Shown here: in pieces, positions 1 through 64,000 of the stretch | Position numbering within the stretch: position 1 is the first letter of the stretch | How the letters are laid out: every line of letters begins with the position of its first letter | Translations under genes and position numbers: made by a program | The notes under the pieces: generated by a model | Told to the model about the DNA's origin: nothing | Database searches by the model: none | The model's input: the letters and a program-made list of their open reading frames with translations, nothing else | Assembly: GCA_965204375.1 (NCBI GenBank) | Contig: OZ241986.1 | Span: 3,584,001 to 3,648,000 of the forward strand | Reading direction: 5' to 3' | Origin: Candidatus Latescibacterota bacterium | GTDB taxonomy: Bacteria > Latescibacterota > UBA2968 | Length of the DNA stretch: 64,000 nucleotides

Positions 1-1062
1 GCCCTCCTCGCTGCAAAAAACCCCGTAATCTGGGCGGGACACGGAGTCGTATTTGCCGGGGCAACAGATGAACTAAAAGAACTGGCCGACCTGACCGGCA
101 TACCCGTATTCTGCACCATGCCCGGCAAATCGTCCTTTGACGAACGCCATCCACTCGCCCTCGGTGCTGGCAGCGGCGCAACCACGGGACCCGTACACCA
201 CTGGCTCAAAAACTGCGACGTACTGCTCGCGCTCGGCTCCAGTTTAACGCGCACGCCTTATGCCCAATCCGTCCCCCCCGCCAAAGTACTCATACAAAAC
301 ACCGATAATCCTGATGACATCAACAAAGACGAAGCCGTAGATATCGGATTGATCGGCGATGTCAAACTCACCCTGCAAGCAATCATTGACCAGGTAAAAG
401 GTCAAATTGGCGAACCCAAAAACTCTGATCGCGTCGCCGCTGAGATCGCACATGCCAAAAAAGAATGGCTCGACACCTGGACGCCCCTGCTGACCTCAAA
501 TGAAGAACCCCTCAACCCCTATCGCGTCATCAACGAAATCAACAACACACTCGACCGCGAAAACAGCATTGTCACACACGATGCCGGTGCCCCCCGCGAC
601 TCAATCGTGCCATTTTATACCGCAACCACACCCCACTCTTATATCGGCTGGGGCAAAACAACCCACCTGGGTTTCGGCATCCCCCTGATGATCGGCGCCA
701 AACTGGCCCATCCCGATAAATTCTGCCTCAACATGATGGGAGATGGCGCCTTCGGCATGTCCGGCCTGGACATTGAAACATCTGCTCGCGCAGGCATCCC
801 CATTACAACCGTGCTTCTGAACAACGGGGGCATGGCGACATACCCCGGCGGATTCCCCGTGGCGCGCGAACGCTATGGCGTTTCCAATATGCAAGGCAAC
901 TACGCCCAAATTGCCGACGGCATGGGCGCTGTGGGCATCACCGTGGAAAAACCGGGCGAAATGCGCCCCGCATTACAAGAAGCACAGCGACTAAATGCCG
1001 ATGGCAAAACCGTGTTGATCGATGTGCATACCAGTATGGAGAGCAAACAGTCGCGGTTTTGA
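1..1062 (+). CDS. Thiamine pyrophosphate-dependent enzyme (acetolactate synthase-like), 5'-truncated by window edge
   Basis: Frame open from base 1 (ALLAAKNPVIWAGHG...); TPP-binding motif GDGAFGM...LLNNGG; HDAGAPRD typical of this family. Confidence 0.88.
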   Translation, partial: ALLAAKNPVIWAGHGVVFAGATDELKELADLTGIPVFCTMPGKSSFDERHPLALGAGSGATTGPVHHWLKNCDVLLALGSSLTRTPYAQSVPPAKVLIQNTDNPDDINKDEAVDIGLIGDVKLTLQAIIDQVKGQIGEPKNSDRVAAEIAHAKKEWLDTWTPLLTSNEEPLNPYRVINEINNTLDRENSIVTHDAGAPRDSIVPFYTATTPHSYIGWGKTTHLGFGIPLMIGAKLAHPDKFCLNMMGDGAFGMSGLDIETSARAGIPITTVLLNNGGMATYPGGFPVARERYGVSNMQGNYAQIADGMGAVGITVEKPGEMRPALQEAQRLNADGKTVLIDVHTSMESKQSRF

Positions 1063-1086
1063 TCCCTATCGAAAACACCAGCAGTA

Positions 1087-1129
1087 AGAACTAAAAAACC
1101 ACGCCCAAAGGACGTGGTTTTTTAGTTCT
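1087..1129. terminator. Bidirectional intrinsic terminator hairpin; near-identical copy at 30712-30750
   Basis: agaactaaaaaaccacg (1087-1103) pairs with cgtggttttttagttct (1113-1129); lies between convergent genes. Confidence 0.85.
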
Positions 1130-1775
1130 AAGATCGCTTTTTTTGTTTTGACCTTTTAAATTTACCTCGAATATACATCACAAATTCTTTGCCTCGGTAT
1201 AGGATTAACGAAATAAACACACCCACCGCCATTATAGAATCGTACCAGGAATTGTATTCAATCGATAGCTGACAGCCGAACTCAAGGTAGATGAGATAAG
1301 CCTGCAACACAATAACAATAAGGGGAAAAATTCCTGCATAGAATATCCAAACACAATTTGAAAAAGAAGGGTAATCTGTGAGATATGATTTACCCTCTCT
1401 AGTGTATATAGAATCATCTCCAAGAAGAGAAGAAATGGTATCTTCAAGTTTATGTAGATATTTATACTGTCGATCTACCGTAATGGAATTCTGACAGTAG
1501 CGTAGCATGATAACTAGAAAAACCGTCCATGTTGCGCTTGTGATAATGGAGATAGGGAGAGCATTGAGAACATTAAGAGATTTCTTTGTGCTTGAAGTGC
1601 TTATTTCATTGAATATCCTCTGAAGATCATCCGGATACTGCACCTCCAAGAATAAAGAACCAAGGAGCGCAATAAGTACTAGAAATAGCAAGTCTCTCTG
1701 CTTCTCCCTTTCCCGAATTTGAGAGAAGCTTTCTTTGTAATGGTCGTGTAAAATATTGAGATCAGGAATATCCAT
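1128..1775 (-). CDS. Hypothetical integral membrane protein (~4 TM), putative effector of the upstream TIR
   Basis: 215 aa; hydrophobic segments LLFLVLIALLGSLFL, ISIITSATWTVFLVIML, VWIFYAGIFPLIVIVLQAYLIYL, SIMAVGVFISLILY; starts 9 bp after the TIR stop. Confidence 0.75.
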   Translation of the reverse strand: MDIPDLNILHDHYKESFSQIREREKQRDLLFLVLIALLGSLFLEVQYPDDLQRIFNEISTSSTKKSLNVLNALPISIITSATWTVFLVIMLRYCQNSITVDRQYKYLHKLEDTISSLLGDDSIYTREGKSYLTDYPSFSNCVWIFYAGIFPLIVIVLQAYLIYLEFGCQLSIEYNSWYDSIMAVGVFISLILYRGKEFVMYIRGKFKRSKQKKRS

Positions 1776-1784
1776 GGCGTAGCT

Positions 1785-2210
1785 TCACGCTTTCCTAATA
1801 GCCCTAAGAATAGCCTCAACCGTGAAACTCATAGCCCATTCAGCACCTTTTCCATAGAGGGGATCTGGAGACGTATTCGATGAGTCAATTTTGACAGCAA
1901 TAAACCCTTTCCTCTCTTCCGCGCTCTTATTGATTTCCCACCACTGCCAATTTCGATCACCTATCTCCTTTCTGTCACGATGATAACTATTAGCGTGTTT
2001 ACCAATGATAACAAGAGTATGGGTAGCCTCACGAATTTTACTAGTGAGGACTGCCTTAATACGGGAGATATCTTCACTTTGGATTTCCTCCGGCGTACAG
2101 TCATCAAAGTCAATATCTGAGCTCGGATTTGCAACTAGCGCATTGAGAAGATATCGATAGTGCCGATCATGATCATAGTCGAAGCTTATGAAGACTCGTT
2201 TCTTTGCCAT
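1785..2210 (-). CDS. TIR domain protein (ThsB / MTH538-DUF1863-like)
   Basis: N-terminal RVFISFDYDHD, TLVIIGK strand, W-x-x-W-E-I motif (WQWWEINKS) carrying the catalytic Glu; SD GGAGG upstream. Confidence 0.85.
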   Translation of the reverse strand: MAKKRVFISFDYDHDRHYRYLLNALVANPSSDIDFDDCTPEEIQSEDISRIKAVLTSKIREATHTLVIIGKHANSYHRDRKEIGDRNWQWWEINKSAEERKGFIAVKIDSSNTSPDPLYGKGAEWAMSFTVEAILRAIRKA

Positions 2211-2373
2211 TCTTACCTCCTGGGGTTTTATGGTGATGCTTTGGTAATTACATCGAGAATATTGCCAAATGTTGGCGGGGCTAAGCGCATCTCTGAACCG
2301 CGAAGCGGTTGGGAGAAGGGATGAATGCTCTGAAGTTTGGGGCAGAGGTGCTGTTAGGTCCTACTATGGTTTG

Positions 2374-3283
2374 CTAAGGAGCATCGAATGTGATTCCGAT
2401 TGCCGCCGAAATTGGTCCCGAGCGTCGATTGAATATAGTAAACAGCCCCTCATCATTTCTACTTTGAGTGATATATCCTTCTCCGCACGTAACAAGAAGA
2501 TGTGCAACAAAATGTTCTAAGCGCCACCCGACTTCATGTTCTGCCGAATTGTACGGTTCTGGAAGCCCGACCTGCAGATCTTCATAACAGGGCACGCGCT
2601 GAGAATCAAAACTTTGGAGTGCTTGTCTAACCGACTCTGATCTGACTATGCGACAACCAACTGTGTTTGGGCCTCGGGGGTTCCTTGTAGTAGTCCGTGG
2701 AACATTGTAAGTAGAGGGGACGCGTAGTGGATGATAGAACATGTAGTGGACAGGAATTCCTGTGCTATTTTCATATTCCTCTATGCGTTCATACTGATCG
2801 TTACCCTTCCTTAGCGCCTCGTATCTGCTTGTTTGTTTGAATCTAAACTTCCGTGACTCAGAAACAGCGAGATAGGTTTCCTCTGATTCGAATAGACGTC
2901 CAAATCCCCAGAGATAGTCCAAAGGCTGATCCTCATCAGAGTCCACTTGTGGGGTAAAGTCGCTTGGACTGGAGAAGTGCGACCTTGCTTCGGACGAATT
3001 GCCCGGCCTGTCGAAACATCACCAGAAAGCCGATATCGGCAATTTCCCACGATCCAAAGTGCCGTCCACCCCCGAGATAATAAGTGTCAAGCCGAACTGT
3101 CCATCCGGAACCGAGCCTTACAGGAGCCGAATAATTCGAAAGATGCTCAATGAAAGTCATGTCCAGAGAAGTTTCATGAACATTCGGCATTTTAGAGATT
3201 TTTCTTGACACAGCCAGGTTGCAGGCTTCAAAAATATTCTCTAAAAATGCCAGAACATCGTCAGGCAGATAGATTTGATTCAA
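2374..3283 (-). pseudogene. PD-(D/E)XK-type nuclease-like gene split by a frameshift near 2940-2950
   Basis: 5' ORF (TTG 3283 after GAGGA) contains EIADIG...ALLQSKRLYP and ends at 2936; an overlapping ORF 2374-2946 in another frame continues as a plausible C-terminal half. Confidence 0.55.
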
Positions 3284-3381
3284 TTTGGCTTCCTCGATTT
3301 GGGCAGAATGATCCAGTGGTGCAAACCTTACCAGAAAAGCAAATGAATCTACCCACGTTTGAAAGGGCACTGCTTCAAGAG

Positions 3382-4470
3382 TCATGGAATAGGAGGAAAA
3401 GATACAGTTTTTTTTGACCTGCTCCTGTCTCGGTCTTTAGAAACGTACTTCACATTGTGATAGTCCCTGTACCAGGCGACAAAATTTGCAAGTCCTGTTT
3501 CTATGGGCGTTGTGGGATTATAGCCCACATCTCGCATGAGATCCGATACGTCTGCGGCATTATCCGTGAAGTCTCCAGGCTGTATGGGCATATCTTTTCG
3601 GATCGCTTTTTTGCCCAGCAAGTCCTCTAATAGCGAGAGGAAATACTCTAATTCTATGACGTTGTGATTGCCGATATTGTAAATCCGATAGGGGCTGGAA
3701 CTCGATCCCGGGTCGGGGCATTGTCCCGTCCATTCGGGATCTGGCTTTGCGGGGTTTGACAAGACGCGAGTTACGCCTTCGACTATGTCGCCGACATACG
3801 TAAAACTGCGACGCATCTTGCCGTGATTATAGACTTTGACAGGTCGATTTTTCAGGATGGCTCTGGTCCACAGATAGGCAACCCCATCCGGACGTCCCCA
3901 GGGTCCATAGACGGAGAAAAAGCGCAATCCCGTCGTGGGAATATCGTATAGATGGCTATACGAATGCGCCATTAGTTCATCGGCTTTTTTTGTCGCTGCG
4001 TACAGGCTGAGGGGATGATCGACATTTTGGTGGATGTTAGCGGGTGTGGTGGTGTTCAAGCCATAAACAGAACTCGACGAGGCATAGACCAGATGTTCAA
4101 TACCGCAATGGCGACATCCTTCCAGGATGTTGAGAAATCCCATGACATTGCTTTTGACGAAGGCCTGGGGATTTTTCAGGCTATAAGGCATACCCGCCTG
4201 GGCCGCGAGGTTGATGACGTGAGAAAAGTTCTCTTCGCGGAAGAGGTTTGTTATTCCCGCTTCGTCCTCGAGGTGCATGCGAACAAATTTGAATCCGCTT
4301 TCCCGTTTTAGAATGGATAGGCGGTCTTCTTTGAGTTGAGTACTGTAATAACCGTTCACATTGTCCAATCCGACTACTGAATGCCCCATTTCAAGCAGTT
4401 GTCTGGAGAGATGAAATCCAATGAATCCCGCAGCACCTGTTACGAGTACGTGTCGCGCAGCATCAGTCAT
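3382..4470 (-). CDS. NAD-dependent epimerase, UDP-glucuronate 4-epimerase type
   Basis: VLVTGAAGFIG, HLAAQAG, YASSSSVYG, YAATK, RFFSVYGPWGRPD; ATG at 4470 preceded by AAGGAG. Confidence 0.92.
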   Translation of the reverse strand: MTDAARHVLVTGAAGFIGFHLSRQLLEMGHSVVGLDNVNGYYSTQLKEDRLSILKRESGFKFVRMHLEDEAGITNLFREENFSHVINLAAQAGMPYSLKNPQAFVKSNVMGFLNILEGCRHCGIEHLVYASSSSVYGLNTTTPANIHQNVDHPLSLYAATKKADELMAHSYSHLYDIPTTGLRFFSVYGPWGRPDGVAYLWTRAILKNRPVKVYNHGKMRRSFTYVGDIVEGVTRVLSNPAKPDPEWTGQCPDPGSSSSPYRIYNIGNHNVIELEYFLSLLEDLLGKKAIRKDMPIQPGDFTDNAADVSDLMRDVGYNPTTPIETGLANFVAWYRDYHNVKYVSKDRDRSRSKKTVSFPPIP

Positions 4471-4504
4471 GTTACAAATCTTCTCCTTATCCCTCTCATA
4501 AAAA

Positions 4505-5530
4505 CTATTCGAGCAATTGTATTGCCATCTCAATAACCGGATCTTTTTTTATAACCTCGTCAGAAGATGGCACCTCAACGTGAATATCCGGAGGAATACC
4601 AACGCCTTCATACATAACATGATCTGCCGAAAACCACTTCCCAATAGAGATTCTATATACCCAACCATTGGGAAGTTCTCGATACATGTTAGGTGCCATG
4701 CTACCTGCCGTCACGTCTCCAACTATCCTGACATAAGGAAATAGCTTCATTGCCAATACGAAATATTCCCCACCACTTATTGTTCGTCTATCCGTGAGTA
4801 CAATAATGGGTTTGGTAAATTGTTTTTCTCCTGCAGGCTCGACATATCTTTCTCGAATAGGAGTAAAATCTGAATGGCGAGGTCCATTGCGCCTTTGCAA
4901 AAGAGAGGACAGTTTCTTCTGGTCTGCAAAGCGTCCCACTACCGCTTCGACGTTGACTCCGTTTCCTCCAGAATTATTTCTTACATCTACAATGAAACCC
5001 CTGTGATCAAAAAACTCGTTTACAATGGGATCTATAGCTTCTACCCAAGCACTGCCATTCCTGCTACTGAAAGACGCAATGTGTAAATAGCCTATGGTAT
5101 CAGAGATTTGACCAGACGTAAAAAAACCGTTCCCTGTGGTTTGAAACCCAGAACGCAAGTATTTACTCTTCACAAGATCCAAATTGAGCGTCCCTTCAGG
5201 TCGTCCCTTTGCATGGCTTGAGATGAATCTCTCAAACGGCGCAATCAGATACACATGTTCATCGTCTAAATGAGCCAGCATTGAAGACATAATTTCAAAG
5301 AGAGCATTGTCGTTCGTCTGATCGGTGACTTGCGGCGCATAGATGTCATACAGGGCATTCCAATCAATGTTTTTCACCTTAAACAGGGCATAATAGCGGT
5401 CAAATTCATCCCATAAAATTTGAAAATTGTTCTGTGGGGTATTGGCGGGATCAGAACCGACTAGGATTTCGCCACAAGAAAACAATACAGGCAAAAGGAT
5501 GATACCGACTATTCGGGTTAAAAAACGCAA
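4505..5530 (-). CDS. S41 family peptidase, probable lipoprotein
   Basis: Lipobox-like LFSC; IGYLHIASF, IVDVRNNSGG, T-I-S-G-G-E catalytic Ser region, IVGDVTAG, EGVGIPPD. Confidence 0.88.
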   Translation of the reverse strand: MRFLTRIVGIILLPVLFSCGEILVGSDPANTPQNNFQILWDEFDRYYALFKVKNIDWNALYDIYAPQVTDQTNDNALFEIMSSMLAHLDDEHVYLIAPFERFISSHAKGRPEGTLNLDLVKSKYLRSGFQTTGNGFFTSGQISDTIGYLHIASFSSRNGSAWVEAIDPIVNEFFDHRGFIVDVRNNSGGNGVNVEAVVGRFADQKKLSSLLQRRNGPRHSDFTPIRERYVEPAGEKQFTKPIIVLTDRRTISGGEYFVLAMKLFPYVRIVGDVTAGSMAPNMYRELPNGWVYRISIGKWFSADHVMYEGVGIPPDIHVEVPSSDEVIKKDPVIEMAIQLLE

Positions 5531-5542
5531 TGCCTATCCCTT

Positions 5543-6295
5543 TCAAAATTGGAACGAGATGCCCCCACTAAGTCCGTGAAAGACTGAAATTGTTTTTCGA
5601 GGTTGGGAATACCGCTGGTAGAGAAACCAATATGCCAGGCGCAACTTGAAATAAGCAGAAAGGGTGTGTTCATAAAGTGAGGAAAACCGTAAACGTTGAT
5701 AACCATTGAGACTGATCAACCGATTCGTTATATCTAGCGAATTTACGGCATAACTATTTCGCAATAAATAACCTAAAACTGGAATAGATAAAAAGAAAAC
5801 GACTCTTTGTTTTTCAAAGGGTAATAGCTCGCACAAAAGGGCTATATTGAGAGTCGAGACTGCTGTGCCCGTTGGTGCACCACTATAATTAGAGGAAAAA
5901 AAAGAATAATCTCTGGCAGAGACCATAATATCCCAGTTCCCCCCCAACCAAAAAGTCCTATTGGCACTCGAACCCCCTGACAATAGATGCGTATACCCGT
6001 ATTGCAATTGCCCGTAATAATGGTCAGCGAGACTCTTGCGTGCAGATGTTTTTAATTCACCTGTCATAATATGTACTTGCACCCAATGCTGATTCTTCAT
6101 CCCTTTGTAATTGTAAAAAACCCCAATTTTTTTTTGATTTCCTTCATACAGCAGCGGCGATGCCAGATCATCTCTATTTATGTAATTCGTTAGCCCTACA
6201 TCAATGCCGATTTGGTGTGTGTTTTTTCCAAATACTACCGTTGAATGCAGGACCAAAAGGATGGCGATGAGAATGGTGAATACTTTCAGGTTCAT
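5543..6295 (-). CDS. Hypothetical exported protein, probable outer-membrane beta-barrel
   Basis: Signal peptide, alternating aromatic beta-strands, C-terminal GISFQF; overlaps the GT4 stop (ATGA). Confidence 0.6.
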   Translation of the reverse strand: MNLKVFTILIAILLVLHSTVVFGKNTHQIGIDVGLTNYINRDDLASPLLYEGNQKKIGVFYNYKGMKNQHWVQVHIMTGELKTSARKSLADHYYGQLQYGYTHLLSGGSSANRTFWLGGNWDIMVSARDYSFFSSNYSGAPTGTAVSTLNIALLCELLPFEKQRVVFFLSIPVLGYLLRNSYAVNSLDITNRLISLNGYQRLRFSSLYEHTLSAYFKLRLAYWFLYQRYSQPRKTISVFHGLSGGISFQF

Positions 6296-7482
6296 TGCGC
6301 CAACACCCGGCGATAGATGTCAATCCAATTTTCAGTTTCTTGAGCCAGAGAAAATTGATTTGCTACTTTCTTTTTTCCTGCCCTACCAATCCTCTTTCGG
6401 AGTTCCATATCCTCAAGTAATAGTTGCAATTTTTGCGATAACATATCGGCGTCATCCGTAGGAACAAGCAGGCCATTCTTATTATCTTCAACTATATCAA
6501 CAATACCACCGACTTGAGAAGCCACAATGGGTAGTTCACAGGCCATCGCTTCTATGAGTGCATTTGGCGACCCTTCATGAAGCGAAGATAAGGCAAAAAT
6601 ATCCATCTCTTTCATCCACGCCATCACCTCCCGATGTGGAATATAACCCGTAAATACAACTTGCCGTTTGAGTCCCGAGTCACTGATTTGCTTCAACATA
6701 TCTCTTTTGTAGGATTCTTGTATAAACTTACCAACAACAAGCAAGCAAGTATCGGGATAAACTTTTACTACCCTCTCAAATGCCTGTAAGAGAATGTGAA
6801 ACCCCTTTACGGGCCGCAAAAGTCCAGCTGTCCCAATGACTGCTCCCCCTTGTGATTTCATCCGTAAAAAGGTTTCAGTAAGTATTTGCAGTCTATCGTT
6901 GTGCTCTCTTGTTATTTCTAAAAGTGCGCGTGCATCAAATATCGATGCATCAAACACATTGAGCATGACTTTTCCCTCTTTGACCCTTACCATTTGATGA
7001 ATTTTTTGCATGAGTTCAGATGATACCGACGTTACATAATCTGCTCGTTCTAATACCCACCTTAGATTTGCTGCGTGTTGGATGCTATATCGCAAAACTT
7101 CCCAATCGCTACCTCTGACACTAACAATGAAGGGGCGCTCAATTTCAGTAGCCACAATTGCACCTAAAAATCCAGGGGGCATGAGAAAAGCGGCATGAAC
7201 TAAATCAAAGTTTTGTTCTTTATGAAGGTTAAAAATATAGTCACCAAGCACTTGTAAACTATACGGATCAGCGTGGTATTTTGATAATATCGAAAATGTT
7301 CGATGTACTGTCACGTCATCTTCTATGACAGGTGATATCTTATCTCTTAATTGATAGGGACCTGGCGCGATAATATGGATATTAACACCCTGTTTTGCCA
7401 GATTTTTAGCAATCCTATAAATTGCACTTCCCACTCCTCCAGGATAAGGGGGATATTGGTACGAAATCAGACAGATATTCAT
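6292..7482 (-). CDS. Glycosyltransferase family 4 (GT-B)
   Basis: YPPYPGG N-terminus, KGFHILL, EGSPNALIEAMACELPIVAS motif. Confidence 0.92.
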   Translation of the reverse strand: MNICLISYQYPPYPGGVGSAIYRIAKNLAKQGVNIHIIAPGPYQLRDKISPVIEDDVTVHRTFSILSKYHADPYSLQVLGDYIFNLHKEQNFDLVHAAFLMPPGFLGAIVATEIERPFIVSVRGSDWEVLRYSIQHAANLRWVLERADYVTSVSSELMQKIHQMVRVKEGKVMLNVFDASIFDARALLEITREHNDRLQILTETFLRMKSQGGAVIGTAGLLRPVKGFHILLQAFERVVKVYPDTCLLVVGKFIQESYKRDMLKQISDSGLKRQVVFTGYIPHREVMAWMKEMDIFALSSLHEGSPNALIEAMACELPIVASQVGGIVDIVEDNKNGLLVPTDDADMLSQKLQLLLEDMELRKRIGRAGKKKVANQFSLAQETENWIDIYRRVLAQ

Positions 7483-7497
7483 ATTTACCTCATGATG

Positions 7498-8295
7498 TCA
7501 CGAATTGGGTTTTCGCGCTGTAATTTCTCCGAATAGAAGGGATAGATATTTGAAGGGATAATAATGATGTTTACCAAATTCGGTCAAAGCAGGTTGACCA
7601 TTGATCTTGGTAATCATATATCGGGAAGACTGGCTGGCGGTGAAACCAATTAACTTGCAAGAGCGAATTTCTTCAAAACCGGCACTATATATAGCACTTA
7701 TATGTTCTTCAAGAGTAGGTGTTTTATATGCAAAGATTCTATTAAACTCCGCCATCTCTCGTTTTTCTTCACTCGATGCTCCCTCTTTATCCAAGAAATA
7801 GACATCCTTGATATATAGCTTCCCCCTTGGACGCAGTACCCGGAAAACTTCCTCAAAAAGACGTTGGCGATCATAAGCATAGCCCGCAGATTCAAAAAAA
7901 AATACGACATCAAAGGATGAATCAAAAAATGGAAGGTCATGATAATCGCCTCTATAGACTTGAATTCTCGAGGATAGTCTCGCTTGCTGAATCAGTCTCT
8001 TAGCTATTTTTGCCTGAACTTCGGAAAGCGTAATCGCATCAATGTGAACGCCCTGAGTGTTCAAAGCAATGTCAATACTTGGTCCGCAGACACCACAACC
8101 ACAGTCTAAAATTCGGTGACCTGATTGAATGCCAGCACGAGAGGCCAGATATAGGTTGGTCGTTTTGGCTGTATTTCTTCGGGAATGTGACAATTGAATT
8201 GCCTGAAGGCTTGTACCCACATATTTCAAATAAACTTCAGTCATTGTGTCGTAATAATCGCATACTTTTTCAATGTATGCTTTGTGATCTTCCAT
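7498..8295 (-). CDS. Class I SAM-dependent methyltransferase
   Basis: ILDCGCGVCGP motif I, GDYHDLPF, FDVV, VLRPRGKL. Confidence 0.9.
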   Translation of the reverse strand: MEDHKAYIEKVCDYYDTMTEVYLKYVGTSLQAIQLSHSRRNTAKTTNLYLASRAGIQSGHRILDCGCGVCGPSIDIALNTQGVHIDAITLSEVQAKIAKRLIQQARLSSRIQVYRGDYHDLPFFDSSFDVVFFFESAGYAYDRQRLFEEVFRVLRPRGKLYIKDVYFLDKEGASSEEKREMAEFNRIFAYKTPTLEEHISAIYSAGFEEIRSCKLIGFTASQSSRYMITKINGQPALTEFGKHHYYPFKYLSLLFGEITARKPNS

Positions 8296-8296
8296 A

Positions 8297-9547
8297 TCAC
8301 ATCATCATCCTTGTTAATCGCTTCGCAATTCGGTATATAGCAAGGCCGAACATCAGAATGATCAGAGAGGGAAAGAAAAAGTCCGACAATGCACTCCCAA
8401 TATTTCGCCAATTCCCCACTGCAAAACTGTTTATTATCTCGCTAAAAGTCTTATACACTAAGCCAGGATAGTTTGTAACTAGATCGGGAAACAAAAAGAA
8501 AATCTTGTAAAAAAACAGAAAGAAGAAACTGGTGCTAACGATTCCATACAGCAAAAGAAACGATTTCATTTTACCACTGATGTGCAAAAAGACAGGTTCA
8601 GCGACCCCTTTTTGTTTTAAGACGAAACGTTTCGCAAAGTATTTCAGAATTTCTAAAGACCTTTTTCTGAGATTGGGTACGCCTATTATATCGGAAAAAA
8701 GCCAATACCCATCAAAGCGGAAAATTGGATTCAAGTTAAACAGTGCTGAACCGTAGTTAAGGAGAATCGCGTACAAAAATATGCTACTTGATGTCATTAG
8801 ATACAAAATGAAGAGTATGGGAACAAAAATAAGCTGAAAATATATGCCACCAAAGTCCACCATCGCACGTTGAGTTCTCGGCAGTCTCCAAGCATCCGTT
8901 ACATCAGCATAGAGAACGGGAAATCTAAAATATAATCCTATTCCTATCTCTCCAGGAAACACACCATAATAGGCACAGGCAGAAGAATGACCTAATTCAT
9001 GAAAGATCGCTAAAATACCAAAAATTATTAGCCCAAAGATAGCTTCTTGAAACGAAATATCATAAATAACAATATCTATGACTTGAAAAACAAAAAAATA
9101 AAAGTATAAAAAGAAGACGAAAGAGAAGAAAATAAAGAAGATCAGAATTCTTGGATTATAGAGAATTTTTAAAATATGACTAATGGACTGAACTACATTC
9201 TCCCGAATAATGGGATATTGAAAATACAAATATGAACTACTTTTTTGAATACTGTCATCTGAGTTTGTGTTTTCAAGGATGCCATAGGGCACAAGAAATG
9301 AATGGATAATTGCATCAATGTCTTTGGTAGAATAAGTCTTGTTTCTGACAGTAGAGTATTCGTTTGCAATTTCAGACAGTGTTTTTTTTCCATCTATCAA
9401 CTCTAAGATCTGATAGATACCTTCGCTTATTTCAAACCGTTTCGTACCTATACATAAAACATAACTCTCCTTAGCCAAAGAAGTATCGAATTTATACATC
9501 GAAACTTTAGGAACCAACTTAATCGGGTCTGGTAGGGACTCTTGCAT
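8297..9547 (-). CDS. Membrane zinc metallopeptidase (M50/site-2 type) with N-terminal PqqD/RRE-like domain
   Basis: N-terminal ILELIDGKKTLSEI (RRE-like helix-turn); FHELGH, NLNPIFRFDGYW, PNLR; multiple TM segments; resembles YydH-type RiPP peptidases. Confidence 0.85.
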   Translation of the reverse strand: MQESLPDPIKLVPKVSMYKFDTSLAKESYVLCIGTKRFEISEGIYQILELIDGKKTLSEIANEYSTVRNKTYSTKDIDAIIHSFLVPYGILENTNSDDSIQKSSSYLYFQYPIIRENVVQSISHILKILYNPRILIFFIFFSFVFFLYFYFFVFQVIDIVIYDISFQEAIFGLIIFGILAIFHELGHSSACAYYGVFPGEIGIGLYFRFPVLYADVTDAWRLPRTQRAMVDFGGIYFQLIFVPILFILYLMTSSSIFLYAILLNYGSALFNLNPIFRFDGYWLFSDIIGVPNLRKRSLEILKYFAKRFVLKQKGVAEPVFLHISGKMKSFLLLYGIVSTSFFFLFFYKIFFLFPDLVTNYPGLVYKTFSEIINSFAVGNWRNIGSALSDFFFPSLIILMFGLAIYRIAKRLTRMMM

Positions 9548-9588
9548 GATATATTCCTATCTCAATTGTTCGCGGCGGGATCTATGGT

Positions 9589-9627
9589 GGCATCCAAACC
9601 TGATGCTTAGCACGGAATTTGGATGCC
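9589..9627. other. Intergenic stem-loop within RiPP cluster 1
   Basis: ggcatccaaa (9589-9598) pairs with tttggatgcc (9618-9627). Confidence 0.4.
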
Positions 9628-9724
9628 GCTGATCACGGAAAACAACGGGGGAAAGCACATCCTTTTTTGCTCGGCGCATTCTATGCCATCTTTAAACTAT
9701 CTACTTTGCAGGTGGTCGCTTGCG

Positions 9725-10729
9725 CTAAAATTTTTCGCTTTCTTTCAGCATCACAAGTTTACTTACCCGATCAATTTCTCGCTCCTTGGCCGCCTTCAAA
9801 TTGCGGAGCATAACTGACGTTTCAGATATGCAGGTGTCAAGAGCAATCTTCCAGTCCGTGCAAGGAATATTTTCAACATACGACAATGATTGTCGATAAT
9901 AATCTATGGAATAATCGAGAATTTCTTCTGCCAGCCCTGTAAAATAAATCATGCGTGCCAGTTCTTCCAGAGTAATAGATTCTAATTTTTTTTTCAGTCC
10001 CTTTCTTTCAATGATTTGAGACAAAAGATACGAATATCTTCCAGCCAAAAAATCTATGCGCCAATCTTTAAGATCATCACGAAACTGTAGTCCTGTAAAA
10101 AAAGCATCTAAGGATTTTTCAAAGGGCCGGATCAGATCGGGGGAATGAGATAAACAGGCTAGAGCAGTTGTCGCCATTTGGGCGGTAGAGGCTTTATCTG
10201 AGGCAATTTTAAACGCCTCATCCAAAGAATAAGAAGTGGGATTATTCCATTTTGTTCTTTCTTCTAATGTTGCAGTAATAACGCGCCGTTGGTACTTTTT
10301 GGCAAAGACCCAAAAATCCGAACTTTTTGAAAATAAATCATTTAGCAACACATACGCATGATCCCTTAAAAGTGAAACTAAAAAATAGGCATCTACTTTA
10401 AGTGCTTCTTGCTCATCAAAAATATCGTCCATATACATTGTATAGAGATATATTGATCTATTAGCAAAATATAATTTCTTATGCGTATCTTCATCTAAAA
10501 CAAATGCCTGTGAGAACAGATATGTAAAGGAAGTATATATATCATTACCCAAAAATATGGGATCTTGTAAAGCCGTCTCCAAGTTATACTCTTCACAAAT
10601 CTGCGATATGAATTGATAAAATTCTACTTCGGATTTTTTAATAGATATATCGTCCTGAAGGCCAAAATTCAATGAAGAAATTTCATCCTCCAGAGACTCA
10701 AATGGGTCTAATGGTAAATGCTTATCCAT
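9725..10729 (-). CDS. Class I isoprenoid-synthase / prenyltransferase-fold protein (ComQ-like candidate peptide prenyltransferase)
   Basis: Two aspartate-rich motifs MDDIFD and QFRDDLKDW; all-alpha character. Confidence 0.72.
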   Translation of the reverse strand: MDKHLPLDPFESLEDEISSLNFGLQDDISIKKSEVEFYQFISQICEEYNLETALQDPIFLGNDIYTSFTYLFSQAFVLDEDTHKKLYFANRSIYLYTMYMDDIFDEQEALKVDAYFLVSLLRDHAYVLLNDLFSKSSDFWVFAKKYQRRVITATLEERTKWNNPTSYSLDEAFKIASDKASTAQMATTALACLSHSPDLIRPFEKSLDAFFTGLQFRDDLKDWRIDFLAGRYSYLLSQIIERKGLKKKLESITLEELARMIYFTGLAEEILDYSIDYYRQSLSYVENIPCTDWKIALDTCISETSVMLRNLKAAKEREIDRVSKLVMLKESEKF

Positions 10730-10804
10730 ATAAAGGTCCTTGGTGAAAACTCCGAAAGAGATGGGTTTGCTTGCTGCATCGGGTAGTCAAGCCATAGTTA
10801 TTCT

Positions 10805-13228
10805 TCAATTGAGCCGTGCAAAACTAGCCCGTATTGAAAACCCATCCTCGTCCAGCCTTTTGGTCGCGTCAATGCGTATCAAGTGATATATGTTTAAAGA
10901 GATACCGGCTTCGTGATAGAATTTGTCGAGGACATGGGGATCATATTGCAGGGTGTCTAATTTCTCTTTTGATATCCAAGTTCGCCCCGATCCACCATAT
11001 AGTATGACCTCAAAGCCATTTCTAGCCAAATATTCCATATTGAAAATTTCAAAGGGTGCAGAGCGAAAATTGTGCTGCCAGTAAACACCGAAATATTTTT
11101 CGCCTTCATAAGGATAGCCACCTAAATGCTTGAAAGTGCCAAATGAGGTGAAGGGACGCCAAACATCCAAAACGCCGAAACGCTGTACGGGTAAATCACC
11201 CGTAAAAGTTCCAGCCGTAACGCGAACATCTAAAACATTGGGTACTGCACGACGCTTCAAGAATGTTTCAATACGCCAATCAAAACCCAAATCGTATTTG
11301 ACATAAGAGAAATCGCTTTTTAAGAGATCTAAAGAACCCCATTCAACCCAAGCAGTTGCACACTTATAACGAGACTCTCGAAAGCGAAATCTGAAATCAA
11401 TATAACGAAGCCGACCTTCATCAATGGGTGGATTTATGCGTTGGCTTATATCTCTTCCCAGAATGTTGAAATCCGTCTGTTTGCTCAACAAAGAGTGCTT
11501 TTCATCATGGAATCCCAAAGACAATCTCCCTTTTCCCCGCGAAAATCGCTGTGTAATATCAAAATTCGCAGATTTGCGCCAATAATAATCGTAGTAATCG
11601 TCCAATCCCAGTAGGGTAAAGCCACTTTGCAAAGCAACGTCGGTCAAATTGCCAAGACCGTAATTGAGATTGCCAGAACCGTAATGATAAGAATGATACC
11701 GTTCGGCGATAGCGGTTTGATGATAAAATCGTAGTTCACCGACATTCCTTGTTCCCCTACCCCATCCATACCGGAATCTAATAAGATAAGGCCTGTAGGA
11801 GAGGCCCTGAGAATATTCTCCTCCCAAGTCCAATCCATATCGTCTTCCCGTAGCTTGATTGAGCAGTGCTGAGTAAATGATCATATTCACTCTCGCCATG
11901 CTTACACGATTATAGCCTCCCGGATTAATACGCCACCCAAAAATAGGTCTCCATCCCTTGCGTCTCTGAGATTTTTTTGCAGATTTTAACGACTCTAAGC
12001 TCATTTGAGTCCAACGCGCTATCGGACCAGAAGGCGGGAATGCCTTGCGAATAGTCAATTTTTCATCAATTTCACGATATGCTTTTTTTTCCCTTGCGCT
12101 ATTAGGAAATCTTGTGAACAAGCTGTCCCTCCGAATCGAAACAGAATCAACTGAAACAATCTGGTTTTGCTCGAAAATTGACGTGGAAAGTTTTTTGTTT
12201 ACCTCGAAATTGTTTAACTGTGTAATGACCGTTATTTTGCCTTTGGGAATCTTTAGTACCCCAGGTATTGATACCCTCCCTTCAATCTGCAGGTGAAAAT
12301 CAATGGGCAACCACACATCGTCGCCAAATCTCTGAAACTGTTGGAGAAAGGAGACTTGTACCCCCCTGACAAAGGAAACGAACGAAAATACAATCGGACT
12401 AGGGTTTACTTCTGCGCGTAAGATTACAAAGGCTTCATCTAAAACAAATACCCGGCCCATAAAAGCTGGTTGGAGTTTGGTCTTAGGACGCAGGGATATT
12501 TCATAGATAGTCTGTCCACCATTGTATTGTTGCTCACGCAACTCAAAACGGTAAAAATCGAGTGCGTCTGGATGTGTAGGACCAATAATACGGTTTCCCG
12601 CGAAAACAATCTCATCATCATAAATGTTGGGCAGCGATTTGAGAGCTTTAAAAACTGAATATGTATATAACCATTCTGGCACGTTTTTGGTATGGCGTTT
12701 AGACACAATAAACTCGCGAAAACCCCGATCGCGATCCCAATGAATTTCAGACACCAGATCTCCTATCCCAACAATACGCGCTTCATTTTCAACATTTTCA
12801 GCGACTTGCCGCGTATATGCCATCGCCTTAAAACGCTTCAGCTTTGGACGCCATTGACCCTTTTTCTCAATGACTTTTTGCATAATTGCCGATCCCATAT
12901 CAGACGTTACAACAATTTCCTCAAACGGGTATGCCACAGGCTGCATTTTGATGGACAGAACCTCAGCAGCCTCATTCACGAAAACCTTCTGATCAGCATA
13001 TCCAATATGCGTAATAAGCAACGTGACAGGTAATCCTGAGACCTCGAGCACAAATACACCGTCTTCATTAGATATCGTTGCAAAAAATGTATCCTTAGCT
13101 CTAATATTGGCAGTCGCTAATGGCTGCCTGCTATCCGCATCGACAATTTTACCGGAGATCATAACTTGACCATTTGCACTTTCACAAAATACAAGGAAGA
13201 TATACGCCACTATAATGAAAATCCTCAT
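10805..13228 (-). CDS. Outer-membrane protein with carboxypeptidase-like regulatory N-domain (DUF5686-like)
   Basis: Signal peptide; ISGKIVDADSRQPL...SNEDGVF...HIGY N-terminal domain; beta-rich C-terminal half. Confidence 0.75.
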   Translation of the reverse strand: MRIFIIVAYIFLVFCESANGQVMISGKIVDADSRQPLATANIRAKDTFFATISNEDGVFVLEVSGLPVTLLITHIGYADQKVFVNEAAEVLSIKMQPVAYPFEEIVVTSDMGSAIMQKVIEKKGQWRPKLKRFKAMAYTRQVAENVENEARIVGIGDLVSEIHWDRDRGFREFIVSKRHTKNVPEWLYTYSVFKALKSLPNIYDDEIVFAGNRIIGPTHPDALDFYRFELREQQYNGGQTIYEISLRPKTKLQPAFMGRVFVLDEAFVILRAEVNPSPIVFSFVSFVRGVQVSFLQQFQRFGDDVWLPIDFHLQIEGRVSIPGVLKIPKGKITVITQLNNFEVNKKLSTSIFEQNQIVSVDSVSIRRDSLFTRFPNSAREKKAYREIDEKLTIRKAFPPSGPIARWTQMSLESLKSAKKSQRRKGWRPIFGWRINPGGYNRVSMARVNMIIYSALLNQATGRRYGLDLGGEYSQGLSYRPYLIRFRYGWGRGTRNVGELRFYHQTAIAERYHSYHYGSGNLNYGLGNLTDVALQSGFTLLGLDDYYDYYWRKSANFDITQRFSRGKGRLSLGFHDEKHSLLSKQTDFNILGRDISQRINPPIDEGRLRYIDFRFRFRESRYKCATAWVEWGSLDLLKSDFSYVKYDLGFDWRIETFLKRRAVPNVLDVRVTAGTFTGDLPVQRFGVLDVWRPFTSFGTFKHLGGYPYEGEKYFGVYWQHNFRSAPFEIFNMEYLARNGFEVILYGGSGRTWISKEKLDTLQYDPHVLDKFYHEAGISLNIYHLIRIDATKRLDEDGFSIRASFARLN

Positions 13229-13280
13229 AGCATCCCCAATATCTCTGATAGAATCTCTAAATTCTGTCTCTCTTGCAATG

Positions 13281-13313
13281 AAAACTACCTGCTTGCAATA
13301 GGCAAGCAGGTAG
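13281..13313 (-). terminator. Stem-loop / terminator downstream of precursor gene
   Basis: ctacctgcttgc (13285-13296) pairs with gcaagcaggtag (13302-13313); UUUU follows on the minus strand. Confidence 0.7.
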
Positions 13314-13449
13314 ACAGGCCAATACTGTAATTAAAGTTTTTTTTACTCTCAGAACCGAAGTCGTCAACTTCACTAACTATGCACTTTGAAACGAGGCAGT
13401 GGATTGCTGGTTATTTGCCTTCTACAAAAGCATTCTCAGGTACTATTAC

Positions 13450-13701
13450 CTAAGAGCCATCATCATCACTACCATCATCACTACCATCATCACTACCATC
13501 ATCATCATTATTATTATTTTCTATACCACAACCATTGTCAGCATCATCGCATCCGATGTTGATGTAGCATGCTGTAAAAGGAGACATTTCGAGTCTTTCT
13601 TCAAGAACATCAACGGCCAGATCCTCATACAGTTCAGGATATGAGATAATATGTGCTTTGAGATCGGTTTCCGAAGAAATTTGGGAAGAAAATTTATCCA
13701 T
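13450..13701 (-). CDS. Putative RiPP precursor peptide (cluster 1), 83 aa
   Basis: Strong SD AAGGAGG; lies right after the rSAM; leader ending DVLEERLEM; core SPFTACYINIGCDDADNGCG and (DDGS)n tail. Confidence 0.78.
   Translation of the reverse strand: MDKFSSQISSETDLKAHIISYPELYEDLAVDVLEERLEMSPFTACYINIGCDDADNGCGIENNNNDDDGSDDGSDDGSDDDGS
13455..13516 (-). repeat. Coding microsatellite: 12-bp accatcatcact units plus tca/tta triplets (NNNN-DDDGS-DDGS-DDGS-DDDGS)
   Basis: Direct reading of the sequence. Confidence 0.8.
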
Positions 13702-13803
13702 GATACTACCCTCCTTAATTAAAGGTTACTTGATTAAAGACTTATATAGATGACATCATTGTTGATACTGGCATCAAAACATAGTATCTCCTTTCTTGAA
13801 AAT

Positions 13804-15561
13804 TTATACACTTTGTAAGGTCTGTTGTTTACACTCCTCAAATATCTCAGGCACAATCGTATGAAAAACTCTGGGATACTCATCGCAATAGGATGTCTTG
13901 ATATTGCCGTTATTCTTTACATAAGCATGTGCAGCACACCCACCGCCGCAAAAGAAAGCATATTTGCACTTACTACAAGATGGTACATTGGAAATATTCC
14001 GATCATACCACTCTGATAAACGTTTATCATTGAATTCAACTTTATCTACAAAACTTCCAACTTTATACCGCTCTACCCCCACTAAGTCCCAGCACGTATA
14101 GAGATCTCCATAAGGATCAAAGATCAACATATTGGTCTGTGCACCACAGAAAACAGGCTTGAAACTCAACAGTCCCTTGCCCTCAAAAGCCTTCTTGAAG
14201 GTCTGTCTAATGCCATAGTCCTGGCAAGAAATTTGATGCATCATGTCGGGGTTTTCTTTTGCAAACTGATAGTATTTGCGCGTGAATTCTCTTCTTGGTA
14301 TCACTGAAATTTCGCCGTTTTGAGGCTGGTTTGATTCCATCTCTTGAGATATTTTTTCCTGGTTAATTGGATGTGTACCGTTTTGGTAGTTCAAGAAAAT
14401 TTCTTCCTCTCGTTCTACATCTATGTATTGCTCTTCATCTATGAGCATTTCAGAAGCGGTGTGCAACTGTGCCTGGAGTTCAAGTTTCTCAGAAGTTTTC
14501 TGTTTTTTACTCTCACTGAAGGATATGACAGAGGCAACAGACTCGGCGGATCCGAAATCTGCTGCTGGTGCTTCAATTGAAATAAGAGGGGCTGTTTGAC
14601 CATAATTGCCTGGCGTCTTTTTACCGGACATTGTAGCACTACACGACATGCCCTCTTCAACCTGATGTACCAAAGCAGAATAGGCTGAAAATTTTGGATA
14701 CTCTGTAAATCCTCTATCTTTGAACAAATCAAATAATGCAGGCAAAATATCCACATTGTCGTAATCTGTATTGATCCGCATTGAAATCTGCACATCAAGC
14801 GACAGGGCAAGTGCCACATTTTTTATTATGGCGTCAAAGCTATCTCTCGCACGATAATGTGGACGCTTGCGATTGTGATTTTCTTCTTCGCCATCTAAGG
14901 TGATCTGAAGACGCCCGATTTTTTTCGGACTTAATAGGTCTGTGAAATGGTGGAGGTCATATCCATTTGTAATGGCTTTAAAAGTGTAACCGCGTTTCAA
15001 ACCTTCATCTACGATATACTTCACGATCTCTTTATTTTTGGCCAATAAAGGCTCTCCACCATATAGAGTAATGTTTTTGCTATGCATGGCTTTATTGGGC
15101 TGGATTTCACACATTGCTTGGTATGCACGGTCAACCATTTCTTTTGTAAATACCTGCTTTGACCAACCCCTTCCATAATCTGAAATGCCATTTTCAAAAC
15201 AATAGGGACAGCGGAAGTTACAATCATAGGCCACCAAGAAAAGGAAAGATGCGGCACTGTGGCTTGCGGTATGATGAAGAAAGTTCGCCATGCTATGCAC
15301 GTATTCTCGTTCTTCCACAGGTGAACGGCTAGTCATATAGCCCCGCTTCATCAATGTATGGATCGTCTCTTTTGAACAAGGCAGTTGATCAAACATATCT
15401 TCAGAGATAACAATCCGACTCTTTATCATCCGAGCAACTTCTTTATTCACTCTATCTATTGCGCCCGTATATCCGTGAACGAGCAGAGAGTGATTTGGAT
15501 CTTCAGGCAAATTGACACAAATTGTATAGGATGATACGCGATATAACTCTGAACTTGCCAT
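13804..15561 (-). CDS. Radical SAM / SPASM-domain peptide maturase
   Basis: CNFRCPYC, YGGEPLL, ITNG, QITLDG; SPASM FCGA...GDLYTCW...CSKCKYAFFCGGGC...C. Confidence 0.92.
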   Translation of the reverse strand: MASSELYRVSSYTICVNLPEDPNHSLLVHGYTGAIDRVNKEVARMIKSRIVISEDMFDQLPCSKETIHTLMKRGYMTSRSPVEEREYVHSMANFLHHTASHSAASFLFLVAYDCNFRCPYCFENGISDYGRGWSKQVFTKEMVDRAYQAMCEIQPNKAMHSKNITLYGGEPLLAKNKEIVKYIVDEGLKRGYTFKAITNGYDLHHFTDLLSPKKIGRLQITLDGEEENHNRKRPHYRARDSFDAIIKNVALALSLDVQISMRINTDYDNVDILPALFDLFKDRGFTEYPKFSAYSALVHQVEEGMSCSATMSGKKTPGNYGQTAPLISIEAPAADFGSAESVASVISFSESKKQKTSEKLELQAQLHTASEMLIDEEQYIDVEREEEIFLNYQNGTHPINQEKISQEMESNQPQNGEISVIPRREFTRKYYQFAKENPDMMHQISCQDYGIRQTFKKAFEGKGLLSFKPVFCGAQTNMLIFDPYGDLYTCWDLVGVERYKVGSFVDKVEFNDKRLSEWYDRNISNVPSCSKCKYAFFCGGGCAAHAYVKNNGNIKTSYCDEYPRVFHTIVPEIFEECKQQTLQSV

Positions 15562-15726
15562 TAAAAGACCTCCCTTGGTGTATGGGCATTACACTTGTAT
15601 TTATATGCTTATCTTACCTAATCGCCTATCACTATGAAAAATGGATGGCGTAGGATGCTTGTTCTGCACTACCACTAAAATGGAGCAACTCCAAATGATT
15701 CCACACATAGAAGAGTTAGAGGGGAG

Positions 15727-15755
15727 TTGACAACCCATCGATCAAAAGATATCTT
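15727..15755 (+). promoter_or_regulatory. sigma70-type promoter pointing into a structured intergenic segment
   Basis: TTGACA (15727-15732) - 17 nt - TATCTT (15750-15755). Confidence 0.6.
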
Positions 15756-15760
15756 AAACC

Positions 15761-15854
15761 ATTCAAGCTCACATTCCCAAATGCTTGAGCTTTGAACTGC
15801 TGTTGCAGTCTGCCGCCGACACTCGACTTGCCAGAGTCTGTCGGCGGCTTTTTT
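15761..15854 (+). ncRNA. Candidate small structured RNA (~94 nt)
   Basis: Follows the promoter; hairpins ttcaagctca/tgagctttgaa, actgc/gcagt and gccgccgaca (15812-15821)/tgtcggcggc (15839-15848) followed by T6. Confidence 0.45.
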
Positions 15855-15908
15855 GTGATGTGAATGATAATATGATTGCCCCTATAGTTTCAAGCCCAAA
15901 AGTTTGTC

Positions 15909-16616
15909 CTAATCTGCAAAATTTGTTCCAGTTGCTACTTTTTTTCGATATATTGTCGGACTAACTCCATACTTCTCTTTGAAAATCTTGCTAAAAGTCG
16001 ATAAAGATCCAAATCCACACAGGTAAGCAATTTCCGAAAGGGTATATGATGTGTTCTTCAACGCTTCCTCAGCCTTTGTTAGGCGTACATTCCGAAGGCA
16101 CATCCTGAATGGCATTCCCAGGTGCTTTTTAAATAATTTATGTCCATAGCTTTCCGAGAACCTGAAATGACGCATGATATCTTCAAATCTCAGCTTTGGA
16201 TTGCTGTAATTCGCCTCCAAAAATGATTCCAACCAACTCTTCCAAATATCTTGTAGAGGCATATATTTTTTGACCTTCGCCAAAAACACATCTTTCTTGA
16301 TGGGTTTATCAAATACACTCGCTGCACCAGCCTTGATCGCTTCCGCGCCCAATTCCATTTTTCCCAAACTTGTCATGATCAGTATAGTTGTCTGAATTTT
16401 TTCCGCCTTCACACGCTTCAATAGTGTCATACCATCCATACCCTTTATCTTCATCTCAACGACAGCAAGGCCGATCTCCTCTTTTCTTAAAATTTCAAGG
16501 CCTTCTATCCCGTTTCTCGCCGCGAATACTTCATAAAGTTCATCTCTCAAGAATCCTACAAGTTCTGATATTACAAATGGTTCATCATCTACAATCAAAA
16601 TTTGCTGCTTGTCCAT
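15909..16616 (-). CDS. Response regulator: receiver + AraC-type HTH (atypical receiver)
   Basis: ILIVDDE, GMDG, KP receiver motifs; C-terminal LSEIAYLCGFGSLSTFSKIFKEKYGVSP; acceptor position reads VVE rather than D. Confidence 0.88.
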   Translation of the reverse strand: MDKQQILIVDDEPFVISELVGFLRDELYEVFAARNGIEGLEILRKEEIGLAVVEMKIKGMDGMTLLKRVKAEKIQTTILIMTSLGKMELGAEAIKAGAASVFDKPIKKDVFLAKVKKYMPLQDIWKSWLESFLEANYSNPKLRFEDIMRHFRFSESYGHKLFKKHLGMPFRMCLRNVRLTKAEEALKNTSYTLSEIAYLCGFGSLSTFSKIFKEKYGVSPTIYRKKVATGTNFAD

Positions 16617-16929
16617 TGACCCTCCTTTAGCAATGGTTGAGTTTACGATTTTACTCTGCTAATAAGTATTTATTTTAATAATTTAGATTAATACGAATTA
16701 TCAGGTCACAATAGATTGATCAAATTGGCGGAATCCGATCAGCATCTTACAACCTCGACGTAAAATCAAAGGCTCTTGAGAAGCCAGTAGCGAAGCCTTA
16801 ACAGAAAAAGCCCAACGGTTTAGTGGAGACCGTTAGGCTCCAAATTGAAATGTGATTTTCTATGTTCGTGGGTTTAGCGAAAACGCGATACAAGTCCTTA
16901 TACGGATACTCTCTTCTAAAAATGCGGTT

Positions 16930-16985
16930 GACCAGGCAATGGCCGTACATCTGAAGCCCCAACTGGTCCTAGATGCTTTGGATTA
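16930..16985 (+). pseudogene. Short IS3-family transposase remnant
   Basis: Translates AMAVHLKPQLVLDALD, matching the rve segment W-x-M-x-x-H-x-x-x-x-L-V-L-D-A-L of IS3 transposases. Confidence 0.4.
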
Positions 16986-17005
16986 TGATATATCCAATTT
17001 TGTTC

Positions 17006-17233
17006 TTAGCGGAGCTTACTGGCGTAGTCTTTTCTTACACAACGATTGATGAAGCTGTTCAGACCCTCGCCTGCAATAGCCAATCGCTTCATGTGCTCAA
17101 TATTAGCACTACCCGCACTCTGATACGTATAGAGATAGATGGATCCATCACTAAACATCACCGTGATGGAGTCAGATCCTATCTCGTAAGCTACGACTCC
17201 AGAATCCCCGCCTCTGTTTCTATAGCGTTCCAT
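17006..17233 (-). CDS. Small conserved hypothetical protein, KTSC-like
   Basis: MERYRNRGGDSGVVAYEIG...F.DGS.Y.Y...G.GLNSFI; ATG 10 bp after the patatin stop. Confidence 0.7.
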   Translation of the reverse strand: MERYRNRGGDSGVVAYEIGSDSITVMFSDGSIYLYTYQSAGSANIEHMKRLAIAGEGLNSFINRCVRKDYASKLR

Positions 17234-17243
17234 ATATTCATCC

Positions 17244-18965
17244 TCATCGCCGATCCTCCGGAGAGGCATCGTTTGTGGTCCAGTGAATGGTGTAGTCCTT
17301 ATCGGTCAGTGTCTGATAGTCCTTGATATCCCATCGTTTGACCATCCGTCGCATCGCCACGTACGTCAGAAACGCAACAACATAAAGCCACAAAGCAATC
17401 CAGCCTACGAACGTTAGCTCTTGAGTGTCCAGAGGAAAGTTGCTGCTCCCGACGATCTCCTCCAAAACCCACCGCACCCAGTCGGGCATGACATGGGACA
17501 ACCATCTCTCGAACAGCAAGGTGAGAGCGTAGAGCGACTCCAAATGGTGCCGAATAGCCCACCAACCTCCGAGAAACAATAACAAGGCAGGCACAAAGAC
17601 CAGCCATGATTTCTTGCGATACTTTCGCCACGAACGAAATAAGAACACACGACCACTCCCAGCTTTCAACACATCCTTCACGCGTTTTCGTAGCCTGGTT
17701 TCGTTGACGCATTTCTCGGTAGTTTGGTCTGAACTTGGCTGATCAAGAAAAAGAGGAGGTTGTGCCAACTCTGGTACGTCACCAGTCTTGTTGCTAATGG
17801 CCGCCTTCAACCTTTCACAATACTTTTGGATCTGCGCATCGATGAGAGTGTAGCCGTGGTACATCAAGACTTCCCGTTCGATAAAACTAAACTGGTCCAG
17901 ATCAGTTCGGATCCCACCCAACGCGGGAATGTACTCGGAAGGTAAGCGCGGCGTGTTGGGTCTGTCCTTAAGGTTTAAAAACAAATGCACAAACGCAAAT
18001 TCGCGACTGCTGCTGTCGTTTCTCTGCCACAAACGGAGGAGCTTGAGCATTTTTCTTCGAAGCTGGAACTGAAAAATAGAAAAGGTTCGGCCCATAACGG
18101 CGAAGGTTCGATTTCCTTGTCGATGAACTGGCTCCATCTGTCCGGAGGCATCGCTGACGAGCAGGACATCAAAGTCGTCACAGTCTGTCACTGAACTTTC
18201 TTCGCCATCCAATAAGCGATCAACGCCAACCAGAGCATCTATTCCCTGATTGTCCGCGACACCCCCATCTACAAGCTTATCTCCCCATATTGTCGTAGGG
18301 GGAAATAGACCGGGTACTCCTGAAGATGCTCCTACGACCTTCGACAACTTCAACGTATTCTGATTTACACGATGAAGTTCTTGCAGCCGGGATACCGGAT
18401 CTCGGCTGAACCCTATTCGCTCACCTGTAAGCAACGATGTCGTGTTCAGTACAACCTCCGGTCCGGTCAAGAAAAGAGGACTCTTCTCTTCTTCGGAACG
18501 TGCATCGTTGTGGCGCAAAGCGACTGAGGGTAAATGGTCCAGGGTTTCGTCGCGATAAAACCACTTGTCGTATTCTTTCTGCATTATGTCAGAGCGAGAA
18601 CAAGAGGGCCACAAGCTTTTGAGAAAGAGAATTGGATGGTAGAAGGGACCGAACACCATCGCCCTGGACCGCAGGTTGTGGTTAAGGGCTTGGAAAAAGC
18701 AGTCGGCGATTTTCTCGAATATCTGAAGTCGGACCTCATCGAGCCGGTCAGGATTATCTGCCAACTCTTCCCTGCGTTGGCGCAGGCGCTTCTCCATCTC
18801 GATCACGTAATAGGCTGCTATGATTGAGCCACCCGAGACAGCAGAGATCGTATGGACGTACTTCATGATCCCGAGTTCTTCGAGTCGGCGAATCACTCCC
18901 AGGTGGAAAATCGAAGCCCGAAATCCGCCTCCAGAAAGAGCAAGACCGATCCGGGGAGACTTCAA
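17244..18965 (-). CDS. Patatin-like phospholipase with C-terminal TM helices
   Basis: LALSGGGFRA oxyanion loop, SAVSGGS nucleophile, LVDGGVADN; two hydrophobic segments near the C-terminus. Confidence 0.88.
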   Translation of the reverse strand: MKSPRIGLALSGGGFRASIFHLGVIRRLEELGIMKYVHTISAVSGGSIIAAYYVIEMEKRLRQRREELADNPDRLDEVRLQIFEKIADCFFQALNHNLRSRAMVFGPFYHPILFLKSLWPSCSRSDIMQKEYDKWFYRDETLDHLPSVALRHNDARSEEEKSPLFLTGPEVVLNTTSLLTGERIGFSRDPVSRLQELHRVNQNTLKLSKVVGASSGVPGLFPPTTIWGDKLVDGGVADNQGIDALVGVDRLLDGEESSVTDCDDFDVLLVSDASGQMEPVHRQGNRTFAVMGRTFSIFQFQLRRKMLKLLRLWQRNDSSSREFAFVHLFLNLKDRPNTPRLPSEYIPALGGIRTDLDQFSFIEREVLMYHGYTLIDAQIQKYCERLKAAISNKTGDVPELAQPPLFLDQPSSDQTTEKCVNETRLRKRVKDVLKAGSGRVFLFRSWRKYRKKSWLVFVPALLLFLGGWWAIRHHLESLYALTLLFERWLSHVMPDWVRWVLEEIVGSSNFPLDTQELTFVGWIALWLYVVAFLTYVAMRRMVKRWDIKDYQTLTDKDYTIHWTTNDASPEDRR

Positions 18966-19065
18966 AGTGACCTCATCTTTTAATGTGTCGTTCAGGCTGA
19001 TCCATCCTTCACTGTAATGATGCCACGCAGGTAATGGCCAGAGTCATTTTCAGAATCGGAAGGGA

Positions 19066-20013
19066 TCATTTCCCTTCCTGGCTACCGAAACCTCGCAAAC
19101 CTTGCTCTGCCAAGTCTGCGAGGTGATCATTGCCAGCATATCGTGCCAGATCTCGTGCTTTCTCGAAATCTTGCCGCGCTTCGTCTATTAGCTTTAACTT
19201 GTCTTTCGTAATGCCCCGGTTGTAGTATGTATTGGCGTCGTCTGGTTTTAGGCGGATCGCCTCATTATAGTCGGCCATGGCTTCAGGGTATTGCTCTAAT
19301 GAGGCCTTGGCATTACCACGGTTGTTGTATACTCCGACTAAGTCTGATTTCAGGTCAATCGCTTTGTTAAAATCGACGATGGCCTCCTCATAGCGGCCGA
19401 GTAGGCCCTTCGCAGCACCCCGGTTTCTGTATGCTTCAGCGTAGTCTGGTTTTAGCTGAATCGCTTTGGTGTTGGCCGATATGCATTCTTTCAGATTTTC
19501 GTTCCGAAATAAATAACCCACATAATACCAAGCTTCGGCAGCGAGGTCATTATCGCTTCCTTCTGTGATGTTGGCAATGGCACGCCATTTCTCGATTGCT
19601 TCGTCTATTCTTCCTTGCTGCTGGAGAGAATCGGCCTGGGCAATTAATTTCTCTGTATATATCTGCAATTCCTTGGGGACCTCGTCCACGCTAACATCGA
19701 ATTCGGGCCTATCGGCAAGGAGTTCAAACTGAGATACATATTCTTCGGCTTTATCGCGGTACTTTTTCATCTCATCAAGAATGCGCTTAGCTTCTTGTGC
19801 ATGCTCGGCAGCATCTCTGGCACTATTTCTTGCCTCGGTCTCAATATCCCAGAATTTTTTGAAGCCCACATAACCGCCCAAGGCAACGATAACACCGAAA
19901 AATGTGAGGATAAGGGCAATAACAAAGAGCCAACGGTCAATGGATACTGCCCGTTTATCCAGAAGTTCGTCTCGAAGTTCGTTGAAGTGGCGTTGAATTT
20001 CGACATCGTCCAC
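19066..20013 (-). CDS. Membrane-anchored TPR protein; native 5' end displaced by the IS1380 (original ATG at 21837)
   Basis: TM segment WLFVIALILTFFGVIVALGG, coiled coil, TPR repeats (AYRNRG, YNNRG, YYNRG); reading frame continues upstream to the IS end. Confidence 0.85.
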   Translation of the reverse strand: MDDVEIQRHFNELRDELLDKRAVSIDRWLFVIALILTFFGVIVALGGYVGFKKFWDIETEARNSARDAAEHAQEAKRILDEMKKYRDKAEEYVSQFELLADRPEFDVSVDEVPKELQIYTEKLIAQADSLQQQGRIDEAIEKWRAIANITEGSDNDLAAEAWYYVGYLFRNENLKECISANTKAIQLKPDYAEAYRNRGAAKGLLGRYEEAIVDFNKAIDLKSDLVGVYNNRGNAKASLEQYPEAMADYNEAIRLKPDDANTYYNRGITKDKLKLIDEARQDFEKARDLARYAGNDHLADLAEQGLRGFGSQEGK

Positions 20014-20102
20014 AGTAGAAATCGACGAACCGGCAGACGAGTCGGTTTGTGTGGATGGGTCACGCTCCGCGTTTTTCTTTTTATGCGTTGGATTTTCTTT
20101 AG

Positions 20103-21823
20103 CCCGACTAATTCATGAAAGTTTTTGAATAGTCTATTTATGTCATCATTTCGATGTTGTAAGCCCTCTGTCCGTGTTTTTCTGTTTTTGTTGCTCCCGA
20201 TTGTGTTTTTACCGGGTTCTGACAGGTCAATGTCATTGGTAGAGCGTGCCTGTGGTAGTCAAAAAGGGCAGAGGTTCCCCCTTGCCCTTGCCTGCCGAGT
20301 CTTTGCCCAGCACAAGGCGGTGTGCGCCAGTGATGTTGTCTGCCTTCTGCTTGCCATCTCTGCCCTCCTGCGTTTTGGGTTAAGGTCCTGCCCTTTTCAG
20401 ATTGTGTAGGATTTTATGATACAGATGTTGCAAAGGATAGGACACAGGCAGATGGAAGGTGATCCTTGTTTTCAACTCACAGACGCGTCCTGCGACTTTG
20501 AGGAAGCGATTTTGAATGGTATTGACCTGCGCGTTTATCCACCTTGTGCCATTGAATCCTATTTGCGCCAATGTCTGTATCAAGACATAGGCGGCAGAAT
20601 GGAGAAAGAGGCGGAACTGATTGGCAGTAAAGCTGTGACAGGATGTGCGGTCAGAGTGGAGAAAGGTTTTGTGATTTTTAATGAAGTTTTCCATCTGTCC
20701 GCGCGCACAATAGACGCTTTGATAGATAAAGGACGCCATTGAACTTTTCAGGTTGGTCACGACAAAGCGTGTGTTTTGGCCTCGGTCACTGATTTCGACC
20801 TTGCATACGATGCGTTGTGCCTTGTTCCAACTCTTTGCCTGATAGGAAAACGAGGTAAAAAGACGCACGGCCTCCTTTGTATGTGCATAAAGCCTTTTGG
20901 CCTGCGCGATAAGGGGTTGTGCCGCCTCACAAAGCTTGGCATTGCTGGTCTGTCCTAAGATAAAATACAGGTCATCAGTCTCACAAAGGTGATGGACTTG
21001 CGGACAAGAAAAGTGGGCATCACCCCGCAAGATGATCGCCACATCAGGCCAAGCCTGACGCAGATAGGCCACCAAACGCTTGATAATGGCGACTATCTGT
21101 TGGCCGGTCGGACGGATACCGGGACGCAATATCGTAGTGATCAACTTACCGGTTTGTCCCTCATAAATATGCAAGGGCTGATAGGTGTAGGCATTGTAAT
21201 AGCCATTGAATAGGGACAACTGCTGGGTCCCATAAACCGTATCCTGTGTATCATCAATATCTAAGATGATCGCCTCGGGCGGCTTTTTATACGAAGCGAT
21301 AAAACAATCGAGGAAGGCACGGGCAATCCGATACAAGTCGCTTCGCCTGATCTGGTTCTCAAACCGGCTCATCGTGGGTTGACTGCCCAAGTCTTTACCT
21401 GAAAGCGGCAAGACACCACAGGCGGCCTTGATACCCGGATCGCTGCGTAAGGCATCACAATCATTGCCATCTTCATACCCACAGGCTATCTGGAACACCC
21501 GTTGCTTGACCAACTCTGCGACGGCGTGCCTCACATAACTCTTATGCCGACGATCCCTGATCGCAGCACTCATGCGTGTTAAAATGCCAGATTTTGCCTC
21601 TACTTCTCGAAGCAATAACGCGCCGCTATCGCTGGTGAGAATGCCCCCATCAAAGGCGATATTGACACGTTTGCCGAAAATGCTTGCCAAAGGAACCTTG
21701 CGATGTTTATCTTGTGACCCCATGGTAGTTTCCTCCAAGTCTATTGTTTAATGGTTATGGTGATAACCTATAATAATACAATGACTTGAATAAGGAAACT
21801 ACCTTTTTTATGAATTTTTCAGG
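20103..21823 (-). mobile_element. IS1380-family insertion sequence (1721 bp) with 4-bp TTAG target duplication
   Basis: Imperfect IRs cccgactaattcat (20103-20116) and atgaatttttcagg (21810-21823), 11/14 match; TTAG at 20099-20102 and 21824-21827. Confidence 0.88.
20380..21723 (-). CDS. IS1380-family DDE transposase
   Basis: FDGGILTSDSG, GYEDGND, SQPTMSRFEN, ILDIDDT, LRGDAHF, YCARGQMENFIK; ATG after GGAGG. Confidence 0.93.
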   Translation of the reverse strand: MGSQDKHRKVPLASIFGKRVNIAFDGGILTSDSGALLLREVEAKSGILTRMSAAIRDRRHKSYVRHAVAELVKQRVFQIACGYEDGNDCDALRSDPGIKAACGVLPLSGKDLGSQPTMSRFENQIRRSDLYRIARAFLDCFIASYKKPPEAIILDIDDTQDTVYGTQQLSLFNGYYNAYTYQPLHIYEGQTGKLITTILRPGIRPTGQQIVAIIKRLVAYLRQAWPDVAIILRGDAHFSCPQVHHLCETDDLYFILGQTSNAKLCEAAQPLIAQAKRLYAHTKEAVRLFTSFSYQAKSWNKAQRIVCKVEISDRGQNTRFVVTNLKSSMASFIYQSVYCARGQMENFIKNHKTFLHSDRTSCHSFTANQFRLFLHSAAYVLIQTLAQIGFNGTRWINAQVNTIQNRFLKVAGRVCELKTRITFHLPVSYPLQHLYHKILHNLKRAGP

Positions 21824-21847
21824 TTAGAATTGTTCATATTGAGAGTC

Positions 21848-22732
21848 TCAAAAAAACGTATTGACGATTATCATATAACAGGCATTCTGTTTTCTCTTCA
21901 GAGTGTCTGGTAGGAGTGTAGCATTTCGGCTCGTAAACTCCTGGATGCGCTCAGGCTTCACCCCATAGATATTGCGGAGGGTATTAAACAGGCCGATCAG
22001 ATCTGTTTCACTGTTAGTAGCTTTAGCCAACGCGCTCAAATACACATCATCAATATGCGATAATGCCTTTGCTATTCGGGAGCGCGTTTCATTGACAGAC
22101 TGAACATCCGAAAGTCTGGCAGGCGCATCCCAACACGGTGTCACGGATTTGATCTTACGCAACACGGCCAGATGGTGGTCCTCGCGGATAATCGACACTG
22201 TAAAACTACTGGGATAGACGGACAGCCAATTCTCGACAATTTGCTTCTCATAAGACCTTCTGAAATCGTCCAGAATGACCAGACCACCAATCTTGATCTG
22301 ATCATAAACCTGGTAAAGGCAGGCCTCCCGACCTCGCAAGGTATAGACAGGCGGACCATCAATAATCACGCAATCCATCTCTTCCTGCCAAAACATCCCA
22401 TCTTCATAAGTCAAAAATTCCGCATCTCCATAAGATTCAAGCGTAATCGGACGATATTTGATCGATAGATTGCGCTTATCCAAAAACTTCTGTATCAAAT
22501 CCGTAGTTTCTCTAAAATTTCGACAATCACCTTCCACAGACAAAACTTGCGCTTCAGGAAACGCCATCGCCAGACGGATAGAACTCGGACCACTTCCAAA
22601 TTCGAGAATTCTTTCTACTGTGGACATCTGAAGAAGCAAGGTCTCTATTCTCCCGAACACTGTCTCACCAATGCTCCAGCCTGTGTCCAGATTAAGCTGA
22701 TCAGGCATTTCAAAATCTGAAATTTTATGCAT
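21848..22732 (-). CDS. Class I SAM-dependent methyltransferase (cluster 2 tailoring)
   Basis: ILEFGSGPSS, SVEGD, VIIDGPP, GGLVILDD. Confidence 0.82.
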   Translation of the reverse strand: MHKISDFEMPDQLNLDTGWSIGETVFGRIETLLLQMSTVERILEFGSGPSSIRLAMAFPEAQVLSVEGDCRNFRETTDLIQKFLDKRNLSIKYRPITLESYGDAEFLTYEDGMFWQEEMDCVIIDGPPVYTLRGREACLYQVYDQIKIGGLVILDDFRRSYEKQIVENWLSVYPSSFTVSIIREDHHLAVLRKIKSVTPCWDAPARLSDVQSVNETRSRIAKALSHIDDVYLSALAKATNSETDLIGLFNTLRNIYGVKPERIQEFTSRNATLLPDTLKRKQNACYMIIVNTFF

Positions 22733-22747
22733 TTCTCACTTCTCTGC

Positions 22748-24178
22748 CTATGATGTCACCTCCAGATCATAACGTCGCTGCAACAAAGACGCATCGACTT
22801 CCGCAATCTCCATACACATCTCCATCGCCAGTTCATAGCGATAGCGCGTCTGCTCACAAGCAACCGGATTGGGATACATCGGATCACCCGTCGTCGTCCG
22901 TGCCTCCCAAAGACATCCGCCACCACACAAGTTGCGCGCCCAGCACGTTTTGCACTCAGATCGATTATTCACATTGAACTGCGCGTCAAAATACTGCTGT
23001 TTTTCGCGATCAATACCCGCAAACACATCACCCATCTTAAACTCAGGTGCATCGGCCAAACTCGAGCAAAAATAAATTGATCCGTCTGCTGCAACAGCCA
23101 AATACTGCTTGCCGCCCAAGCATCCATGACAGGATTTTTGGCGCGTCAAAAGTTTTTCGATCCTCGGATCAAACTCTTCACTCTCTTCACCATTTAAAAT
23201 GGCTTTGAGCGCATGTCGGCTCCGCTTGTAAATTTGCTGCTTCAGAACGGGTATATGTTCTTCCCGAATAGCATAAGGCGCATCCGGTGAAACAACAGCC
23301 GGACCAACAAGTGCGTTTTCAGTACCCAGGGAACGCAACTCATCGGCAATCTGATCCTCGTCCATATCATAAGCTGTCATAACAGCCTGCAAATACACGC
23401 GCTCAGGTGCCTCAGCAGTCAGCTTTTTCACATTTTTTGCCACAACATCATAAGTCCCAGAACCATTGTGAAACTTGCGAATGCGATCCTGTGTTTTACG
23501 TCCGCCATCCAGGCTAACCTTAATCTGAAACTTTTCATCAACCAAAAACTGCTTCATCTCGTCGGTCAACAGCGTGCCATTGGTCACAATGCCAAATCCC
23601 ACCTGCACACCTAATCGCGCTCCCAGGGACCTGGCAAACGGCACCAGCTTGCATAATAGCGGAAAGTTCAAAAGCGGCTCTCCGCCAAAAAAATCAATCT
23701 GGCACCGTCCGAACACCTGAGCCTCATTAACAATCCAGCTTATCGCTTGTTCGGCAACATCGGGTTGCATCAGCATGGCCTTACCGCCGTAATCTCCACC
23801 GTGGGCAAAGCAATAAGCGCATTGAATATTGCACGTATGGGAAACGTGCAGCGACACCTGCAAACGATCTGTCTGCGATACCCCACAGGCTGCCACCCCT
23901 TCTGCGATCGGCACATTGGATACCACGGGTAGAGCACCATCCGAAATCAAACCTACCCGAGACAATTCCTCAATGGCTTCGACAACTTCTTCTGCCTCGT
24001 ATTGACCGACCAGCATCTGGACAACCTGTGAAGCAGACAAGCTCTCACAACATTCTAAAATTGATTTGAAAAGGGGGTCCAGTTCAAAAAACAGCCCCGT
24101 CTTCACCTGATAGACAATCGGCTGTTTGTGCTCTTCGGTTTGAAAAAGATGCATGTCACATTTTTGAATACACAGCAT
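22748..24178 (-). CDS. Radical SAM / SPASM maturase with N-terminal RRE, thioether (ranthipeptide/SCIFF/QhpD-like) type
   Basis: N-terminal winged-helix region; CNIQCAYC, FFGGEPLL, VTNG, VSLDG; SPASM CHGCLGG...YFC...CKTCWARNLCGGGC...C. Confidence 0.9.
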   Translation of the reverse strand: MLCIQKCDMHLFQTEEHKQPIVYQVKTGLFFELDPLFKSILECCESLSASQVVQMLVGQYEAEEVVEAIEELSRVGLISDGALPVVSNVPIAEGVAACGVSQTDRLQVSLHVSHTCNIQCAYCFAHGGDYGGKAMLMQPDVAEQAISWIVNEAQVFGRCQIDFFGGEPLLNFPLLCKLVPFARSLGARLGVQVGFGIVTNGTLLTDEMKQFLVDEKFQIKVSLDGGRKTQDRIRKFHNGSGTYDVVAKNVKKLTAEAPERVYLQAVMTAYDMDEDQIADELRSLGTENALVGPAVVSPDAPYAIREEHIPVLKQQIYKRSRHALKAILNGEESEEFDPRIEKLLTRQKSCHGCLGGKQYLAVAADGSIYFCSSLADAPEFKMGDVFAGIDREKQQYFDAQFNVNNRSECKTCWARNLCGGGCLWEARTTTGDPMYPNPVACEQTRYRYELAMEMCMEIAEVDASLLQRRYDLEVTS

Positions 24179-24202
24179 GCCTTGTACTCCTGAGAATCGA
24201 AA

Positions 24203-24391
24203 TCATCTATCCTGATCATCAGCCTGATCAAGATCGTCCCAATCGTCATCATCGGGAAAGGGCAGGGGGGGAACAGCTATCCAACCGGGCTCACAGATCA
24301 TTTCAAAACTATCCGCAGTCTGATACATAAGAATGCCACCTTCTTGACCTATCGTTCCATTGATCAAAGTCAACTTGCGTCGCGTTGCCAT
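24203..24391 (-). CDS. Putative RiPP precursor peptide (cluster 2), 62 aa
   Basis: MATRRKLTLING...SFEMICEPGWIAVPPLPFPDDDDWDDLDQADDQDR; SD GAGGGAGG; 24 bp upstream of the rSAM and downstream of a sigma54 promoter. Confidence 0.75.
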   Translation of the reverse strand: MATRRKLTLINGTIGQEGGILMYQTADSFEMICEPGWIAVPPLPFPDDDDWDDLDQADDQDR

Positions 24392-24446
24392 ATTACCCTC
24401 CCTCAATACAAAAATCTAAAATGTGGTCACGATCTGTCCTTAATAC

Positions 24447-24462
24447 TGCAAGATCCGTGCCT
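24447..24462 (-). promoter_or_regulatory. sigma54 (-24/-12) promoter
   Basis: Minus strand AGGCACGGATCTTGCA versus consensus TGGCACG-N4-TTGCW; ~55 bp upstream of the precursor ATG. Confidence 0.8.
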
Positions 24463-24572
24463 GAAATCGTCCCAACACAAAAAAAAGCACTTGAAAATTC
24501 TCAAGTGCTTAAAAAATAAAGAGATAAAATTTAAAAATTATTTGTGATACAAATGCGACGATCAGACATAAG

Positions 24573-24692
24573 TGTAAACACCAGGATACACTTACAACCG
24601 CTTATTTAAATAAAATATCCATAAATTATTGACTTATATAAACATACTACAAATCGTAAACACCAGGATACACTGTAAACGCCAGGATACAC
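24573..24692. promoter_or_regulatory. Three 18-bp direct repeats, putative enhancer (UAS) sites for the sigma54 activator
   Basis: gtaaacaccaggatacac at 24574-24591 and 24656-24673, gtaaacgccaggatacac at 24675-24692; TGT-N12-ACA symmetry in two copies; AT-rich spacer to the promoter. Confidence 0.7.
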
Positions 24693-24703
24693 CTGTTCAA
24701 CGT

Positions 24704-27700
24704 CTATATCAATCCCAAACGATTGATCTTTTTATGCAGGCCAACGCGCGTCATTCCCAATTCTCTGGCGGCCTGGGTAATATTGCCCTCGTATTTCTCG
24801 AGCGTATCTCGAATCAATTGTTTTTCATACTCCTGAACACGATCTTGTAAATACCCCTGAAATTCGACAGAGGCATCTGACACTGTATGCCCGATAGATT
24901 CTGAAAACAAATCAGGCGTAATATCACCATCTTCTTTTGCCAATGCCACCGCAAGCCGAATCTTATTTTCCAACTCGCGCACATTACCCGACCATCTGTG
25001 ACTTGTGAGCACCTTAATCGCACCTAATGTCAGCTCTCCAACCGACTTGTTTGCCTCTTCTTTTGCCCGAATGAGCAGATGTTCAGCCAATAACGGCACA
25101 TCTTCAAGGTGTTCTCGCAAAGGCGGCATATCGATCTGAATCCCATGCAACCGATAATACAAATCTTCGCGAAAAGAGCCTTTTTCAACTTCTTTTTTTA
25201 AGTCTCGATTGGTCGCTGCAATAATGCGTACATCCACTTTGCGATCCTCTGTTTCTCCCACACGCCGAATCTCTCCTTCTTGCAACACCCGCAACAAACT
25301 CTTTTGCAACTCTGGCGAGGCATCGGCGATTTCATCCAAAAGAACCGTGCCCCCATCAGCAACTTCAAAAATCCCTTTATGATCTTCACTCGCGCCAGTA
25401 AAAGCACCTTTTTTGTGACCAAACAATTCACTCTGCAACAACTCTGGTGAAAGTGCAGCACAATTTTGCGACAAAAATCGCTGGTCTTTGCGTGTACTAT
25501 TGTAGTGTATGGCACGCGCAGCCAATTCCTTGCCCGTACCTGTTTCGCCCTGCACAAGCACGGGAATATCGCTCTTTGCAGCAGTTTCTATAAGCCGGTA
25601 GATCGCCTGCATCGCATCACTCTGGCCAACCAGATCATCAAGTCGGTACCGCCTTTTCACCTCCTGCTGCCAATATTGTGCTTTCTCCTCCAATTGTTCG
25701 TACATCCTCGCATTGACCAGTGCCATCCCCACCAGATTCGCAAATGCCTGCAAAAACGTCTGATCTTCTTCAGAAAATACATTGTCTATGCCGCGATGAT
25801 CCACATATAGCGCACCGATAACACCTTCCTTAACATGAAATAGGGGTACGCATAATACAGACCGAATGTTGTAGTCCATCACACTCTGGTACTGATTGAG
25901 CCTTCCATCTGTCTGGGCATCAAAGCTCAAAACGGGTTCATTGGTCTCAATAACGCGGCGAATAATACCTCCACTCAATTCTTCTGCATCATCTACCTCT
26001 AAATTGTGGTAGCGCACAGCATCGACCACAAAGCCTTTTGGGGTCTCATTTTTAATCGCAACAACCACGCGTTCTGCTGGATAGATAGTCAACAAATTAC
26101 CCAAAGTTCGATCCAATAGCACCTTGACATCGCGCTCTGTTGTCAATTCCCTGCTCACATCGTAAAGCAAGCGTAAGCGATCAACAGATAACGTATCGAC
26201 CGAAATTTCAGAACTGGGAGCGACATCCTCGTTGCGAGAAGATTCATCCAATTGATCTAATAACACCTGTGTTTTCTCCAGAAAATAGGACATTTCCATT
26301 TCTTCAAACGCCTGTTTTGCCGCTTCGAGATGTGCCTGCGCTTTTGGTACATCATCGCGCTCGAGATAAAATTCCCCTGCCATCAACAGCGCACGCGCCC
26401 AGTGATCGCCTTTGGATTCTCTGCGACATTCAATAGCCTGCTCAAACGCCTCTTCAGCCTCAGCAATCCGCCCTGCTTGAGCGAAAGCAACGCCGATACC
26501 ACAATACACCAGGGGCAATATGCCCTTGTACATCCCCGATGTTTGTTGCGTACCTTCACTGACTCTTTCTGTCCATTCAAGTGCTACATCTGTATCTCCC
26601 ATTCTCGCCGCAGCCGTTGCCGCTATCGCATAAGCGCGATAGACATAATCTTTTCGAGGTGTTTCCAAAAATCGCTCTGAAGAAATCTCGGCATATTCCA
26701 ATGCTTCGGCAAAATCACCGCGTTCCAGTGCCAATTCTCCCAAGTAGAGGAAATTCATTGCCTCCCAGTACAAAAGTCCTCGCTTCTGCCACTCACCAAT
26801 GACCTCATAACAAACCGATTCCGCACGATTGAAATCACCCAAATAAAAATACACTCTTTGAAGTGAATTAAGTGCCCAAATGCGATGGTGTTCAAGTCCA
26901 AGTTGTAGAGATGTTCTTACAGTTGCTTTTAGGTGTGCTTTAGCTGTCCCAAAGCGAAATCCCACTAATGCAATCAGACCTTCTCGCCCTTGTATAATAG
27001 CCTTGTTTTGAGCTCTTCCCAGAGTAGCATATTTCTCTATTTCCCGACGCATATACGCAATCGCTTCTTCGTGCCGTCCAGACACATCACATAAATGAGC
27101 TAAACTGCTCAATGCCTGAACCTCACCTTCGAGATCACCGAGTTCGCGATAAAGTCGCAATGCCTCCAGCATATATTCTTCTGCTATTTCTCGATGTTGA
27201 AGTACGCTGTGAATAACCCCTTTGCGATTCAAAATATGTGCCTTCAAATCGTTTCGATCAGAGGGCAATAACCCCTTTGCCTCGTTTAAAAGTTCCAGTG
27301 CTTTATTGTACTGACCGCAATTGCGCAGCACATCTGCATAATCGCACAAAAAGTCGATAGTATCTGCTTGTGATTCAAAGGCGTCATCCGCTGACCAGCC
27401 TCGCACAGCCTCAAACCGTCTCAATGCTTGGCGATACGCCTGTGTCTCCAATGCTTTCTTGCCCGCCAGACACATATATTTCATCGCCTTATCTCGTTCT
27501 TCTGCCGCCGCAAAATGATCCGCCAATTCTTCCGCCAATTCTTCCGCATCCTCCGACTCGTCCAGAACATTGCCAATTTCTCGATGCAACAGACGCCGCC
27601 GAGCATTTTGCAGGCGGTCATAAATTGCACGCCGACACAACTCCTGCGAAAATCGATAGCGGTCTTCATCCTCTACACAAGCATCCAAAAGCCCTTCTGC

Positions 27701-29506
27701 AATCAAGTCGTCCAGTACATCCAATAGCTCCAACTCATCACCGCGCCAAACCTCAGCCAATAATTCGAAAGAAAAATCACTCAAAAAAACACAGGCGTAT
27801 TCCAGCACCCGGCGCTGCACATCAGGCAGAGTAGCTATGCGCCTGTGTAAAACCTCTGAAAAATCATCGGACAACAAAGATTCGGGAAATTCTCCCCACT
27901 GCCAATCGCCAGACACATTCTGCCGAACCACATTGGCCTGCACCAGTGTTCTCACAGCCTCCACGACAAACAGGGGTTGTCCACCCGTTTCCCTGAACAG
28001 GGATTGCAAGGCATCCACCGGTATGGATCGCTCCCCCAACATCGACGCCGCTAAATATCCCGACGCTTCTTGTGATAGATTCTTCAACTGAATATGAGTC
28101 GCACCAGCAAATTCATTGCTATGTATAAATTTTTCAATTTCCTCTGAAATCGGTTCCAAATTAGACCATCGGCAAGTCAGGCATAACAAAAACGGACACG
28201 GTTCTGGATCGCGCAACACATACTTCAAAAATTCCAATGACAATTCATCAAGCCATTGAATATCTTCCAGGCAAAACACAATGGGCTTTTGCTTTCGCAT
28301 ACGCTTTAACAACTGCAACCAGCGTTCCATAACAGAAAACTTATCCGTCTCTACCGGATCGGGCATCCGCCCCATCAAATTCGTCATCCCTTGAAAAGCA
28401 TCAACCAATGCACCGTATATTTGTCCACCCTCTTCCCACCCTGCACTTTTCAAACACAGAAAATTATAGACCCGAGCATCGCCCAATAGTTCTTCAACCA
28501 ATCTCGATTTACCCACCCCTGACTCACCAGAGATCAAAACCACGCGCTGCTCACCAACCAGTACATCCTTTAACATCGCACGCAACGTCTTCATCTCGGA
28601 TTCGCGCCCGACAAATTGCGGCCGCATCACTTTCACAGGCACATCGCGCTGCTCATCATCCGGTGACATAAACCCCGATTGTAAGGCACGCACCAGTTCC
28701 TCTGCCGACTGATAGCGATCAACAGACTCCTTTGCCAGCAACTTTAACACAACTTGTTGCGTCTGTTCGGGAACAGCGATATTGACCTGGCCTATTGGTG
28801 GCGGTGACTCTCGAATATGCTTCAGAATAACAGATATTGGATTTTGTCCAGAAAATGGCGGTGCGCCCGTAAGCATCTCGTATAAAATCACACCCAATGA
28901 ATACAAATCTGACCGATGATCCACCCACAACCCCTTACCCTGCTCTGGCGACATATATTCTGCCGTACCAATCGTCGCGCCCGTCTGCGTAATGGAAACG
29001 CTATGCAGATGCCTGAGTTTGGCCAGCCCCAGATCCAGAATCGTGGTCTCAATCCCCTCTTCTGTTTCCAATACCATAATATTGGACGGTTTGAGATCGC
29101 GATGCACTGCACCCTGCGCGTGGATGTACGCCAATCCCTCGGCAATTTGTTGCACAAAAGTAAAAAAGTACGAAGCCCGAAATCGTCCCAACAGTGCAGG
29201 ATCGGCAATTATTTTTTCCAATGTCTTCCCGGGCAAATATTCCATTGTAAAATAAGGACGCCCCTCGGCAAAGCCCCAAGCATACGTGCGTACCAAGCGC
29301 GGGTGCTGAAGTCTGCTCAACACCTGAAACTCTCTGTGAAAACGGCGATGCACAGCCTGCTCATCCATCATTTCATTCAAAATTTTGAGCACGCAAACCC
29401 GGTCTTGCTCCAGGTCCAAAACCCGATAGACCTCGCCCATGCCCCCGGATCCCAGGTGCGCCTGGATCTGGTATCTTTTGTCGAGAATGGTGCCGATTTC
29501 AAACAT
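24704..29506 (-). CDS. Multidomain Ser/Thr kinase - STAND AAA ATPase - TPR - GAF - sigma54 activator - Fis HTH
   Basis: GSGGMGEV, HRDLKPSN, DLG; Walker A GESGVGKS; TPR-like helices; GAF SVLCVPL; GETGTGKE, ELFGHKKGAFTGA, FREDLYYRL, GNVRELEN; HTH GNITQAARELG. Confidence 0.92.
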   Translation of the reverse strand: MFEIGTILDKRYQIQAHLGSGGMGEVYRVLDLEQDRVCVLKILNEMMDEQAVHRRFHREFQVLSRLQHPRLVRTYAWGFAEGRPYFTMEYLPGKTLEKIIADPALLGRFRASYFFTFVQQIAEGLAYIHAQGAVHRDLKPSNIMVLETEEGIETTILDLGLAKLRHLHSVSITQTGATIGTAEYMSPEQGKGLWVDHRSDLYSLGVILYEMLTGAPPFSGQNPISVILKHIRESPPPIGQVNIAVPEQTQQVVLKLLAKESVDRYQSAEELVRALQSGFMSPDDEQRDVPVKVMRPQFVGRESEMKTLRAMLKDVLVGEQRVVLISGESGVGKSRLVEELLGDARVYNFLCLKSAGWEEGGQIYGALVDAFQGMTNLMGRMPDPVETDKFSVMERWLQLLKRMRKQKPIVFCLEDIQWLDELSLEFLKYVLRDPEPCPFLLCLTCRWSNLEPISEEIEKFIHSNEFAGATHIQLKNLSQEASGYLAASMLGERSIPVDALQSLFRETGGQPLFVVEAVRTLVQANVVRQNVSGDWQWGEFPESLLSDDFSEVLHRRIATLPDVQRRVLEYACVFLSDFSFELLAEVWRGDELELLDVLDDLIAEGLLDACVEDEDRYRFSQELCRRAIYDRLQNARRRLLHREIGNVLDESEDAEELAEELADHFAAAEERDKAMKYMCLAGKKALETQAYRQALRRFEAVRGWSADDAFESQADTIDFLCDYADVLRNCGQYNKALELLNEAKGLLPSDRNDLKAHILNRKGVIHSVLQHREIAEEYMLEALRLYRELGDLEGEVQALSSLAHLCDVSGRHEEAIAYMRREIEKYATLGRAQNKAIIQGREGLIALVGFRFGTAKAHLKATVRTSLQLGLEHHRIWALNSLQRVYFYLGDFNRAESVCYEVIGEWQKRGLLYWEAMNFLYLGELALERGDFAEALEYAEISSERFLETPRKDYVYRAYAIAATAAARMGDTDVALEWTERVSEGTQQTSGMYKGILPLVYCGIGVAFAQAGRIAEAEEAFEQAIECRRESKGDHWARALLMAGEFYLERDDVPKAQAHLEAAKQAFEEMEMSYFLEKTQVLLDQLDESSRNEDVAPSSEISVDTLSVDRLRLLYDVSRELTTERDVKVLLDRTLGNLLTIYPAERVVVAIKNETPKGFVVDAVRYHNLEVDDAEELSGGIIRRVIETNEPVLSFDAQTDGRLNQYQSVMDYNIRSVLCVPLFHVKEGVIGALYVDHRGIDNVFSEEDQTFLQAFANLVGMALVNARMYEQLEEKAQYWQQEVKRRYRLDDLVGQSDAMQAIYRLIETAAKSDIPVLVQGETGTGKELAARAIHYNSTRKDQRFLSQNCAALSPELLQSELFGHKKGAFTGASEDHKGIFEVADGGTVLLDEIADASPELQKSLLRVLQEGEIRRVGETEDRKVDVRIIAATNRDLKKEVEKGSFREDLYYRLHGIQIDMPPLREHLEDVPLLAEHLLIRAKEEANKSVGELTLGAIKVLTSHRWSGNVRELENKIRLAVALAKEDGDITPDLFSESIGHTVSDASVEFQGYLQDRVQEYEKQLIRDTLEKYEGNITQAARELGMTRVGLHKKINRLGLI

Positions 29507-29527
29507 AAATGCAACCACCGTCAGAAT

Positions 29528-29559
29528 CAGGATGTGCAGGATTAAAGGATGAACAGGAT
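29528..29559. repeat. Short periodic AGGAT repeat (4 copies, 8-9 bp period), REP-like
   Basis: aggat at 29529, 29538, 29546 and 29555. Confidence 0.4.
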
Positions 29560-29664
29560 AAAAATCAAAAGCAAAACACTGGATCGCGGCTAAAGCATGC
29601 CGCGATGACGGGTACAACTTGCCAAAATATAATTAATAATTCTTATACTAAGAAAAAATTAAAT

Positions 29665-30690
29665 TTAACAATTATTATACTTTCTATTATGCGTACGATT
29701 CAGGATTTTTTCAACCTTTTTTTTCACCCGCGGTGCTGTTTGTTCCGTCGTTTTTTTCAGACTTATCAAAAAACGGTGGGCAGAGTTATCAAACGACAAG
29801 CGATGCTGCTCAACGTGTACTTCCAAAATATCCAGATCGCGCAACACCTCGTCCTGTAGCATAGGCAGGGGCATCATCCACAAACGCCGCAACAGCGCCT
29901 TCATAATCAAAATCGGGTCATCTGGATCTTGAGCCAAACGACTATAAAAAGCCTTCAGGGGCAACTCCCAATACAACTTCTGCACAATAAGCCCCAGGTA
30001 TTCCCGGTTCTTTTCTCTAATATCGCCTGCAGAAAAGCGATCGGACGCCGAACCTCGATCACCCTCATGCATGCGACATCGAAGCGTAGGTTGTTTAATA
30101 ATCCCAATTTTAAACCCAGCGCGTATAATGCGAATCCACATATCGTAATCTTGCCCGCGAATCAAACGCTCGTCAAAACAGCCGACCCTGTCATAACACA
30201 TCCGATGGGCAACCACGGTCGGACTACACAACTCAAATCGCCCGAACAAATACATCACCATATCGCCTATAGGCGGCATCCGCGCTTCAAAAGACCGCAC
30301 GGGTAAATCGCTTCTCTCCCCCTCTATGAATTCATAGCCCGTATAGACAAATCTCAAATCCGGGTCTTCCGCAAACTGCGCCGCGTGCAACTCGAGCTTA
30401 TTCGGCAACCCAATATCATCATCGTCCAAAATCCAAACATACTCACCCGTCACATATTTCAGCCCCAGATTCACAGCAGATGCCTTCCCGCCATTTGCCT
30501 TTTCAACATAGCAAATCCGATCCCCAAACCGCCTGATCACCTCTGCCGTATCATCCGTAGAACCATCATTCACCACAATGAGTTCAAAACCCTGATACGT
30601 CTGCCGCAAAACGCTCTCAACAGCCTCCGCAACATAGTTCGCGCGATTATATGTTGGAATAATCACTGAAAATTTTGGATTTGGCGTCAA
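29665..30690 (-). CDS. Glycosyltransferase family 2
   Basis: SVIIPTYN, VVNDGSTD, ILDDDD, QDYDMW; TTG at 30690 after GGAGG. Confidence 0.9.
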   Translation of the reverse strand: MTPNPKFSVIIPTYNRANYVAEAVESVLRQTYQGFELIVVNDGSTDDTAEVIRRFGDRICYVEKANGGKASAVNLGLKYVTGEYVWILDDDDIGLPNKLELHAAQFAEDPDLRFVYTGYEFIEGERSDLPVRSFEARMPPIGDMVMYLFGRFELCSPTVVAHRMCYDRVGCFDERLIRGQDYDMWIRIIRAGFKIGIIKQPTLRCRMHEGDRGSASDRFSAGDIREKNREYLGLIVQKLYWELPLKAFYSRLAQDPDDPILIMKALLRRLWMMPLPMLQDEVLRDLDILEVHVEQHRLSFDNSAHRFLISLKKTTEQTAPRVKKKVEKILNRTHNRKYNNC

Positions 30691-30711
30691 AATTTTGCCT
30701 CCTGGGAAAAC

Positions 30712-30750
30712 AGAACAAAAAACCACGCCCAAGGAACGTGGTTTTTGTTT
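30712..30750. terminator. Terminator hairpin, second copy of the 1087-1129 element
   Basis: aaaaaaccacg-cccaaggaa-cgtggttttt; downstream of E1 beta. Confidence 0.8.
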
Positions 30751-30784
30751 GGTCTAAATATGATCTTTAGAGTTACACCGCTTC

Positions 30785-31744
30785 CTACCCGACATCCATC
30801 ACTTCTCTAACACCCGCAACAATATTATCTCGATCTGGAAAAACGTGATCTTCCAACTGGGGCGTGTACGGGATGGGCACATGGAGGGCGCAGACGCGTT
30901 TGACGGGCGCTTTCATCTTTGCAAACGTCTCTGCATCTTCGGTCGCCACAGCGGCAATCTCGGCAGAGGCACCCGCTGTGGGACCCGCCTCATCCGCAAT
31001 AACCAGCCGCCCGGTCTTTTGCACAGACGCGCGAATAGCATCGCAATCGAGCGGAACCAGCGTACGCGGATCCAGCACCTCAACGGAAACCCCCTCCTTA
31101 TCCAGCACCTCCGCAGCCGCCAGCGCTTCGTGTACCAGCCATGCCAGCGCGACAATCGTGACATCTGTACCCTCGCGTTTAATATCTGCTTTGCCCAGAG
31201 GCACGGTATAAGGCTCTTCGGGAACCTCGCCTGCAACACCCATGAGGCGATTGGACTCAAAAGAAATGACGGGATTATCATCCCGAATAACAGTTTTGAG
31301 AAGCCCTTTCATATCATAAGGCGTTGAAGGCAATATCATCTTCAACCCAGCCAGATTCATAAACATCGAATACGGACTCTGCGAATGTTGCGCCGCAACC
31401 CTTCTGCCGCCACCAACAGACGTGCGGAAAGTAATCGGGAATTTCACCTGCCCCCCGAACATATAGTGAATCTTGGCTGCCTGATTCACAATCTGATCCA
31501 TCGCCACAAAAGAAAACGTAACCATACTCCAGTTGATAATCGGACGAAAGCCAGACCCAGCAGCACCAACAGCAATACCCGTAAGCGCACCCTCGGCAAT
31601 AGGCGTGGCGCGTACGCGCTCTGACCCAAACTCCTTGACGAGCGCATCGGGCGCATCGGTTGACAGATGAAACGTCGTTGGATCGCGCCTCATTTCTTCT
31701 ACAAGGGCTTCCATCCCGGCCTGTGCATAAGAGATTTTTCTCAT
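30785..31744 (-). CDS. 2-oxoacid/acetoin dehydrogenase E1 beta subunit
   Basis: TPIAEG, DQIVNQAAK, AAQHSQ, DPRTLVPLD, KTGRLVIADE. Confidence 0.92.
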   Translation of the reverse strand: MRKISYAQAGMEALVEEMRRDPTTFHLSTDAPDALVKEFGSERVRATPIAEGALTGIAVGAAGSGFRPIINWSMVTFSFVAMDQIVNQAAKIHYMFGGQVKFPITFRTSVGGGRRVAAQHSQSPYSMFMNLAGLKMILPSTPYDMKGLLKTVIRDDNPVISFESNRLMGVAGEVPEEPYTVPLGKADIKREGTDVTIVALAWLVHEALAAAEVLDKEGVSVEVLDPRTLVPLDCDAIRASVQKTGRLVIADEAGPTAGASAEIAAVATEDAETFAKMKAPVKRVCALHVPIPYTPQLEDHVFPDRDNIVAGVREVMDVG

Positions 31745-31759
31745 CGTATTATCCTCGAC

Positions 31760-32725
31760 TCACTCGGCAAAAACATCTTCGACGGCTGCTTCTAAATCTG
31801 GAAATGGACTCTCTTTGGAAAATTGAACCGCCTCTTCAATCTCCGCGAGAATTTCTTCATCCATCTCTTGCCACGCCTCCTGGGTAATACAGCCCTGATC
31901 CATCAGACCTGCGACAAACCGCTCAATCGGATCTCTCTCCTGCCATGCGCGGATCTCGCCCTGCGGCCTTGGATCAGCCCCGCCAACCCTCTCCGTATGC
32001 CCTCGCCAGCGATAAGTCTTGCACTCAATCAGCGAAGGACCCTCGCCATTGCGCGCGCGCGCAACAGCCTCCTGAGCCGCGTCATAAACCGCCATCACAT
32101 CATTCCCATCCACAACCACGCCCGGGATATCGTACCCCGCGGCACGCGCAGCAACATCGCTATGCGCCAGTGTACTCGCCGCCGGAGTGCTCGCCGCGTA
32201 GAGATTGTTCTCGCAAACATAAATCATGGGCAACTTCCACGCCGCAGCGATATTGATCGACTCGTGAAACGGACCTGCATTTGACGCCCCATCGCCAAAA
32301 AACGAAACCGCAACGCGACCCTTGCCCTCGAGCTGCGCGGCCAGACCAGCACCCGTAACAATGGGTATGCCACCCGCCACAATGCCATTTGCACCGAGCA
32401 TCCCAATACTAAAATCGGCAATATGCATCGATCCCCCCTTGCCCTTGCAATACCCCGTCTCCCGCCCGTAAAGCTCAGCCATCATACGCTTCAAATCCGC
32501 ACCCTTGGCAATACAATGCCCGTGCCCCCGATGCGTACTGATAATCTGATCATCCGGATTGAGCGCGGCACAGACACCAGTGGCAACGGCCTCCTCGCCG
32601 ATATAGCAATGGACTACGCCGTAAATATCCCCTGCGCGATAATCATCAGACGCGCGCTCTTCAAAGCGCCGGATCGTTTGCATAATCCGCAGCATCTCGA
32701 GTTGTTTTTCCTGTGTAAGAGCCAT
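31760..32725 (-). CDS. 2-oxoacid/acetoin dehydrogenase E1 alpha subunit
   Basis: HCYIGEEA, STHRGHGH, GKGGSMH, GDGASN...ENN, TYRWRGH; start MALTQEK at 32725. Confidence 0.92.
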   Translation of the reverse strand: MALTQEKQLEMLRIMQTIRRFEERASDDYRAGDIYGVVHCYIGEEAVATGVCAALNPDDQIISTHRGHGHCIAKGADLKRMMAELYGRETGYCKGKGGSMHIADFSIGMLGANGIVAGGIPIVTGAGLAAQLEGKGRVAVSFFGDGASNAGPFHESINIAAAWKLPMIYVCENNLYAASTPAASTLAHSDVAARAAGYDIPGVVVDGNDVMAVYDAAQEAVARARNGEGPSLIECKTYRWRGHTERVGGADPRPQGEIRAWQERDPIERFVAGLMDQGCITQEAWQEMDEEILAEIEEAVQFSKESPFPDLEAAVEDVFAE

Positions 32726-32738
32726 ACGATATTCTCCA

Positions 32739-34469
32739 CTATGCGGGCCTATCGCCCTTTTTAACCGGCGCTGTTCTACTATCAACGCCCGGCAACATTT
32801 TTGATGGATCTCTCGTAACAATAACATCGATAATCGTAGGAATATTGCGATTGGCAATACCCTCGGCAAAAGCGCCTTGCAACGCCCCGGGATCATCCAC
32901 GCGAATACCCTGACAGCCGAGCGCGCGGGCCGTATCGGCATAATCGGTCTCGCTCAGATCACTCGACTGATAGCGCCCCTCATACATATTGTGCTGAAGC
33001 GCTTTGACATAACCCGAAGCCGCATTATTTACAATCGCCAGCGTAAACCCAAGCTCAAGGCGCCGGGCTGTCTCCAGTTCCCCCAGCACCATATTAAACC
33101 CCGCATCTCCCGTCAGACCAACAACGGGAGAATCCCCCGCCGCGAGTTGCGCGCCCATCGTACCCGGCAACCCATAACCTATAGAAGCAAATCCGCGATT
33201 GGCAATATACGTGCGCCCAGACCGGGTTGAATCGTAAAGCAAACCCGTCCAATGCGCGGCAAACCCACCATCCACAACCAGAATCCCGTCTTCGGGCATC
33301 ACATTTTGCAACTCGCGCACCACCCGCGCCATATTGACGGGCCTCTCATCAGAAGCATAACGCGGCTCTGCCTCGGCTCGCCAGGCAGCCATCCGTTCTG
33401 AGATCTCGGTCAAATAAGCCGCGCGCATCTGCTGTATCGTCCCCCGATCAGAGAATAAACTATCCCGAAGATCGCGCAAGCCCTCAGCAGCATCGCCCCA
33501 GAGTGAAACGGTAGCAGGCGTCGTGCGCCCGATCTCTTCAGCCACAATATCGAGATGGATAAAAGGCACATCGCGCGGAATCAAATCATAGCGTTTCGTG
33601 GCAATCTCGCCCATCTTGCATCCAACCGACAGAATACAATCTGCAGACTCGATCAAATCATTGGCAATCCGCGACCAGCGTCCGAACAACCCCACGCTGA
33701 GCGGATGAATACAGGGAATCGCGCCCTTGCCACTCAGCGTTTGCGCCACCGGAATACTAAAATCCTCGGCAAAACGCTGAAGTTCGCAATACGCCCCAGA
33801 AAGATGAACACCGCCACCAGCGAGAATAATCGGCCGCCGGGCATCGCGCAAACACTCCGCCGCGCGCGCAACCGCGTCTCGCCCCGGGCGCGAACGCTGT
33901 GCGGGAATGCTCAGCGTTTCTGGATCTACAAAAAAATCTGATTTGGAATAGTCATACTCCCCGTGCGCAATATCCTCGGGCACATCCAGCACAACAGGTC
34001 CCGGTCGCCCGGATGTGGCAACAGCGTACGCGCGTCGCACAAGCTCGGGAATGCGATAGCCGCTCTCGATCCGAATAAGCGCTTTGGCCGCTGGCGCCAG
34101 AATCTCCGTCTGACGCGCCTCCTGCGTCATATTCTTCCACGAATGCTCGCGATTGCTATTGCCCACAACAACAATAAGCGGAACACCCGCATTCAGAGAC
34201 TCCACCAATCCCGTAACCAGATTCGTCGCCCCGGGACCGAGCGTCCCATCGCATATACCGGGACGACCCGTCACGCGCGCCCAGGCATCCGCGGCAAAAA
34301 TACCACAGCGCTCATCATTGATCAACGTATGTGAAAGCCCCAACTCGCGCACAGCATCGTAAAAGGGCAAAAGTTGAAAGCCCCCCATACCGAACATAGG
34401 CGCAGGATCGTGAAGGCGAAACATCTCAGCGAGCGCCTGCCCGCCATTCATGTGTACGACTGAAGACAT
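32739..34469 (-). CDS. Thiamine pyrophosphate-binding protein (acetolactate synthase-like)
   Basis: NDERCG, GPGATN, SGRPGPV, GDAGFNM...VNN. Confidence 0.9.
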   Translation of the reverse strand: MSSVVHMNGGQALAEMFRLHDPAPMFGMGGFQLLPFYDAVRELGLSHTLINDERCGIFAADAWARVTGRPGICDGTLGPGATNLVTGLVESLNAGVPLIVVVGNSNREHSWKNMTQEARQTEILAPAAKALIRIESGYRIPELVRRAYAVATSGRPGPVVLDVPEDIAHGEYDYSKSDFFVDPETLSIPAQRSRPGRDAVARAAECLRDARRPIILAGGGVHLSGAYCELQRFAEDFSIPVAQTLSGKGAIPCIHPLSVGLFGRWSRIANDLIESADCILSVGCKMGEIATKRYDLIPRDVPFIHLDIVAEEIGRTTPATVSLWGDAAEGLRDLRDSLFSDRGTIQQMRAAYLTEISERMAAWRAEAEPRYASDERPVNMARVVRELQNVMPEDGILVVDGGFAAHWTGLLYDSTRSGRTYIANRGFASIGYGLPGTMGAQLAAGDSPVVGLTGDAGFNMVLGELETARRLELGFTLAIVNNAASGYVKALQHNMYEGRYQSSDLSETDYADTARALGCQGIRVDDPGALQGAFAEGIANRNIPTIIDVIVTRDPSKMLPGVDSRTAPVKKGDRPA

Positions 34470-34483
34470 AGAAACTCCACGGA

Positions 34484-35275
34484 TTACAAACTAAGCCTCT
34501 CCCCAAACTCCGGCACCTTCATCCCCGCTATAACACCACATCTTTCCGCCTGTAAATTGACATACGACAGAACACCGCTCTCCCATGCGGAAACCGCATC
34601 GCCAATACAGGCGGTCATCGCATCCACTGTCCCTGCGGGAATACCGGCGCGATCCAGAATCTCAAGACGCCGAATACCTGCCCGATCAATACCGACCCCC
34701 GCATCGTTAAACACAGCACCCCTCGCCTCTGCAGCGATACCATAATCGGGCCTGCCCGCAATCGCCCCACCGTGCGATCCCGTAATAATAAATGCACCTG
34801 CATCCTCAGGCGTAACAAGTGAAGCAGAATCACATGCAAGAGTGAGAACAGGCACCTCTTGCAACACAGAGCGCGATTCCTCGTAGCCCGGAACATCCCC
34901 TTCAAATGGCTTGCCATTGCACAAAACTTCAGCCGTCTCTCGACAAGACTGACCCTCTTCACATCCGAGCGCACGCGCTATCTCATTACAAAAACTAATG
35001 CGCCCACGCTTGAGCATATCTGCCCCATCGCCAATGCGCGCAGACGTATGTGCAATCGCCGCAGCCGCGAGTCCGAGACTTTGCAAATAATCAAGCGACC
35101 CAACCCCCGCATTGTCCTTCCCAACACCCGCATCATTAAAAATAACGCCCCGAAGACCAGCCAACGCTGCGAGATACCCACAATACCGCCCCCCGTGAGA
35201 AGCGGCAATTAGCACCTTCCCTCGTAACTCCGAACCAGGTTTCGTAATACTATCGGCAACTTGAATCGCGTCCAT
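34484..35275 (-). CDS. Conserved hypothetical protein with internal domain duplication
   Basis: Two copies of SHGG...G-x-x-FNDAGVG-x-D-x-AG...IGD. Confidence 0.75.
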   Translation of the reverse strand: MDAIQVADSITKPGSELRGKVLIAASHGGRYCGYLAALAGLRGVIFNDAGVGKDNAGVGSLDYLQSLGLAAAAIAHTSARIGDGADMLKRGRISFCNEIARALGCEEGQSCRETAEVLCNGKPFEGDVPGYEESRSVLQEVPVLTLACDSASLVTPEDAGAFIITGSHGGAIAGRPDYGIAAEARGAVFNDAGVGIDRAGIRRLEILDRAGIPAGTVDAMTACIGDAVSAWESGVLSYVNLQAERCGVIAGMKVPEFGERLSL

Positions 35276-35318
35276 AATAGCCTCTAATTGTGCTATTGTA
35301 TATATTTTTTCGCTTTTT

Positions 35319-35362
35319 ATGCGTATTTTATACCTATTTCATACGTATTTTATACGTATTTT
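35319..35362. repeat. Four tandem 11-bp repeats (atRcStatttY) in AT-rich intergenic DNA
   Basis: atgcgtatttt / atacctatttc / atacgtatttt / atacgtatttt. Confidence 0.65.
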
Positions 35363-35440
35363 TTTATTTTCAAATATATATAAAACAAATACTTACAAAA
35401 TTTATTACGTCTAATTGCGTAATTTATTGCGTTTTTTGGC

Positions 35441-37045
35441 TTAATTTTTTTCTTTTGACGCAATTCCAGATGGTGGTCGCCCTGGATACCAGCGAGCGGC
35501 TCTAGTGGCTCCAACTTTATAGATGCGCCCCTCGCTCTTCAAACTCCTAAGCAAACTCTGCACTTGATCGCGCGAAAGTGCCGGAAGTACCTGCCTCAAC
35601 TCCCGCAACTGACTCCCTTCTTTCCGATTATCTCGAATGTGTTTCAGCAGCAACTCCTTATTTGTCTCGCGATCTAACCCGCGCTTGCGCGTATAAGTAC
35701 CCGCCTTACCGATATACCGATAGAAACTTCGGGAGAGCATGAGCCGCACGCCACGCCCGCGTCCCACGCGCTCGATGATTCCCTGTTCCAGCAGATGATT
35801 AACTCTTGATTGCAGGTCGTTGGGAACCGGCTGTTCGCGGTGGACGAGATCGACCACCAACAAATCGTCAAGGCCAAATGTGGCGACTTGTTCTTGACCA
35901 ATCTCTTCCAGAAAACGCAGAAACTCCGGGTCTTGAATCTCACCGTGCAACGTGAGCCATACGGAGTAGGCATCTGTATGGGAAAAGTCGGGCAATGGCT
36001 TGCTCTGCTGAATGCACTCGCGGAAGATGCGGTCAAACCCTTGTCCCGCGCGTTCGACCAATCCGCATTTGCCAAGAACTTCGGCGATACGGCGATTGCG
36101 CGGATTTTGTTGCCGGAGAATATTATCGGGTGTGATGCCGGGCGGAAACCCACCAGGGCTGACAATCTCGATGCGCCGAGGGTACTGTCGAATAAAGACC
36201 GATCCTCCATGGCGATAATCGCGGTGACTCACCGCATTCAAAACAGCCTCACGCACCACACGCTCATTGAAAGTGGGCACATCCCAAATAAAAAATCCTT
36301 GCTGAAAGTGTTGCAGGTCATTGCGCTGGTTGATAAGTCGCCATATCTCGTCAAGCACAGTAAGAAAACCCTGTCTAAATTCATGCCGTTCCGCCGCTGG
36401 CCCCGGCACTTCGTTGGATCGGTACTCGAAGATGACCTCCGCTTGAGCGAGATATTTGCCCAGGGCCTCCCGTTTGCCAAGAAGAATCAATGCCGCATAC
36501 GTCACTTGATTATCAACGAGCAACTCGGCATCTGCCAGAAGTTGTTCTATGGGACGGGTCGAAATGTCCTGATCCAATAACTTGCGCTGCCAGAGTTGAC
36601 GCAGAACCCCCACAGCATTTGGATCGAGATCGTCCAATTGGGCAGAGGTACAAATCTCCGCCGAAAAATCGGGACCGGACTCGGCAAAAATGCGTTGGAG
36701 CAAGTCGGGTGTCATGGGAATAAGGGTTTCGCCACCACGCATCCAATATGCACCTTTATACTGCATAGGCATACCGATTGGATGAGAGGGAACCTGAAAG
36801 ACCAGAACCCGGCCATCTGGATGCTGAATCTCCTCGACATCAATACGAAGCCGCACTCGATCAATCAGACCCGCCTTTGTCCGTTCGAGATTGCTAAAAG
36901 CCTGGCTGCCAACCACTTTACGCGGCAGTTTATCCGTTACGCCCAGGATCATTCTTCCACCGCCTTCATTTGCCTCTTTGAACTCCAAGTGTTCATCTTC
37001 CCTGGCGTTCAAAGAGGTTTGGAGCATGTCTATGGAAACGGTCAT
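35441..37045 (-). CDS. AlbA_2 (Schlafen-like) + HATPase_c_4 + wHTH protein (RecG-C-like transcriptional regulator)
   Basis: EHLEFKEA-NEGGGRMILGV, REAVLNAVSHRDY, SPGGFP, RNRRIAE, VERAGQG, C-terminal HTH. Confidence 0.85.
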   Translation of the reverse strand: MTVSIDMLQTSLNAREDEHLEFKEANEGGGRMILGVTDKLPRKVVGSQAFSNLERTKAGLIDRVRLRIDVEEIQHPDGRVLVFQVPSHPIGMPMQYKGAYWMRGGETLIPMTPDLLQRIFAESGPDFSAEICTSAQLDDLDPNAVGVLRQLWQRKLLDQDISTRPIEQLLADAELLVDNQVTYAALILLGKREALGKYLAQAEVIFEYRSNEVPGPAAERHEFRQGFLTVLDEIWRLINQRNDLQHFQQGFFIWDVPTFNERVVREAVLNAVSHRDYRHGGSVFIRQYPRRIEIVSPGGFPPGITPDNILRQQNPRNRRIAEVLGKCGLVERAGQGFDRIFRECIQQSKPLPDFSHTDAYSVWLTLHGEIQDPEFLRFLEEIGQEQVATFGLDDLLVVDLVHREQPVPNDLQSRVNHLLEQGIIERVGRGRGVRLMLSRSFYRYIGKAGTYTRKRGLDRETNKELLLKHIRDNRKEGSQLRELRQVLPALSRDQVQSLLRSLKSEGRIYKVGATRAARWYPGRPPSGIASKEKN

Positions 37046-37187
37046 GTGGCCTCTCAAAAAAACTCCGAACTGGTAGAGCTACCTCGTTTTAGTGAATAGT
37101 TTAGTAAATTCACCCCAAGCATCTCCCTGAAAGAGATACGTTGTCTAATCAAATGGGTCAAGTCCAAATTTACTTTTAACGGAATAC

Positions 37188-38651
37188 TTATCCCAGTGGA
37201 GAATACGTCTTTGCCGGAATCGCTCGATAAAACTCGAGCTTCTCCCGATCCAGTCGGTCTCTGATCGTACTCAGGTGTGTCTCAATCAAATCTTGCCGCA
37301 CAGATTCCAGATCCGGATCCTCAAAAACATTATTCAGTTCCCTGGGATCATTTTGACAATCGTACATTTCAACCGGCTTCTCAGACGCGGACTCGACCAC
37401 CAGCTTGTATCGCCCATCAAAAACCATCGTAAACCCATCGACTTCACTAAACACAGCGTCCTTGCCCTTTTGGGCGCCATCGGCATCTGGACCTGCCAAT
37501 ACCTGAGATACAAACGAAACCCCATCGCTATCTTCCAGAGATTCTGCCCCTGCAACATCTAAAATCGTATCCGTGATATTCAAGCAATCCGTCAACCCTT
37601 CAGAGGTCCATCCAGACTGTCCACCTGGAGGACGCACCACCAGAGGCACCCGTACAGCCATATCGTAAAAGACCCCTTTGTGGCTCAACCGATGATCCCC
37701 TGCCATTTCGCCGTGATCCGAACTGTAAATAATCCAGGTATTATCCAAAATGCCCTTTGCCTCAAGAGCTTCGATAATGCCCCCGATCGCATTGTCGATC
37801 AATGTAATCTTTGCATAATAATTGATAACCAGTTGTTTCTTTTCTTCTTCGGTCATTGTTTTGGCATCGCCAGCACGAAAGAGCGACCGCACGATATATT
37901 TGGGATACGGTTCTTTGGGCAGATCCATAATACCCACAGGAATATCATCCATACTGTACATATCCCGATACTCCTGTGGCGAATCAAAGGGATTGTGCGG
38001 ACCCGGAAACAGCACCTGCAGATAAAATGGCTTATCCCCCTCATAATCGCGTACCCATTCCGCAGCCGTACGCCCGGTATAACTGTCCAGATGACATTCA
38101 GAAGGCAATGGACAGGGCGGATCTTCCCATGCCCGTGCCTTGCCCTCTTCCAGGCGCGTCTTTGACCTGACCACGTAGTCTCGATGCGTCTTCCACAAAC
38201 CCAATTCTTCGAGATAATCCGAATACTGCGACTTGTTTACCCCCGATGCGTGTGGGCCGTGCATCTCCTGAATATCTACAAACCCCCAATTTTCCAATAT
38301 TGCCGTCTTTTCCTGACTTTTTGTACCGCCCGTGTGCGTATATAAGTGGGTCTTGCCCACCAGAGCAGTATGATAGCCCACATCGCGCACATTTCGCACA
38401 TGACTGGGACCCCGCTGATCGGCCTCAACAATATTCTGCCAGACACCGTGTTCCCGCACGTACTGCCCCGTCATCATCGTCGCTCGTGCAGGCATACAAA
38501 TCGGCCCATTGGTATAACACTGGCTAAACACCACCCCTTCCGACCCCAAACGATCCAGATGTGGTGTTTTGATCACCGGATGCCCAGCGCACCCCACCGC
38601 ATCGCCGCGATGCTGATCCGAATATATAAAAACAATATTGGGTTTTGACAT
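37188..38651 (-). CDS. Sulfatase (Cys-type)
   Basis: KPNIVFIYSDQHR, CMPARATMMTG, GKTH, SDHG. Confidence 0.92.
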   Translation of the reverse strand: MSKPNIVFIYSDQHRGDAVGCAGHPVIKTPHLDRLGSEGVVFSQCYTNGPICMPARATMMTGQYVREHGVWQNIVEADQRGPSHVRNVRDVGYHTALVGKTHLYTHTGGTKSQEKTAILENWGFVDIQEMHGPHASGVNKSQYSDYLEELGLWKTHRDYVVRSKTRLEEGKARAWEDPPCPLPSECHLDSYTGRTAAEWVRDYEGDKPFYLQVLFPGPHNPFDSPQEYRDMYSMDDIPVGIMDLPKEPYPKYIVRSLFRAGDAKTMTEEEKKQLVINYYAKITLIDNAIGGIIEALEAKGILDNTWIIYSSDHGEMAGDHRLSHKGVFYDMAVRVPLVVRPPGGQSGWTSEGLTDCLNITDTILDVAGAESLEDSDGVSFVSQVLAGPDADGAQKGKDAVFSEVDGFTMVFDGRYKLVVESASEKPVEMYDCQNDPRELNNVFEDPDLESVRQDLIETHLSTIRDRLDREKLEFYRAIPAKTYSPLG

Positions 38652-38703
38652 ACACACCTCCAGTAGAGAACCCGGTCAACTCCGTATGCTTGAACTGAGA
38701 CGC

Positions 38704-40131
38704 TCACCTAGTCAATTTGAGGTCCCAACTAAAGCGATTATTAGCCGGGTCACTATAATCAATATAAACCGTGGGATTTGTAGCGTTGAGATATTCCTCA
38801 AGATTGGTGTAGCCGTCGTTGTCGCGGTCTTTTGGGCCGTCTGCAGGATCGGCCGGATTGAGTGAATAACGCTTCTCCCAGGCATCGGGCATACCATCGC
38901 GGTCGGTGTCGGCAGGTGGTTGACCAAGGGCCAATTCGGGCCAGCCACCAACCGTCTTCTGGGAATCGATAATGCCTGAACCTCCGCCATACGAACCACC
39001 GTAAGTGGCCGTACCGGATTCTACCTCGGCGACGATGCGTTTGTCGTGCGAGTCACGGCTCGGAAGGGTGGCACCGACGTGTTCCAGAACGCGTTGATAA
39101 GCGCGTGCGGCGGAATCCGTATGTATCGGTGCGATCTCGAAAGGACCGTCGGCACGAAAGTGATTGATAGGAAGATCATTACCGGGATGGACGCCAAGCC
39201 AGTTGTCAGCAGTGACGTCAGGAGCACCCACAACGAGATTACCGGCAATCCACCAACGCTCCAACCCCTCGGGACCTTCATCACCTTCATAGGGATTGGC
39301 GAGACGAGCGCGCACGTTTTCGCGGGTTGCAGGGCCGGGTTTGTAAACGTTATTGACCAAATTGATGCGAACATCGCCCTCACCGCCGTAGCAGGAGTTG
39401 TAGCCCCAGTTGTAGATGACGTTATTTCTCAGATCGACATGCTGGACGAAAGTATCGCGTCCGGCGATGCGCGGATTGCGGCTGGAGTGGTGTGCCAGCA
39501 GGTTGTGATGGTAGCTGACGCGCTTGCCACCCCAGATGCCGCCGAAGCCGTGGGCACCTTTTACGTGCACCGATTCTCGGAGGCTCTCTGAGATCAGGCA
39601 CCATTGAATGGTGACGTCCTCTACGCGATAGACTGAAACGCATTCATCTACACTCCAACTGGCTGAGCAGTGATCAATGATGATATTCTTATGATACCGG
39701 CTGCCGATGGCGTCCATATCTTCTCCCGTAGTATCGCCAAGGCGAACACGTAAGAAGCGCACAATAACCTCGTCGGCATCGATGCTGAGCTGATAGTCGG
39801 CCAGACAGATGCCCCCGCCAGGCGCGGTCTGACCGGCAACGGTAATATAAGGTTTACTGATCTTAAGTGGGCTTTTGAGGCGAATTGTGCCGCCGACTCG
39901 GAAGACAACGGTGCGGGGTCCAGTGGCTTCTACGGCGGCGCGAAGGCTGTTAGGACCGCTGTCGTTGAGGTTGGTAACCTCAATGAGGCGACCACCTCGA
40001 CCACCAACGGTTTGAGCACCGGCTCCTTCGGCACCAGGAAACGCAGGGATCGCATGGGCTTCGGCACCCGGAGCCACACCAACGATAGAGAATACAAAAG
40101 TAACTATGGTGAGAAAAATAGATGGTTTCAT
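38704..40131 (-). CDS. Secreted pectate lyase (PL1-like)
   Basis: Signal peptide; AFPGAEG, GGRGG, AGQTAPG, IIDHCSASW, RNPR, DTDRDGMPDAWE. Confidence 0.9.
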   Translation of the reverse strand: MKPSIFLTIVTFVFSIVGVAPGAEAHAIPAFPGAEGAGAQTVGGRGGRLIEVTNLNDSGPNSLRAAVEATGPRTVVFRVGGTIRLKSPLKISKPYITVAGQTAPGGGICLADYQLSIDADEVIVRFLRVRLGDTTGEDMDAIGSRYHKNIIIDHCSASWSVDECVSVYRVEDVTIQWCLISESLRESVHVKGAHGFGGIWGGKRVSYHHNLLAHHSSRNPRIAGRDTFVQHVDLRNNVIYNWGYNSCYGGEGDVRINLVNNVYKPGPATRENVRARLANPYEGDEGPEGLERWWIAGNLVVGAPDVTADNWLGVHPGNDLPINHFRADGPFEIAPIHTDSAARAYQRVLEHVGATLPSRDSHDKRIVAEVESGTATYGGSYGGGSGIIDSQKTVGGWPELALGQPPADTDRDGMPDAWEKRYSLNPADPADGPKDRDNDGYTNLEEYLNATNPTVYIDYSDPANNRFSWDLKLTR

Positions 40132-40203
40132 AGCACAAATCCTTCTGTTGAGATAAGGGCGCGATGACCGTCAAGAGCACCGTTGCCATCTAAAATTTGC
40201 ATA

Positions 40204-41112
40204 TCAGGATTCCTCGCTCAGCGCCTCTATAATCCTGCTCTCTTCACTATCATAATTCAGATCTTCCAGAGTAGTCAGATTCTCTGTCAACTGCTCAGAA
40301 GAGGAGACACCCAACATGATGGTGTGAACCCCGCTATCCTTGACTGCCCACTTGATCAAAGCTCTGGCAACTTGCGCTCTGTTGGCGTAGCCTTTTTCTT
40401 CTGCGATTGCAAACACCTTTGCTTTCTGAAAGAGCACCCGCCCCAAGATGCCTAACGCATGCTTTTCCGCTTTCACAATGGTATCACCAAATTTGGCCTT
40501 TTCGAGGGGGTTGCAGTTTATGAAAGTTGTATCAAAGCAACCCTTGTCATACTGTTTCGCATACGTCTCCGGACCTGAAAATGTATCTGCCGAAGCAAAT
40601 CGGATCAGCCCCTCATCCTTAAGCTTCTGGATGTTGTCCGCAATTTTATCGAGGTAGTCCGGATCGTATTCCAGGGCATCTGCCATGAAGGCAAAGTTGT
40701 AGATGTCTATCACCTCCCGCTGTATGAGCTTCAAAGCTCGGATCGCTTCAGTTCTCAAGAGGCTGTAATCCGCCATCTTCCGGTTGTGCGGGTCATAGGT
40801 ATAGACCATGCCCTCAGGCCGGGTTTGTATAAGGATCTCATCTTTGACATCCACCTCTTTCAGAATCCTGCCCATAGCCTCTTTCTCAGAATCGATTGTC
40901 AGATCGAAGAGGCTGACCCCAGCTTCCAGAGCTGTCTCTACAATCCGCAGTCTGTTCTCTCCGCCAAAGCCCGGGAAAATGTGACCAAGAGTTACTGCCA
41001 GGTCTTTGTTATCCCCAAAGCCAGCGACACGCGAATCAGGATGGAACTCGTGTCCTCCCAGACCGACAACAGATACTTTAATGCCAGTGCGCCCAAGATT
41101 GCGATATTGCAT
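40204..41112 (-). CDS. Aldo/keto reductase family protein
   Basis: MQYRNLGRTGIKVSVVGLG N-terminus; LKDEGLIR; C-terminal GVSSSEQLTENL. Confidence 0.78.
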   Translation of the reverse strand: MQYRNLGRTGIKVSVVGLGGHEFHPDSRVAGFGDNKDLAVTLGHIFPGFGGENRLRIVETALEAGVSLFDLTIDSEKEAMGRILKEVDVKDEILIQTRPEGMVYTYDPHNRKMADYSLLRTEAIRALKLIQREVIDIYNFAFMADALEYDPDYLDKIADNIQKLKDEGLIRFASADTFSGPETYAKQYDKGCFDTTFINCNPLEKAKFGDTIVKAEKHALGILGRVLFQKAKVFAIAEEKGYANRAQVARALIKWAVKDSGVHTIMLGVSSSEQLTENLTTLEDLNYDSEESRIIEALSEES

Positions 41113-41186
41113 TTTTATCTCCTTTGCCAACCAGCAAAACCAATTCAAAGTTATCGGCAAGGTACTGGTCTTACAATACTATAATT

Positions 41187-41234
41187 AAAAATCAACGGGG
41201 AGCATCGCCAAATCGATGTCTCCCCGTCAATTTT
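41187..41234. terminator. Hairpin / putative terminator
   Basis: acggggag-catcg...cgatg-t-ctccccgt flanked by A and T runs. Confidence 0.55.
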
Positions 41235-41281
41235 ATCCCTCTTATCGGGAAACTCTTTTGTCACACTTCCGCATCAGCAGG

Positions 41282-41515
41282 TCAGATTGGTTCAACACGC
41301 TCGTGCCCAATCACCTTTCGGGCATACAGGAGACAGGCCTGAATATCTTTCTGTGTCAGCCAAGGATAGCCTTCAAGCAGCACCTCGGGGGTATCTCCTG
41401 CTGCGAGCATGCCAAGGACCTGTTCAACGGCAAGTCGACGTCCTCGAACAATAGGCTTACCCCCAAAGATCTTCGGGTTGATCGTAATTCGTTCCAAGAG
41501 TTTTTTCTCATCCAT
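41282..41515 (-). CDS. DUF433 family protein (antitoxin-like), orphan
   Basis: RITINPKIFGGKPIVRGRR...YPWLTQKDIQACLLYA. Confidence 0.88.
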   Translation of the reverse strand: MDEKKLLERITINPKIFGGKPIVRGRRLAVEQVLGMLAAGDTPEVLLEGYPWLTQKDIQACLLYARKVIGHERVEPI

Positions 41516-41578
41516 TATTCATTTTTCCTCTGTCGTGACGAAATTACTTGAGATGGCAATGATGGCGAAATTTTCGTT

Positions 41579-42481
41579 TTAGTGATCTGAAGCATCTGTA
41601 TTGTTTGGACGATTAGATTGCGCAATAAGACGAAGAATCGGTTTTTTATCCAGTTCATCTTCGGATGAAATTTTCTTCCAATTGCTTTGGACTTCTGCCG
41701 TATCCAGAATTTTAGTCTCCAGAAGATTGGTAATAAGTGCTCCTGTTATCTGATCTTCAAATCCCTTGATTTCGGCCAACGGTACTTCTCCAAAATAAAG
41801 ATCGCATTCTACAAGAAGTGTTACTTTTAACTCTATTTCGAGGAAATCGTTATCTGCTTTGATAAATGCTACCGGTGGTGAAAGGGGAATATCTTTGTGG
41901 ATTCCTGGATCAGTTGGAAATTTCCTTTGTCTCCATAGATCATACACATAGTCTAAAGTAGTTCCTAGTTTCTGTTTCTGATTATCATATAGCACGATCT
42001 TTCCGGGATCTTGTAGAGGCATCCTCATCGTTCCTTGACCGGCAAAGGTCGATAAAAACTGCATGTTTCTAAAATCGGCCAATGCGGGAATGGCAACATA
42101 AGATTGCCAGTCGTGTTTCTCTGAATCTACCAATCGATACAATTCGATATTGGCCTCTGCTGCTCGTTTCTTTGCTGAAGCGCTAAAGCCACTTGCAGAA
42201 ATGATGGCTCCTCGGGTTGCTCGGATATCTTTAAATAGCCCCATAGAGGCTTCAATTGTTTTGATATCAGCAGGTTTTTTGTAGTCTTTGCAGTCAATTG
42301 CGAACAGGGTTTCAAATTGCCCAACTGTTTTTTTTATAACGATATCAATTTCCCTAAGCTGACCAGATTTTACGCCTCGTATCTTGGCATTCTGTTCTAC
42401 TTCGCAATCAGGTGATAGGGTCTTTTGGATTTGGCTACAAACGGATTCAAATCTACGCCATTTTTCAGATTTTTTTGCCAT
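41579..42481 (-). CDS. Mrr-type (restriction endonuclease type IV-like) domain protein
   Basis: FE...REIDIVI...IDCKDY...GAIISASGFSASAK; ~170-aa uncharacterised C-terminal region. Confidence 0.78.
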   Translation of the reverse strand: MAKKSEKWRRFESVCSQIQKTLSPDCEVEQNAKIRGVKSGQLREIDIVIKKTVGQFETLFAIDCKDYKKPADIKTIEASMGLFKDIRATRGAIISASGFSASAKKRAAEANIELYRLVDSEKHDWQSYVAIPALADFRNMQFLSTFAGQGTMRMPLQDPGKIVLYDNQKQKLGTTLDYVYDLWRQRKFPTDPGIHKDIPLSPPVAFIKADNDFLEIELKVTLLVECDLYFGEVPLAEIKGFEDQITGALITNLLETKILDTAEVQSNWKKISSEDELDKKPILRLIAQSNRPNNTDASDH

Positions 42482-42585
42482 ATCAAGTCCATTTCTATAG
42501 AGACTGAATGAGAGCGTAATCTATACTGTGGTCAGAGGATAGCGATGTTGGTGTTACTTGAATACAGTAAGAGGCACTTTAAAAT

Positions 42586-43713
42586 TCATGAAAACTTAGC
42601 AAGAAACTCCTTCACTTGCTGTTCTTCCCAATCAACATAGCCAATCGGATTATTCCAGAATTTTATCCAAGCCATATTAAGTAATGAATGAATTGGATCT
42701 TTGGTTTCGGGACGGGCAATCCTAGTTCCCATTGCTCCAATCCCTTCAAAAGCCAGAATTGTGATTTTGTCCAGTAGTTCATCTGGATAGCAAATTTGGT
42801 ACTCTGGTTGTGGTTTAAATCCTGTGTGCATAGTGAGACATTTCCAAGTATCATCAATCTGTTGGCCTTCTGAAGCAAACCCGAGGTTATCCAATGCCTT
42901 CAAAATTACTGACATCCTGGCGGAATCCGCAGGATGGGATTCGATGCTTAAATCGAAAGGGTTTCCACCCGCCTTGAAAACTGAATGAAGGAATGTCCAA
43001 GCGTAAGCCGGTCCCAGCGTATATGTGCCAAAAAGGTCGCAGAATAATTCTTCTGCCCAAGACTTGGCCCAATAGTTGCGCCATTTTTCCAAAAAAAAAG
43101 ATAGATACACTGGGCCCTTCCTTCTATCCTCACGTAAAGCTCTATTGTTGATATACTCGTGAATATTTCCAAGTGCCTCAGCCAATTTTTGCTGTAATGG
43201 TTCGATGATTTTGTCATTTTGCGATATAAACAATCTATGTGTGAGTTCGTGGTATAGACAAGGAAGGTGTAGAAGAAAATGCCCTTCAACCAATGGGACG
43301 CATAATAGGTTCAATCCCGTTATTATATAAAAAAAATCTTTTGATAACGTAGATACAACAGGACAACTTCCTTTATATTGGATCTCTCTGCAGATTTCAA
43401 AAAGTAGCTTGTTAAGTCGGTGGTCATCGTCGGCTGCTTTGTTTAGTGCAGCTATTCCTGTTGCCTCTATGCTGTTTAGGTCATCCACACATCTTTGAAA
43501 TCTACGAATGCGTACAGGCTGAATTCGTGGGTCTTTCATTCGCTGGTCATCTCTTAAATGCCGCAACATATCTATGCAATGATCAATAACACTTTCACAA
43601 TTTTGTGTCAGAATTTGATAGTCACGCGGCAGACCCCTAGGGATTTTTCCCTTCAATATCTTCGCTCGTTGCTCCAATTGCGCAATCGTTCCCGCCAGAT
43701 ACTCCTCAATCAT
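42586..43713 (-). CDS. HExxH zinc metallopeptidase-like protein (M48-like motifs)
   Basis: LYHELTH, downstream EELFCD, SHP-x-x-x-x-R; start overlaps upstream stop (TAATG). Confidence 0.68.
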   Translation of the reverse strand: MIEEYLAGTIAQLEQRAKILKGKIPRGLPRDYQILTQNCESVIDHCIDMLRHLRDDQRMKDPRIQPVRIRRFQRCVDDLNSIEATGIAALNKAADDDHRLNKLLFEICREIQYKGSCPVVSTLSKDFFYIITGLNLLCVPLVEGHFLLHLPCLYHELTHRLFISQNDKIIEPLQQKLAEALGNIHEYINNRALREDRRKGPVYLSFFLEKWRNYWAKSWAEELFCDLFGTYTLGPAYAWTFLHSVFKAGGNPFDLSIESHPADSARMSVILKALDNLGFASEGQQIDDTWKCLTMHTGFKPQPEYQICYPDELLDKITILAFEGIGAMGTRIARPETKDPIHSLLNMAWIKFWNNPIGYVDWEEQQVKEFLAKFS

Positions 43714-44081
43714 TAATTACCTCTCATCCTGGCGTATGCACTAGATCGCTCTTGTTCCACTGCTTGGGCCAAGGTCTCAAGTTGATCAAATTGGTCTTGG
43801 TTGATCTTATTGTTTAGTAATCGTTCGCCTAGGTCTTGCCACTTTGATTGCCATTTTGTTTGAGTTAGACCTGACTTCTCCTGTAAAATTGCAGATAACA
43901 CTTGTGCTGAGAGATCAAGTTTTTTTCTTTCTCCAATAGATTTCAAAACACAACCAAGTTCTTTGACTTTCTCATCCTGATCTATATTACCCGTACTTAG
44001 AGTTACAATAACCTCATCAACAAGCTGTGCAAATTTCCTCATTCTCTCATACATTCCTGAGTGTAATCCTGTATTACTCAT
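43713..44081 (-). CDS. Hypothetical 122-aa alpha-helical protein
   Basis: SD GGAGG; 11 bp after the pAgo stop; coupled to the next gene. Confidence 0.75.
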   Translation of the reverse strand: MSNTGLHSGMYERMRKFAQLVDEVIVTLSTGNIDQDEKVKELGCVLKSIGERKKLDLSAQVLSAILQEKSGLTQTKWQSKWQDLGERLLNNKINQDQFDQLETLAQAVEQERSSAYARMRGN

Positions 44082-44092
44082 TTTCCATCCTC

Positions 44093-46456
44093 CTAAATAT
44101 CCAGTGAAAAATCAATTGCTTCTTCGTCATACTCGCTGGCATCTTCACCCAGCCGACGATCTGTTAGTTTGATTGTAATCGGGTCCCGTGTGCAGTCTTC
44201 AGGCCGAGTCCAAGTGAGAGCAGTAAGATAATATACATCCCTTAAGCAGTCTTCAAACGGCATATCTCCGTCAACATATCTGATATGCAACGGTCTTGTT
44301 GTACCTGGATGGAAAAATGCTTTTCCAGTCGTACATAAGTACGCATCTCTATCATCAATGATGTGGTAGCAGCCAACTTGAGGATTTTTAACTTCAAAAT
44401 CATCCCACTTTTTCGTAACATCAAAAAATCTGATGGGGACCGGAGATGTCTTTGAAATTTCCAAAAATGTTACTGTTGAGGATTTGGGTAGGGTACCCTT
44501 TTCCTTAAGCAGGATCAATGCTTCTTGGATACCGTCGATTTCAGATTGAAACAATCTTCCATCTCGATGAATAACAATCCGCTCAATAGGCTTGTCCGCT
44601 ACTTCGGCTTCCTTACTTATTAGTTTGAATAAGAAGGTTTTGACCTGCGGTTTTCCCAGCTTTTCCCTATGTCTGGAGCGTGATACTTCCGTCCTAATCC
44701 TTGCTCCCATGTTTCCGACGAGAGTGAAACCCGCCGTACTATGTTTTGCGTCGATTCCAATGGTCAAATCTGCTTCGAGTGGTGTAGCTAAGACAAATGG
44801 CCAATTTTCATTAGTTAGAAGAATTTTATTGAGTACTACACCGCGGATATAGCCTCTCAATTTGCCAGCCTTCTTAGGATTTGGTTCATACACATCAATA
44901 CCATTCTTTGATATAAGATCATAACATTCTTGGCCTACGGCAGAGTGATTGACAGCGACCCGCAAATCGTAATCGCGTTCCAAGCGATTTATTATCATCG
45001 CACCTAATTGATCGTGTTCGCGGAATTTTTGATCCCTAGTGTGATGTAACATCACGAGCATATGTCCGCTCAGTTGTCCTTCTTCTTCGATCGCAGTAAG
45101 TATAGATTTGCCTTGTGCGACGAATGTTCTTGGTCCACCATCGGGATAGGTGATGATCTTTGGTGCGTAGGGTGGCAAGACTTGATTATCCGATTTACCA
45201 AGACAATCAGCCACACAATTCTGAATATCTGTGGTATATTTTTCTCCCCAACTTTTTTCTACGGATTCTGGTAGGACAAGATACTGTTGTCCAAGGGGAG
45301 CCTTGTCATAGAATCCAACTGATTGATCAGCTAATAGATCTAATCGAACACGTCCAATATTATCAAGGCTGACTTGCTGAGCTTGTGGTGTTCCACTCAC
45401 AGATACAATGTGACCTTCACCAAACTCATAATCGGGAATTTGAAACATTGCTTGCGGGATAGTGATCTGTGTCGAAGACAATCTGACAGGAACATCACCG
45501 AATTTCAAGCTTGATAGGTATTTTGCTGTAAATTTGTGAATCTTTGATCGTCTGACTTTCGGATGTGGCACAACCAGTTTGTGGTTATGTCGAACTGCAG
45601 AATGTCTGTTATCTAAAATCGCATAACATAGTCCGGTCGGAACTGCCCTGGGTTCGCCTTTATTGGTTCTATATATTGCAACAGATGAATCGTGCAGGAG
45701 GTTAGTAACCTCCTTTGGCAAAGGTTGTGGCGCATGTTTAAGGATATATTCTCTGAGATTATAATTTTTCCCGTCCTTTACAATTGGATACGTAGAAATA
45801 TCGAGATCGTGTAACTCATCTAATTTTACATCATACCAGCTACGTCCAAAATGGTAAACAAACCGGCTACCAGCATATTTCCGGAATTTGTCTCTTGACA
45901 GGTGCAATGGAAGTGAAGTGTTACTGACGAATTTTCCTCTAAAATCGACACACAAACCTATACCGCCATTTGGTGTTACAATTGCCCTAAATGCAAATCC
46001 CTGAAAAAAATCAATGTCTCCGATACGGCGAGTTGGGTTTCTTTCATAAAAAGGAGTACCACTGCCCAATTGCCATAGGGCCCTATTTTTCCAAACTTCA
46101 CTTTGCAAAGCAAAATTGAGGAACCGGAGACAGATATCATCATTGTTCACAGATCTTTCTGTAAAATCTATTGGTAATACACCTACTTTTTCAAATATCA
46201 CAACAGTACGAACGAGGTCGTAGGGAGATGGGGGTTCAGGACCACGTTCGGATAACACAAGATGGGGAATACCTTCAATTTCAATAATTATTGCGGAAGT
46301 TCGCAATTGAAAGCTGATCTGCCTGACAATCTGTGCCTTATTTTGAAAGTATTCGTCTTGATTTCTATCTAAATTTAGAATCTTATACAAACGATATCGA
46401 GCAGAAAACTCTGCTATGTTTTCAATGTTAAAGATGTTTGTTTCAAGGCCTTTCAT
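44093..46456 (-). CDS. ago: Long prokaryotic Argonaute (N-PAZ-MID-PIWI), predicted catalytic DEDD tetrad
   Basis: 787 aa; PIWI motifs LTIGIDAK (D), REKL (E), IVIHRDGR (D), FLEISK, GTTRPL, PITIKLTDRR (D); overlaps the upstream gene by 14 bp. Confidence 0.9.
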   Translation of the reverse strand: MKGLETNIFNIENIAEFSARYRLYKILNLDRNQDEYFQNKAQIVRQISFQLRTSAIIIEIEGIPHLVLSERGPEPPSPYDLVRTVVIFEKVGVLPIDFTERSVNNDDICLRFLNFALQSEVWKNRALWQLGSGTPFYERNPTRRIGDIDFFQGFAFRAIVTPNGGIGLCVDFRGKFVSNTSLPLHLSRDKFRKYAGSRFVYHFGRSWYDVKLDELHDLDISTYPIVKDGKNYNLREYILKHAPQPLPKEVTNLLHDSSVAIYRTNKGEPRAVPTGLCYAILDNRHSAVRHNHKLVVPHPKVRRSKIHKFTAKYLSSLKFGDVPVRLSSTQITIPQAMFQIPDYEFGEGHIVSVSGTPQAQQVSLDNIGRVRLDLLADQSVGFYDKAPLGQQYLVLPESVEKSWGEKYTTDIQNCVADCLGKSDNQVLPPYAPKIITYPDGGPRTFVAQGKSILTAIEEEGQLSGHMLVMLHHTRDQKFREHDQLGAMIINRLERDYDLRVAVNHSAVGQECYDLISKNGIDVYEPNPKKAGKLRGYIRGVVLNKILLTNENWPFVLATPLEADLTIGIDAKHSTAGFTLVGNMGARIRTEVSRSRHREKLGKPQVKTFLFKLISKEAEVADKPIERIVIHRDGRLFQSEIDGIQEALILLKEKGTLPKSSTVTFLEISKTSPVPIRFFDVTKKWDDFEVKNPQVGCYHIIDDRDAYLCTTGKAFFHPGTTRPLHIRYVDGDMPFEDCLRDVYYLTALTWTRPEDCTRDPITIKLTDRRLGEDASEYDEEAIDFSLDI

Positions 46457-47378
46457 AGTTATCCTCCCAACATATCATTTTAAATTTGCACCTTTGACAA
46501 TTACCAGGGTAGATAGTGACGTCAAAATCTTCAGGTTTGAGATCCGAAGGCTTGTTATTATCGACCGCGGAGACCATATCATTAATACTTTTCCCGATAT
46601 AATCTTCTAACTTGTGAATATCTTCTTCTGTGAGTTGATACTCTCTCAGAGTGTTTGTCAGTAATTGCACTTCTGCTAGTTCGATATCGGTTTCAGCCCA
46701 CCTATCAAGAGAGGGAAAATATGAGTGAGGTTTGCATCTTTTGAGTGCTAGAGCATAGACTCCCAACTGCAACCAAGCTTCTTGTAGGGCAAATGTATGC
46801 ACTTTCCAATCGACAATTAGCGGGGCACGATTATTGTAGAAGGCCAGTACGTCAGGAATAGCTCGAACTGTATTCTCGAAGAAAGGGAACTGTAGAATCC
46901 TCTGTGCAAATAGTCCGTCTGCTTGAGCTAACTTTTGTAGCAGGACTTCCTGACTATATAGATTCTCAATGGCCTGCAAGACTTCAATTCTGGCTTTATC
47001 TAATTGATCTGTTGGGATTGAACCATCATAGACTATCGCTTGAAATGCCACAAAATCTGGATCTTTGAGGTTAGTAGTAGGAGAAAGTAGATCATTTTCC
47101 AACCCAAATTTTAACTGTTTTTCGAGTTGATGTACCGCTTCGTTTTGTAGTTGATCCTTTGAAGGCACACGCTTATATCTTAGCCCTTTAAGTAGGGATT
47201 CTGATAAGACTTCATCAACTATTAACCCTCTCCAAGCACTGACCGAAACTAATTTTGACAAGCGATAAGCTAAATGCCGGTCAGGAGACTTAGCTCTTGC
47301 ATTTGCAAATGTCTTCTGAAAGAACCATTTTCTTGGACAACCTCGGAAATTATAGTTGTCCGAAACTGACCATATCAT
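46443..47378 (-). CDS. Cas4-like / RecB-family PD-(D/E)XK nuclease with 4-Cys Fe-S motif
   Basis: N-terminal WS-x-S...CPRKW; IPDV...IVDWK; QLGVY; C-terminal CQRC-x5-C. Confidence 0.85.
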   Translation of the reverse strand: MIWSVSDNYNFRGCPRKWFFQKTFANARAKSPDRHLAYRLSKLVSVSAWRGLIVDEVLSESLLKGLRYKRVPSKDQLQNEAVHQLEKQLKFGLENDLLSPTTNLKDPDFVAFQAIVYDGSIPTDQLDKARIEVLQAIENLYSQEVLLQKLAQADGLFAQRILQFPFFENTVRAIPDVLAFYNNRAPLIVDWKVHTFALQEAWLQLGVYALALKRCKPHSYFPSLDRWAETDIELAEVQLLTNTLREYQLTEEDIHKLEDYIGKSINDMVSAVDNNKPSDLKPEDFDVTIYPGNCQRCKFKMICWEDNYERP

Positions 47379-47731
47379 TATTCCTTCCTCCGATTTTTTT
47401 TTAATCGTAAAAAGTCCAAATACTCAATCAGCGCTTCCTGTTCTTCTTCACTTGTTGCTCCGAGTCTTGCAACGAATGCTGTTTCCTTATTTTGTTCTTG
47501 ATGATCGGGCATTGGGTATCCTGCCATTGTCATTATCGAAGCATATGGCACCTGATACAATTCGCTCAACTTAAACAGAATTTTGGGAGAAGGAGTACGG
47601 ATTTTGCCACTTTCTAATTGGCTAAGGTAAGCATTGGAAATTTCGGTTTCTTTTTCAACTGCTCTGAGAGTGTAGTTTTTCGATTGTCTCATAGACTTCA
47701 GGTGTGCTCCGAGTTCGTTTAAGTCAGGCAT
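47378..47731 (-). CDS. XRE-family HTH transcriptional regulator
   Basis: LKSMR...TLRAVE...ISNAYLSQLESG...PS; ATG after AGGAG; stop overlaps the next start (TAATG). Confidence 0.9.
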   Translation of the reverse strand: MPDLNELGAHLKSMRQSKNYTLRAVEKETEISNAYLSQLESGKIRTPSPKILFKLSELYQVPYASIMTMAGYPMPDHQEQNKETAFVARLGATSEEEQEALIEYLDFLRLKKNRRKE

Positions 47732-47770
47732 GTTTTCTCTCCTGCTGATCGTTTGATTCAACAATTCTTT

Positions 47771-47807
47771 TGCTAATTATATCAAGCATTGCTAAATTTG
47801 TCAAGCA
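47771..47807 (-). promoter_or_regulatory. Consensus sigma70 promoter overlapped by two operator repeats
   Basis: Minus strand TTGACA (47799-47804) -17- TATAAT (47776-47781); repeats tgctaattatatcaagca (47771-47788) and tgctaaatttgtcaagca (47790-47807), each TGCT-N10-AGCA. Confidence 0.82.
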
Positions 47808-48097
47808 TTTCAGATAAAAAATTTTCGATTCCTAAAATCATTTAAACTCTAACTTCATATTTTACATACTATTTGACTGAGGTATATTAGTTGGAAAAAA
47901 GGATACTGTTGCGAGAATTTTGAGTCTTGATGCCTTTTTGTTTGACATTCGACTTCGGTTCATATACATTTCAAATCCAATGGGGACTTGGTTTCCTGCT
48001 CTCCGGGAAAATTAGAGGATACATCTCCGGATTTTGTAGAAATGGTCTTAAAAAAAGCATTCCAGAAATAGACTAAAGACAATAAGTTAAATTGGGT

Positions 48098-48174
48098 GGG
48101 CGATTAGCTCAGGTGGTTAGAGTGCTTGCTTGACATGCAAGAGGTCACTGGTTCAAGTCCAGTATCGCCCACCA
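48098..48174 (+). tRNA. tRNA-Val (GAC)
   Basis: Acceptor gggcgat/atcgccc, D-arm tagctcaggtggttagag, anticodon arm cttgc-ttGACat-gcaag, T-loop gttcaagtc, encoded CCA. Confidence 0.96.
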
Positions 48175-48182
48175 TTAAAAAC

Positions 48183-48216
48183 AATGGGTTACGCAAATTG
48201 ATGCGTAACCCATTTT
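48183..48216 (+). terminator. Hairpin downstream of tRNA
   Basis: aatgggttacgca-aattga-tgcgtaacccatt followed by T-rich sequence. Confidence 0.65.
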
Positions 48217-48260
48217 CCTTTGATGCCCATCTGGATGCAGTCTTTCAAGGAATTCTGAAC

Positions 48261-48896
48261 ATGAAACGAATCGGTATTCTGGCCTACGGCTCTCTAATAG
48301 ACAATCCGGGTCCAGAACTGGGACCGAACACGGTTGCAAAAATCAAAGGTGTCAATACGCCATTCAGGGTTGAATTCGCCCGGAAGAGCCGAAGCCGCAA
48401 TTATGCACCCACTTTAGTTCCGGTTGCTGAGAGTGGTGCTTCCGTTAAAGGCGTTATACTCATATTGAGAGACGGCATATCTGAAACAGAAGCTAAAAAT
48501 ATGCTCTGGCGCCGGGAAGTGAACCGTTTTGACACTCGGAAAATTTACCAACCCTATGCAAACCCCGGTGACAATAAGGTGTATGTGGAAGCGCTGGAAC
48601 ATTTCAAGGGTATCGATGTGGTTTATTACGTCCGAATTGCCTCTAATATCCAACCCTTGACACCAGCACGCCTGGCAAAGCTGGCTATTCAAAGCGTCAG
48701 CTTAAAAAAGAAAAACCAGGGGCGAGATGGCATTAGCTACCTGAACAATGCAAAAGCAAACGGTATTCAAACGCCCCTCATGTCCGCATACGAACTGGAG
48801 ATTCTACAGCGGATGAACGCAAAAAATCTCGCAGAAGCCTTGTCCTCGCAAATCAACCTGTTGAAAGAAAATGCTGGATCATCTCACGCTCCGTAG
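48261..48896 (+). CDS. Gamma-glutamylcyclotransferase (ChaC-like) fold hypothetical protein
   Basis: MKRIGILAYGSL, APTLVP, L-x-R-R-E, GISYL. Confidence 0.6.
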   Translation: MKRIGILAYGSLIDNPGPELGPNTVAKIKGVNTPFRVEFARKSRSRNYAPTLVPVAESGASVKGVILILRDGISETEAKNMLWRREVNRFDTRKIYQPYANPGDNKVYVEALEHFKGIDVVYYVRIASNIQPLTPARLAKLAIQSVSLKKKNQGRDGISYLNNAKANGIQTPLMSAYELEILQRMNAKNLAEALSSQINLLKENAGSSHAP

Positions 48897-48897
48897 G

Positions 48898-49716
48898 TTA
48901 ATCCCCTTCAGAAAGTATTTCAGCAATTTTATCCAGATATGCTTTCAGGGACAAACCGTGACTTCTTGCCAGAATCCCCAGCGTATCCACTTTTGTCCGT
49001 TCTCCCTTTTCGATTCTGCGCACATGGCGTTCCGAAAGGCCCTGAATATCGGCTTGCTTAAGCCCACACTGTTTTCGAAATGCGGCAACAGCCTCTCCGA
49101 ACCGAATGTCAGACATCAATCTTTCCCGATCCTTTTGCTCCCGCCACATATCATCTTTCAGGTAGCGAACAGCATCCAGGTCGATGTGTACATCAGCCTC
49201 AGGCCAGTGAATATAACTGCCTTCGCTGGAGATGGTAAATGAAGAACGCTGTTTTTCTGGTATGCTCTCGAATGCGAGCATTTCATCAAACCCAACTCTG
49301 AACAAGGTATGATCACAGGCCACGACAAAAAGCTCATCATCAATAACCTGTGCAGTGGCAATTAGCTGATCCGGACATCCAAGACTCCAGGCCGTAAGCA
49401 CGCGCTTTGGCACATCCTTATCTGAATGCACAAGAATGTTTCGGGTCATTCTCAGTTTAGCTGCATAAAGCATCTGCGGTAAAAACTGAGCATTGTGGTC
49501 TTCCCGGACAAAAAGGGTTCGAAGATGGTTTCGGTGATTGGCAGCACGCACAAATTCAGTAACAACAGGCAGATCGGGAACAGAAGTGAGCACAAAAATA
49601 TCCCGAGAATTTATCCTTCCCAAGTCTGGCTTCCGAAAAACCCTGAAAGAACGCGGAATGATGTCATCGCTGAATGGGTCTTGAGCCCAGACGGTCATAT
49701 TAGCAGTCTTTGACAT
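48898..49716 (-). CDS. DUF2442 + XRE-HTH antitoxin-like protein
   Basis: GSYIHWPEADVHID (DUF2442) followed by LKQADI...HVRRIEKG HTH; start 2 bp after the partner's stop. Confidence 0.75.
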   Translation of the reverse strand: MSKTANMTVWAQDPFSDDIIPRSFRVFRKPDLGRINSRDIFVLTSVPDLPVVTEFVRAANHRNHLRTLFVREDHNAQFLPQMLYAAKLRMTRNILVHSDKDVPKRVLTAWSLGCPDQLIATAQVIDDELFVVACDHTLFRVGFDEMLAFESIPEKQRSSFTISSEGSYIHWPEADVHIDLDAVRYLKDDMWREQKDRERLMSDIRFGEAVAAFRKQCGLKQADIQGLSERHVRRIEKGERTKVDTLGILARSHGLSLKAYLDKIAEILSEGD

Positions 49717-49718
49717 AC

Positions 49719-49997
49719 TTAGCTCCTTGTATCCACTTTGGCTTCCCACTCGGCATAAAGCGCGTCTCGATATTGAAGCACCAGATTTAAAAGCTCCCGG
49801 CACTCTTTGCCCGAAGGACCCGATCCAGAGGGAGGAAACTTCACATTGAAAACCAAATTGCTGCGTTTACACGCACGAAAAAAGACGCGGATCTCCCATT
49901 TGTCTGGTTTGCGGGCGTGAAAATGAGGCGGTTCGTGATCCGAGGAATTGAACCATAGGTCCACACCCGCCATATGAAAACAATCCAATTTGCCCAA
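49719..49997 (-). CDS. DUF4160 family toxin-like protein
   Basis: DHEPPHFH motif; C-terminal L-x-x-E-W-E; TTG after AAGGAG. Confidence 0.78.
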   Translation of the reverse strand: MGKLDCFHMAGVDLWFNSSDHEPPHFHARKPDKWEIRVFFRACKRSNLVFNVKFPPSGSGPSGKECRELLNLVLQYRDALYAEWEAKVDTRS

Positions 49998-50293
49998 AAG
50001 ACCGCTCCTTTTTCTGTACAAAGAAGATACCCAATACCGGACAATTTGGCAATATCATAAATGCCTAAAAATGTCCGATCGAATCTGGTCACAATAACAT
50101 TCCGATCAACACACTTAGTCAGAACAATATCTAATCCCTTTGTCCCATACCTGTTCCACCTTTTTAAGCATATACCAGACTTGTAGTTGTGGAAATTCAT
50201 CTTGCAGCCATTGGTTCACAAAGCTACATTTACTTAGATTTTTCAATCGTTCTACACGCTCGCTTAGAATTGGATATGACAGGAGCATCAAAA

Positions 50294-51106
50294 ATGGCAG
50301 ATAATATACCAATCGAACACCGGTTCCATTTTGACCTGAGCGGCTTTCTGATCCTTCGCAATATATTGACACCCGAAGAATGCGAAACCACTCTAAATGT
50401 CCTGTCTGATTTGGAAAGCCGGACATACAAAGATGAATGGATGGCTTCTGCACCCAATTTTGGGAGACCAAAACCACTACCCACATGTGATAAGAGCCGA
50501 GAATTTCAGACCCGTTTGAATGGTCTTTTACGGCTTAATCCCGTCTTTGACCTGATGATCGCACATCCAAAAGTCGTGCCTTATCTGAAGGCATTTATGG
50601 GCGAACCTCAACTCATCAACACCTGGTCGATTTCTAAATTCAAGGGCGCGCAACAGGGTGGGTGGCATCGCGGTGTACCAACGACGGATTACAGTTATCG
50701 AAACGGTGATATTCGTTCTCGGATGCTCAATACCGTGTATTTTTTAACAGATAATGGACCCGACGACGGGTGTGTGGTGGCTGTACCGGGTTCACATAAG
50801 AGCAATTTTGATCTGAGCTGGCAAGAATATCAGGGATTGGATCTTCCGGGTGCCGTCGCAGTAACGGGTAAGGCAGGCGATGTCTTACTCTTTTCCGAGA
50901 CCGTCATCCACAATGGACTGCCCAAGACCACAGAACCAGTGCGATCCAATCTGTATTTCAACTACACACACGCGCATTACAATGTGATGATGCGTGAGCC
51001 GCCAAATGGATACCACAGATGTGTTCCGCCAGAGATCCGCGAGCGATTCAATGAAGCGCAAAAAGCGATGACGCGATGGATGGAATTGGCAAGGTGGGAT
51101 GTGTAG
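50294..51106 (+). CDS. Phytanoyl-CoA dioxygenase (PhyH) family Fe/2OG enzyme
   Basis: GFLILRNIL, WHRG, FLTD...PGSHK, AGDVLLF...HNG...R; ATG after AGGAG. Confidence 0.85.
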   Translation: MADNIPIEHRFHFDLSGFLILRNILTPEECETTLNVLSDLESRTYKDEWMASAPNFGRPKPLPTCDKSREFQTRLNGLLRLNPVFDLMIAHPKVVPYLKAFMGEPQLINTWSISKFKGAQQGGWHRGVPTTDYSYRNGDIRSRMLNTVYFLTDNGPDDGCVVAVPGSHKSNFDLSWQEYQGLDLPGAVAVTGKAGDVLLFSETVIHNGLPKTTEPVRSNLYFNYTHAHYNVMMREPPNGYHRCVPPEIRERFNEAQKAMTRWMELARWDV

Positions 51107-51185
51107 CACTGCGTTTGCAATGAAGGGGTGCGGCCCATTGTTGCCTTAAATTCTGGGCGAAAGCCCACAAACGGAAGAATCACAT

Positions 51186-52583
51186 ATGGCGAAACCGAAT
51201 ATTCTGCTCTTGATGACGGATCAACAGCGTGCAGATGCGATGGGCTGCACTGGTGGCTGGGTTGAAACGCCGAATATGGATCGGATCGCAAATGAAGGCG
51301 TGAGGTTTTCTAATTGCGTTACGAATTCGCCTATCTGTGTACCTGCAAGGCTGAGCCTGGCTACGGGACACTACCCTCACAATACGGGTGTGTGGAATCA
51401 TCAGGACCATACCCTGTCGCCCGACGCGAAAACGTGGACCCAGGTTGTCAGGTCCTGTGGGTATCGAACCAGCCTGTTCGGCAAGACACACCTGCATCCT
51501 ACGTCAGGTGACTTGCGCAGTCGAGAGCACCTGCTGCACGCCTATGGGCTGGATGATGTGAATGAAATTGGGGGCCCACGGGCGTGCGCAAACTGCGTTT
51601 CTCATATGACTTCGATGTGGGAAAAAAAGGGTCTGTGGGAAAAGTACAAAGCGGACCTCGCTGAGCGTTCCAGAACCAAACGGTACCTGGTGCGGCCCTC
51701 GGCAGTGGGGCTGGAGGACTATTACGATGTATATGTAGGCCAGCAAGCCAAAGGCTATCTAGAAAGCTATGATCGCTCCGAGCCGTGGTTTTGCTGGGTG
51801 AGTTTTGGCGGACCACATATGCCTTATGACACACCTGAACCGTACGCGAGCAAGTACCACCCCGACTCCATGCCCAGTCCGGTTCCTTATCCCGGAGATG
51901 AGCGCAAGCGACCTCGGGGAACCCTGGATGATATCCTGGACAACAGGCCCACATTCGACCCTGGAGAAGAAAAGATACTACGAGCGGATTACGCCGGTAA
52001 CGTGACTCTGATTGACGACCAAATCGGAGAGATCCTATTGGCGATCGAAGCACGTGGTGAGCTTGACGACACGGTGATTCTTCTGGTCTCTGACCACGGC
52101 GAAATGAACGGTGATTGTGGAATTCTGGCGAAAAGCAATTTTATGAATGGCGCCGTTCGCGTACCCCTGGTGATTCGGACCCCTGACACCGTCGGTCGTT
52201 CGGCTGCTGGAAAGACATGCGCAAGCCATACGGAGTGGTTTGATGCGGGGCCGACACTAGCTGAACTAGCGGGAGGGGAAATCGAGTATCCCCAGTTTGC
52301 GAAATCCCTCTGCCCGATGCTTGCAGACCCCTCGATCGAACACCGGAGCGAGGCGATTTCGGAATATGGCGGAGATGTCATGCTGTTGAATCATGATTGG
52401 AAGATTGCACTCAACAAAGAAGGAGAGGCCTACCTGCTGTTTGACGTGAAGAACGACCCGAGTGAGGTGAATAACCTGGCCGGAAGAGCCGATATGGCTG
52501 ACGTGGAGAATTCTCTGAAGCTGAGGATACTGGAACGAATGATGGAGAGTCAGGTTTATACAGGGGCCAGGTTCGCGGGTTGA
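51186..52583 (+). CDS. Sulfatase (Cys-type)
   Basis: KPNILLLMTDQQR, CVPARLSLATG, GKTH, SDHG. Confidence 0.92.
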   Translation: MAKPNILLLMTDQQRADAMGCTGGWVETPNMDRIANEGVRFSNCVTNSPICVPARLSLATGHYPHNTGVWNHQDHTLSPDAKTWTQVVRSCGYRTSLFGKTHLHPTSGDLRSREHLLHAYGLDDVNEIGGPRACANCVSHMTSMWEKKGLWEKYKADLAERSRTKRYLVRPSAVGLEDYYDVYVGQQAKGYLESYDRSEPWFCWVSFGGPHMPYDTPEPYASKYHPDSMPSPVPYPGDERKRPRGTLDDILDNRPTFDPGEEKILRADYAGNVTLIDDQIGEILLAIEARGELDDTVILLVSDHGEMNGDCGILAKSNFMNGAVRVPLVIRTPDTVGRSAAGKTCASHTEWFDAGPTLAELAGGEIEYPQFAKSLCPMLADPSIEHRSEAISEYGGDVMLLNHDWKIALNKEGEAYLLFDVKNDPSEVNNLAGRADMADVENSLKLRILERMMESQVYTGARFAG

Positions 52584-52628
52584 TTTTCAGGAGATCACGG
52601 ACCAGGGCGAAAACGAACTAATATCCTT

Positions 52629-53858
52629 CTACGCATCCAACCACGCATCCTCAAACACCCGACATCCGACGCCCTCCTGCCCCATGGAACTGCATGCGTA
52701 GAGCGTAATGTACTGGGATTCATTGAGAGGACCAACAGTACTGTACGAAAAGGTCTCTGGCTCGATAACCCTGTGGCGCCAGGTCTGACCTTCGTCATCG
52801 CTAAAATAGATCGCCCCGCGCTGACGCTCGGAGGCGTGCTGGCGTTCGGATTCGGGCAGATCGGAACCATTGGGAATAGAAAACAGCAGACGCCTCCCGC
52901 CCCGGGCAAGTGTGCCGTGGCAAAGCACGCCGCTAATATCGACGAGAAAGGGCCGGGACCACGTCTTGCCACAATCAGTCGAAGTATGGGCAATGCGCTG
53001 CACAGGACCGGGGCGCACCTCCGAGCGGGGGACCTGAGCTTCAAGCATACCCCGTGAATTCAGCCTGCGGACGAGCAGCAACTCCTCACCGCGATTAATC
53101 GACACGGTAGAGGCTTCATTGGCCAAGTAATCTGTAATAAAGCCATCCACGCGCCAGGTCTCACCCTGATCATCGCTATAGATAACGGCAGAACCGGACT
53201 GGGGATGGTTGCGAAAATAATTCGTAACGACTTCTCCCTCGGGCACAACAGTAACAGGTCCACCCAGAACGTACCGCCCCTGATACGGACCCTGGGTAAT
53301 CGCGTGAACCTGCCCCACAGCGTTAAACATAATCAGCGTACCATCGGCATAGCGGTGATTCAGAGGCGACCGGTCTCCGAACAACGTCTCCATAGTCCAG
53401 GTATCGCCATCGTCATCTGAATCGAACCGGCAAAGAACCATAGGCGTATCGCGCCCCACAGCGTCGATATCGATACCGGACTGCGCCCGCATCACACCAT
53501 AGTCCTTGTCGTAAATATCCTCCGTACCTCGCAAATCGACCATGGACAGCACAGACACGCGCTCGCGTCCATCTCGATCGGAGAGATACGCAGACACCGC
53601 GTAGTGGTTGATCCGACCCGAAACGGCTCTCGCTGGCGACCACGTCGCGCCCCAATCGCTACTCCTGCTCGTCAGAATCACCTTCGGATCGTCGTCGCGG
53701 CCTCCGCGCAACCTCCCCTGACAAAAGGCAATCAACACGCCGTCGCGCGTGACAACGTACGACGGCTGAAACGTGCGACACACCACCTCACCGTGTACCT
53801 CAAAACCCGGCTCAAAAGCCAGCGTCCGTTCACTCAATCCGTTTTTAAGCTTTCTCAT
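52629..53858 (-). CDS. Sialidase-like BNR/Asp-box beta-propeller protein
   Basis: Asp boxes SSDWGATW, SDDDGDTW, SDDQGETW, STDCGKTW, SDDEGQTW. Confidence 0.8.
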   Translation of the reverse strand: MRKLKNGLSERTLAFEPGFEVHGEVVCRTFQPSYVVTRDGVLIAFCQGRLRGGRDDDPKVILTSRSSDWGATWSPARAVSGRINHYAVSAYLSDRDGRERVSVLSMVDLRGTEDIYDKDYGVMRAQSGIDIDAVGRDTPMVLCRFDSDDDGDTWTMETLFGDRSPLNHRYADGTLIMFNAVGQVHAITQGPYQGRYVLGGPVTVVPEGEVVTNYFRNHPQSGSAVIYSDDQGETWRVDGFITDYLANEASTVSINRGEELLLVRRLNSRGMLEAQVPRSEVRPGPVQRIAHTSTDCGKTWSRPFLVDISGVLCHGTLARGGRRLLFSIPNGSDLPESERQHASERQRGAIYFSDDEGQTWRHRVIEPETFSYSTVGPLNESQYITLYACSSMGQEGVGCRVFEDAWLDA

Positions 53859-53878
53859 ACGGTCTTCTCCTGAATACC

Positions 53879-55378
53879 TTATCCAGATCCTCCATCGCGA
53901 AACCGCAGCGAATAGAGGCCCACGTTCTTGAGGTAGAAGCGGAGGAACACAGGCCTGCCCACGAGTTCGGCCATATCCTGCTTGTTTTTCCACGTCACTT
54001 TGTGCTCGACAAGGTCAACAGCCTGTGTGGTGCAGTCGGCAAGGGTGAAACCGGGCACGGGACTCGGGGCACCGCTCTCACCGAATCGCAGCACCTCGAC
54101 AGAGAATTCGGGCGGAACAATCGCCGTAGCCGGATCGCTGTTATAACCGTCGGCCACGGTCGTATTGACGATCAGTTCCGGTGCGGCAACAACCATTTCG
54201 CGGGTGAGCAGGAAGCCACCCGTGTGCGCACCCATCTGCGCGACGAATCGATCCCGGAGGAATTGCGCCCGGCCGATGCCCGAGACATTGTTCCTGTTGC
54301 CCTGTGCCTGGCCGTGGCGGGATCCGCGATAGTAGATAAAATCCGTATTTCCCATGCTCACAATGCCTCCGGCTCCCGAGGTGGAACCCGAGTCGAAGGC
54401 GTCGGAGCCGCCATGGGGAAGATATACAGACCGGTCGGGCAGCATATTCCAGTGCAGGCCATCTCTGCTAAACGCCAGATGCAGATGGAAGGCCATGTGC
54501 GGCGGCGGCCCCATCATTCCGACAAAGCCGATGAAATGGCTGCCTACCCGAGAAACCACCATGTGGTCGATATCCGGATCATCTATTTCTTCCGGCCACA
54601 TCACCACCCGGGGCTGGCCAAAATCATACGGCGTCTCCCCGACCATCACCGCTGTGCGGCGCTTGAAGTTGTGCTCCGTCGGTCCACCCGGAACATCCCC
54701 AACGCCAGCGGTACACACGGGCCGCGTAAACATCAGCCAGCGCTCTCGAACAGGGTCGAACACCATGTTTTGCCATGTGTCCCGCAGGCCAATGAAAGCC
54801 GGGTTCGATGGGTCCTCCCGCCAGTGAATCCCATCATCCGAATAAGCCAGACACAGACATCCATAGCCCTCGGCCAGATTGTCCTTGTAAGTCATCAGAA
54901 AACGGCTCTGCTGCACGCCACCGAGGGGGTTCCACATCACGCGCACCCCCTGGGCCTTTTGCTGTCCCGTGACCACCACATTGGTCCTCTCATATTGTCC
55001 ATAAGGCTTGCCTTCTATCATCGGCTTGTCCCAGTGTACCCCGTCCGTACTTTCGGCATAGCAGACAAAATAGGGATACCCGTGCCGATCCGCCTGCCAG
55101 TCTTTGAAGCGGAACTGGTGCATCCACGCGTTCCAATCGGTCCCGGCATACCACATGCGGAACACACCGGCTTCGTCGTCGTAAATCACATTTTGCTGAC
55201 CCACCGAATCTTCCCACGGCCTATCGGGCATGAGCACGGGGTTGTGTGGATCCTTAATCGGCACATTCAGCACACGACTTACCCCCCAGCGGTCTTCCAC
55301 CGTGGCATTGTCGATCAGCAATACGGTTTCCGTACCAACCTCAAGTGGCTCCCCTGCGCAGTAGGATTCCAGATTCAT
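53879..55378 (-). CDS. Glycoside hydrolase-like five-bladed beta-propeller (GH32/43/130-like) hypothetical protein
   Basis: NPVL, FRMWY, YAESTDGVHWDKP, SDDGIHW, SRDGLHW, FD-x-G, C-terminal LYSLRF. Confidence 0.7.
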   Translation of the reverse strand: MNLESYCAGEPLEVGTETVLLIDNATVEDRWGVSRVLNVPIKDPHNPVLMPDRPWEDSVGQQNVIYDDEAGVFRMWYAGTDWNAWMHQFRFKDWQADRHGYPYFVCYAESTDGVHWDKPMIEGKPYGQYERTNVVVTGQQKAQGVRVMWNPLGGVQQSRFLMTYKDNLAEGYGCLCLAYSDDGIHWREDPSNPAFIGLRDTWQNMVFDPVRERWLMFTRPVCTAGVGDVPGGPTEHNFKRRTAVMVGETPYDFGQPRVVMWPEEIDDPDIDHMVVSRVGSHFIGFVGMMGPPPHMAFHLHLAFSRDGLHWNMLPDRSVYLPHGGSDAFDSGSTSGAGGIVSMGNTDFIYYRGSRHGQAQGNRNNVSGIGRAQFLRDRFVAQMGAHTGGFLLTREMVVAAPELIVNTTVADGYNSDPATAIVPPEFSVEVLRFGESGAPSPVPGFTLADCTTQAVDLVEHKVTWKNKQDMAELVGRPVFLRFYLKNVGLYSLRFRDGGSG

Positions 55379-55390
55379 GTCTCAACTCCT

Positions 55391-56731
55391 CTAATCAAAA
55401 GGCTGCTCCGCGTGATAAATCTCCCGATCCGCCTCCAGAAGAAACGAGCCGTCTGCCTGTTTAATCCACTGCGGAACATCGGAATGACCTTCTCTATTCG
55501 GCACAAACCCCATCAAAATGGGATCATCTGTCTCCTCGAGAAACGCGGTTAATTGCCCCTCCAGATCATCGCGAACCTTTGAAAAACGCGGATCATCTGC
55601 AACATTATTCAACTCATACGGATCGTCTGCCAAACTGTAAAGCTCCCGATCCGGTGCCGGTTTTGAAAAAAGCGCCTGAACAATCTCTCGTCTGTTCTGA
55701 AAACGATTCACCCACCCATTATCGACATAATTTGGCACCCGCGCAAAATTGCGAATCAGCTTGAACTGCTCTGACCGAACGCACCGCATCGGCGTGTAAT
55801 ACCAGTTCCCAGAACGCCGCCCCCAGGTCTGCTCGGCAAACACCACAGACCGGCCAGCCCAACCCGCACCGGAAAACAACCCCCGAAAACTCCGACCCAG
55901 AATACCATCCGGTTTCTCCAGACCACACAAATCCATCACCGTCGGCAGCAGGTCCATGTTGCTAATCAAATCGCCATACACAGTTCCAGCAACAATCTCA
56001 GACGGGCACCTCATAAGCAAAGTCGTACGGATACCCGCATCATAAAGCGTATGCTTTGCCCGCGCAGTCGCCACCCCGTGTTCGGTAGTAAACACCACAA
56101 CGGTCTCATCCGCCAGCCCACGATCATCAAGTGCATTCAAAATCCGCCCCACTTTTTTATCCAACTCTCCAATCTGCCGACACAACGCCGCGAGATCTTT
56201 ACGCACCTCCGAACAATCGGGCAGATCCGGCGGCACATCCATTCTCTCCGCAAGCTCTGGATCGTAATCCAGACCAAAAGGTCTATGTACTTCCGAGAAA
56301 GAGACCTGCAAAAAAAAGGGACACTTGATAGACGAGGCTTCTTCTCGCAAAAAACGTTCAGCCAACACTTCCACACCAGCCTTCCCCGCCAGCACACGCG
56401 AAAAACCCGCCCAGGATGGATCATTCAAAATCATCAACCGGTTGCTCAGCACCGTCTCATAGCCCGCATCCTGAAAATAACGCGCCATGCACACCGCATC
56501 ATCCGCATAGGGAAATTGTCCCCACACACCGATCATGTGCGGCATCTGACTGCAATACAAGCCAACGCGACTGGGAATACAGATGGGTGCCGTCGCGATA
56601 AATTGCGTAAACCGAGCACCCTGAGAAGCCAACCGATCCAGATTCGGCGTTGATACATCGGGCCGGTCATAACAACCGAGCCAATCGCCCAGATCGTGAC
56701 AGTCGATAAACACAACATTGGGTTGTTTCAT
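55391..56731 (-). CDS. Sulfatase (Cys-type, N-sulfoglucosamine sulfohydrolase-like)
   Basis: QPNVVFIDCHDLG, CIPSR, VHRPF, AKHTLYDAG. Confidence 0.88.
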   Translation of the reverse strand: MKQPNVVFIDCHDLGDWLGCYDRPDVSTPNLDRLASQGARFTQFIATAPICIPSRVGLYCSQMPHMIGVWGQFPYADDAVCMARYFQDAGYETVLSNRLMILNDPSWAGFSRVLAGKAGVEVLAERFLREEASSIKCPFFLQVSFSEVHRPFGLDYDPELAERMDVPPDLPDCSEVRKDLAALCRQIGELDKKVGRILNALDDRGLADETVVVFTTEHGVATARAKHTLYDAGIRTTLLMRCPSEIVAGTVYGDLISNMDLLPTVMDLCGLEKPDGILGRSFRGLFSGAGWAGRSVVFAEQTWGRRSGNWYYTPMRCVRSEQFKLIRNFARVPNYVDNGWVNRFQNRREIVQALFSKPAPDRELYSLADDPYELNNVADDPRFSKVRDDLEGQLTAFLEETDDPILMGFVPNREGHSDVPQWIKQADGSFLLEADREIYHAEQPFD

Positions 56732-56882
56732 ACTATGCTCCTCTATCTCATCAAAGACCTGAAATTGCCACATTGCACATCTTGTAAAAACAAAATGTGA
56801 GTAACCAGTATGCACAATTTTCAGGTTGTTGCATTAACCTCGGTATAGACACACAATAATATAAGCCTTTTGTGTAATAATA

Positions 56883-56910
56883 TTGACAAAAAACTATAAA
56901 TAGATATACT
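56883..56910 (+). promoter_or_regulatory. sigma70 promoter for abiEi, possibly leaderless transcript
   Basis: TTGACA (56883-56888) -16- TATACT (56905-56910); ATG 7 nt downstream. Confidence 0.5.
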
Positions 56911-56917
56911 TTGACAC

Positions 56918-57523
56918 ATGTCTAAAAATTCACCTGAAAATCAAGTCCTGGAACTGGCACAGCAAGGACTCTTGAGAGTTTGCGATCTGACTTCCCGGGG
57001 CCTTCATCCCGAATATCTGCGACGGCTGTATCAGAAAGGACTGGTGCGACGGGAGGGAAGAGGCCTGTACATTGCAGCCAATGCCGAGATTTCGGTACAC
57101 TATGGTCTGGCGCAAGTAGCAAAGCGCATTCCTCACGGAGTGATTTGTCTGCTGTCAGCTTTGAGCTTTCACGAAATTGGCACACAGCTACCGCACCAGG
57201 TCTGGATAGCCATTGACCGCAGAGCAGCGAAGCCAAAGATGCAATTTCCTCCTCTGAGAGTGATGCGGTTCTCCGGTACTGCACTGACTGAAGGGGTCGA
57301 AACGTATCGGATTGAGGGCGTTCCCGTTCAGATTTTTAACCCCGCCAAAACAGTTGCAGACTGCTTCAAATACCGCAACAAAATCGGTCTGGACGTCGCG
57401 CTTGAAGCATTGAAAGAATGCATTCGCGACCGTCGCACCACAATGGACGACCTCTGGCATTTCGCACAAATCTGTCGAATGACCAACGTGATGCGGCCCT
57501 ATATGGAAGCTATGGTGGCATGA
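56918..57523 (+). CDS. abiEi: AbiEi-family antitoxin (type IV TA)
   Basis: RGLY, GVICLLSALSFHEI, PAKTVADCFKYRNKIGLDVALEAL. Confidence 0.9.
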   Translation: MSKNSPENQVLELAQQGLLRVCDLTSRGLHPEYLRRLYQKGLVRREGRGLYIAANAEISVHYGLAQVAKRIPHGVICLLSALSFHEIGTQLPHQVWIAIDRRAAKPKMQFPPLRVMRFSGTALTEGVETYRIEGVPVQIFNPAKTVADCFKYRNKIGLDVALEALKECIRDRRTTMDDLWHFAQICRMTNVMRPYMEAMVA

Positions 57524-57624
57524 AAAGAGCGCGTCCCAAAAACCTGCCTGTATCCATCCATCAGCGACTTTTAAACCTGAGCAAAGAAAAAAGGGAAGAG
57601 CCTACGGAATCTCGAACTTTCTGA
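57520..57624 (+). pseudogene. abiEii: Truncated AbiEii toxin (first ~27 codons only)
   Basis: ATGA-coupled MKRARPKNLPVSIHQRLLNLSKE, the usual AbiEii N-terminus, then unrelated sequence and a stop. Confidence 0.7.
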
Positions 57625-57645
57625 GAACTGTGAAAAAATTCAAGA

Positions 57646-57674
57646 TTGACATATACTGAACATATGTATATTAT
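57646..57674 (+). promoter_or_regulatory. sigma70 promoter for the methyltransferase operon
   Basis: TTGACA (57646-57651) -17- TATTAT (57669-57674). Confidence 0.55.
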
Positions 57675-57828
57675 ACCAGGAAACTATGATAGCACAATAG
57701 CTTCGAGGTCACTATTGTCTTGCGAGTAGCTTATTCTTATCTTGTGGCTGTAAGTTTTTTGAAAATAATTCGTTGGAGAAAATACTGGAGGCGGTTTAGA
57801 ATACTTAAGTAGCCGCGGAGACTATGCT

Positions 57829-59127
57829 ATGGGGAAAAGGGGTAAGAACAAGGACAACAAAGATCCAAATCTTTTTATTGATCTGTTTGCAGGTTGCGGG
57901 GGGTTGTCTCTTGGACTCATGCTCGCTGGCTGGAAAGGGCTATTTGCAATAGAAGGAAATAGGGATGCATTTGAAACACTTAGCCATAACCTGATTAATG
58001 GCAACCGTGACATGTGTTATGAGTGGCCATATTGGTTACCTAAAAAAGCCTACGAGATAAATGCCTTCATAAAGGAGTATAGAAGTCAAATCTCCAAGTT
58101 GCGGAACAAGGTCTTACTCATTGCCGGTGGTCCTCCTTGTCAGGGGTTTTCCTTATATGGTAAACGAAACAAAACAGATCCTAGAAATTGGTTGTTTCGG
58201 CATTATCTCGATATAATAAAATTGGTAAAACCTTCCTTTATTCTTTTGGAAAACGTGAGAGGTATAGATGTAGAATTCGGAAAAAAAAGACGGCAGACCA
58301 CAAATAAAAACGGTGTTGGACGACCACCAAAGTCGTTTTCCAAACTTATTAAGGAATGTCTTGAAGGTGATTACGAAATCCATGCGGGACTCATCAAGGC
58401 AGTAGACTTCGGTGTACCGCAGTTGCGTCCACGCTATATTATGCTGGGAATTGATAGAAATCTCTTGAAGGGTAACAATACACAAATTGATCCATTTGAA
58501 CTGATTGAAGATTATAGGCTATCGTTTCTCAATGAAAAAAAACTTCCGATAGACAGACCTGTCAATGTAAAAGAAGCTATTTCAGATCTGGAGACACACG
58601 GTAAGGCATTAATCGACTGCGTTGATTCCCCCAGATTTAAGCAGATTGATTATGATTCTCCCCAAACATATTATCAAGAGTTACTGCACGGTAATCTTAA
58701 CGGCGTCGCACCAAATAGTCTCAGATTACCTAAGCATAGAGATAAAACTGTCAAGCGATTTTCAACAATACTCAACACCTGTAGACGTGGAGTTCAGCTA
58801 TCCCAGGAGGATAGAGAGCGTCTCGGTATCAAAAAGCAACGAATCGTTGCCCTGAACGAAAAACGACCCTCCCATACAATTACCACATTACCGGATGATA
58901 TTCTGCATTACTCCGAACCCAGGATTTTGACCGTAAGAGAGTCCGCACGCTTACAATCCTTTCCCGATTGGTTTGCCTTTAAAGGAAACTACACCACAGG
59001 AGGTCATAGGCGTGTTAAGGATTGTCCACGCTATACTCAGGTAGGAAATGCTGTGCCTCCGTTCATTGCCGAAATATTGGGCAAAGTTGTGAGTGAAATG
59101 ACTGAACGACTGTTACCGACCAATTGA
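57829..59127 (+). CDS. dcm: DNA (cytosine-5)-methyltransferase
   Basis: DLFAGCGG, GGPPCQGFS, LLENV, PQLRPR, RLQSFPD, QVGNAVPP. Confidence 0.95.
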   Translation: MGKRGKNKDNKDPNLFIDLFAGCGGLSLGLMLAGWKGLFAIEGNRDAFETLSHNLINGNRDMCYEWPYWLPKKAYEINAFIKEYRSQISKLRNKVLLIAGGPPCQGFSLYGKRNKTDPRNWLFRHYLDIIKLVKPSFILLENVRGIDVEFGKKRRQTTNKNGVGRPPKSFSKLIKECLEGDYEIHAGLIKAVDFGVPQLRPRYIMLGIDRNLLKGNNTQIDPFELIEDYRLSFLNEKKLPIDRPVNVKEAISDLETHGKALIDCVDSPRFKQIDYDSPQTYYQELLHGNLNGVAPNSLRLPKHRDKTVKRFSTILNTCRRGVQLSQEDRERLGIKKQRIVALNEKRPSHTITTLPDDILHYSEPRILTVRESARLQSFPDWFAFKGNYTTGGHRRVKDCPRYTQVGNAVPPFIAEILGKVVSEMTERLLPTN

Positions 59128-61271
59128 TGATTGGTATTTCTTCTGAAAGAATTCTCATGCCTAAAAACAAGAACCCCTGGATTGAAAAATTACTGTCTTG
59201 GCACGGACACGATCAAGGTGGGGTAAGTGTACCCTTTAATGACCGTGGGGGAAATCCTCTTCGAGACGAACATGGTGATCCCGAAGTTATCGAAACAAAT
59301 CTAATAAAAAGGCTGAGAGATTTAGCACGAGATATCGCGGAAGGGACAGAAGCACCCAGATGGATTTTCCTCGTGGGTGGCCCGGGCAACGGGAAATCTG
59401 AGGCAGTTCAGGAATTTCTTTATACCCTCGATAGGGAACTTCAATGTGATGGAAAACTGGTTGGGATTCTTAAACAAAAATTCTCTCCTGCTCCACTTGT
59501 CCCATGGAATGTGGAAGTCAACAGTGATGATTCTGGCCTACCCGCTCTCTTCAAAGAAAAAATACAAAGATTGATTGTTGTGCAAGATGCATCCGCAAGT
59601 AACAATCCTCGTTCTGACGCAGCTAATGAGATAGTTAATAAAATTGCAGATTTGGCGACGCATCCCCCATCTCTGCTCCTACCTGTATTCATTTGTTGTA
59701 TCAATAGGGGACTACTAGCCAGAGCTCTCACAGTTGCTCACAAAGTCTGGGGTTCAGGCAATGAAGTGGTTAGGATCATTGAGGCCTTGATCGAAGCTAC
59801 TGCGATGAGACAAGAAACCTTATCAGAAAACAAAGATAGACCTCCATGTTGGCCCTTAAATCTGGACATATCTGAGGTAGAAAAACAGGTATGCTGTTGG
59901 CCGCTTGACGTCGAAAGCTTGCTTCTCCCAGAGAATCATGGTGGATCCAGCATTTCGCCCGTGGAACAAATAATAGAAAAAGCGATTGTGGAGAATGAAT
60001 GGGAAGTATCTGGACGCTGTGCAGATTGCGATAGCGCAGATCTGTGCCCATTTCGACAAAATGCAATCTGGTTAAGGAATGAGGAAACAAGAGACAATCT
60101 ACTTTCAATTCTGCGCCGTGGAGAATTGGCTATTTCTCAGCGATGGAATTTTCGTGACACATTTTCCCTAATTGCGGGAACTCTTGTTGGGAATTGGAAT
60201 GATTTCGCTGAATTTGATCATCCCTGCGAATGGGTTCACGAAAAGGTAGTAAGTATTTGTCAGCAGGTGCAAACACGGCCTGAAAAGGCGGTTGCTCCTA
60301 CGATTGCACTTGTTTCGCGTTTGTATCCCAATGCTATGTTTCCAGTACCTATGTTCTTGAACTTACAAGAAAAAAATCTCACAGAAAAAATAACTCTTGA
60401 GGTAAAAAACAGTATTACCTTACTGGAAAAACAGCCTCAGACCCACATTCAAAACTTACTCAGGCATTCCATATCACCGAGGTTAGATCCTGCATTTCTT
60501 TCTCCTCTCAAAGAGGATCATCCAATTAGAAAACTTGAGAATAGTTATAGCCAATCGGTAGAAATCGGAAACCAGAGCTGGGATAGCTGTTCGGGTATGA
60601 GCAAGGTAGAGAGTATTTTTTTTACTTTACTAAAAAGTGCAGAGGATGAATGGGACCCACTCAGTCGTGAATCAGCCCAGATTCTAGAAGTCCTCAGATT
60701 TTTAGGGGTTGTAGGCGTTTCCTTAGCGAAACGATCCGTGGGGGCAAGATTAGGTTATCATACAAATGAGGATTACCTATTAGACTACGAGGCAGTTATT
60801 CGCGATGAAGATGCTCTTTACGATTTGACTCAAGAGTTGAGGTCGTTACTTGGCGCAGGAGGATTCCATTTTAACGCATTAGAGAGCTTTGGACAACCAC
60901 GGTCGGAAGATGATTGGTTAATTGCACTCCGGGGAGATACCATGCCAATCGCCCCTATAACACCTGCTCCAATGGGAGGGCGCGATCTACCGGCGCATGA
61001 TTTTCCATTCATTAAAATAGTGAATTATTCTATACCACTTACATTCGACTTGTATATGGCACTAAGACTCAGACAGGACGGATGTGAAAGTAGCAGTTTA
61101 CCGGCAAGTGTTCGTGCTGCAATTGACCGTATTCGGCACCTACATGCCGGGCAACTTTGTCGTGACCAAGAGGCTTTTGTTAACGGGAAAGTCTTTTACG
61201 AAATAAAAGACTATGGAAAAATAGATTTACCCCGAGAAGGGGAATCTCCCAGACTAAGAGAAATGAGATAG
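59127..61271 (+). CDS. P-loop NTPase, DndF/DptF-like
   Basis: FLVGGPGNGKS, VVQDAS, CINRGLL, C-x-x-C-x5-CPF; TGATG-coupled to dcm. Confidence 0.62.
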   Translation: MIGISSERILMPKNKNPWIEKLLSWHGHDQGGVSVPFNDRGGNPLRDEHGDPEVIETNLIKRLRDLARDIAEGTEAPRWIFLVGGPGNGKSEAVQEFLYTLDRELQCDGKLVGILKQKFSPAPLVPWNVEVNSDDSGLPALFKEKIQRLIVVQDASASNNPRSDAANEIVNKIADLATHPPSLLLPVFICCINRGLLARALTVAHKVWGSGNEVVRIIEALIEATAMRQETLSENKDRPPCWPLNLDISEVEKQVCCWPLDVESLLLPENHGGSSISPVEQIIEKAIVENEWEVSGRCADCDSADLCPFRQNAIWLRNEETRDNLLSILRRGELAISQRWNFRDTFSLIAGTLVGNWNDFAEFDHPCEWVHEKVVSICQQVQTRPEKAVAPTIALVSRLYPNAMFPVPMFLNLQEKNLTEKITLEVKNSITLLEKQPQTHIQNLLRHSISPRLDPAFLSPLKEDHPIRKLENSYSQSVEIGNQSWDSCSGMSKVESIFFTLLKSAEDEWDPLSRESAQILEVLRFLGVVGVSLAKRSVGARLGYHTNEDYLLDYEAVIRDEDALYDLTQELRSLLGAGGFHFNALESFGQPRSEDDWLIALRGDTMPIAPITPAPMGGRDLPAHDFPFIKIVNYSIPLTFDLYMALRLRQDGCESSSLPASVRAAIDRIRHLHAGQLCRDQEAFVNGKVFYEIKDYGKIDLPREGESPRLREMR

Positions 61272-61275
61272 GAAA

Positions 61276-62814
61276 ATGCCACTCCAAGATTTTTATGACT
61301 TGCTGTGGACAAAAGAACATGGTGCCTACGATAAGTCGATTCTTCGTCCGGTTGCACCGGAGTATACGACTGGTGAAGTACTCCTAGGAGCGACTTACCG
61401 AAAACTTCTCCTGGGACAACAAGAAGCAAACGTAGACTTGAATGAGATCGATACGCTTCCTGATAAGTTAGCACCTCAACAGCAGGCTTGGAAGTCCATT
61501 CTTAAGTCGAGAGAAGGATTGGCAAGTCCATCCTTATCTGGTCAGAGAAGTACTCCTCCACCGCAGTTGATGCCACTGGTGCCAGAAATCGCGCGTTATG
61601 GATGTGTATTAGGTGGAAGACCAAGAAGTAGATGGGACCCAGGTAATCTTTTGTTATCTACATTAGGATCAGGTCTAGGTCCTAATGGGATTGAATCCAT
61701 TATAGAACGCTTGAGGGAGGTCTTGGCAATTACCGATCAAGAAGATGTGTTTGCAAAATTTGTAGAAAACTCACTGGATGAAATCGCAGATGGACCTAAA
61801 GATGATCTGCTGTCACTTGATAATTTAGAAGCACTGGCCTGGAGAGCTTCCAACGACCTAATACGGACACCGGCTGAACAATTTTCCGAGGATCTTAATA
61901 GTATAATAGGGTTGAAAGAGCATTTGACACGTCGGCAGTGGACCGTGTTACTTGAAGCATTACTAAGAATTGGACTTGCAACTCACATGCTGTGGCTATG
62001 TCGTGCAAACAAGGTTGTATGGCACATGGTCCTGAAAGTTCTCGGCTCTGATACCCCTGCGCCTGATGCATTGGCTATAGAAAAGCAATGTTGGGAAGGA
62101 CATGACAATATTGATCCCTTGTTGGAACTCGGTCGTGACGGTATACCTTTTATAAAGAAAAGACTCCAAGAATTTATCCAGGCAAGGTTAGGATTAAATC
62201 TTTTGCTACATGCATTGGAAGATGCTGACCATAGTTGGCCAAATCCCATTGGAGTTTCCCCAGATAAAAACCCTCAACCTGCTCCTGAATTGATAGCAGC
62301 ATTCTTGAGCCATGTTGAGAGCCACAAATCGTCCATACAACAGATCGTTCAACAAACGCTCCACGAACCGTCCCTACGTAACGCAGCACAAACAATCGCC
62401 GATTCTAATCCTCGGCTCCTCGGCTCTCAGTCGGGTCCAACTAAGAATCTATACGAGTTCTTACGCTATAGCCTTAGGCAATTACAACCTATGGAGTCAG
62501 AGATGAGCTCGTATGATCAGTCTTACGTTTTATATAAAAAAAATAGAAGGCAGAACAATTCACCCTGGCCCGTCCAACCAGGCCCTGCAGCATTGATCAT
62601 GCTTGTCCACTCTTGCTGCAAATCATTAGGAAGAGTGCCTGCAAGCATTGATTACTTTAGAAATTATTTGGCAAATTATGGAATCTTGGCACCGGCCGGA
62701 GAATTGCAGGGTGGCCAGACAGGTAGAGACCTAGAGCGACTTGGGCTTGTCGTTGATAGCCCAGATGCAGGGGGAGGCCGTCTGCTGGTTTATCCTTTTA
62801 AGAGATCAGCATAA
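61276..62814 (+). CDS. Hypothetical protein, DndG/DptG-like
   Basis: Helical protein with C-terminal LERLGLVVDSPDAG, comparable to the S-x-D-S/A-G end of DptG; 4 bp after the previous gene. Confidence 0.5.
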   Translation: MPLQDFYDLLWTKEHGAYDKSILRPVAPEYTTGEVLLGATYRKLLLGQQEANVDLNEIDTLPDKLAPQQQAWKSILKSREGLASPSLSGQRSTPPPQLMPLVPEIARYGCVLGGRPRSRWDPGNLLLSTLGSGLGPNGIESIIERLREVLAITDQEDVFAKFVENSLDEIADGPKDDLLSLDNLEALAWRASNDLIRTPAEQFSEDLNSIIGLKEHLTRRQWTVLLEALLRIGLATHMLWLCRANKVVWHMVLKVLGSDTPAPDALAIEKQCWEGHDNIDPLLELGRDGIPFIKKRLQEFIQARLGLNLLLHALEDADHSWPNPIGVSPDKNPQPAPELIAAFLSHVESHKSSIQQIVQQTLHEPSLRNAAQTIADSNPRLLGSQSGPTKNLYEFLRYSLRQLQPMESEMSSYDQSYVLYKKNRRQNNSPWPVQPGPAALIMLVHSCCKSLGRVPASIDYFRNYLANYGILAPAGELQGGQTGRDLERLGLVVDSPDAGGGRLLVYPFKRSA

Positions 62815-62849
62815 GAACACATGTTTGTAGATTCTTCGAGGTTAGACTA

Positions 62850-64000
62850 ATGAAAGCATTAGCTGAAAAATTTATTGAGTTCATAAAAGATGCGTTAGAA
62901 ATCAGGCTTTTCCGCGGTACAGATAACCGCGTTCAACCCGTGATCTTGGGACCACCTACCGATGTGATGGAAGAAGTTTTTAATATCATGACCAATAATA
63001 ATACCAGTGATTGGGTGGTGGGTGATCCTGAGAATCCAATTGATATTGTAGTGCTCTTGGTATACAGAGATATAGTGAGCAGTCAACCTGACAGTATGGG
63101 AAAGGTTCTAAGTCAAAAATGTAACTGGGATTACGCGGTCTCCATTCGAAATAGCGGTCAACCCTGTGTTACCTTGGTAATACCTAGAGCCTGGGATTCA
63201 CGCCCTGAGTCTATTGCAAATGCTACGGAAACAATTGGAAGTCCTAGAATATCCGATGATAAGGACTTCTATAAAAAAGATCCCTGGCCTTTCTTAGTTG
63301 GTAGTATATCCAATACCTCGAACGTTTCAGAAACCGAGATCCACGACCTATTGTCCATAGTACAAAAAGAAGCCTTGAATCGTACTGAGCAAAGGGAATC
63401 AGCACTTTGGGACGTTGTAGATCAGCTCATCCAGGCAACCCAAGCAGAAGATATTGTTAAATCGGTTGGGTTACCAAATTTAGGAAACCAGAATTTAACC
63501 CAGAAGACACTGAAAGACTCAAATGACATCCTGTCCGATTTAGCAAAATTCTGTGCGAAAACCGGGCTCAGGAATGCTGAGAATGAGCTTAGGGAAGGTG
63601 CAATTTCTCTTTGTATAGAAAGACCACTAAAAGAACTTTTCTCCCATCTCCGTGATAGTGCAGGGTCTGGGACTACATTTAATGATTGTCCTGCATGGTA
63701 TTTTCGTCCAGTCTCGAATAGTTCTGATTGGTGGGATCATCTTCCATATGAAAAAATACAGAAGTTACTTGAAGAGATCGGGGAGAGCAGACCTACGGGG
63801 AGATTGGAACTTAGTTGTCAAAATGCATTAAATCGCGATGACCTGATTAAAGATGAACCATTAATCGTAGAGAATGAAGTTGATTTGCAGGTTAGGGATA
63901 ATAAGGGTGATATTCCACGGTCAGTCGATTTTTCCAGGAAAATAGGAAGGCAATATGATTCAATCTATCCAGAATACCAGAACGGAAACTTTATTGACGC
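62850..64000 (+). CDS. Large protein, N-terminal part (DndH/DptH-like by position), 3'-truncated by window edge
   Basis: ORF from ATG 62850 (MKALAEKFIEFIKDALE...YAVSIRNSG...) that appears to stay open to the window end; fourth gene of the operon. Confidence 0.5.
   Translation, partial: MKALAEKFIEFIKDALEIRLFRGTDNRVQPVILGPPTDVMEEVFNIMTNNNTSDWVVGDPENPIDIVVLLVYRDIVSSQPDSMGKVLSQKCNWDYAVSIRNSGQPCVTLVIPRAWDSRPESIANATETIGSPRISDDKDFYKKDPWPFLVGSISNTSNVSETEIHDLLSIVQKEALNRTEQRESALWDVVDQLIQATQAEDIVKSVGLPNLGNQNLTQKTLKDSNDILSDLAKFCAKTGLRNAENELREGAISLCIERPLKELFSHLRDSAGSGTTFNDCPAWYFRPVSNSSDWWDHLPYEKIQKLLEEIGESRPTGRLELSCQNALNRDDLIKDEPLIVENEVDLQVRDNKGDIPRSVDFSRKIGRQYDSIYPEYQNGNFID

Follow-up and report, generated by a model that had tools for sequence, protein, structure and literature searches.

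A predicted RiPP gene cluster combining a radical SAM maturase with a trans-isoprenyl-diphosphate-synthase-like protein in a Candidatus Latescibacterota bacterium

Gene content and layout of the locus

The window analyzed in this study (64,000 nucleotides of contig OZ241986.1 from a Candidatus Latescibacterota bacterium) contains a string of eleven genes, all of which are located on the minus strand. An ORF check of the window found them co-oriented and at the positions given in the initial annotation, and Pfam and NCBIfam scans backed most of the gene labels, with no family match for a 334-aa and a 250-aa protein. The string begins with a response regulator carrying an AraC-type HTH (15909–16616; Response_reg 78.7 bits, HTH_18 75.8 bits), which is likely the cluster regulator; AraC-type HTH proteins are also encoded upstream of the radical SAM (rSAM) gene in two related loci (L001 and L008). 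It is followed by genes for a 585-aa rSAM/SPASM peptide maturase (13804–15561; Radical_SAM 42.8 bits, Fer4_12), an 83-aa putative precursor peptide (13450–13701), an 807-aa outer-membrane (OM) protein (10805–13228; DUF5686 98.2 bits, CarbopepD_reg_2 46 bits), a 334-aa trans-isoprenyl-diphosphate-synthase (trans-IDS)-like protein (9725–10729), and an M50-type intramembrane metalloprotease with an N-terminal RiPP recognition element (RRE)-type domain (8297–9547). The OM protein is a candidate export or receptor component, and CarbopepD_reg proteins are similarly placed in L001 (276 aa) and L004 (759 aa, with OMP_b-brl_3).

Five genes lie downstream of the M50 gene. They code for a CMAS-like class I SAM methyltransferase (MT; 7498–8295; Methyltransf_11 64.5 bits, CMAS 48.3 bits), a GT4 glycosyltransferase (6292–7482; Glycos_transf_1 131.7 bits, Glyco_transf_4 57.3 bits), the 250-aa secreted protein (5543–6295), an S41 C-terminal-processing-type serine peptidase (4505–5530; Peptidase_S41 98.7 bits, Tricorn_C1 44.1 bits), and an SDR sugar-nucleotide epimerase (3382–4473; Epimerase 184.3 bits). 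When the epimerase start is taken as the ATG at 4473 (an upstream TTG at 4533 would overlap the S41 gene), the intergenic gaps from the M50 gene to the epimerase gene are 1, 15, −4, 12, and 31 bp, and the tight spacing noted previously was thus confirmed. The string itself also held up, but its supposed end at 3382 did not: the end of the epimerase gene shares 4 bp with a 149-aa ORF, and more minus-strand ORFs continue as far as 1128. The genes from 4505 to 16616 have a GC3 of 0.25–0.41, and the epimerase gene has a GC3 of 0.52.

A terminator-like hairpin on the minus strand (13285–13313; a 12-bp stem with 7 GC pairs followed by TTTT) lies 3' of the precursor gene and is a possible attenuator. 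It is the strongest such site within 2000–17500, and terminator-like sites overall are not in excess (11, compared with 11.8 in shuffled sequences).

Precursor peptide, maturase, and membrane protease

The 83-aa ORF, which is preceded by an AAGGAGG ribosome-binding site, encodes a leader with an ELExRxE motif, a core with three Cys and no Trp residues, and an acidic (DDGS)n tail, the DNA of which consists of 3.7 perfect copies of a 12-bp repeat (13461–13504). The leader motif is common to 12 small ORFs from seven related loci, where these ORFs adjoin rSAM homologues (L001, L002, L004, L006, L008, L013, and L027); a search for the motif over 79 related rSAM loci, whose rSAM proteins are 24–48% identical to that of the window, found it in only six. 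In an alignment of 13 precursors, L33 and E34 are invariant, while E32, R36, E38, C45, and C58 are nearly invariant, and the precursors of L001 and L008 have a Trp directly before the first Cys. The shared leader motif supports the earlier assignment of the 83-aa ORF as a RiPP precursor.

The rSAM protein clears the cut-off of 27 bits for the SPASM model TIGR04085 with a score of 61.5, and its CxxxCxxC motif (C114/C118/C121) and SPASM cysteines are invariant across 35 homologues. The best-scoring named NCBIfam families, CefB (134.9 bits), geopeptide (122.8 bits), and PapB (122 bits), are all maturases of Cys-rich peptides, and all of these scores fall below the cut-offs. The PapB ranthipeptide, CefB, SCIFF, and geopeptide systems likewise combine an rSAM CxxxCxxC motif and a SPASM domain with an adjoining Cys-containing precursor. 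However, the window protein belongs to none of the named thioether families, because it scores 98–135 bits against cut-offs of 340–600, and it is also set apart from the PapB, CefB, SCIFF, and geopeptide families by an insertion of about 130 residues ahead of the SPASM domain. The leader motif appears to be unlike those of the thioether rSAM/SPASM RiPP classes.

The M50 protein carries a catalytic HExxH motif (H183/E184/H187), and H183, E184, H187, N273, D279, and G280 are invariant across 10 homologues. Pfam detected no PqqD domain in the first 100–105 residues of the M50 protein or of the rSAM protein, while the NCBIfam PqqD model matched residues 17–65 of the M50 protein (E-value, 3.4e-4). 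In the AlphaFold2 (AF2) model, residues 15–85 form three strands followed by three helices, which is the strand–helix pattern of an RRE, and the first Foldseek ranks for the model comprised SpoIVFB, PqqD, and RRE-bearing RiPP enzymes, every E-value being above 0.001. These structural comparisons agree with the RRE that had been annotated on this protease. Epipeptide (EpeP/YydH/LiaK) and daptide peptidases are likewise intramembrane HExxH proteases in RiPP clusters with an rSAM enzyme, and EpeP is thought to both cleave and export its peptide, according to the account in PMC10885120. The window protease differs from both groups, scoring below the cut-offs of the YydH/LiaK (51.4 bits, cut-off 225) and daptide_HExxH (120.3 bits, cut-off 300) models; its RRE-type region occupies the first 85 residues, whereas the LiaK model (246 positions) aligns at 104–284. 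We propose that the M50 protein is the leader peptidase and possibly also the exporter.

An M50 homologue adjoins the rSAM gene in 10 of the 79 related loci. Since rSAM, leader-motif precursor, and M50 genes recur together in phylogenetically distant loci, their grouping exceeds chance, and, judged from sequence, the region is a real RiPP gene cluster, as had been suggested.

The trans-IDS-like protein and its relatives

The 334-aa protein contains two Asp-rich motifs, one at D101/D105 and the other at D218/D219/D222/D226. Its AF2 model (pLDDT 91.8) was most similar in Foldseek to hepta-, hexa-, and octaprenyl, FPP, and GGPP synthases (TM 0.57–0.67), with the prenyltransferase Ord1 at rank 50, and a family profile searched against the PDB matched trans-isoprenyl diphosphate synthases (trans-IPPS; 3oyr, 4.8e-10), placing both Asp-rich motifs on the FARM and SARM of the solved structures. 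The model and the profile alignment support a trans-IDS (prenyl-diphosphate-binding) fold, in line with the prenyltransferase fold annotated initially for this DDxxD protein. Throughout the family, the IPP-binding GGKRIRP stretch is replaced, and the basic loop after the SARM is lost.

A family HMM found this domain in five of the 10 loci with rSAM and M50 genes and gave no match in the remaining 69. In all five (L001, L008, L013, L018, and L027, from Balneola, two Clostridia, Petrocella, and Blastocatellia), it is fused to a class-II-cyclase-like toroid. A true polyprenyl synthetase (191.6 bits) is additionally encoded in L018, and both L018 and L001 have a NUDIX protein. The domain forms 697 representative clusters, and 600–770-aa fusions to the toroid, which has QW-like repeats, account for 71 of the 149 representatives listed. 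A search of the window for a toroid protein yielded none. A tree built from 130 domain sequences places the window protein in a clade of seven stand-alone members (support 0.89), which is nested in a mixed clade of nine stand-alone and six fused members (support 0.94).

According to a 2026 review (PMC13290415), RiPP tryptophans are prenylated by the trans-IDS-like prenyltransferases ComQ and PalQ and by the P domain of ChrPC, and Trp is the target of every peptide prenyltransferase of this type characterized so far. ChrPC is a peptide Trp-prenyltransferase–cyclase fusion (Hubrich et al. 2024, Chem 10:3224, as summarized in PMC13290415), and its architecture as described there is matched by the precursor-adjoining fused relatives of the window protein. 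The window enzyme differs from ChrPC in lacking the cyclase domain, and the window precursor lacks Trp. ComQ/ComX of Bacillus and PalQ/PalX of Paenibacillus resemble the window system in that a stand-alone isoprenoid synthase superfamily member of about 300 aa adjoins a small precursor and keeps the FARM (as described in PMC10853753 and PMC13290415). However, ComQ is reported to have no true SARM (PMC10853753), whereas the window family retains DDxxD there; these systems also have no rSAM, M50, MT, or GT, and their acceptor, Trp, is absent from the window core. We propose that the 334-aa protein is a peptide prenyltransferase, corresponding to a stand-alone P domain.

The initial annotation could match the combination to no named RiPP class, which proved only partly right: the module of rSAM, M50, and trans-IDS-like proteins is widespread, and its fused form has the ChrPC architecture. 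The kind of pathway, rSAM modification plus trans-IDS-like lipidation, has been recognized recently, and the window holds a cyclase-less variant with a Trp-free core.

Possible roles of the downstream genes and alternative explanations

The downstream proteins were less informative in family searches. The MT gave matches below the cut-offs to DVU_1556 (56.5 bits), CfaB (44.1 bits), and GPP 2-C-MT (41.8 bits), and the GT4 protein scored 142.3 bits with BshA (cut-off 273.7). SdgB-type GT4 enzymes O-glycosylate Ser–Asp repeats in staphylococcal adhesins; as with SdgB, the window GT4 gene lies beside a gene for an acidic Ser/Asp-repeat product, the (DDGS)n-tailed precursor, but the score of 44.1 bits with the SdgB model, whose cut-off is 800, reflects a generic GT4 likeness, so that this is an analogy pointing to a possible acceptor and not a family assignment. 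The 250-aa protein is probably an OM barrel; for this earlier label, we found a signal-peptide-like N-terminus and a C-terminal Phe, both read by eye, and, in a language-model comparison, resemblance to Bacteroidota hypotheticals (0.98) and to DUF3316 (0.97). A lipobox-like LFSC close to the N-terminus of the S41 peptidase, also read by eye, suggests a probable lipoprotein.

No homologue of the MT, GT4, 250-aa, or epimerase gene was found across the 79 related loci, and S41 gave a single weak, unrelated match (L048). At this distance, homologous loci therefore lack the tailoring genes, which tells against the initial reading, but close relatives keep GT4: homologues with 77–83% identity co-occur with rSAM and/or prenyltransferase (PT) homologues, as assessed for GT4 from equal base counts of contigs (17877, 13155, 3426, 522650, and 4699647) rather than from gene order. 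Six of the 14 close full-length GT4 clusters co-occur in this way, although the 3426-base contig is too short for the gene order of the window. One of the six is a second copy on the 6340849-base contig of the window itself, with paralogues of rSAM (83% identity), PT (76%), and GT4 (80%). We propose that MT, GT4, the OM protein, and S41 are a lineage-specific add-on that was duplicated or inherited along with the core, and the extra methyl- and glycosyltransferase genes appear to be confined to close relatives.

The explanation that we favor, and regard as somewhat probable as a whole, is a six-gene core (regulator, rSAM/SPASM, precursor, CarbopepD_reg OM protein, trans-IDS-like enzyme, and RRE-M50) with this four-gene add-on acting on the same product. 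RRE-type domains would bind the leader through ELExRxE, and the rSAM/SPASM enzyme would then cross-link the Cys-containing core, most likely via thioethers. The trans-IDS-like protein would use a prenyl diphosphate to attach a linear prenyl group to the core; as the core lacks Trp, the acceptor must be some other residue. The M50 protease would remove the leader at the membrane. The peptide is probably cross-linked by the rSAM enzyme and lipidated by the polyprenyl-synthase-like one. For the add-on proteins, probable roles are to methylate the product and attach a sugar to it, to shorten its acidic tail at the C-terminus, and to aid its passage through the outer membrane; methylation and glycosylation of the peptide are inferences. 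The Trp-free core speaks against this explanation, and the 334-aa protein might act on something else. For the add-on, the link to the peptide consists of adjacency and of conservation among close relatives, in which synteny is to be expected in any case.

A less likely explanation, though one deserving serious weight, is that the genes from the regulator to M50 alone form the RiPP cluster and that MT, GT4, the OM protein, S41, and the epimerase belong to an unrelated envelope or polysaccharide module. The absence of the five genes from the related loci is consistent with this, as are the deviant GC3 of the epimerase gene and the fact that cell-envelope genes typically include those for GT4, SDR epimerases, S41 lipoproteins, and small OM barrels. 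The string also runs on into unrelated ORFs and a ThsB-like TIR gene. However, only 1 bp separates M50 and MT, GT4 overlaps the following gene by 4 bp, and the GC3 of the genes from MT to S41 is low, as in the core. Furthermore, the GT4 homologues that accompany PT and rSAM do so on contigs down to 13–18 kb (matched by base count), and the GT4 paralogue of the second copy shows matching divergence.

It is improbable that all eleven genes make a single cross-linked, lipidated, and methylated product that is glycosylated with uronic acid through the epimerase. Co-orientation and the close spacing (31 bp or less) of the genes from M50 on are compatible with such a product, and the epimerase resembles UDP-glucuronate 4-epimerases in sequence, its nearest structures being of the UDP-glucuronate/UDP-GlcNAcA 4-epimerase type (5u4q, 421 bits; 6zl6, 137.8; WbgU, 130.8; MoeE5, 116.3; the TviC model gave 132.8 bits). 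The entry 6zl6 is deposited under the title "Epimerase domain-containing protein". However, the GC3 of the epimerase gene lies outside the range of the other genes, the boundary is arbitrary because its stop overlaps a further ORF, and nothing links GT4, with BshA as its best named match, to a uronic acid donor. The uronic-acid glycosylation proposed initially is based on one flanking epimerase, and this enzyme may be only a neighbor of the cluster.

Least probable is a role of the 334-aa protein in producing or handling an isoprenoid lipid, such as a carrier or membrane lipid, which MT would later methylate and GT4 glycosylate, the RiPP being just cross-linked and cleaved: the protein retains both Asp-rich motifs of chain-elongating synthases, the core lacks the only acceptor known for such enzymes (as given in PMC13290415), and the MT resembles the CMAS family, which methylates lipid double bonds, but the GGKRIRP stretch and basic loop are lost family-wide, the domain lies beside rSAM, M50, and precursor genes in five distant loci with neither GT4 nor MT, and a separate genuine polyprenyl synthetase accompanies it in L018.

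Gene order and extent of the cluster

The eleven genes that the initial annotation had grouped into one RiPP cluster at 3382–16616 all lie on the minus strand, and each of the labels it gave them is backed by domain scans. From the high-coordinate end, they encode a response regulator with an AraC HTH (15909–16616), a radical SAM enzyme with a SPASM domain (rSAM; 13804–15561), an 83-aa precursor ORF with a strong RBS (13450–13701), an outer membrane (OM) protein with CarbopepD_reg and DUF5686 domains (10805–13228), a 334-aa protein with two Asp-rich motifs (9725–10729), an M50-like HExxH protease (8297–9547), a class I methyltransferase (MT; 7498–8295), a GT4 glycosyltransferase matching Glycos_transf_1 and Glyco_transf_4 of Pfam (6292–7482), a 250-aa protein (5543–6295), an S41 peptidase (4505–5530) and an SDR epimerase (3382–4533). 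The precursor, the 334-aa protein and the 250-aa protein have no match in NCBIfam and Pfam. The genes from the regulator to the M50 protease are referred to here as the core, and those for the MT, GT4, 250-aa protein and S41 peptidase as the add-on block.

The add-on block is packed tightly behind the M50 gene; the intergenic gaps from the M50 gene to the epimerase gene are 1, 15, −4, 12 and 31 bp when the ATG at 4473 is taken as the epimerase start. The block has a low GC3 like that of the core: GC3 is 0.25–0.41 for the genes at 4505–16616, 0.52 for the epimerase gene and 0.57 for the patatin gene upstream. The proposed span holds for its genes but not for its lower end, which is arbitrary because the co-oriented string continues to 1128, a 149-aa ORF and the stop of the epimerase gene overlapping by 4 bp. 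In this continuation (1128–3385, minus strand), two overlapping ORFs of 149 and 190 aa that belong to no known family are accompanied by genes for a TIR protein resembling ThsB (40.8 bits in Pfam; 36.3 bits for ThsB in PADLOC) and for a protein of 215 aa that contains hydrophobic stretches; together, these genes could possibly form a defence module. Within 2000–17500, neither promoter-like sites (32 versus 36.8 in shuffles) nor terminator-like sites (11 versus 11.8) were above shuffles. A hairpin 3' of the precursor gene, with a 12-bp stem followed by TTTT, is a strong single site.

Precursor, maturase and protease of the core

When genome contigs were scanned with a profile from 35 aligned rSAM relatives, at least 79 loci were obtained (given L numbers here); among the matches listed, the closest locus is 48% identical by best segment, while L001 (46%) has the best E-value. 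The assignment of the 83-aa ORF as the precursor is corroborated by a leader common to small ORFs that neighbour rSAM homologues in seven further loci, which come from Balneola (L001), Prevotellaceae (L002, L004 and L006), Clostridia (L008), Petrocella (L013) and Blastocatellia (L027). In an alignment of 13 leader-sharing peptides, L33 and E34 are invariant, with near-invariance at E32, R36, E38 and in two Cys columns. A regular-expression search found the leader motif in only 6 of the 79 listed loci, and no further ORF with this motif was seen in the gaps of the window's cluster. The core of the window precursor contains three Cys residues and no Trp, and its C-terminus is an acidic (DDGS)n tail. 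The coding sequence of the tail is a perfect tandem repeat of a 12-bp unit (3.7 copies, 13461–13504), and the tail may therefore differ in size between strains.

The rSAM enzyme possesses the CxxxCxxC motif (C114, C118 and C121, invariant in 35 homologues; Pfam Radical_SAM, 42.8 bits) and a C-terminal SPASM domain (TIGR04085, 61.5 bits against a cut-off of 27; residues 472–559), whose cysteines C472, C490, C529, C532, C538, C542 and C559 are invariant in the homologue alignment. Its nearest named families are all maturases of Cys-rich peptides, and it scores below every named-family cut-off (PapB, 122 of 340 bits; CefB, 134.9 of 600; SCIFF, 97.9 of 425; geopeptide, 122.8 of 400). Pfam, at E up to 10, gave no PqqD domain in its first 105 residues. 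A word-indexed search returned 752 relatives at E ≤ 0.001, of which 15 are 80–86% identical, one is 56% identical and a broad set follows at 38–47%; the few named sources in this set are Bacteroidota (Elizabethkingia, Saprospiraceae and Ferruginibacter) and Balneolaceae. Residues about 300–430 form a hydrophilic insertion of ~130 residues between the core and SPASM domains. For homologues of 455–500 aa, the alignment covers only some half of the window enzyme, and a split in the tblastn matches across this stretch suggests that this is due to their lacking the insertion.

The M50 protease carries both catalytic motifs, HExxH and NxxPxxxxDG, with H183, E184, H187, N273, D279 and G280 invariant in 10 homologues. 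By tblastn, a homologue lies beside the rSAM gene in 10 of the 79 listed loci (L001–L006, L008, L013, L018 and L027). In the structural model (pLDDT 82.7), residues 15–85 are arranged as three strands followed by three helices (pLDDT 81–90), and the NCBIfam PqqD model TIGR03859 matches residues 17–65 with an E-value of 3.4e-4. Foldseek placed SpoIVFB, PqqD (5sxy, TM by target 0.65) and several RRE-bearing RiPP enzymes first, all with E > 0.001, and Pfam at E up to 10 gave no PqqD domain in the first 100 residues. Taken together, the protease is likely to have an N-terminal RRE, a PqqD-like leader-binding domain. It falls below the curated cut-offs of daptide_HExxH (120.3 of 300 bits) and YydH/LiaK (51.4 of 225 bits). 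The related EpeP is described in PMC10885120 as thought to cleave and export. In locus L003 (3142–6426), a 1094-aa ORF without a Pfam match lies directly upstream of the rSAM gene, and its first third corresponds to the M50 homologue.

The prenyltransferase-fold protein and its family

The 334-aa protein had been read as a DDxxD enzyme with a prenyltransferase fold, and the structural model, Foldseek and profile comparison all agree on an isoprenoid synthase (all-alpha, trans-IDS) fold. For the AlphaFold model, which was built from 49 aligned stand-alone members and has a pLDDT of 91.8, Foldseek gave 175 PDB matches at E ≤ 0.001. Trans-IPPS lead the ranking (TM 0.57–0.67), the tryptophan prenyltransferase Ord1 stands at rank 50, and the family profile matches a solved trans-IPPS by sequence (3oyr, 4.8e-10). 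In the 49-member alignment, D105, W140, D219 and D226 are invariant, and D101, D218, D222 and W223 are nearly invariant. The two Asp-rich motifs fall exactly on the first (FARM; D101 and D105) and second (SARM) Asp-rich motifs of the synthases in the profile alignment, where the family consensus QLxDDLxDW aligns with FQxxDDxxD. The Gln upstream of the SARM position is also present, although it is not diagnostic because ordinary synthases have it as well. In place of the IPP-binding GGKRIRP stretch, the family has non-basic residues, and it lacks the basic loop that follows SARM. Retention of the motifs together with these losses indicates a protein that preserves the fold and diphosphate-binding site of a prenyl-transfer enzyme but not its chain-elongation site. 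The PalQ paper (PMC10853753) describes ComQ as retaining FARM and missing SARM.

A full HMMER search yielded 697 representative clusters of this family at E ≤ 0.001. Among the 149 listed besides the window's own, 71 are 600–770 aa, 48 are 280–360 aa and 30 are of other sizes. The long forms carry the homologous part at the N-terminus, while their C-terminal part matches squalene-hopene-cyclase/prenyltransferase alpha-alpha toroid models and has QW-like repeats and a conserved D.D. A pairing of the toroid with the N-terminal domain as a protein-farnesyltransferase-like, Cys-prenylating enzyme was considered and dropped, the window having no toroid. In a FastTree phylogeny of 130 domain sequences (52 stand-alone forms and residues 1–340 of 78 long forms, omitting the 25 of 149 representatives that are <280 aa or 373–599 aa), the window protein belongs to a clade of seven stand-alone members (support 0.89) nested in a clade that contains both stand-alone and fused forms (support 0.94). 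Homologues were detected in three of the 79 listed loci by tblastn and in five by the family HMM; all five (L001, L008, L013, L018 and L027) are within the ten M50-bearing loci, and all have the prenyltransferase (P) domain fused to a cyclase-like (C) domain. A 988-aa family member (P0160) has a GldB-like domain fused at its C-terminus, and a GldB-like lipoprotein domain follows the P–C fusion in L008 (6326–7225). A NUDIX protein is encoded after the fusion in L001 (7350–7913), and another next to the cluster in L018 (9806–11319), together with a polyprenyl synthetase that we judged genuine (191.6 bits). Type 1 IPP isomerases are Nudix-fold enzymes, and it is possible that these synthetase and NUDIX genes provide a local supply of prenyl donor.

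A 2026 review (PMC13290415) assigns ComQ, PalQ and, through its P domain, ChrPC to the trans-IDS-like peptide prenyltransferases and states that all characterised ones target Trp. As described there, ChrPC is a P–C fusion that prenylates an internal Trp with C10–C20 donors and then cyclises the prenyl group. The fused-form loci L001 and L008 fit a Trp acceptor, since their precursor cores have a Trp directly before the first Cys. The window differs from ChrPC on both counts: its enzyme consists of the P domain alone, with no SQHop_cyclase or Prenyltrans match in the 47 window proteins scanned, and its 83-aa precursor offers no Trp, in the core or elsewhere. Our literature search, in which ChrPC (Hubrich et al. 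2024) was covered through the review, returned nothing on a cluster combining rSAM, M50 and trans-IDS genes. The core of the window's cluster is a member of a widespread RiPP family defined by rSAM, RRE-M50 and trans-IDS-like genes. This family overlaps ChrPC in architecture, as judged from the review's description rather than from aligned sequences. The initial annotation could place the product in no named RiPP class, which is only partly right, as the core matches this widespread family; within it, the window holds a new, cyclase-less variant with a Trp-free core and MT, GT4 and S41 genes. Overall, the annotated gene content is confirmed and its interpretation is supported in part.

Add-on genes, proposed pathway and neighbouring systems

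The absence of tailoring genes from homologous rSAM loci had been named as grounds against the initial annotation, and the outcome is mixed: the MT, GT4 and epimerase are absent from the 79 listed loci, whereas in close relatives the GT4 appears to be kept on the contigs of the rSAM and prenyltransferase. When 12 window proteins were searched against these loci by tblastn, no homologues of the MT, GT4, 250-aa protein, epimerase, DUF5686 protein or regulator were found, and the single S41 match was unrelated. A CarbopepD_reg OM protein recurs at a similar place in L001 and L004. The GT4 has 14 full-length relative clusters at 77–83% identity, followed by a drop to 49% and below. Six of the 14 are on contigs equal in size to those of rSAM and/or prenyltransferase relatives (17877, 13155, 3426, 522650, 4699647 and 6340849 bases), which is indirect evidence, contigs being paired by equal base count and the 3426-base one being too short for the window's gene order. 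The 6340849-base contig is the window's own, showing that at least the rSAM, prenyltransferase and GT4 genes occur twice in this genome. The second copy (P0004, P0132 and P0302) is diverged, with identities of 83% for the rSAM enzyme, 76% for the trans-IDS-like protein and 80% for the GT4, and tblastn did not find it inside the window.

The epimerase is closest to UDP-glucuronate-type 4-epimerases (5u4q, 421 bits, then 6zl6, WbgU and MoeE5); we take 6zl6 to be the Bacillus cereus UDP-glucuronate 4-epimerase and presume that the deposited label of 5u4q may be generic. Glycocin-type RiPPs have a SunS-like GT2 glycosyltransferase, whereas the window enzyme is a GT4 without any GT2 match in Pfam. 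SdgB is a GT4 that glycosylates Ser-Asp repeats, and the window enzyme scores 44.1 of 800 bits against it, a generic GT4 resemblance only. By analogy with SdgB, the Ser residues of the (DDGS)n tail might speculatively serve as the GT4 acceptor. In two Prevotellaceae loci without the prenyltransferase, L004 (15118–17151) and L006 (13182–15368), a 677–728-aa Wzy_C (O-antigen-ligase-like) membrane protein directly follows the M50 gene. The Wzy_C family includes protein O-oligosaccharyltransferases, which would hint at peptide glycosylation in those loci.

A pathway can be proposed in which steps up to leader removal rest on conserved gene content and every chemical step is one that we infer. The ELExRxE leader would be bound by RRE-type domains, the core Cys residues would be cross-linked by the rSAM/SPASM enzyme, a linear prenyl group would be put on a non-Trp residue by the cyclase-less prenyltransferase, and the leader would be removed at the membrane by the M50 protease. 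In this lineage, the product might then be decorated by the CMAS-like MT and the GT4, its acidic tail possibly trimmed in the periplasm by the S41 lipoprotein, and the product possibly passed outward by the two OM proteins. A more far-reaching form of this scheme combines a thioether-cross-linked core prenylated off Trp (on Cys, Tyr or another residue) by a stand-alone enzyme, methylation of the prenyl double bond by the CMAS-like MT, O-glycosylation of the tail Ser residues or the core by the GT4, and subsequent S41 trimming; we regard this combination as improbable when taken whole. If true, it would represent the first trans-IDS-type peptide prenylation off Trp and the first GT4-glycosylated RiPP in one product, in an uncultured-type FCB-group bacterium with two copies of the pathway.

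The study of ribosomal peptides prenylated by trans-IDS-like enzymes is a very young field. The prenyltransferase domain recurs together with an rSAM/SPASM maturase and an RRE-M50 protease, and this widespread module ranges over genomes of Bacteroidota-like, Firmicutes and Acidobacteriota lineages. The enzyme also exists in cyclase-less versions, and one of these is found with a Trp-free core and with methyl- and glycosyltransferases. If the enzymes act as proposed, the cluster would provide new chemistry for peptide lipidation and allow the combination of cross-linking, prenylation and glycosylation to be tested; should the add-on genes prove unrelated, it would still add a clean new member to a RiPP family that is under-described.

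A second rSAM/SPASM maturase (476 aa; 22748–24178, minus strand) has the SCIFF, QhpD-type and Nif11-peptide families as its closest (263.8, 250.9 and 248.4 bits, respectively, all below cut-off) and is followed after 15 bp by a 294-aa ORF without a family match (21848–22732, minus strand); the pair is possibly another RiPP system. A DDE transposase gene (DDE_Tnp_1_4, 508 bits; 20380–21738, minus strand) lies between the two rSAM regions, and the GC content varies from 0.38 to 0.56 along the window, which suggests that the region is a mosaic. A 1637-aa protein (24704–29617, minus strand) has Ser/Thr kinase, AAA_16, TPR, GAF, sigma-54 activator and Fis-type HTH domains. The minus strand at 44093–47378 encodes a prokaryotic Argonaute of class II (PADLOC pAgo_II, 911 bits) and, adjacent to it, a Cas4-like nuclease (341.5 bits), near an Mrr-like nuclease and ORFs without an assigned family. 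Three sulfatase genes (37188–38657, 51186–52583 and 55391–56815) and a BNR-repeat protein point to a polysaccharide-degrading lifestyle.

Follow-up and report, generated by a model that had tools for sequence, protein, structure and literature searches.

What does an Argonaute operon do with two further genes at its downstream end, one for a small helical protein and one for an HExxH protein? The question is raised by a locus in the window (the whole 64,000-nt stretch of Candidatus Latescibacterota DNA that was analysed), where five ORFs lie on the minus strand at 42586–47764. A first-pass annotation proposed an undescribed architecture with two layers of defence, DNA interference by the Argonaute (pAgo) and a proteolytic arm. 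The reading favoured here, whose prospects we put at about even, is an autorepressed, RNA-targeting pAgo cassette that carries a latent protease together with its inhibitor. Its features are as follows.

47771..47807, minus strand: promoter and predicted bipartite operator (promoter scan and sequence)
47807–47790: operator site O1, TGCTTGACAAATTTAGCA, which contains the −35 (47804–47799)
47788–47771: operator site O2, TGCTTGATATAATTAGCA, which contains the −10 (47781–47776)
47378..47731, minus strand: XRE/CapH-like HTH regulator, 117 aa from its ATG, presumed autorepressor
46443..47378, minus strand: Cas4-like PD-(D/E)XK nuclease, 311 aa, with a four-Cys cluster (PADLOC, Pfam and conserved residues)
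44093..46456, minus strand: long pAgo of the PliAgo group, 787 aa (PDB and PADLOC matches, residue check)
43713..44081, minus strand: 122-aa five-helix protein, predicted plug and partner of the HExxH protein (model and complex prediction)
42586..43713, minus strand: HExxH protein, 375 aa, cytosolic, zincin-like core (homologues, conserved residues and model)

Are these genes expressed and regulated together? A single operon with a consensus promoter, overlaid by a conserved, predicted two-site dyad operator, is strongly supported. First, the ORF coordinates and the junction sequences agree with the arrangement first annotated: the XRE and nuclease genes overlap by 1 bp and the nuclease and pAgo genes by 14 bp, an 11-bp gap precedes the 122-aa gene, and the latter overlaps the HExxH gene by 1 bp. 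Second, the promoter (TTGACA-17-TATAAT, its −10 preceded by TG, at 47804–47776) is the sole 12-of-12 match among 23 promoter-like sites scanned in 41400–48300, and so deserves the description "perfect sigma70" that it had been given. Third, the motif GCTTGAC is found 5′ of the XRE gene in 59/67 genome loci (shuffled sequences would give ~1) and in 59/62 metagenome loci; at many loci the operator motif is a perfect dyad, TGCTTGA-N4-TCAAGCA. Variant forms of the motif occur in Bacteroidota. The AT-rich block noted earlier is also present, with a GC content of 0.37–0.43 over ~41500–48000 versus 0.48–0.57 on either side, and tRNA-Val(GAC) stands next to it at 48098–48174 on the plus strand. The locus would be a complete, horizontally acquired cassette of the PliAgo type.

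The longest XRE ORF extends over 47378–47764 from a TTG at 47764, although the ATG at 47731 is read as the real start because AGGAG sits just 5′ of it. The XRE protein matches Pfam HTH_3 (3.5e-13), PADLOC HTH_VI (1.3e-13) and, over its full length, PADLOC capH (6e-8). Both the HTH and a C-terminal AR.G..T..EE..L..YL.FLR segment are conserved among 67 XRE sequences. The protein would bind the operator and so repress its own operon.

The two central genes encode recognisable enzymes. As judged from sequence, there is strong support for a catalytically intact long pAgo: its best PDB match is PliAgo (7r8k/7r8f, of PDB 7R8F–7R8K; E 1.3e-135 over residues 4–784), its PDB matches are of the PliAgo type only, and it matches PADLOC pAgo_II (PDLC02382) at 1.8e-274. 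The PIWI tetrad that had been pointed out earlier was located at D569/E598/D632/D766, mapped by hand from the PliAgo alignment and then checked on the sequence, and is invariant in 16/16 pAgos; the MID residues are H504 and Y536. Characterised members of the PliAgo group take DNA guides and cut RNA rather than DNA in vitro, according to the parts of PMC9360449 consulted. Because the pAgo belongs to this group, the "DNA interference" first assigned to it is probably wrong; by homology to PliAgo and RslAgo, it would cut RNA with small DNA guides. The identification of a Cas4-like Fe-S nuclease is likewise strongly supported, with matches to PADLOC Aga_Cas4-like_Nuc (PDLC02406; 1.3e-102) and Pfam PDDEXK_1 (4.4e-11) and none to PDB chains by sequence at E ≤ 0.01. 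The PD-(D/E)XK motif (P175-D176 ... D190-W-K192) and four cysteines (C14/C294/C297/C303) seen at first pass are near-invariant: D176, D190, K192 and C14 are found in 59/59 nucleases, C294 and C297 each in 58/59, and C303 in 57/59. This nuclease may supply the guides for the pAgo.

Do the last two genes belong to the same system? Wherever this pAgo and Cas4-like nuclease are encoded, the 122-aa and HExxH genes are found alongside them almost without exception. The gene order is seen again in 160 fetched loci, spread over many phyla, which places the arrangement far from chance. Around HExxH genes found in genomes by tblastn, pAgo and XRE are each present in 73/80 loci, the nuclease in 67/80 and the small protein in 59/80; HExxH adjoins pAgo in 73/80, and a small ORF of 110–130 aa is found in 76/80. 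Co-occurrence also holds from the other side, in metagenome loci anchored on pAgo: HExxH is adjacent in 55/55 whose downstream room is 1600 nt or more, and, where there is room upstream, the nuclease is present in 64/64 and XRE in 62/64. The identical five-gene cassette is found at the RslAgo locus (Runella slithyformis plasmid pRUNSL03). A sister operon of the sigma-70 type, on Emticicia pEMTOL01, retains a relative of HExxH (hhalign 99.8%) together with a 128-aa gene. In 62/76 loci the stop codon of the small gene shares sequence with the HExxH start, and translational coupling of the two genes is strongly supported.

What do the coupled genes encode? The likely products, judging from motif and models, are a zinc protease and a small protein that would occlude its active site. 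The HExxH motif is H155-E-L-T-H159, and E143, H155, E156, H159, E222, D226, H260 and R266 are invariant in 81/81 sequences, of which H155, E156, H159, E222, D226 and H260 are candidate metal or catalytic residues. The protein has 228 homologues and 1541 representative clusters. Its model (pLDDT 92.6) runs from a three-strand sheet to the HExxH helix and on to the E222 helix, with about two thirds of the chain in long helical bundles. Family searches of Pfam, NCBIfam, PADLOC and PHROG gave no match, nor did Foldseek against solved and viral predicted structures; language-model look-alikes are peptidase-flavoured clusters only (0.76–0.88). The name "protease" is therefore based on the motif, on conserved residues and on the order of secondary structure, so that the zinc protease of the first-pass annotation fits in motif and model and lacks a counterpart among peptidase families and folds. 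That gap, together with the extensive helical bundles and the fact that pAgo is never seen without HExxH in pAgo-anchored metagenome loci with room, would suit a scaffold or another metal-dependent enzyme that acts with the small protein to aid guide loading or processing, or to mature or stabilise the pAgo or nuclease. Such a role is very unlikely, given the strict invariance of HExxH, E222, D226 and H260, the zincin-like order of the fold, and the persistence of HExxH without pAgo or nuclease. In the favoured reading, the protein would be a zinc-dependent protease.

The 122-aa protein (model pLDDT 86) has no family match, PADLOC-DB 2.0 included. Its N-terminus is conserved as M-S-D-x-G-L-x-S-x-x-Y, with S2 and Y11 each present in 72/76 small proteins. 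Its predicted complex with the HExxH protein scores 0.72 (runs 0.70, 0.72 and 0.81) versus 0.01 for the best control, with contact agreement of at least 88% and partner pLDDT of at least 77. The mark is reached by 58/80 solved complexes and 2/110 mismatched pairs, a calibration that is only roughly valid for this complex because the alignments were unpaired and self-made. Residues 1–10 of the small protein contact HExxH residues 124, 126–133, 152, 155, 156, 159, 221–222 and 259–260, a geometry that would serve an inhibitor and a substrate alike. In the favoured reading, the 122-aa protein would keep the protease latent by laying its N-terminus along the edge strand, over the HExxH/E222/H260 site, while its helices clamp onto the N-terminal coiled coil of the protease.

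What would release the protease? One proposal, by analogy with Craspase and CalpL, is that guide-loaded pAgo bound to invader RNA frees the plug or has it cleaved, and that the protease then cuts a signalling or essential protein, leading to growth arrest or a transcriptional response. The pair adjoins pAgo in both D-R pAgo groups, it is accompanied by a transcription factor of either XRE or sigma type, much like that in the accounts consulted of CalpL/CalpT/CalpS and Craspase/Csx30, and some HExxH proteins are fused to a CHAT protease, including within pAgo operons (e.g., locus L016). Cleaving RNA would by itself protect only weakly, and the part of PMC9360449 consulted describes the natural role of D-R pAgos as open. 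Target activation is nevertheless quite unlikely, as many genomes retain the pair without pAgo, and in those genomes activation must therefore be independent of pAgo. A full-length HExxH gene occurs in 14 of 168 unselected genomes from the phylum to which the window belongs; seven of the 14 have an intact pAgo, one a split pAgo, three a remnant only and three none, and HExxH accompanies pAgo in each of the 8 genomes where the latter is full or split. The pAgo-less loci retain intact XRE, small-protein and HExxH genes plus the operator, and a tree, a quick one rather than a careful search, places them beside pAgo-bearing relatives. The XRE, small-protein and HExxH genes thus appear, from gene content, to outlast repeated pAgo loss. 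Their persistence could also reflect recent deletions in related genomes; independent losses are fewer than pAgo-less genomes because several share one genus. Distant small/HExxH pairs without pAgo lie beside an RM methylase or a STAND NTPase.

A second proposal is a regulatory switch of the CapH/CapP kind (also ImmR/ImmA and DdrO/IrrE), with the HExxH protein as an anti-repressor protease: a signal, for example ssDNA from the nuclease or from infection, would displace the 122-aa gate, the XRE C-terminal segment would be cleaved, and the promoter would fire. CapP cleaves CapH at F82/R83 (C-terminal dimerisation helix) and is stimulated by ssDNA, as reported in the part of a preprint consulted (bioRxiv 10.1101/2022.04.27.489752); in another, likewise used in part (bioRxiv 10.64898/2026.05.16.725639), a loop blocks the CapP active site as a gate, which is conceptually like the predicted plug. 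The full-length likeness to CapH and the conserved Arg that starts the XRE C-terminal segment, in an invariant-looking A-R ahead of the conserved helix, fit cleavage of the repressor by a protease, and the strong, operator-controlled promoter is conserved across loci. Several observations make the switch unlikely all the same. The HExxH protein has neither detectable M78/CapP similarity nor a GAF domain, and its gene does not adjoin the XRE gene. The pair is also retained where XRE is missing, in the sigma-70-type operon, and distant pairs have no nearby regulator; the protease is therefore not tied to this repressor. Once pAgo is lost, moreover, a regulator has no target left and would not be expected to persist. 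The pair is instead read as a self-contained effector, because it is constant across the change from XRE to sigma-70 factor, survives the loss of pAgo and nuclease, and is sometimes fused to CHAT. It would form the system's second arm, a latent, toxin-like protease encoded together with its inhibitor, and would be more than a regulator; a proteolytic arm, as first suggested, is still plausible.

How does the locus compare with known systems? On sequence evidence, it is one full example of an Argonaute cassette that many bacteria share, so the architecture is less novel than first supposed. It is a new copy of the D-R operons of the PliAgo group and shows no structural difference from them: pAgo similarity is full-length (E 1e-135) with the DEDD tetrad, the non-canonical MID pocket keeps both absolutely conserved residues, His and Tyr, and lacks the (Y/H/R)KQK residues, a PD-(D/E)XK nuclease and an HTH regulator precede pAgo, and RslAgo has the same five-gene order. 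The HTH, Cas4-like nuclease and pAgo genes were noted as a single operon in 2022 (Lisitskaya et al., PMC9360449); the text of that paper, as distinct from Fig. 1b and the supplements, names only the nuclease and regulator in the parts consulted, where the 122-aa and HExxH genes, the operator and pAgo-less derivatives go undiscussed. PADLOC Argonaute Class II (pAgo_II plus Aga_Cas4-like_Nuc) matches the two central proteins, but PADLOC-DB 2.0 has no model matching the small or HExxH protein. APACE1 (long-A pAgo plus ACE1), in the passages of PMC12094033 searched, shares a pAgo and a Cas4-family nuclease with D-DxK and 1+3 Cys, the nuclease being proposed to process guides; its pAgos are cyanobacterial and perform DNA-guided DNA interference, whereas the pAgo here matches PliAgo-type PDB entries only. 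ACE1 averages 278 aa and ACE2 (of the uncharacterised APACE2) 313 aa, versus 311 aa for the nuclease here, and XRE proteins and peptidases are both absent from those passages. CapH/CapP, ImmR/ImmA and DdrO/IrrE also combine, in one defence operon, an XRE repressor bearing a C-terminal helix with an HExxH protein whose active site is gated until a signal arrives (here a predicted gate). Here, however, the HExxH protein lacks M78/COG2856 or GAF similarity, the XRE and HExxH genes are the first and last of the operon, the predicted gate is a protein of its own, and HExxH stays when a sigma factor replaces the repressor. Craspase (gRAMP, TPR-CHAT and Csx30) and CalpL/CalpT/CalpS, as described in the sources consulted, likewise join an RNA-targeting guided nuclease to a protease, a small partner and a transcription factor, and CHAT occurs on some HExxH members; the proteases are of another class and CRISPR is absent here, so this is an analogy only. 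No literature account was found of what the last two genes encode or do. What the present analysis adds to the description of these systems is the partnership of the HExxH and small genes, the protease signature, the predicted plug, the conserved operator, and a module that appears to outlive its pAgo.

The five genes annotated at first pass as an Argonaute operon, at 42586-47807, were all recovered on the minus strand when ORFs were called in the window, and the junctions, read directly, consist of 1-, 14- and 1-bp overlaps and one 11-bp gap. The start of the XRE regulator was read as the ATG at 47731 because AGGAG lies just upstream. The surroundings described for the operon are likewise confirmed: TTGACA-17-TATAAT with an extended TG is the sole 12/12 match to a consensus sigma70 promoter in 41400-48300, GC content is 0.37-0.43 over about 41500-48000 versus 0.48-0.57 outside, and a tRNA-Val(GAC) gene stands beside the cassette, which lies on the tRNA's 5' side.

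Features of the cassette and its surroundings
41579-42481, minus: Mrr_cat restriction-endonuclease-like gene
42586-43713, minus: HExxH protein gene (375 aa)
43713-44081, minus: small protein gene (122 aa)
44093-46456, minus: long pAgo gene
46443-47378, minus: Cas4-like nuclease gene
47378-47764, minus: XRE regulator gene, longest reading
47788-47771 and 47807-47790: operator sites
47804-47776: promoter
48098-48174: tRNA-Val(GAC)
48126-48896, plus: ChaC-like ORF
48898-49803, minus: DUF2442/HTH_3 protein gene

The low-GC block also holds the Mrr_cat gene (300 aa; Pfam, 1.2e-11), which lies downstream of the HExxH gene at a distance of 104 bp. It had zero tblastn matches across 160 related loci, and is therefore taken as a separate island gene, a neighbor outside the cassette. 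On the far side of the tRNA, the longest reading of the ChaC-like ORF begins within the tRNA-Val gene, and translation therefore probably starts further downstream; the ORF is adjoined by a gene for a 301-aa protein with DUF2442 and HTH_3 domains.

Do the last two genes belong to the cassette? First, a genome scan with an alignment of HExxH proteins reached many phyla, and the best 80 of 159 relatives were taken. Among these 80 loci, tblastn with the window proteins matched the pAgo and the XRE protein in 73 each, the nuclease in 67 and the small protein in 59, and the gene order never departed from that of the window. The small protein is quick to diverge; judged by size and position, it is represented in 76 of the same 80 loci by an ORF of 110-130 aa that ends at the HExxH start, and the other four are one with a tblastn match (L048), one with a longer ORF call (L056) and two that are truncated (L055, L078). 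Second, a metagenome scan was anchored on the pAgo, and the best 80 of its 212 relatives were taken. Among these, the HExxH gene adjoins the pAgo in all 55 loci whose downstream sequence runs to at least 1600 nt, and the nuclease and XRE genes are found in 64/64 and 62/64 of those with room upstream. The gene-neighborhood check proposed in the first-pass annotation thus finds the 122-aa and HExxH genes co-occurring with this pAgo, and the two are genuine, obligate partners of the cassette. Four Dehalococcoidia loci, forming one clade, lack the nuclease and keep the pAgo, small protein and HExxH genes. HExxH homologues number 228 in 90% clusters, and the wider family comprises 1541 representative clusters at E <= 1e-3, 726 at 1e-10 and 326 at 1e-30; none of these homologues or clusters carries a name or a Pfam domain. 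No relative was found when the HExxH alignment was run against viral contigs.

Related arrangements are found on plasmids. The Runella slithyformis conjugative plasmid pRUNSL03 is the host replicon of the characterized RslAgo, and its RefSeq record has an HTH regulator, a PD-(D/E)XK nuclease and hypothetical proteins of 801, 125 and 378 aa, the last of which is an HExxH homologue. An annotated operon for a multiubiquitin-domain protein, a ThiF adenylyltransferase and a DUF6527 protein lies directly downstream of the RslAgo cassette (L172, 7450-9629), placing two defense-type cassettes side by side on this plasmid. A cyanobacterial plasmid carries a nuclease, a pAgo, a 145-aa gene and an HExxH gene. 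For the sister PnyAgo group, a search of 301 Bacteroidota genomes with the profile PDLC02383 returned 3 matches that all scored as PliAgo-like, and a sigma-70-type operon was reached through a plasmid match instead. This operon, on Emticicia pEMTOL01, encodes a sigma-70 factor, a 180-aa protein, a nuclease (PDLC02410), a pAgo (PDLC02383, 715 bits), a 128-aa protein and an HExxH relative; by hhalign, the HExxH relative scores 99.8% and the small protein 28% (E 6e-4). Its 180-aa gene (L174, 1371-1913), which shares 4 bp with the end of the sigma-70 gene and is thus placed as an anti-sigma factor gene would be, had zero family matches; an HTH-like stretch seen by eye suggested a relative of XRE, which was rejected at an hhalign probability of only 1.2%. 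The pair is kept in both XRE-type and sigma-70-type operons, and hence is core to both groups of D-R pAgos (DNA guide, RNA target), as obligatory there as the nuclease, with the transcription factor exchangeable.

The pair also occurs without a pAgo. Among the best 80 of 159 genome relatives, two loci have only the XRE, small protein and HExxH genes (L008, L052), two have these with a 109-aa N-terminal fragment of the nuclease (L053, L080), and one has the small protein and HExxH genes only (L047). All five keep the catalytic motifs, the operator is kept in the three checked (L008, L052, L053), and the neighbors of the pAgo-less loci are other defense-type genes. In a quick maximum-likelihood tree of 81 HExxH proteins, pAgo-less loci sit beside pAgo-bearing ones: L052 beside L026 and L042 (support 100), L047 beside L049 (97), L008 beside the L023 group (87), L055 beside L061 (86), and L053 and L080 beside L038 and L043 (85). 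These placements point to repeated secondary loss of the pAgo. A mini-cassette of XRE, an N-terminal nuclease piece of ~80-110 aa, small protein and HExxH genes recurs in L053, L080, L185 and L189, in Gemmatimonadota MAGs and two genomes of the window's own phylum, which reflects either repeated deletion or the spread of the short form as such. Across 168 genomes of that phylum, 14 have a full-length HExxH gene, which adjoins an intact pAgo in seven, a split pAgo in one (G392), a short remnant in three (G015, G373, G446) and none in three (G019, G368, G442). Conversely, the HExxH gene is there in all eight phylum genomes whose pAgo is full or split. As several of the genomes lacking a pAgo are congeneric, there were fewer independent losses than genomes. 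In G392, which is of the same genus, the pAgo matches fall in two pieces ~1.3 kb apart (G392:C1:125619-129312), which looks like an insertion, and the downstream small protein and HExxH genes are intact. Of the 12 same-genus genomes sampled first, only 1 has the pAgo, a patchiness of the kind an accessory island would show.

More distant paralogous pairs consist of a 150-aa gene (protein start MSTHWLDIQSF) followed by an HExxH-like gene of 371-374 aa (hhalign 99.1%). Two are found without a pAgo, one by an Eco57I-like methylase and one by a STAND NTPase, and the third follows a distant nuclease-pAgo pair.

Distant paralogous pairs
L186, 6873-8450, minus
L187, 5782-7350, plus
L188, about 7010-8500, minus

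What would the nucleic-acid arm of the system do? The pAgo matches PADLOC pAgo_II (PDLC02382, 1.8e-274) and, by phmmer against the PDB, 7r8k/7r8f (E 1.3e-135), with residues 4-784 aligned over the full length on 5-782. Entries 7R8F-7R8K are PliAgo of Pseudooceanicola lipolyticus (PMC9360449). According to the text of that paper, PliAgo and RslAgo bind DNA guides and cleave RNA, not DNA, between positions 9' and 10'; the PliAgo tetrad is D563, E592, D626 and D762, plus K759; and its MID pocket is non-canonical, without (Y/H/R)KQK, and contacts the 5'-phosphate through R467, H498, S501 and Y530, of which only the His and Tyr are termed absolutely conserved. Mapped by hand from the PDB alignment, the window pAgo has D569/E598/D632/D766 as its tetrad, invariant as DEDD in 16/16 pAgos of related loci, and K763 at the position of K759. 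The MID residues H504 and Y536 are also invariant in 16/16, and the positions of R467 and S501 differ, being H472 and V507. Where canonical pAgos carry KQK, the window pAgo has neutral residues; the positions of PliAgo A479, C483 and G542 are G485, I489 and T548, all neutral. The PliAgo-group operon feature, an upstream PD-(D/E)XK nuclease with an HTH regulator, is found in the window, and the order is the same at the RslAgo locus. Full-length similarity, DEDD, the MID His/Tyr and the operon all fit, and by homology the window pAgo is a member of the PliAgo group. Together with the published biochemistry of PliAgo and RslAgo, this makes DNA-guided RNA cleavage the most likely activity of the arm, in place of the DNA interference first proposed for this pAgo; PliAgo-group homology points instead to RNA targets. 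The nuclease matches PADLOC Aga_Cas4-like_Nuc (PDLC02406, 1.3e-102) and has the Cas4-family D-DxK motif with one N-terminal and three C-terminal cysteines; D176, D190, K192 and C14 are kept in 59/59 sequences, C294 and C297 in 58/59 each, and C303 in 57/59. It had zero PDB matches by sequence.

How much of the system is new? The text of PMC9360449 names the PD-(D/E)XK nuclease together with an HTH regulator for the PliAgo group and a sigma-70 factor for the sister PnyAgo group, and the window system is a member of this already reported PliAgo-type operon. The same text never ties a peptidase or protease to a pAgo, although the pair may be drawn unlabelled in Fig. 1b. A peptidase or protease alongside a pAgo is likewise absent from the searched passages of PMC12094033 (APACE1/ACE2), PMC6299218, PMC2743648, PMC11162769 and PMC12642450, and PMC6299218 states that a conserved operon could not be built for any pAgo group. 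A literature search over the text of openly accessible papers found none tying a pAgo to a metalloprotease. The proposal of an undescribed pAgo system therefore survives in part: the nuclease, regulator and pAgo had been reported as an operon, of a type very likely to target RNA, and the last two genes, whose conserved co-occurrence makes them obligate partners, are absent from the searched text. The new content is the module of putative protease and plug, its autonomy, and the operator.

The operator lies upstream of the XRE gene, where GCTTGAC is found in 59 of 67 genome loci (shuffles ~1) and 59 of 62 metagenome loci. Loci aligned on it share TGCTTGACA-N4-yhAGCA over the -35, often as a perfect dyad TGCTTGA/TCAAGCA, and a second copy, TGCTTGATAnnnTTAGCA, over the -10. 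Bacteroidota loci, including Runella, have two copies of a TTGCTTG-N-AGCAA variant. In many loci (L020, L023, L028, L094 and others), the XRE ATG is 6-9 nt past the -10, a spacing that points to a leaderless mRNA; in the window and in some other loci, the gene is preceded by a 5' leader bearing a Shine-Dalgarno sequence. The XRE protein matches Pfam HTH_3, PADLOC HTH_VI and, over residues 16-124, PADLOC capH (6e-8), and conservation among the XRE proteins extends over the HTH and a C-terminal AR.G..T..EE..L..YL.FLR segment. CapH-like XRE repressors combine HTH_3 with a C-terminal oligomerization helix and bind a dyad operator over their own promoter; the HTH_3 match, the conserved C-terminal segment and the dyad over -35/-10 place the XRE protein among them. 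From the conserved operator and the HTH and C-terminal segments, we infer that the XRE protein represses its own promoter at the dyad.

The HExxH protein has zero matches in Pfam, NCBIfam, PADLOC and PHROGs. Its AlphaFold model (pLDDT 92.6, pTM 0.90) has three long N-terminal helices, a three-strand sheet at 119-140, the HExxH helix at 152-162, long helices at 171-196 and 202-233 (the latter with E222), and a helical C-terminal half; the predicted order of elements is that of a zincin. In gluzincin-like peptidases, HExxH sits on a helix that comes after a beta-sheet whose edge strand binds substrate, and a later helix provides the third ligand. E143, H155, E156, H159, E222, D226, H260 and R266 are invariant in 81/81 sequences, including three plasmid ones. 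Foldseek with the model found no match (best E 0.3 in the PDB, 0.18 in BFVD), and a profile search of the PDB by sequence gave chance matches only. With this conservation and predicted fold on one side and the empty family searches on the other, we regard it as very unlikely that the protein is not a protease. ESM-Atlas leads pointed to Peptidase_U49, M48 and M13-like clusters (0.76-0.88). Peptidase_U49 (Lit) and M48 were rejected: Pfam at E <= 10 over 22 members gave only CHAT, in one fusion, and neither of these families, and hhalign to two PF10463 proteins gave 1.9% and 0.5% despite ESM-Atlas scores of 0.76-0.78. The CapP/ImmA/IrrE anti-repressor peptidases (M78, COG2856), which have an M78 domain, joined by a GAF domain in CapP and IrrE, and are encoded beside their XRE substrate, were also rejected, since the protein lacks a Pfam or PADLOC match, its C-terminal half is all-helical and its gene lies four genes from XRE. 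Three homologues (P0097, P0121, P0134) carry a C-terminal CHAT (caspase-like) domain. A 609-aa HExxH ORF within an otherwise normal pAgo operon (L016, 10001-11830) is similar in length to these fusions.

The small protein, also with zero matches in Pfam, NCBIfam, PADLOC and PHROGs, is modeled as a five-helix bundle (pLDDT 86), for which Foldseek returned only designed helical bundles and FliS-like chaperones at E > 0.1, none informative. Its N-terminus, M-S-D-x-G-L-x-S-x-x-Y, is its most conserved part, with S2 and Y11 each kept in 72/76. A complex of the two proteins, predicted from two alignments, scores 0.72 (runs 0.70, 0.72 and 0.81) versus 0.01 for the best control; the mark was reached by 58 of 80 solved complexes and 2 of 110 mismatched pairs, a calibration that is approximate here, our own alignments having been used. 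The runs share at least 88% of contacts, with a partner pLDDT of at least 77. In the prediction, small-protein residues 1-10 touch HExxH-protein residues 124 and 126-133 (edge strand), 152, H155, E156, H159, 221-E222 and 259-H260, and small-protein helices 12-30 and 98-120 pack on helix 58-84 of the HExxH protein. The predicted geometry is that of a pseudo-substrate inhibitor or a bound substrate. Serralysin inhibitors and TIMPs use their N-termini to block zincins. The small protein and HExxH genes overlap in 62 of 76 loci, by 4 or 1 bp in 48 of these 62, which fits co-translation.

How might the parts work together? The XRE protein would keep the cassette off at its consensus promoter; the nuclease probably makes guides for the pAgo, a presumed DNA-guided RNA cutter, and the two would form a nucleic-acid arm. 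The second arm would be a latent zincin, presumably zinc-binding, held shut by the N-terminus of the small protein. In one reading, to which we give an even chance, the pair is a self-contained, effector- or toxin-like module. In another, the HExxH protein is a dedicated anti-repressor, as in a CapP-like switch; we consider this rather unlikely and favor the toxin-like reading over it, because the pair stays the same across different transcription factors, persists without a pAgo and acquires CHAT domains.

Why does this matter? The biological role of DNA-guided RNA-cleaving pAgos is described as open in their discovery paper (PMC9360449), and later work on D-R pAgos has centered on the pAgo by itself, as a tool. 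In vivo studies based on clones of the pAgo, with or without the nuclease, omit half the system if the pair is a latent protease. The pair makes the cellular role of these pAgos directly testable, the plug in the zincin cleft is a concrete structural hypothesis, and an operator controlling the cassette is now identified. The pair is also a candidate for a new protease-inhibitor (toxin-antitoxin-like) family of defense islands. The boldest alternative to the toxin-like reading is a Craspase-like protease triggered by the pAgo, which we think improbable. D-R systems would then be nuclease-protease machines, again an improbable proposal, in which recognition of invader RNA by the pAgo removes the plug and the unclassified zincin cleaves a host or signaling protein. 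If true, Craspase would have an Argonaute counterpart, based on a portable protease-inhibitor module that can act alone as well, as a toxin-antitoxin-like defense.
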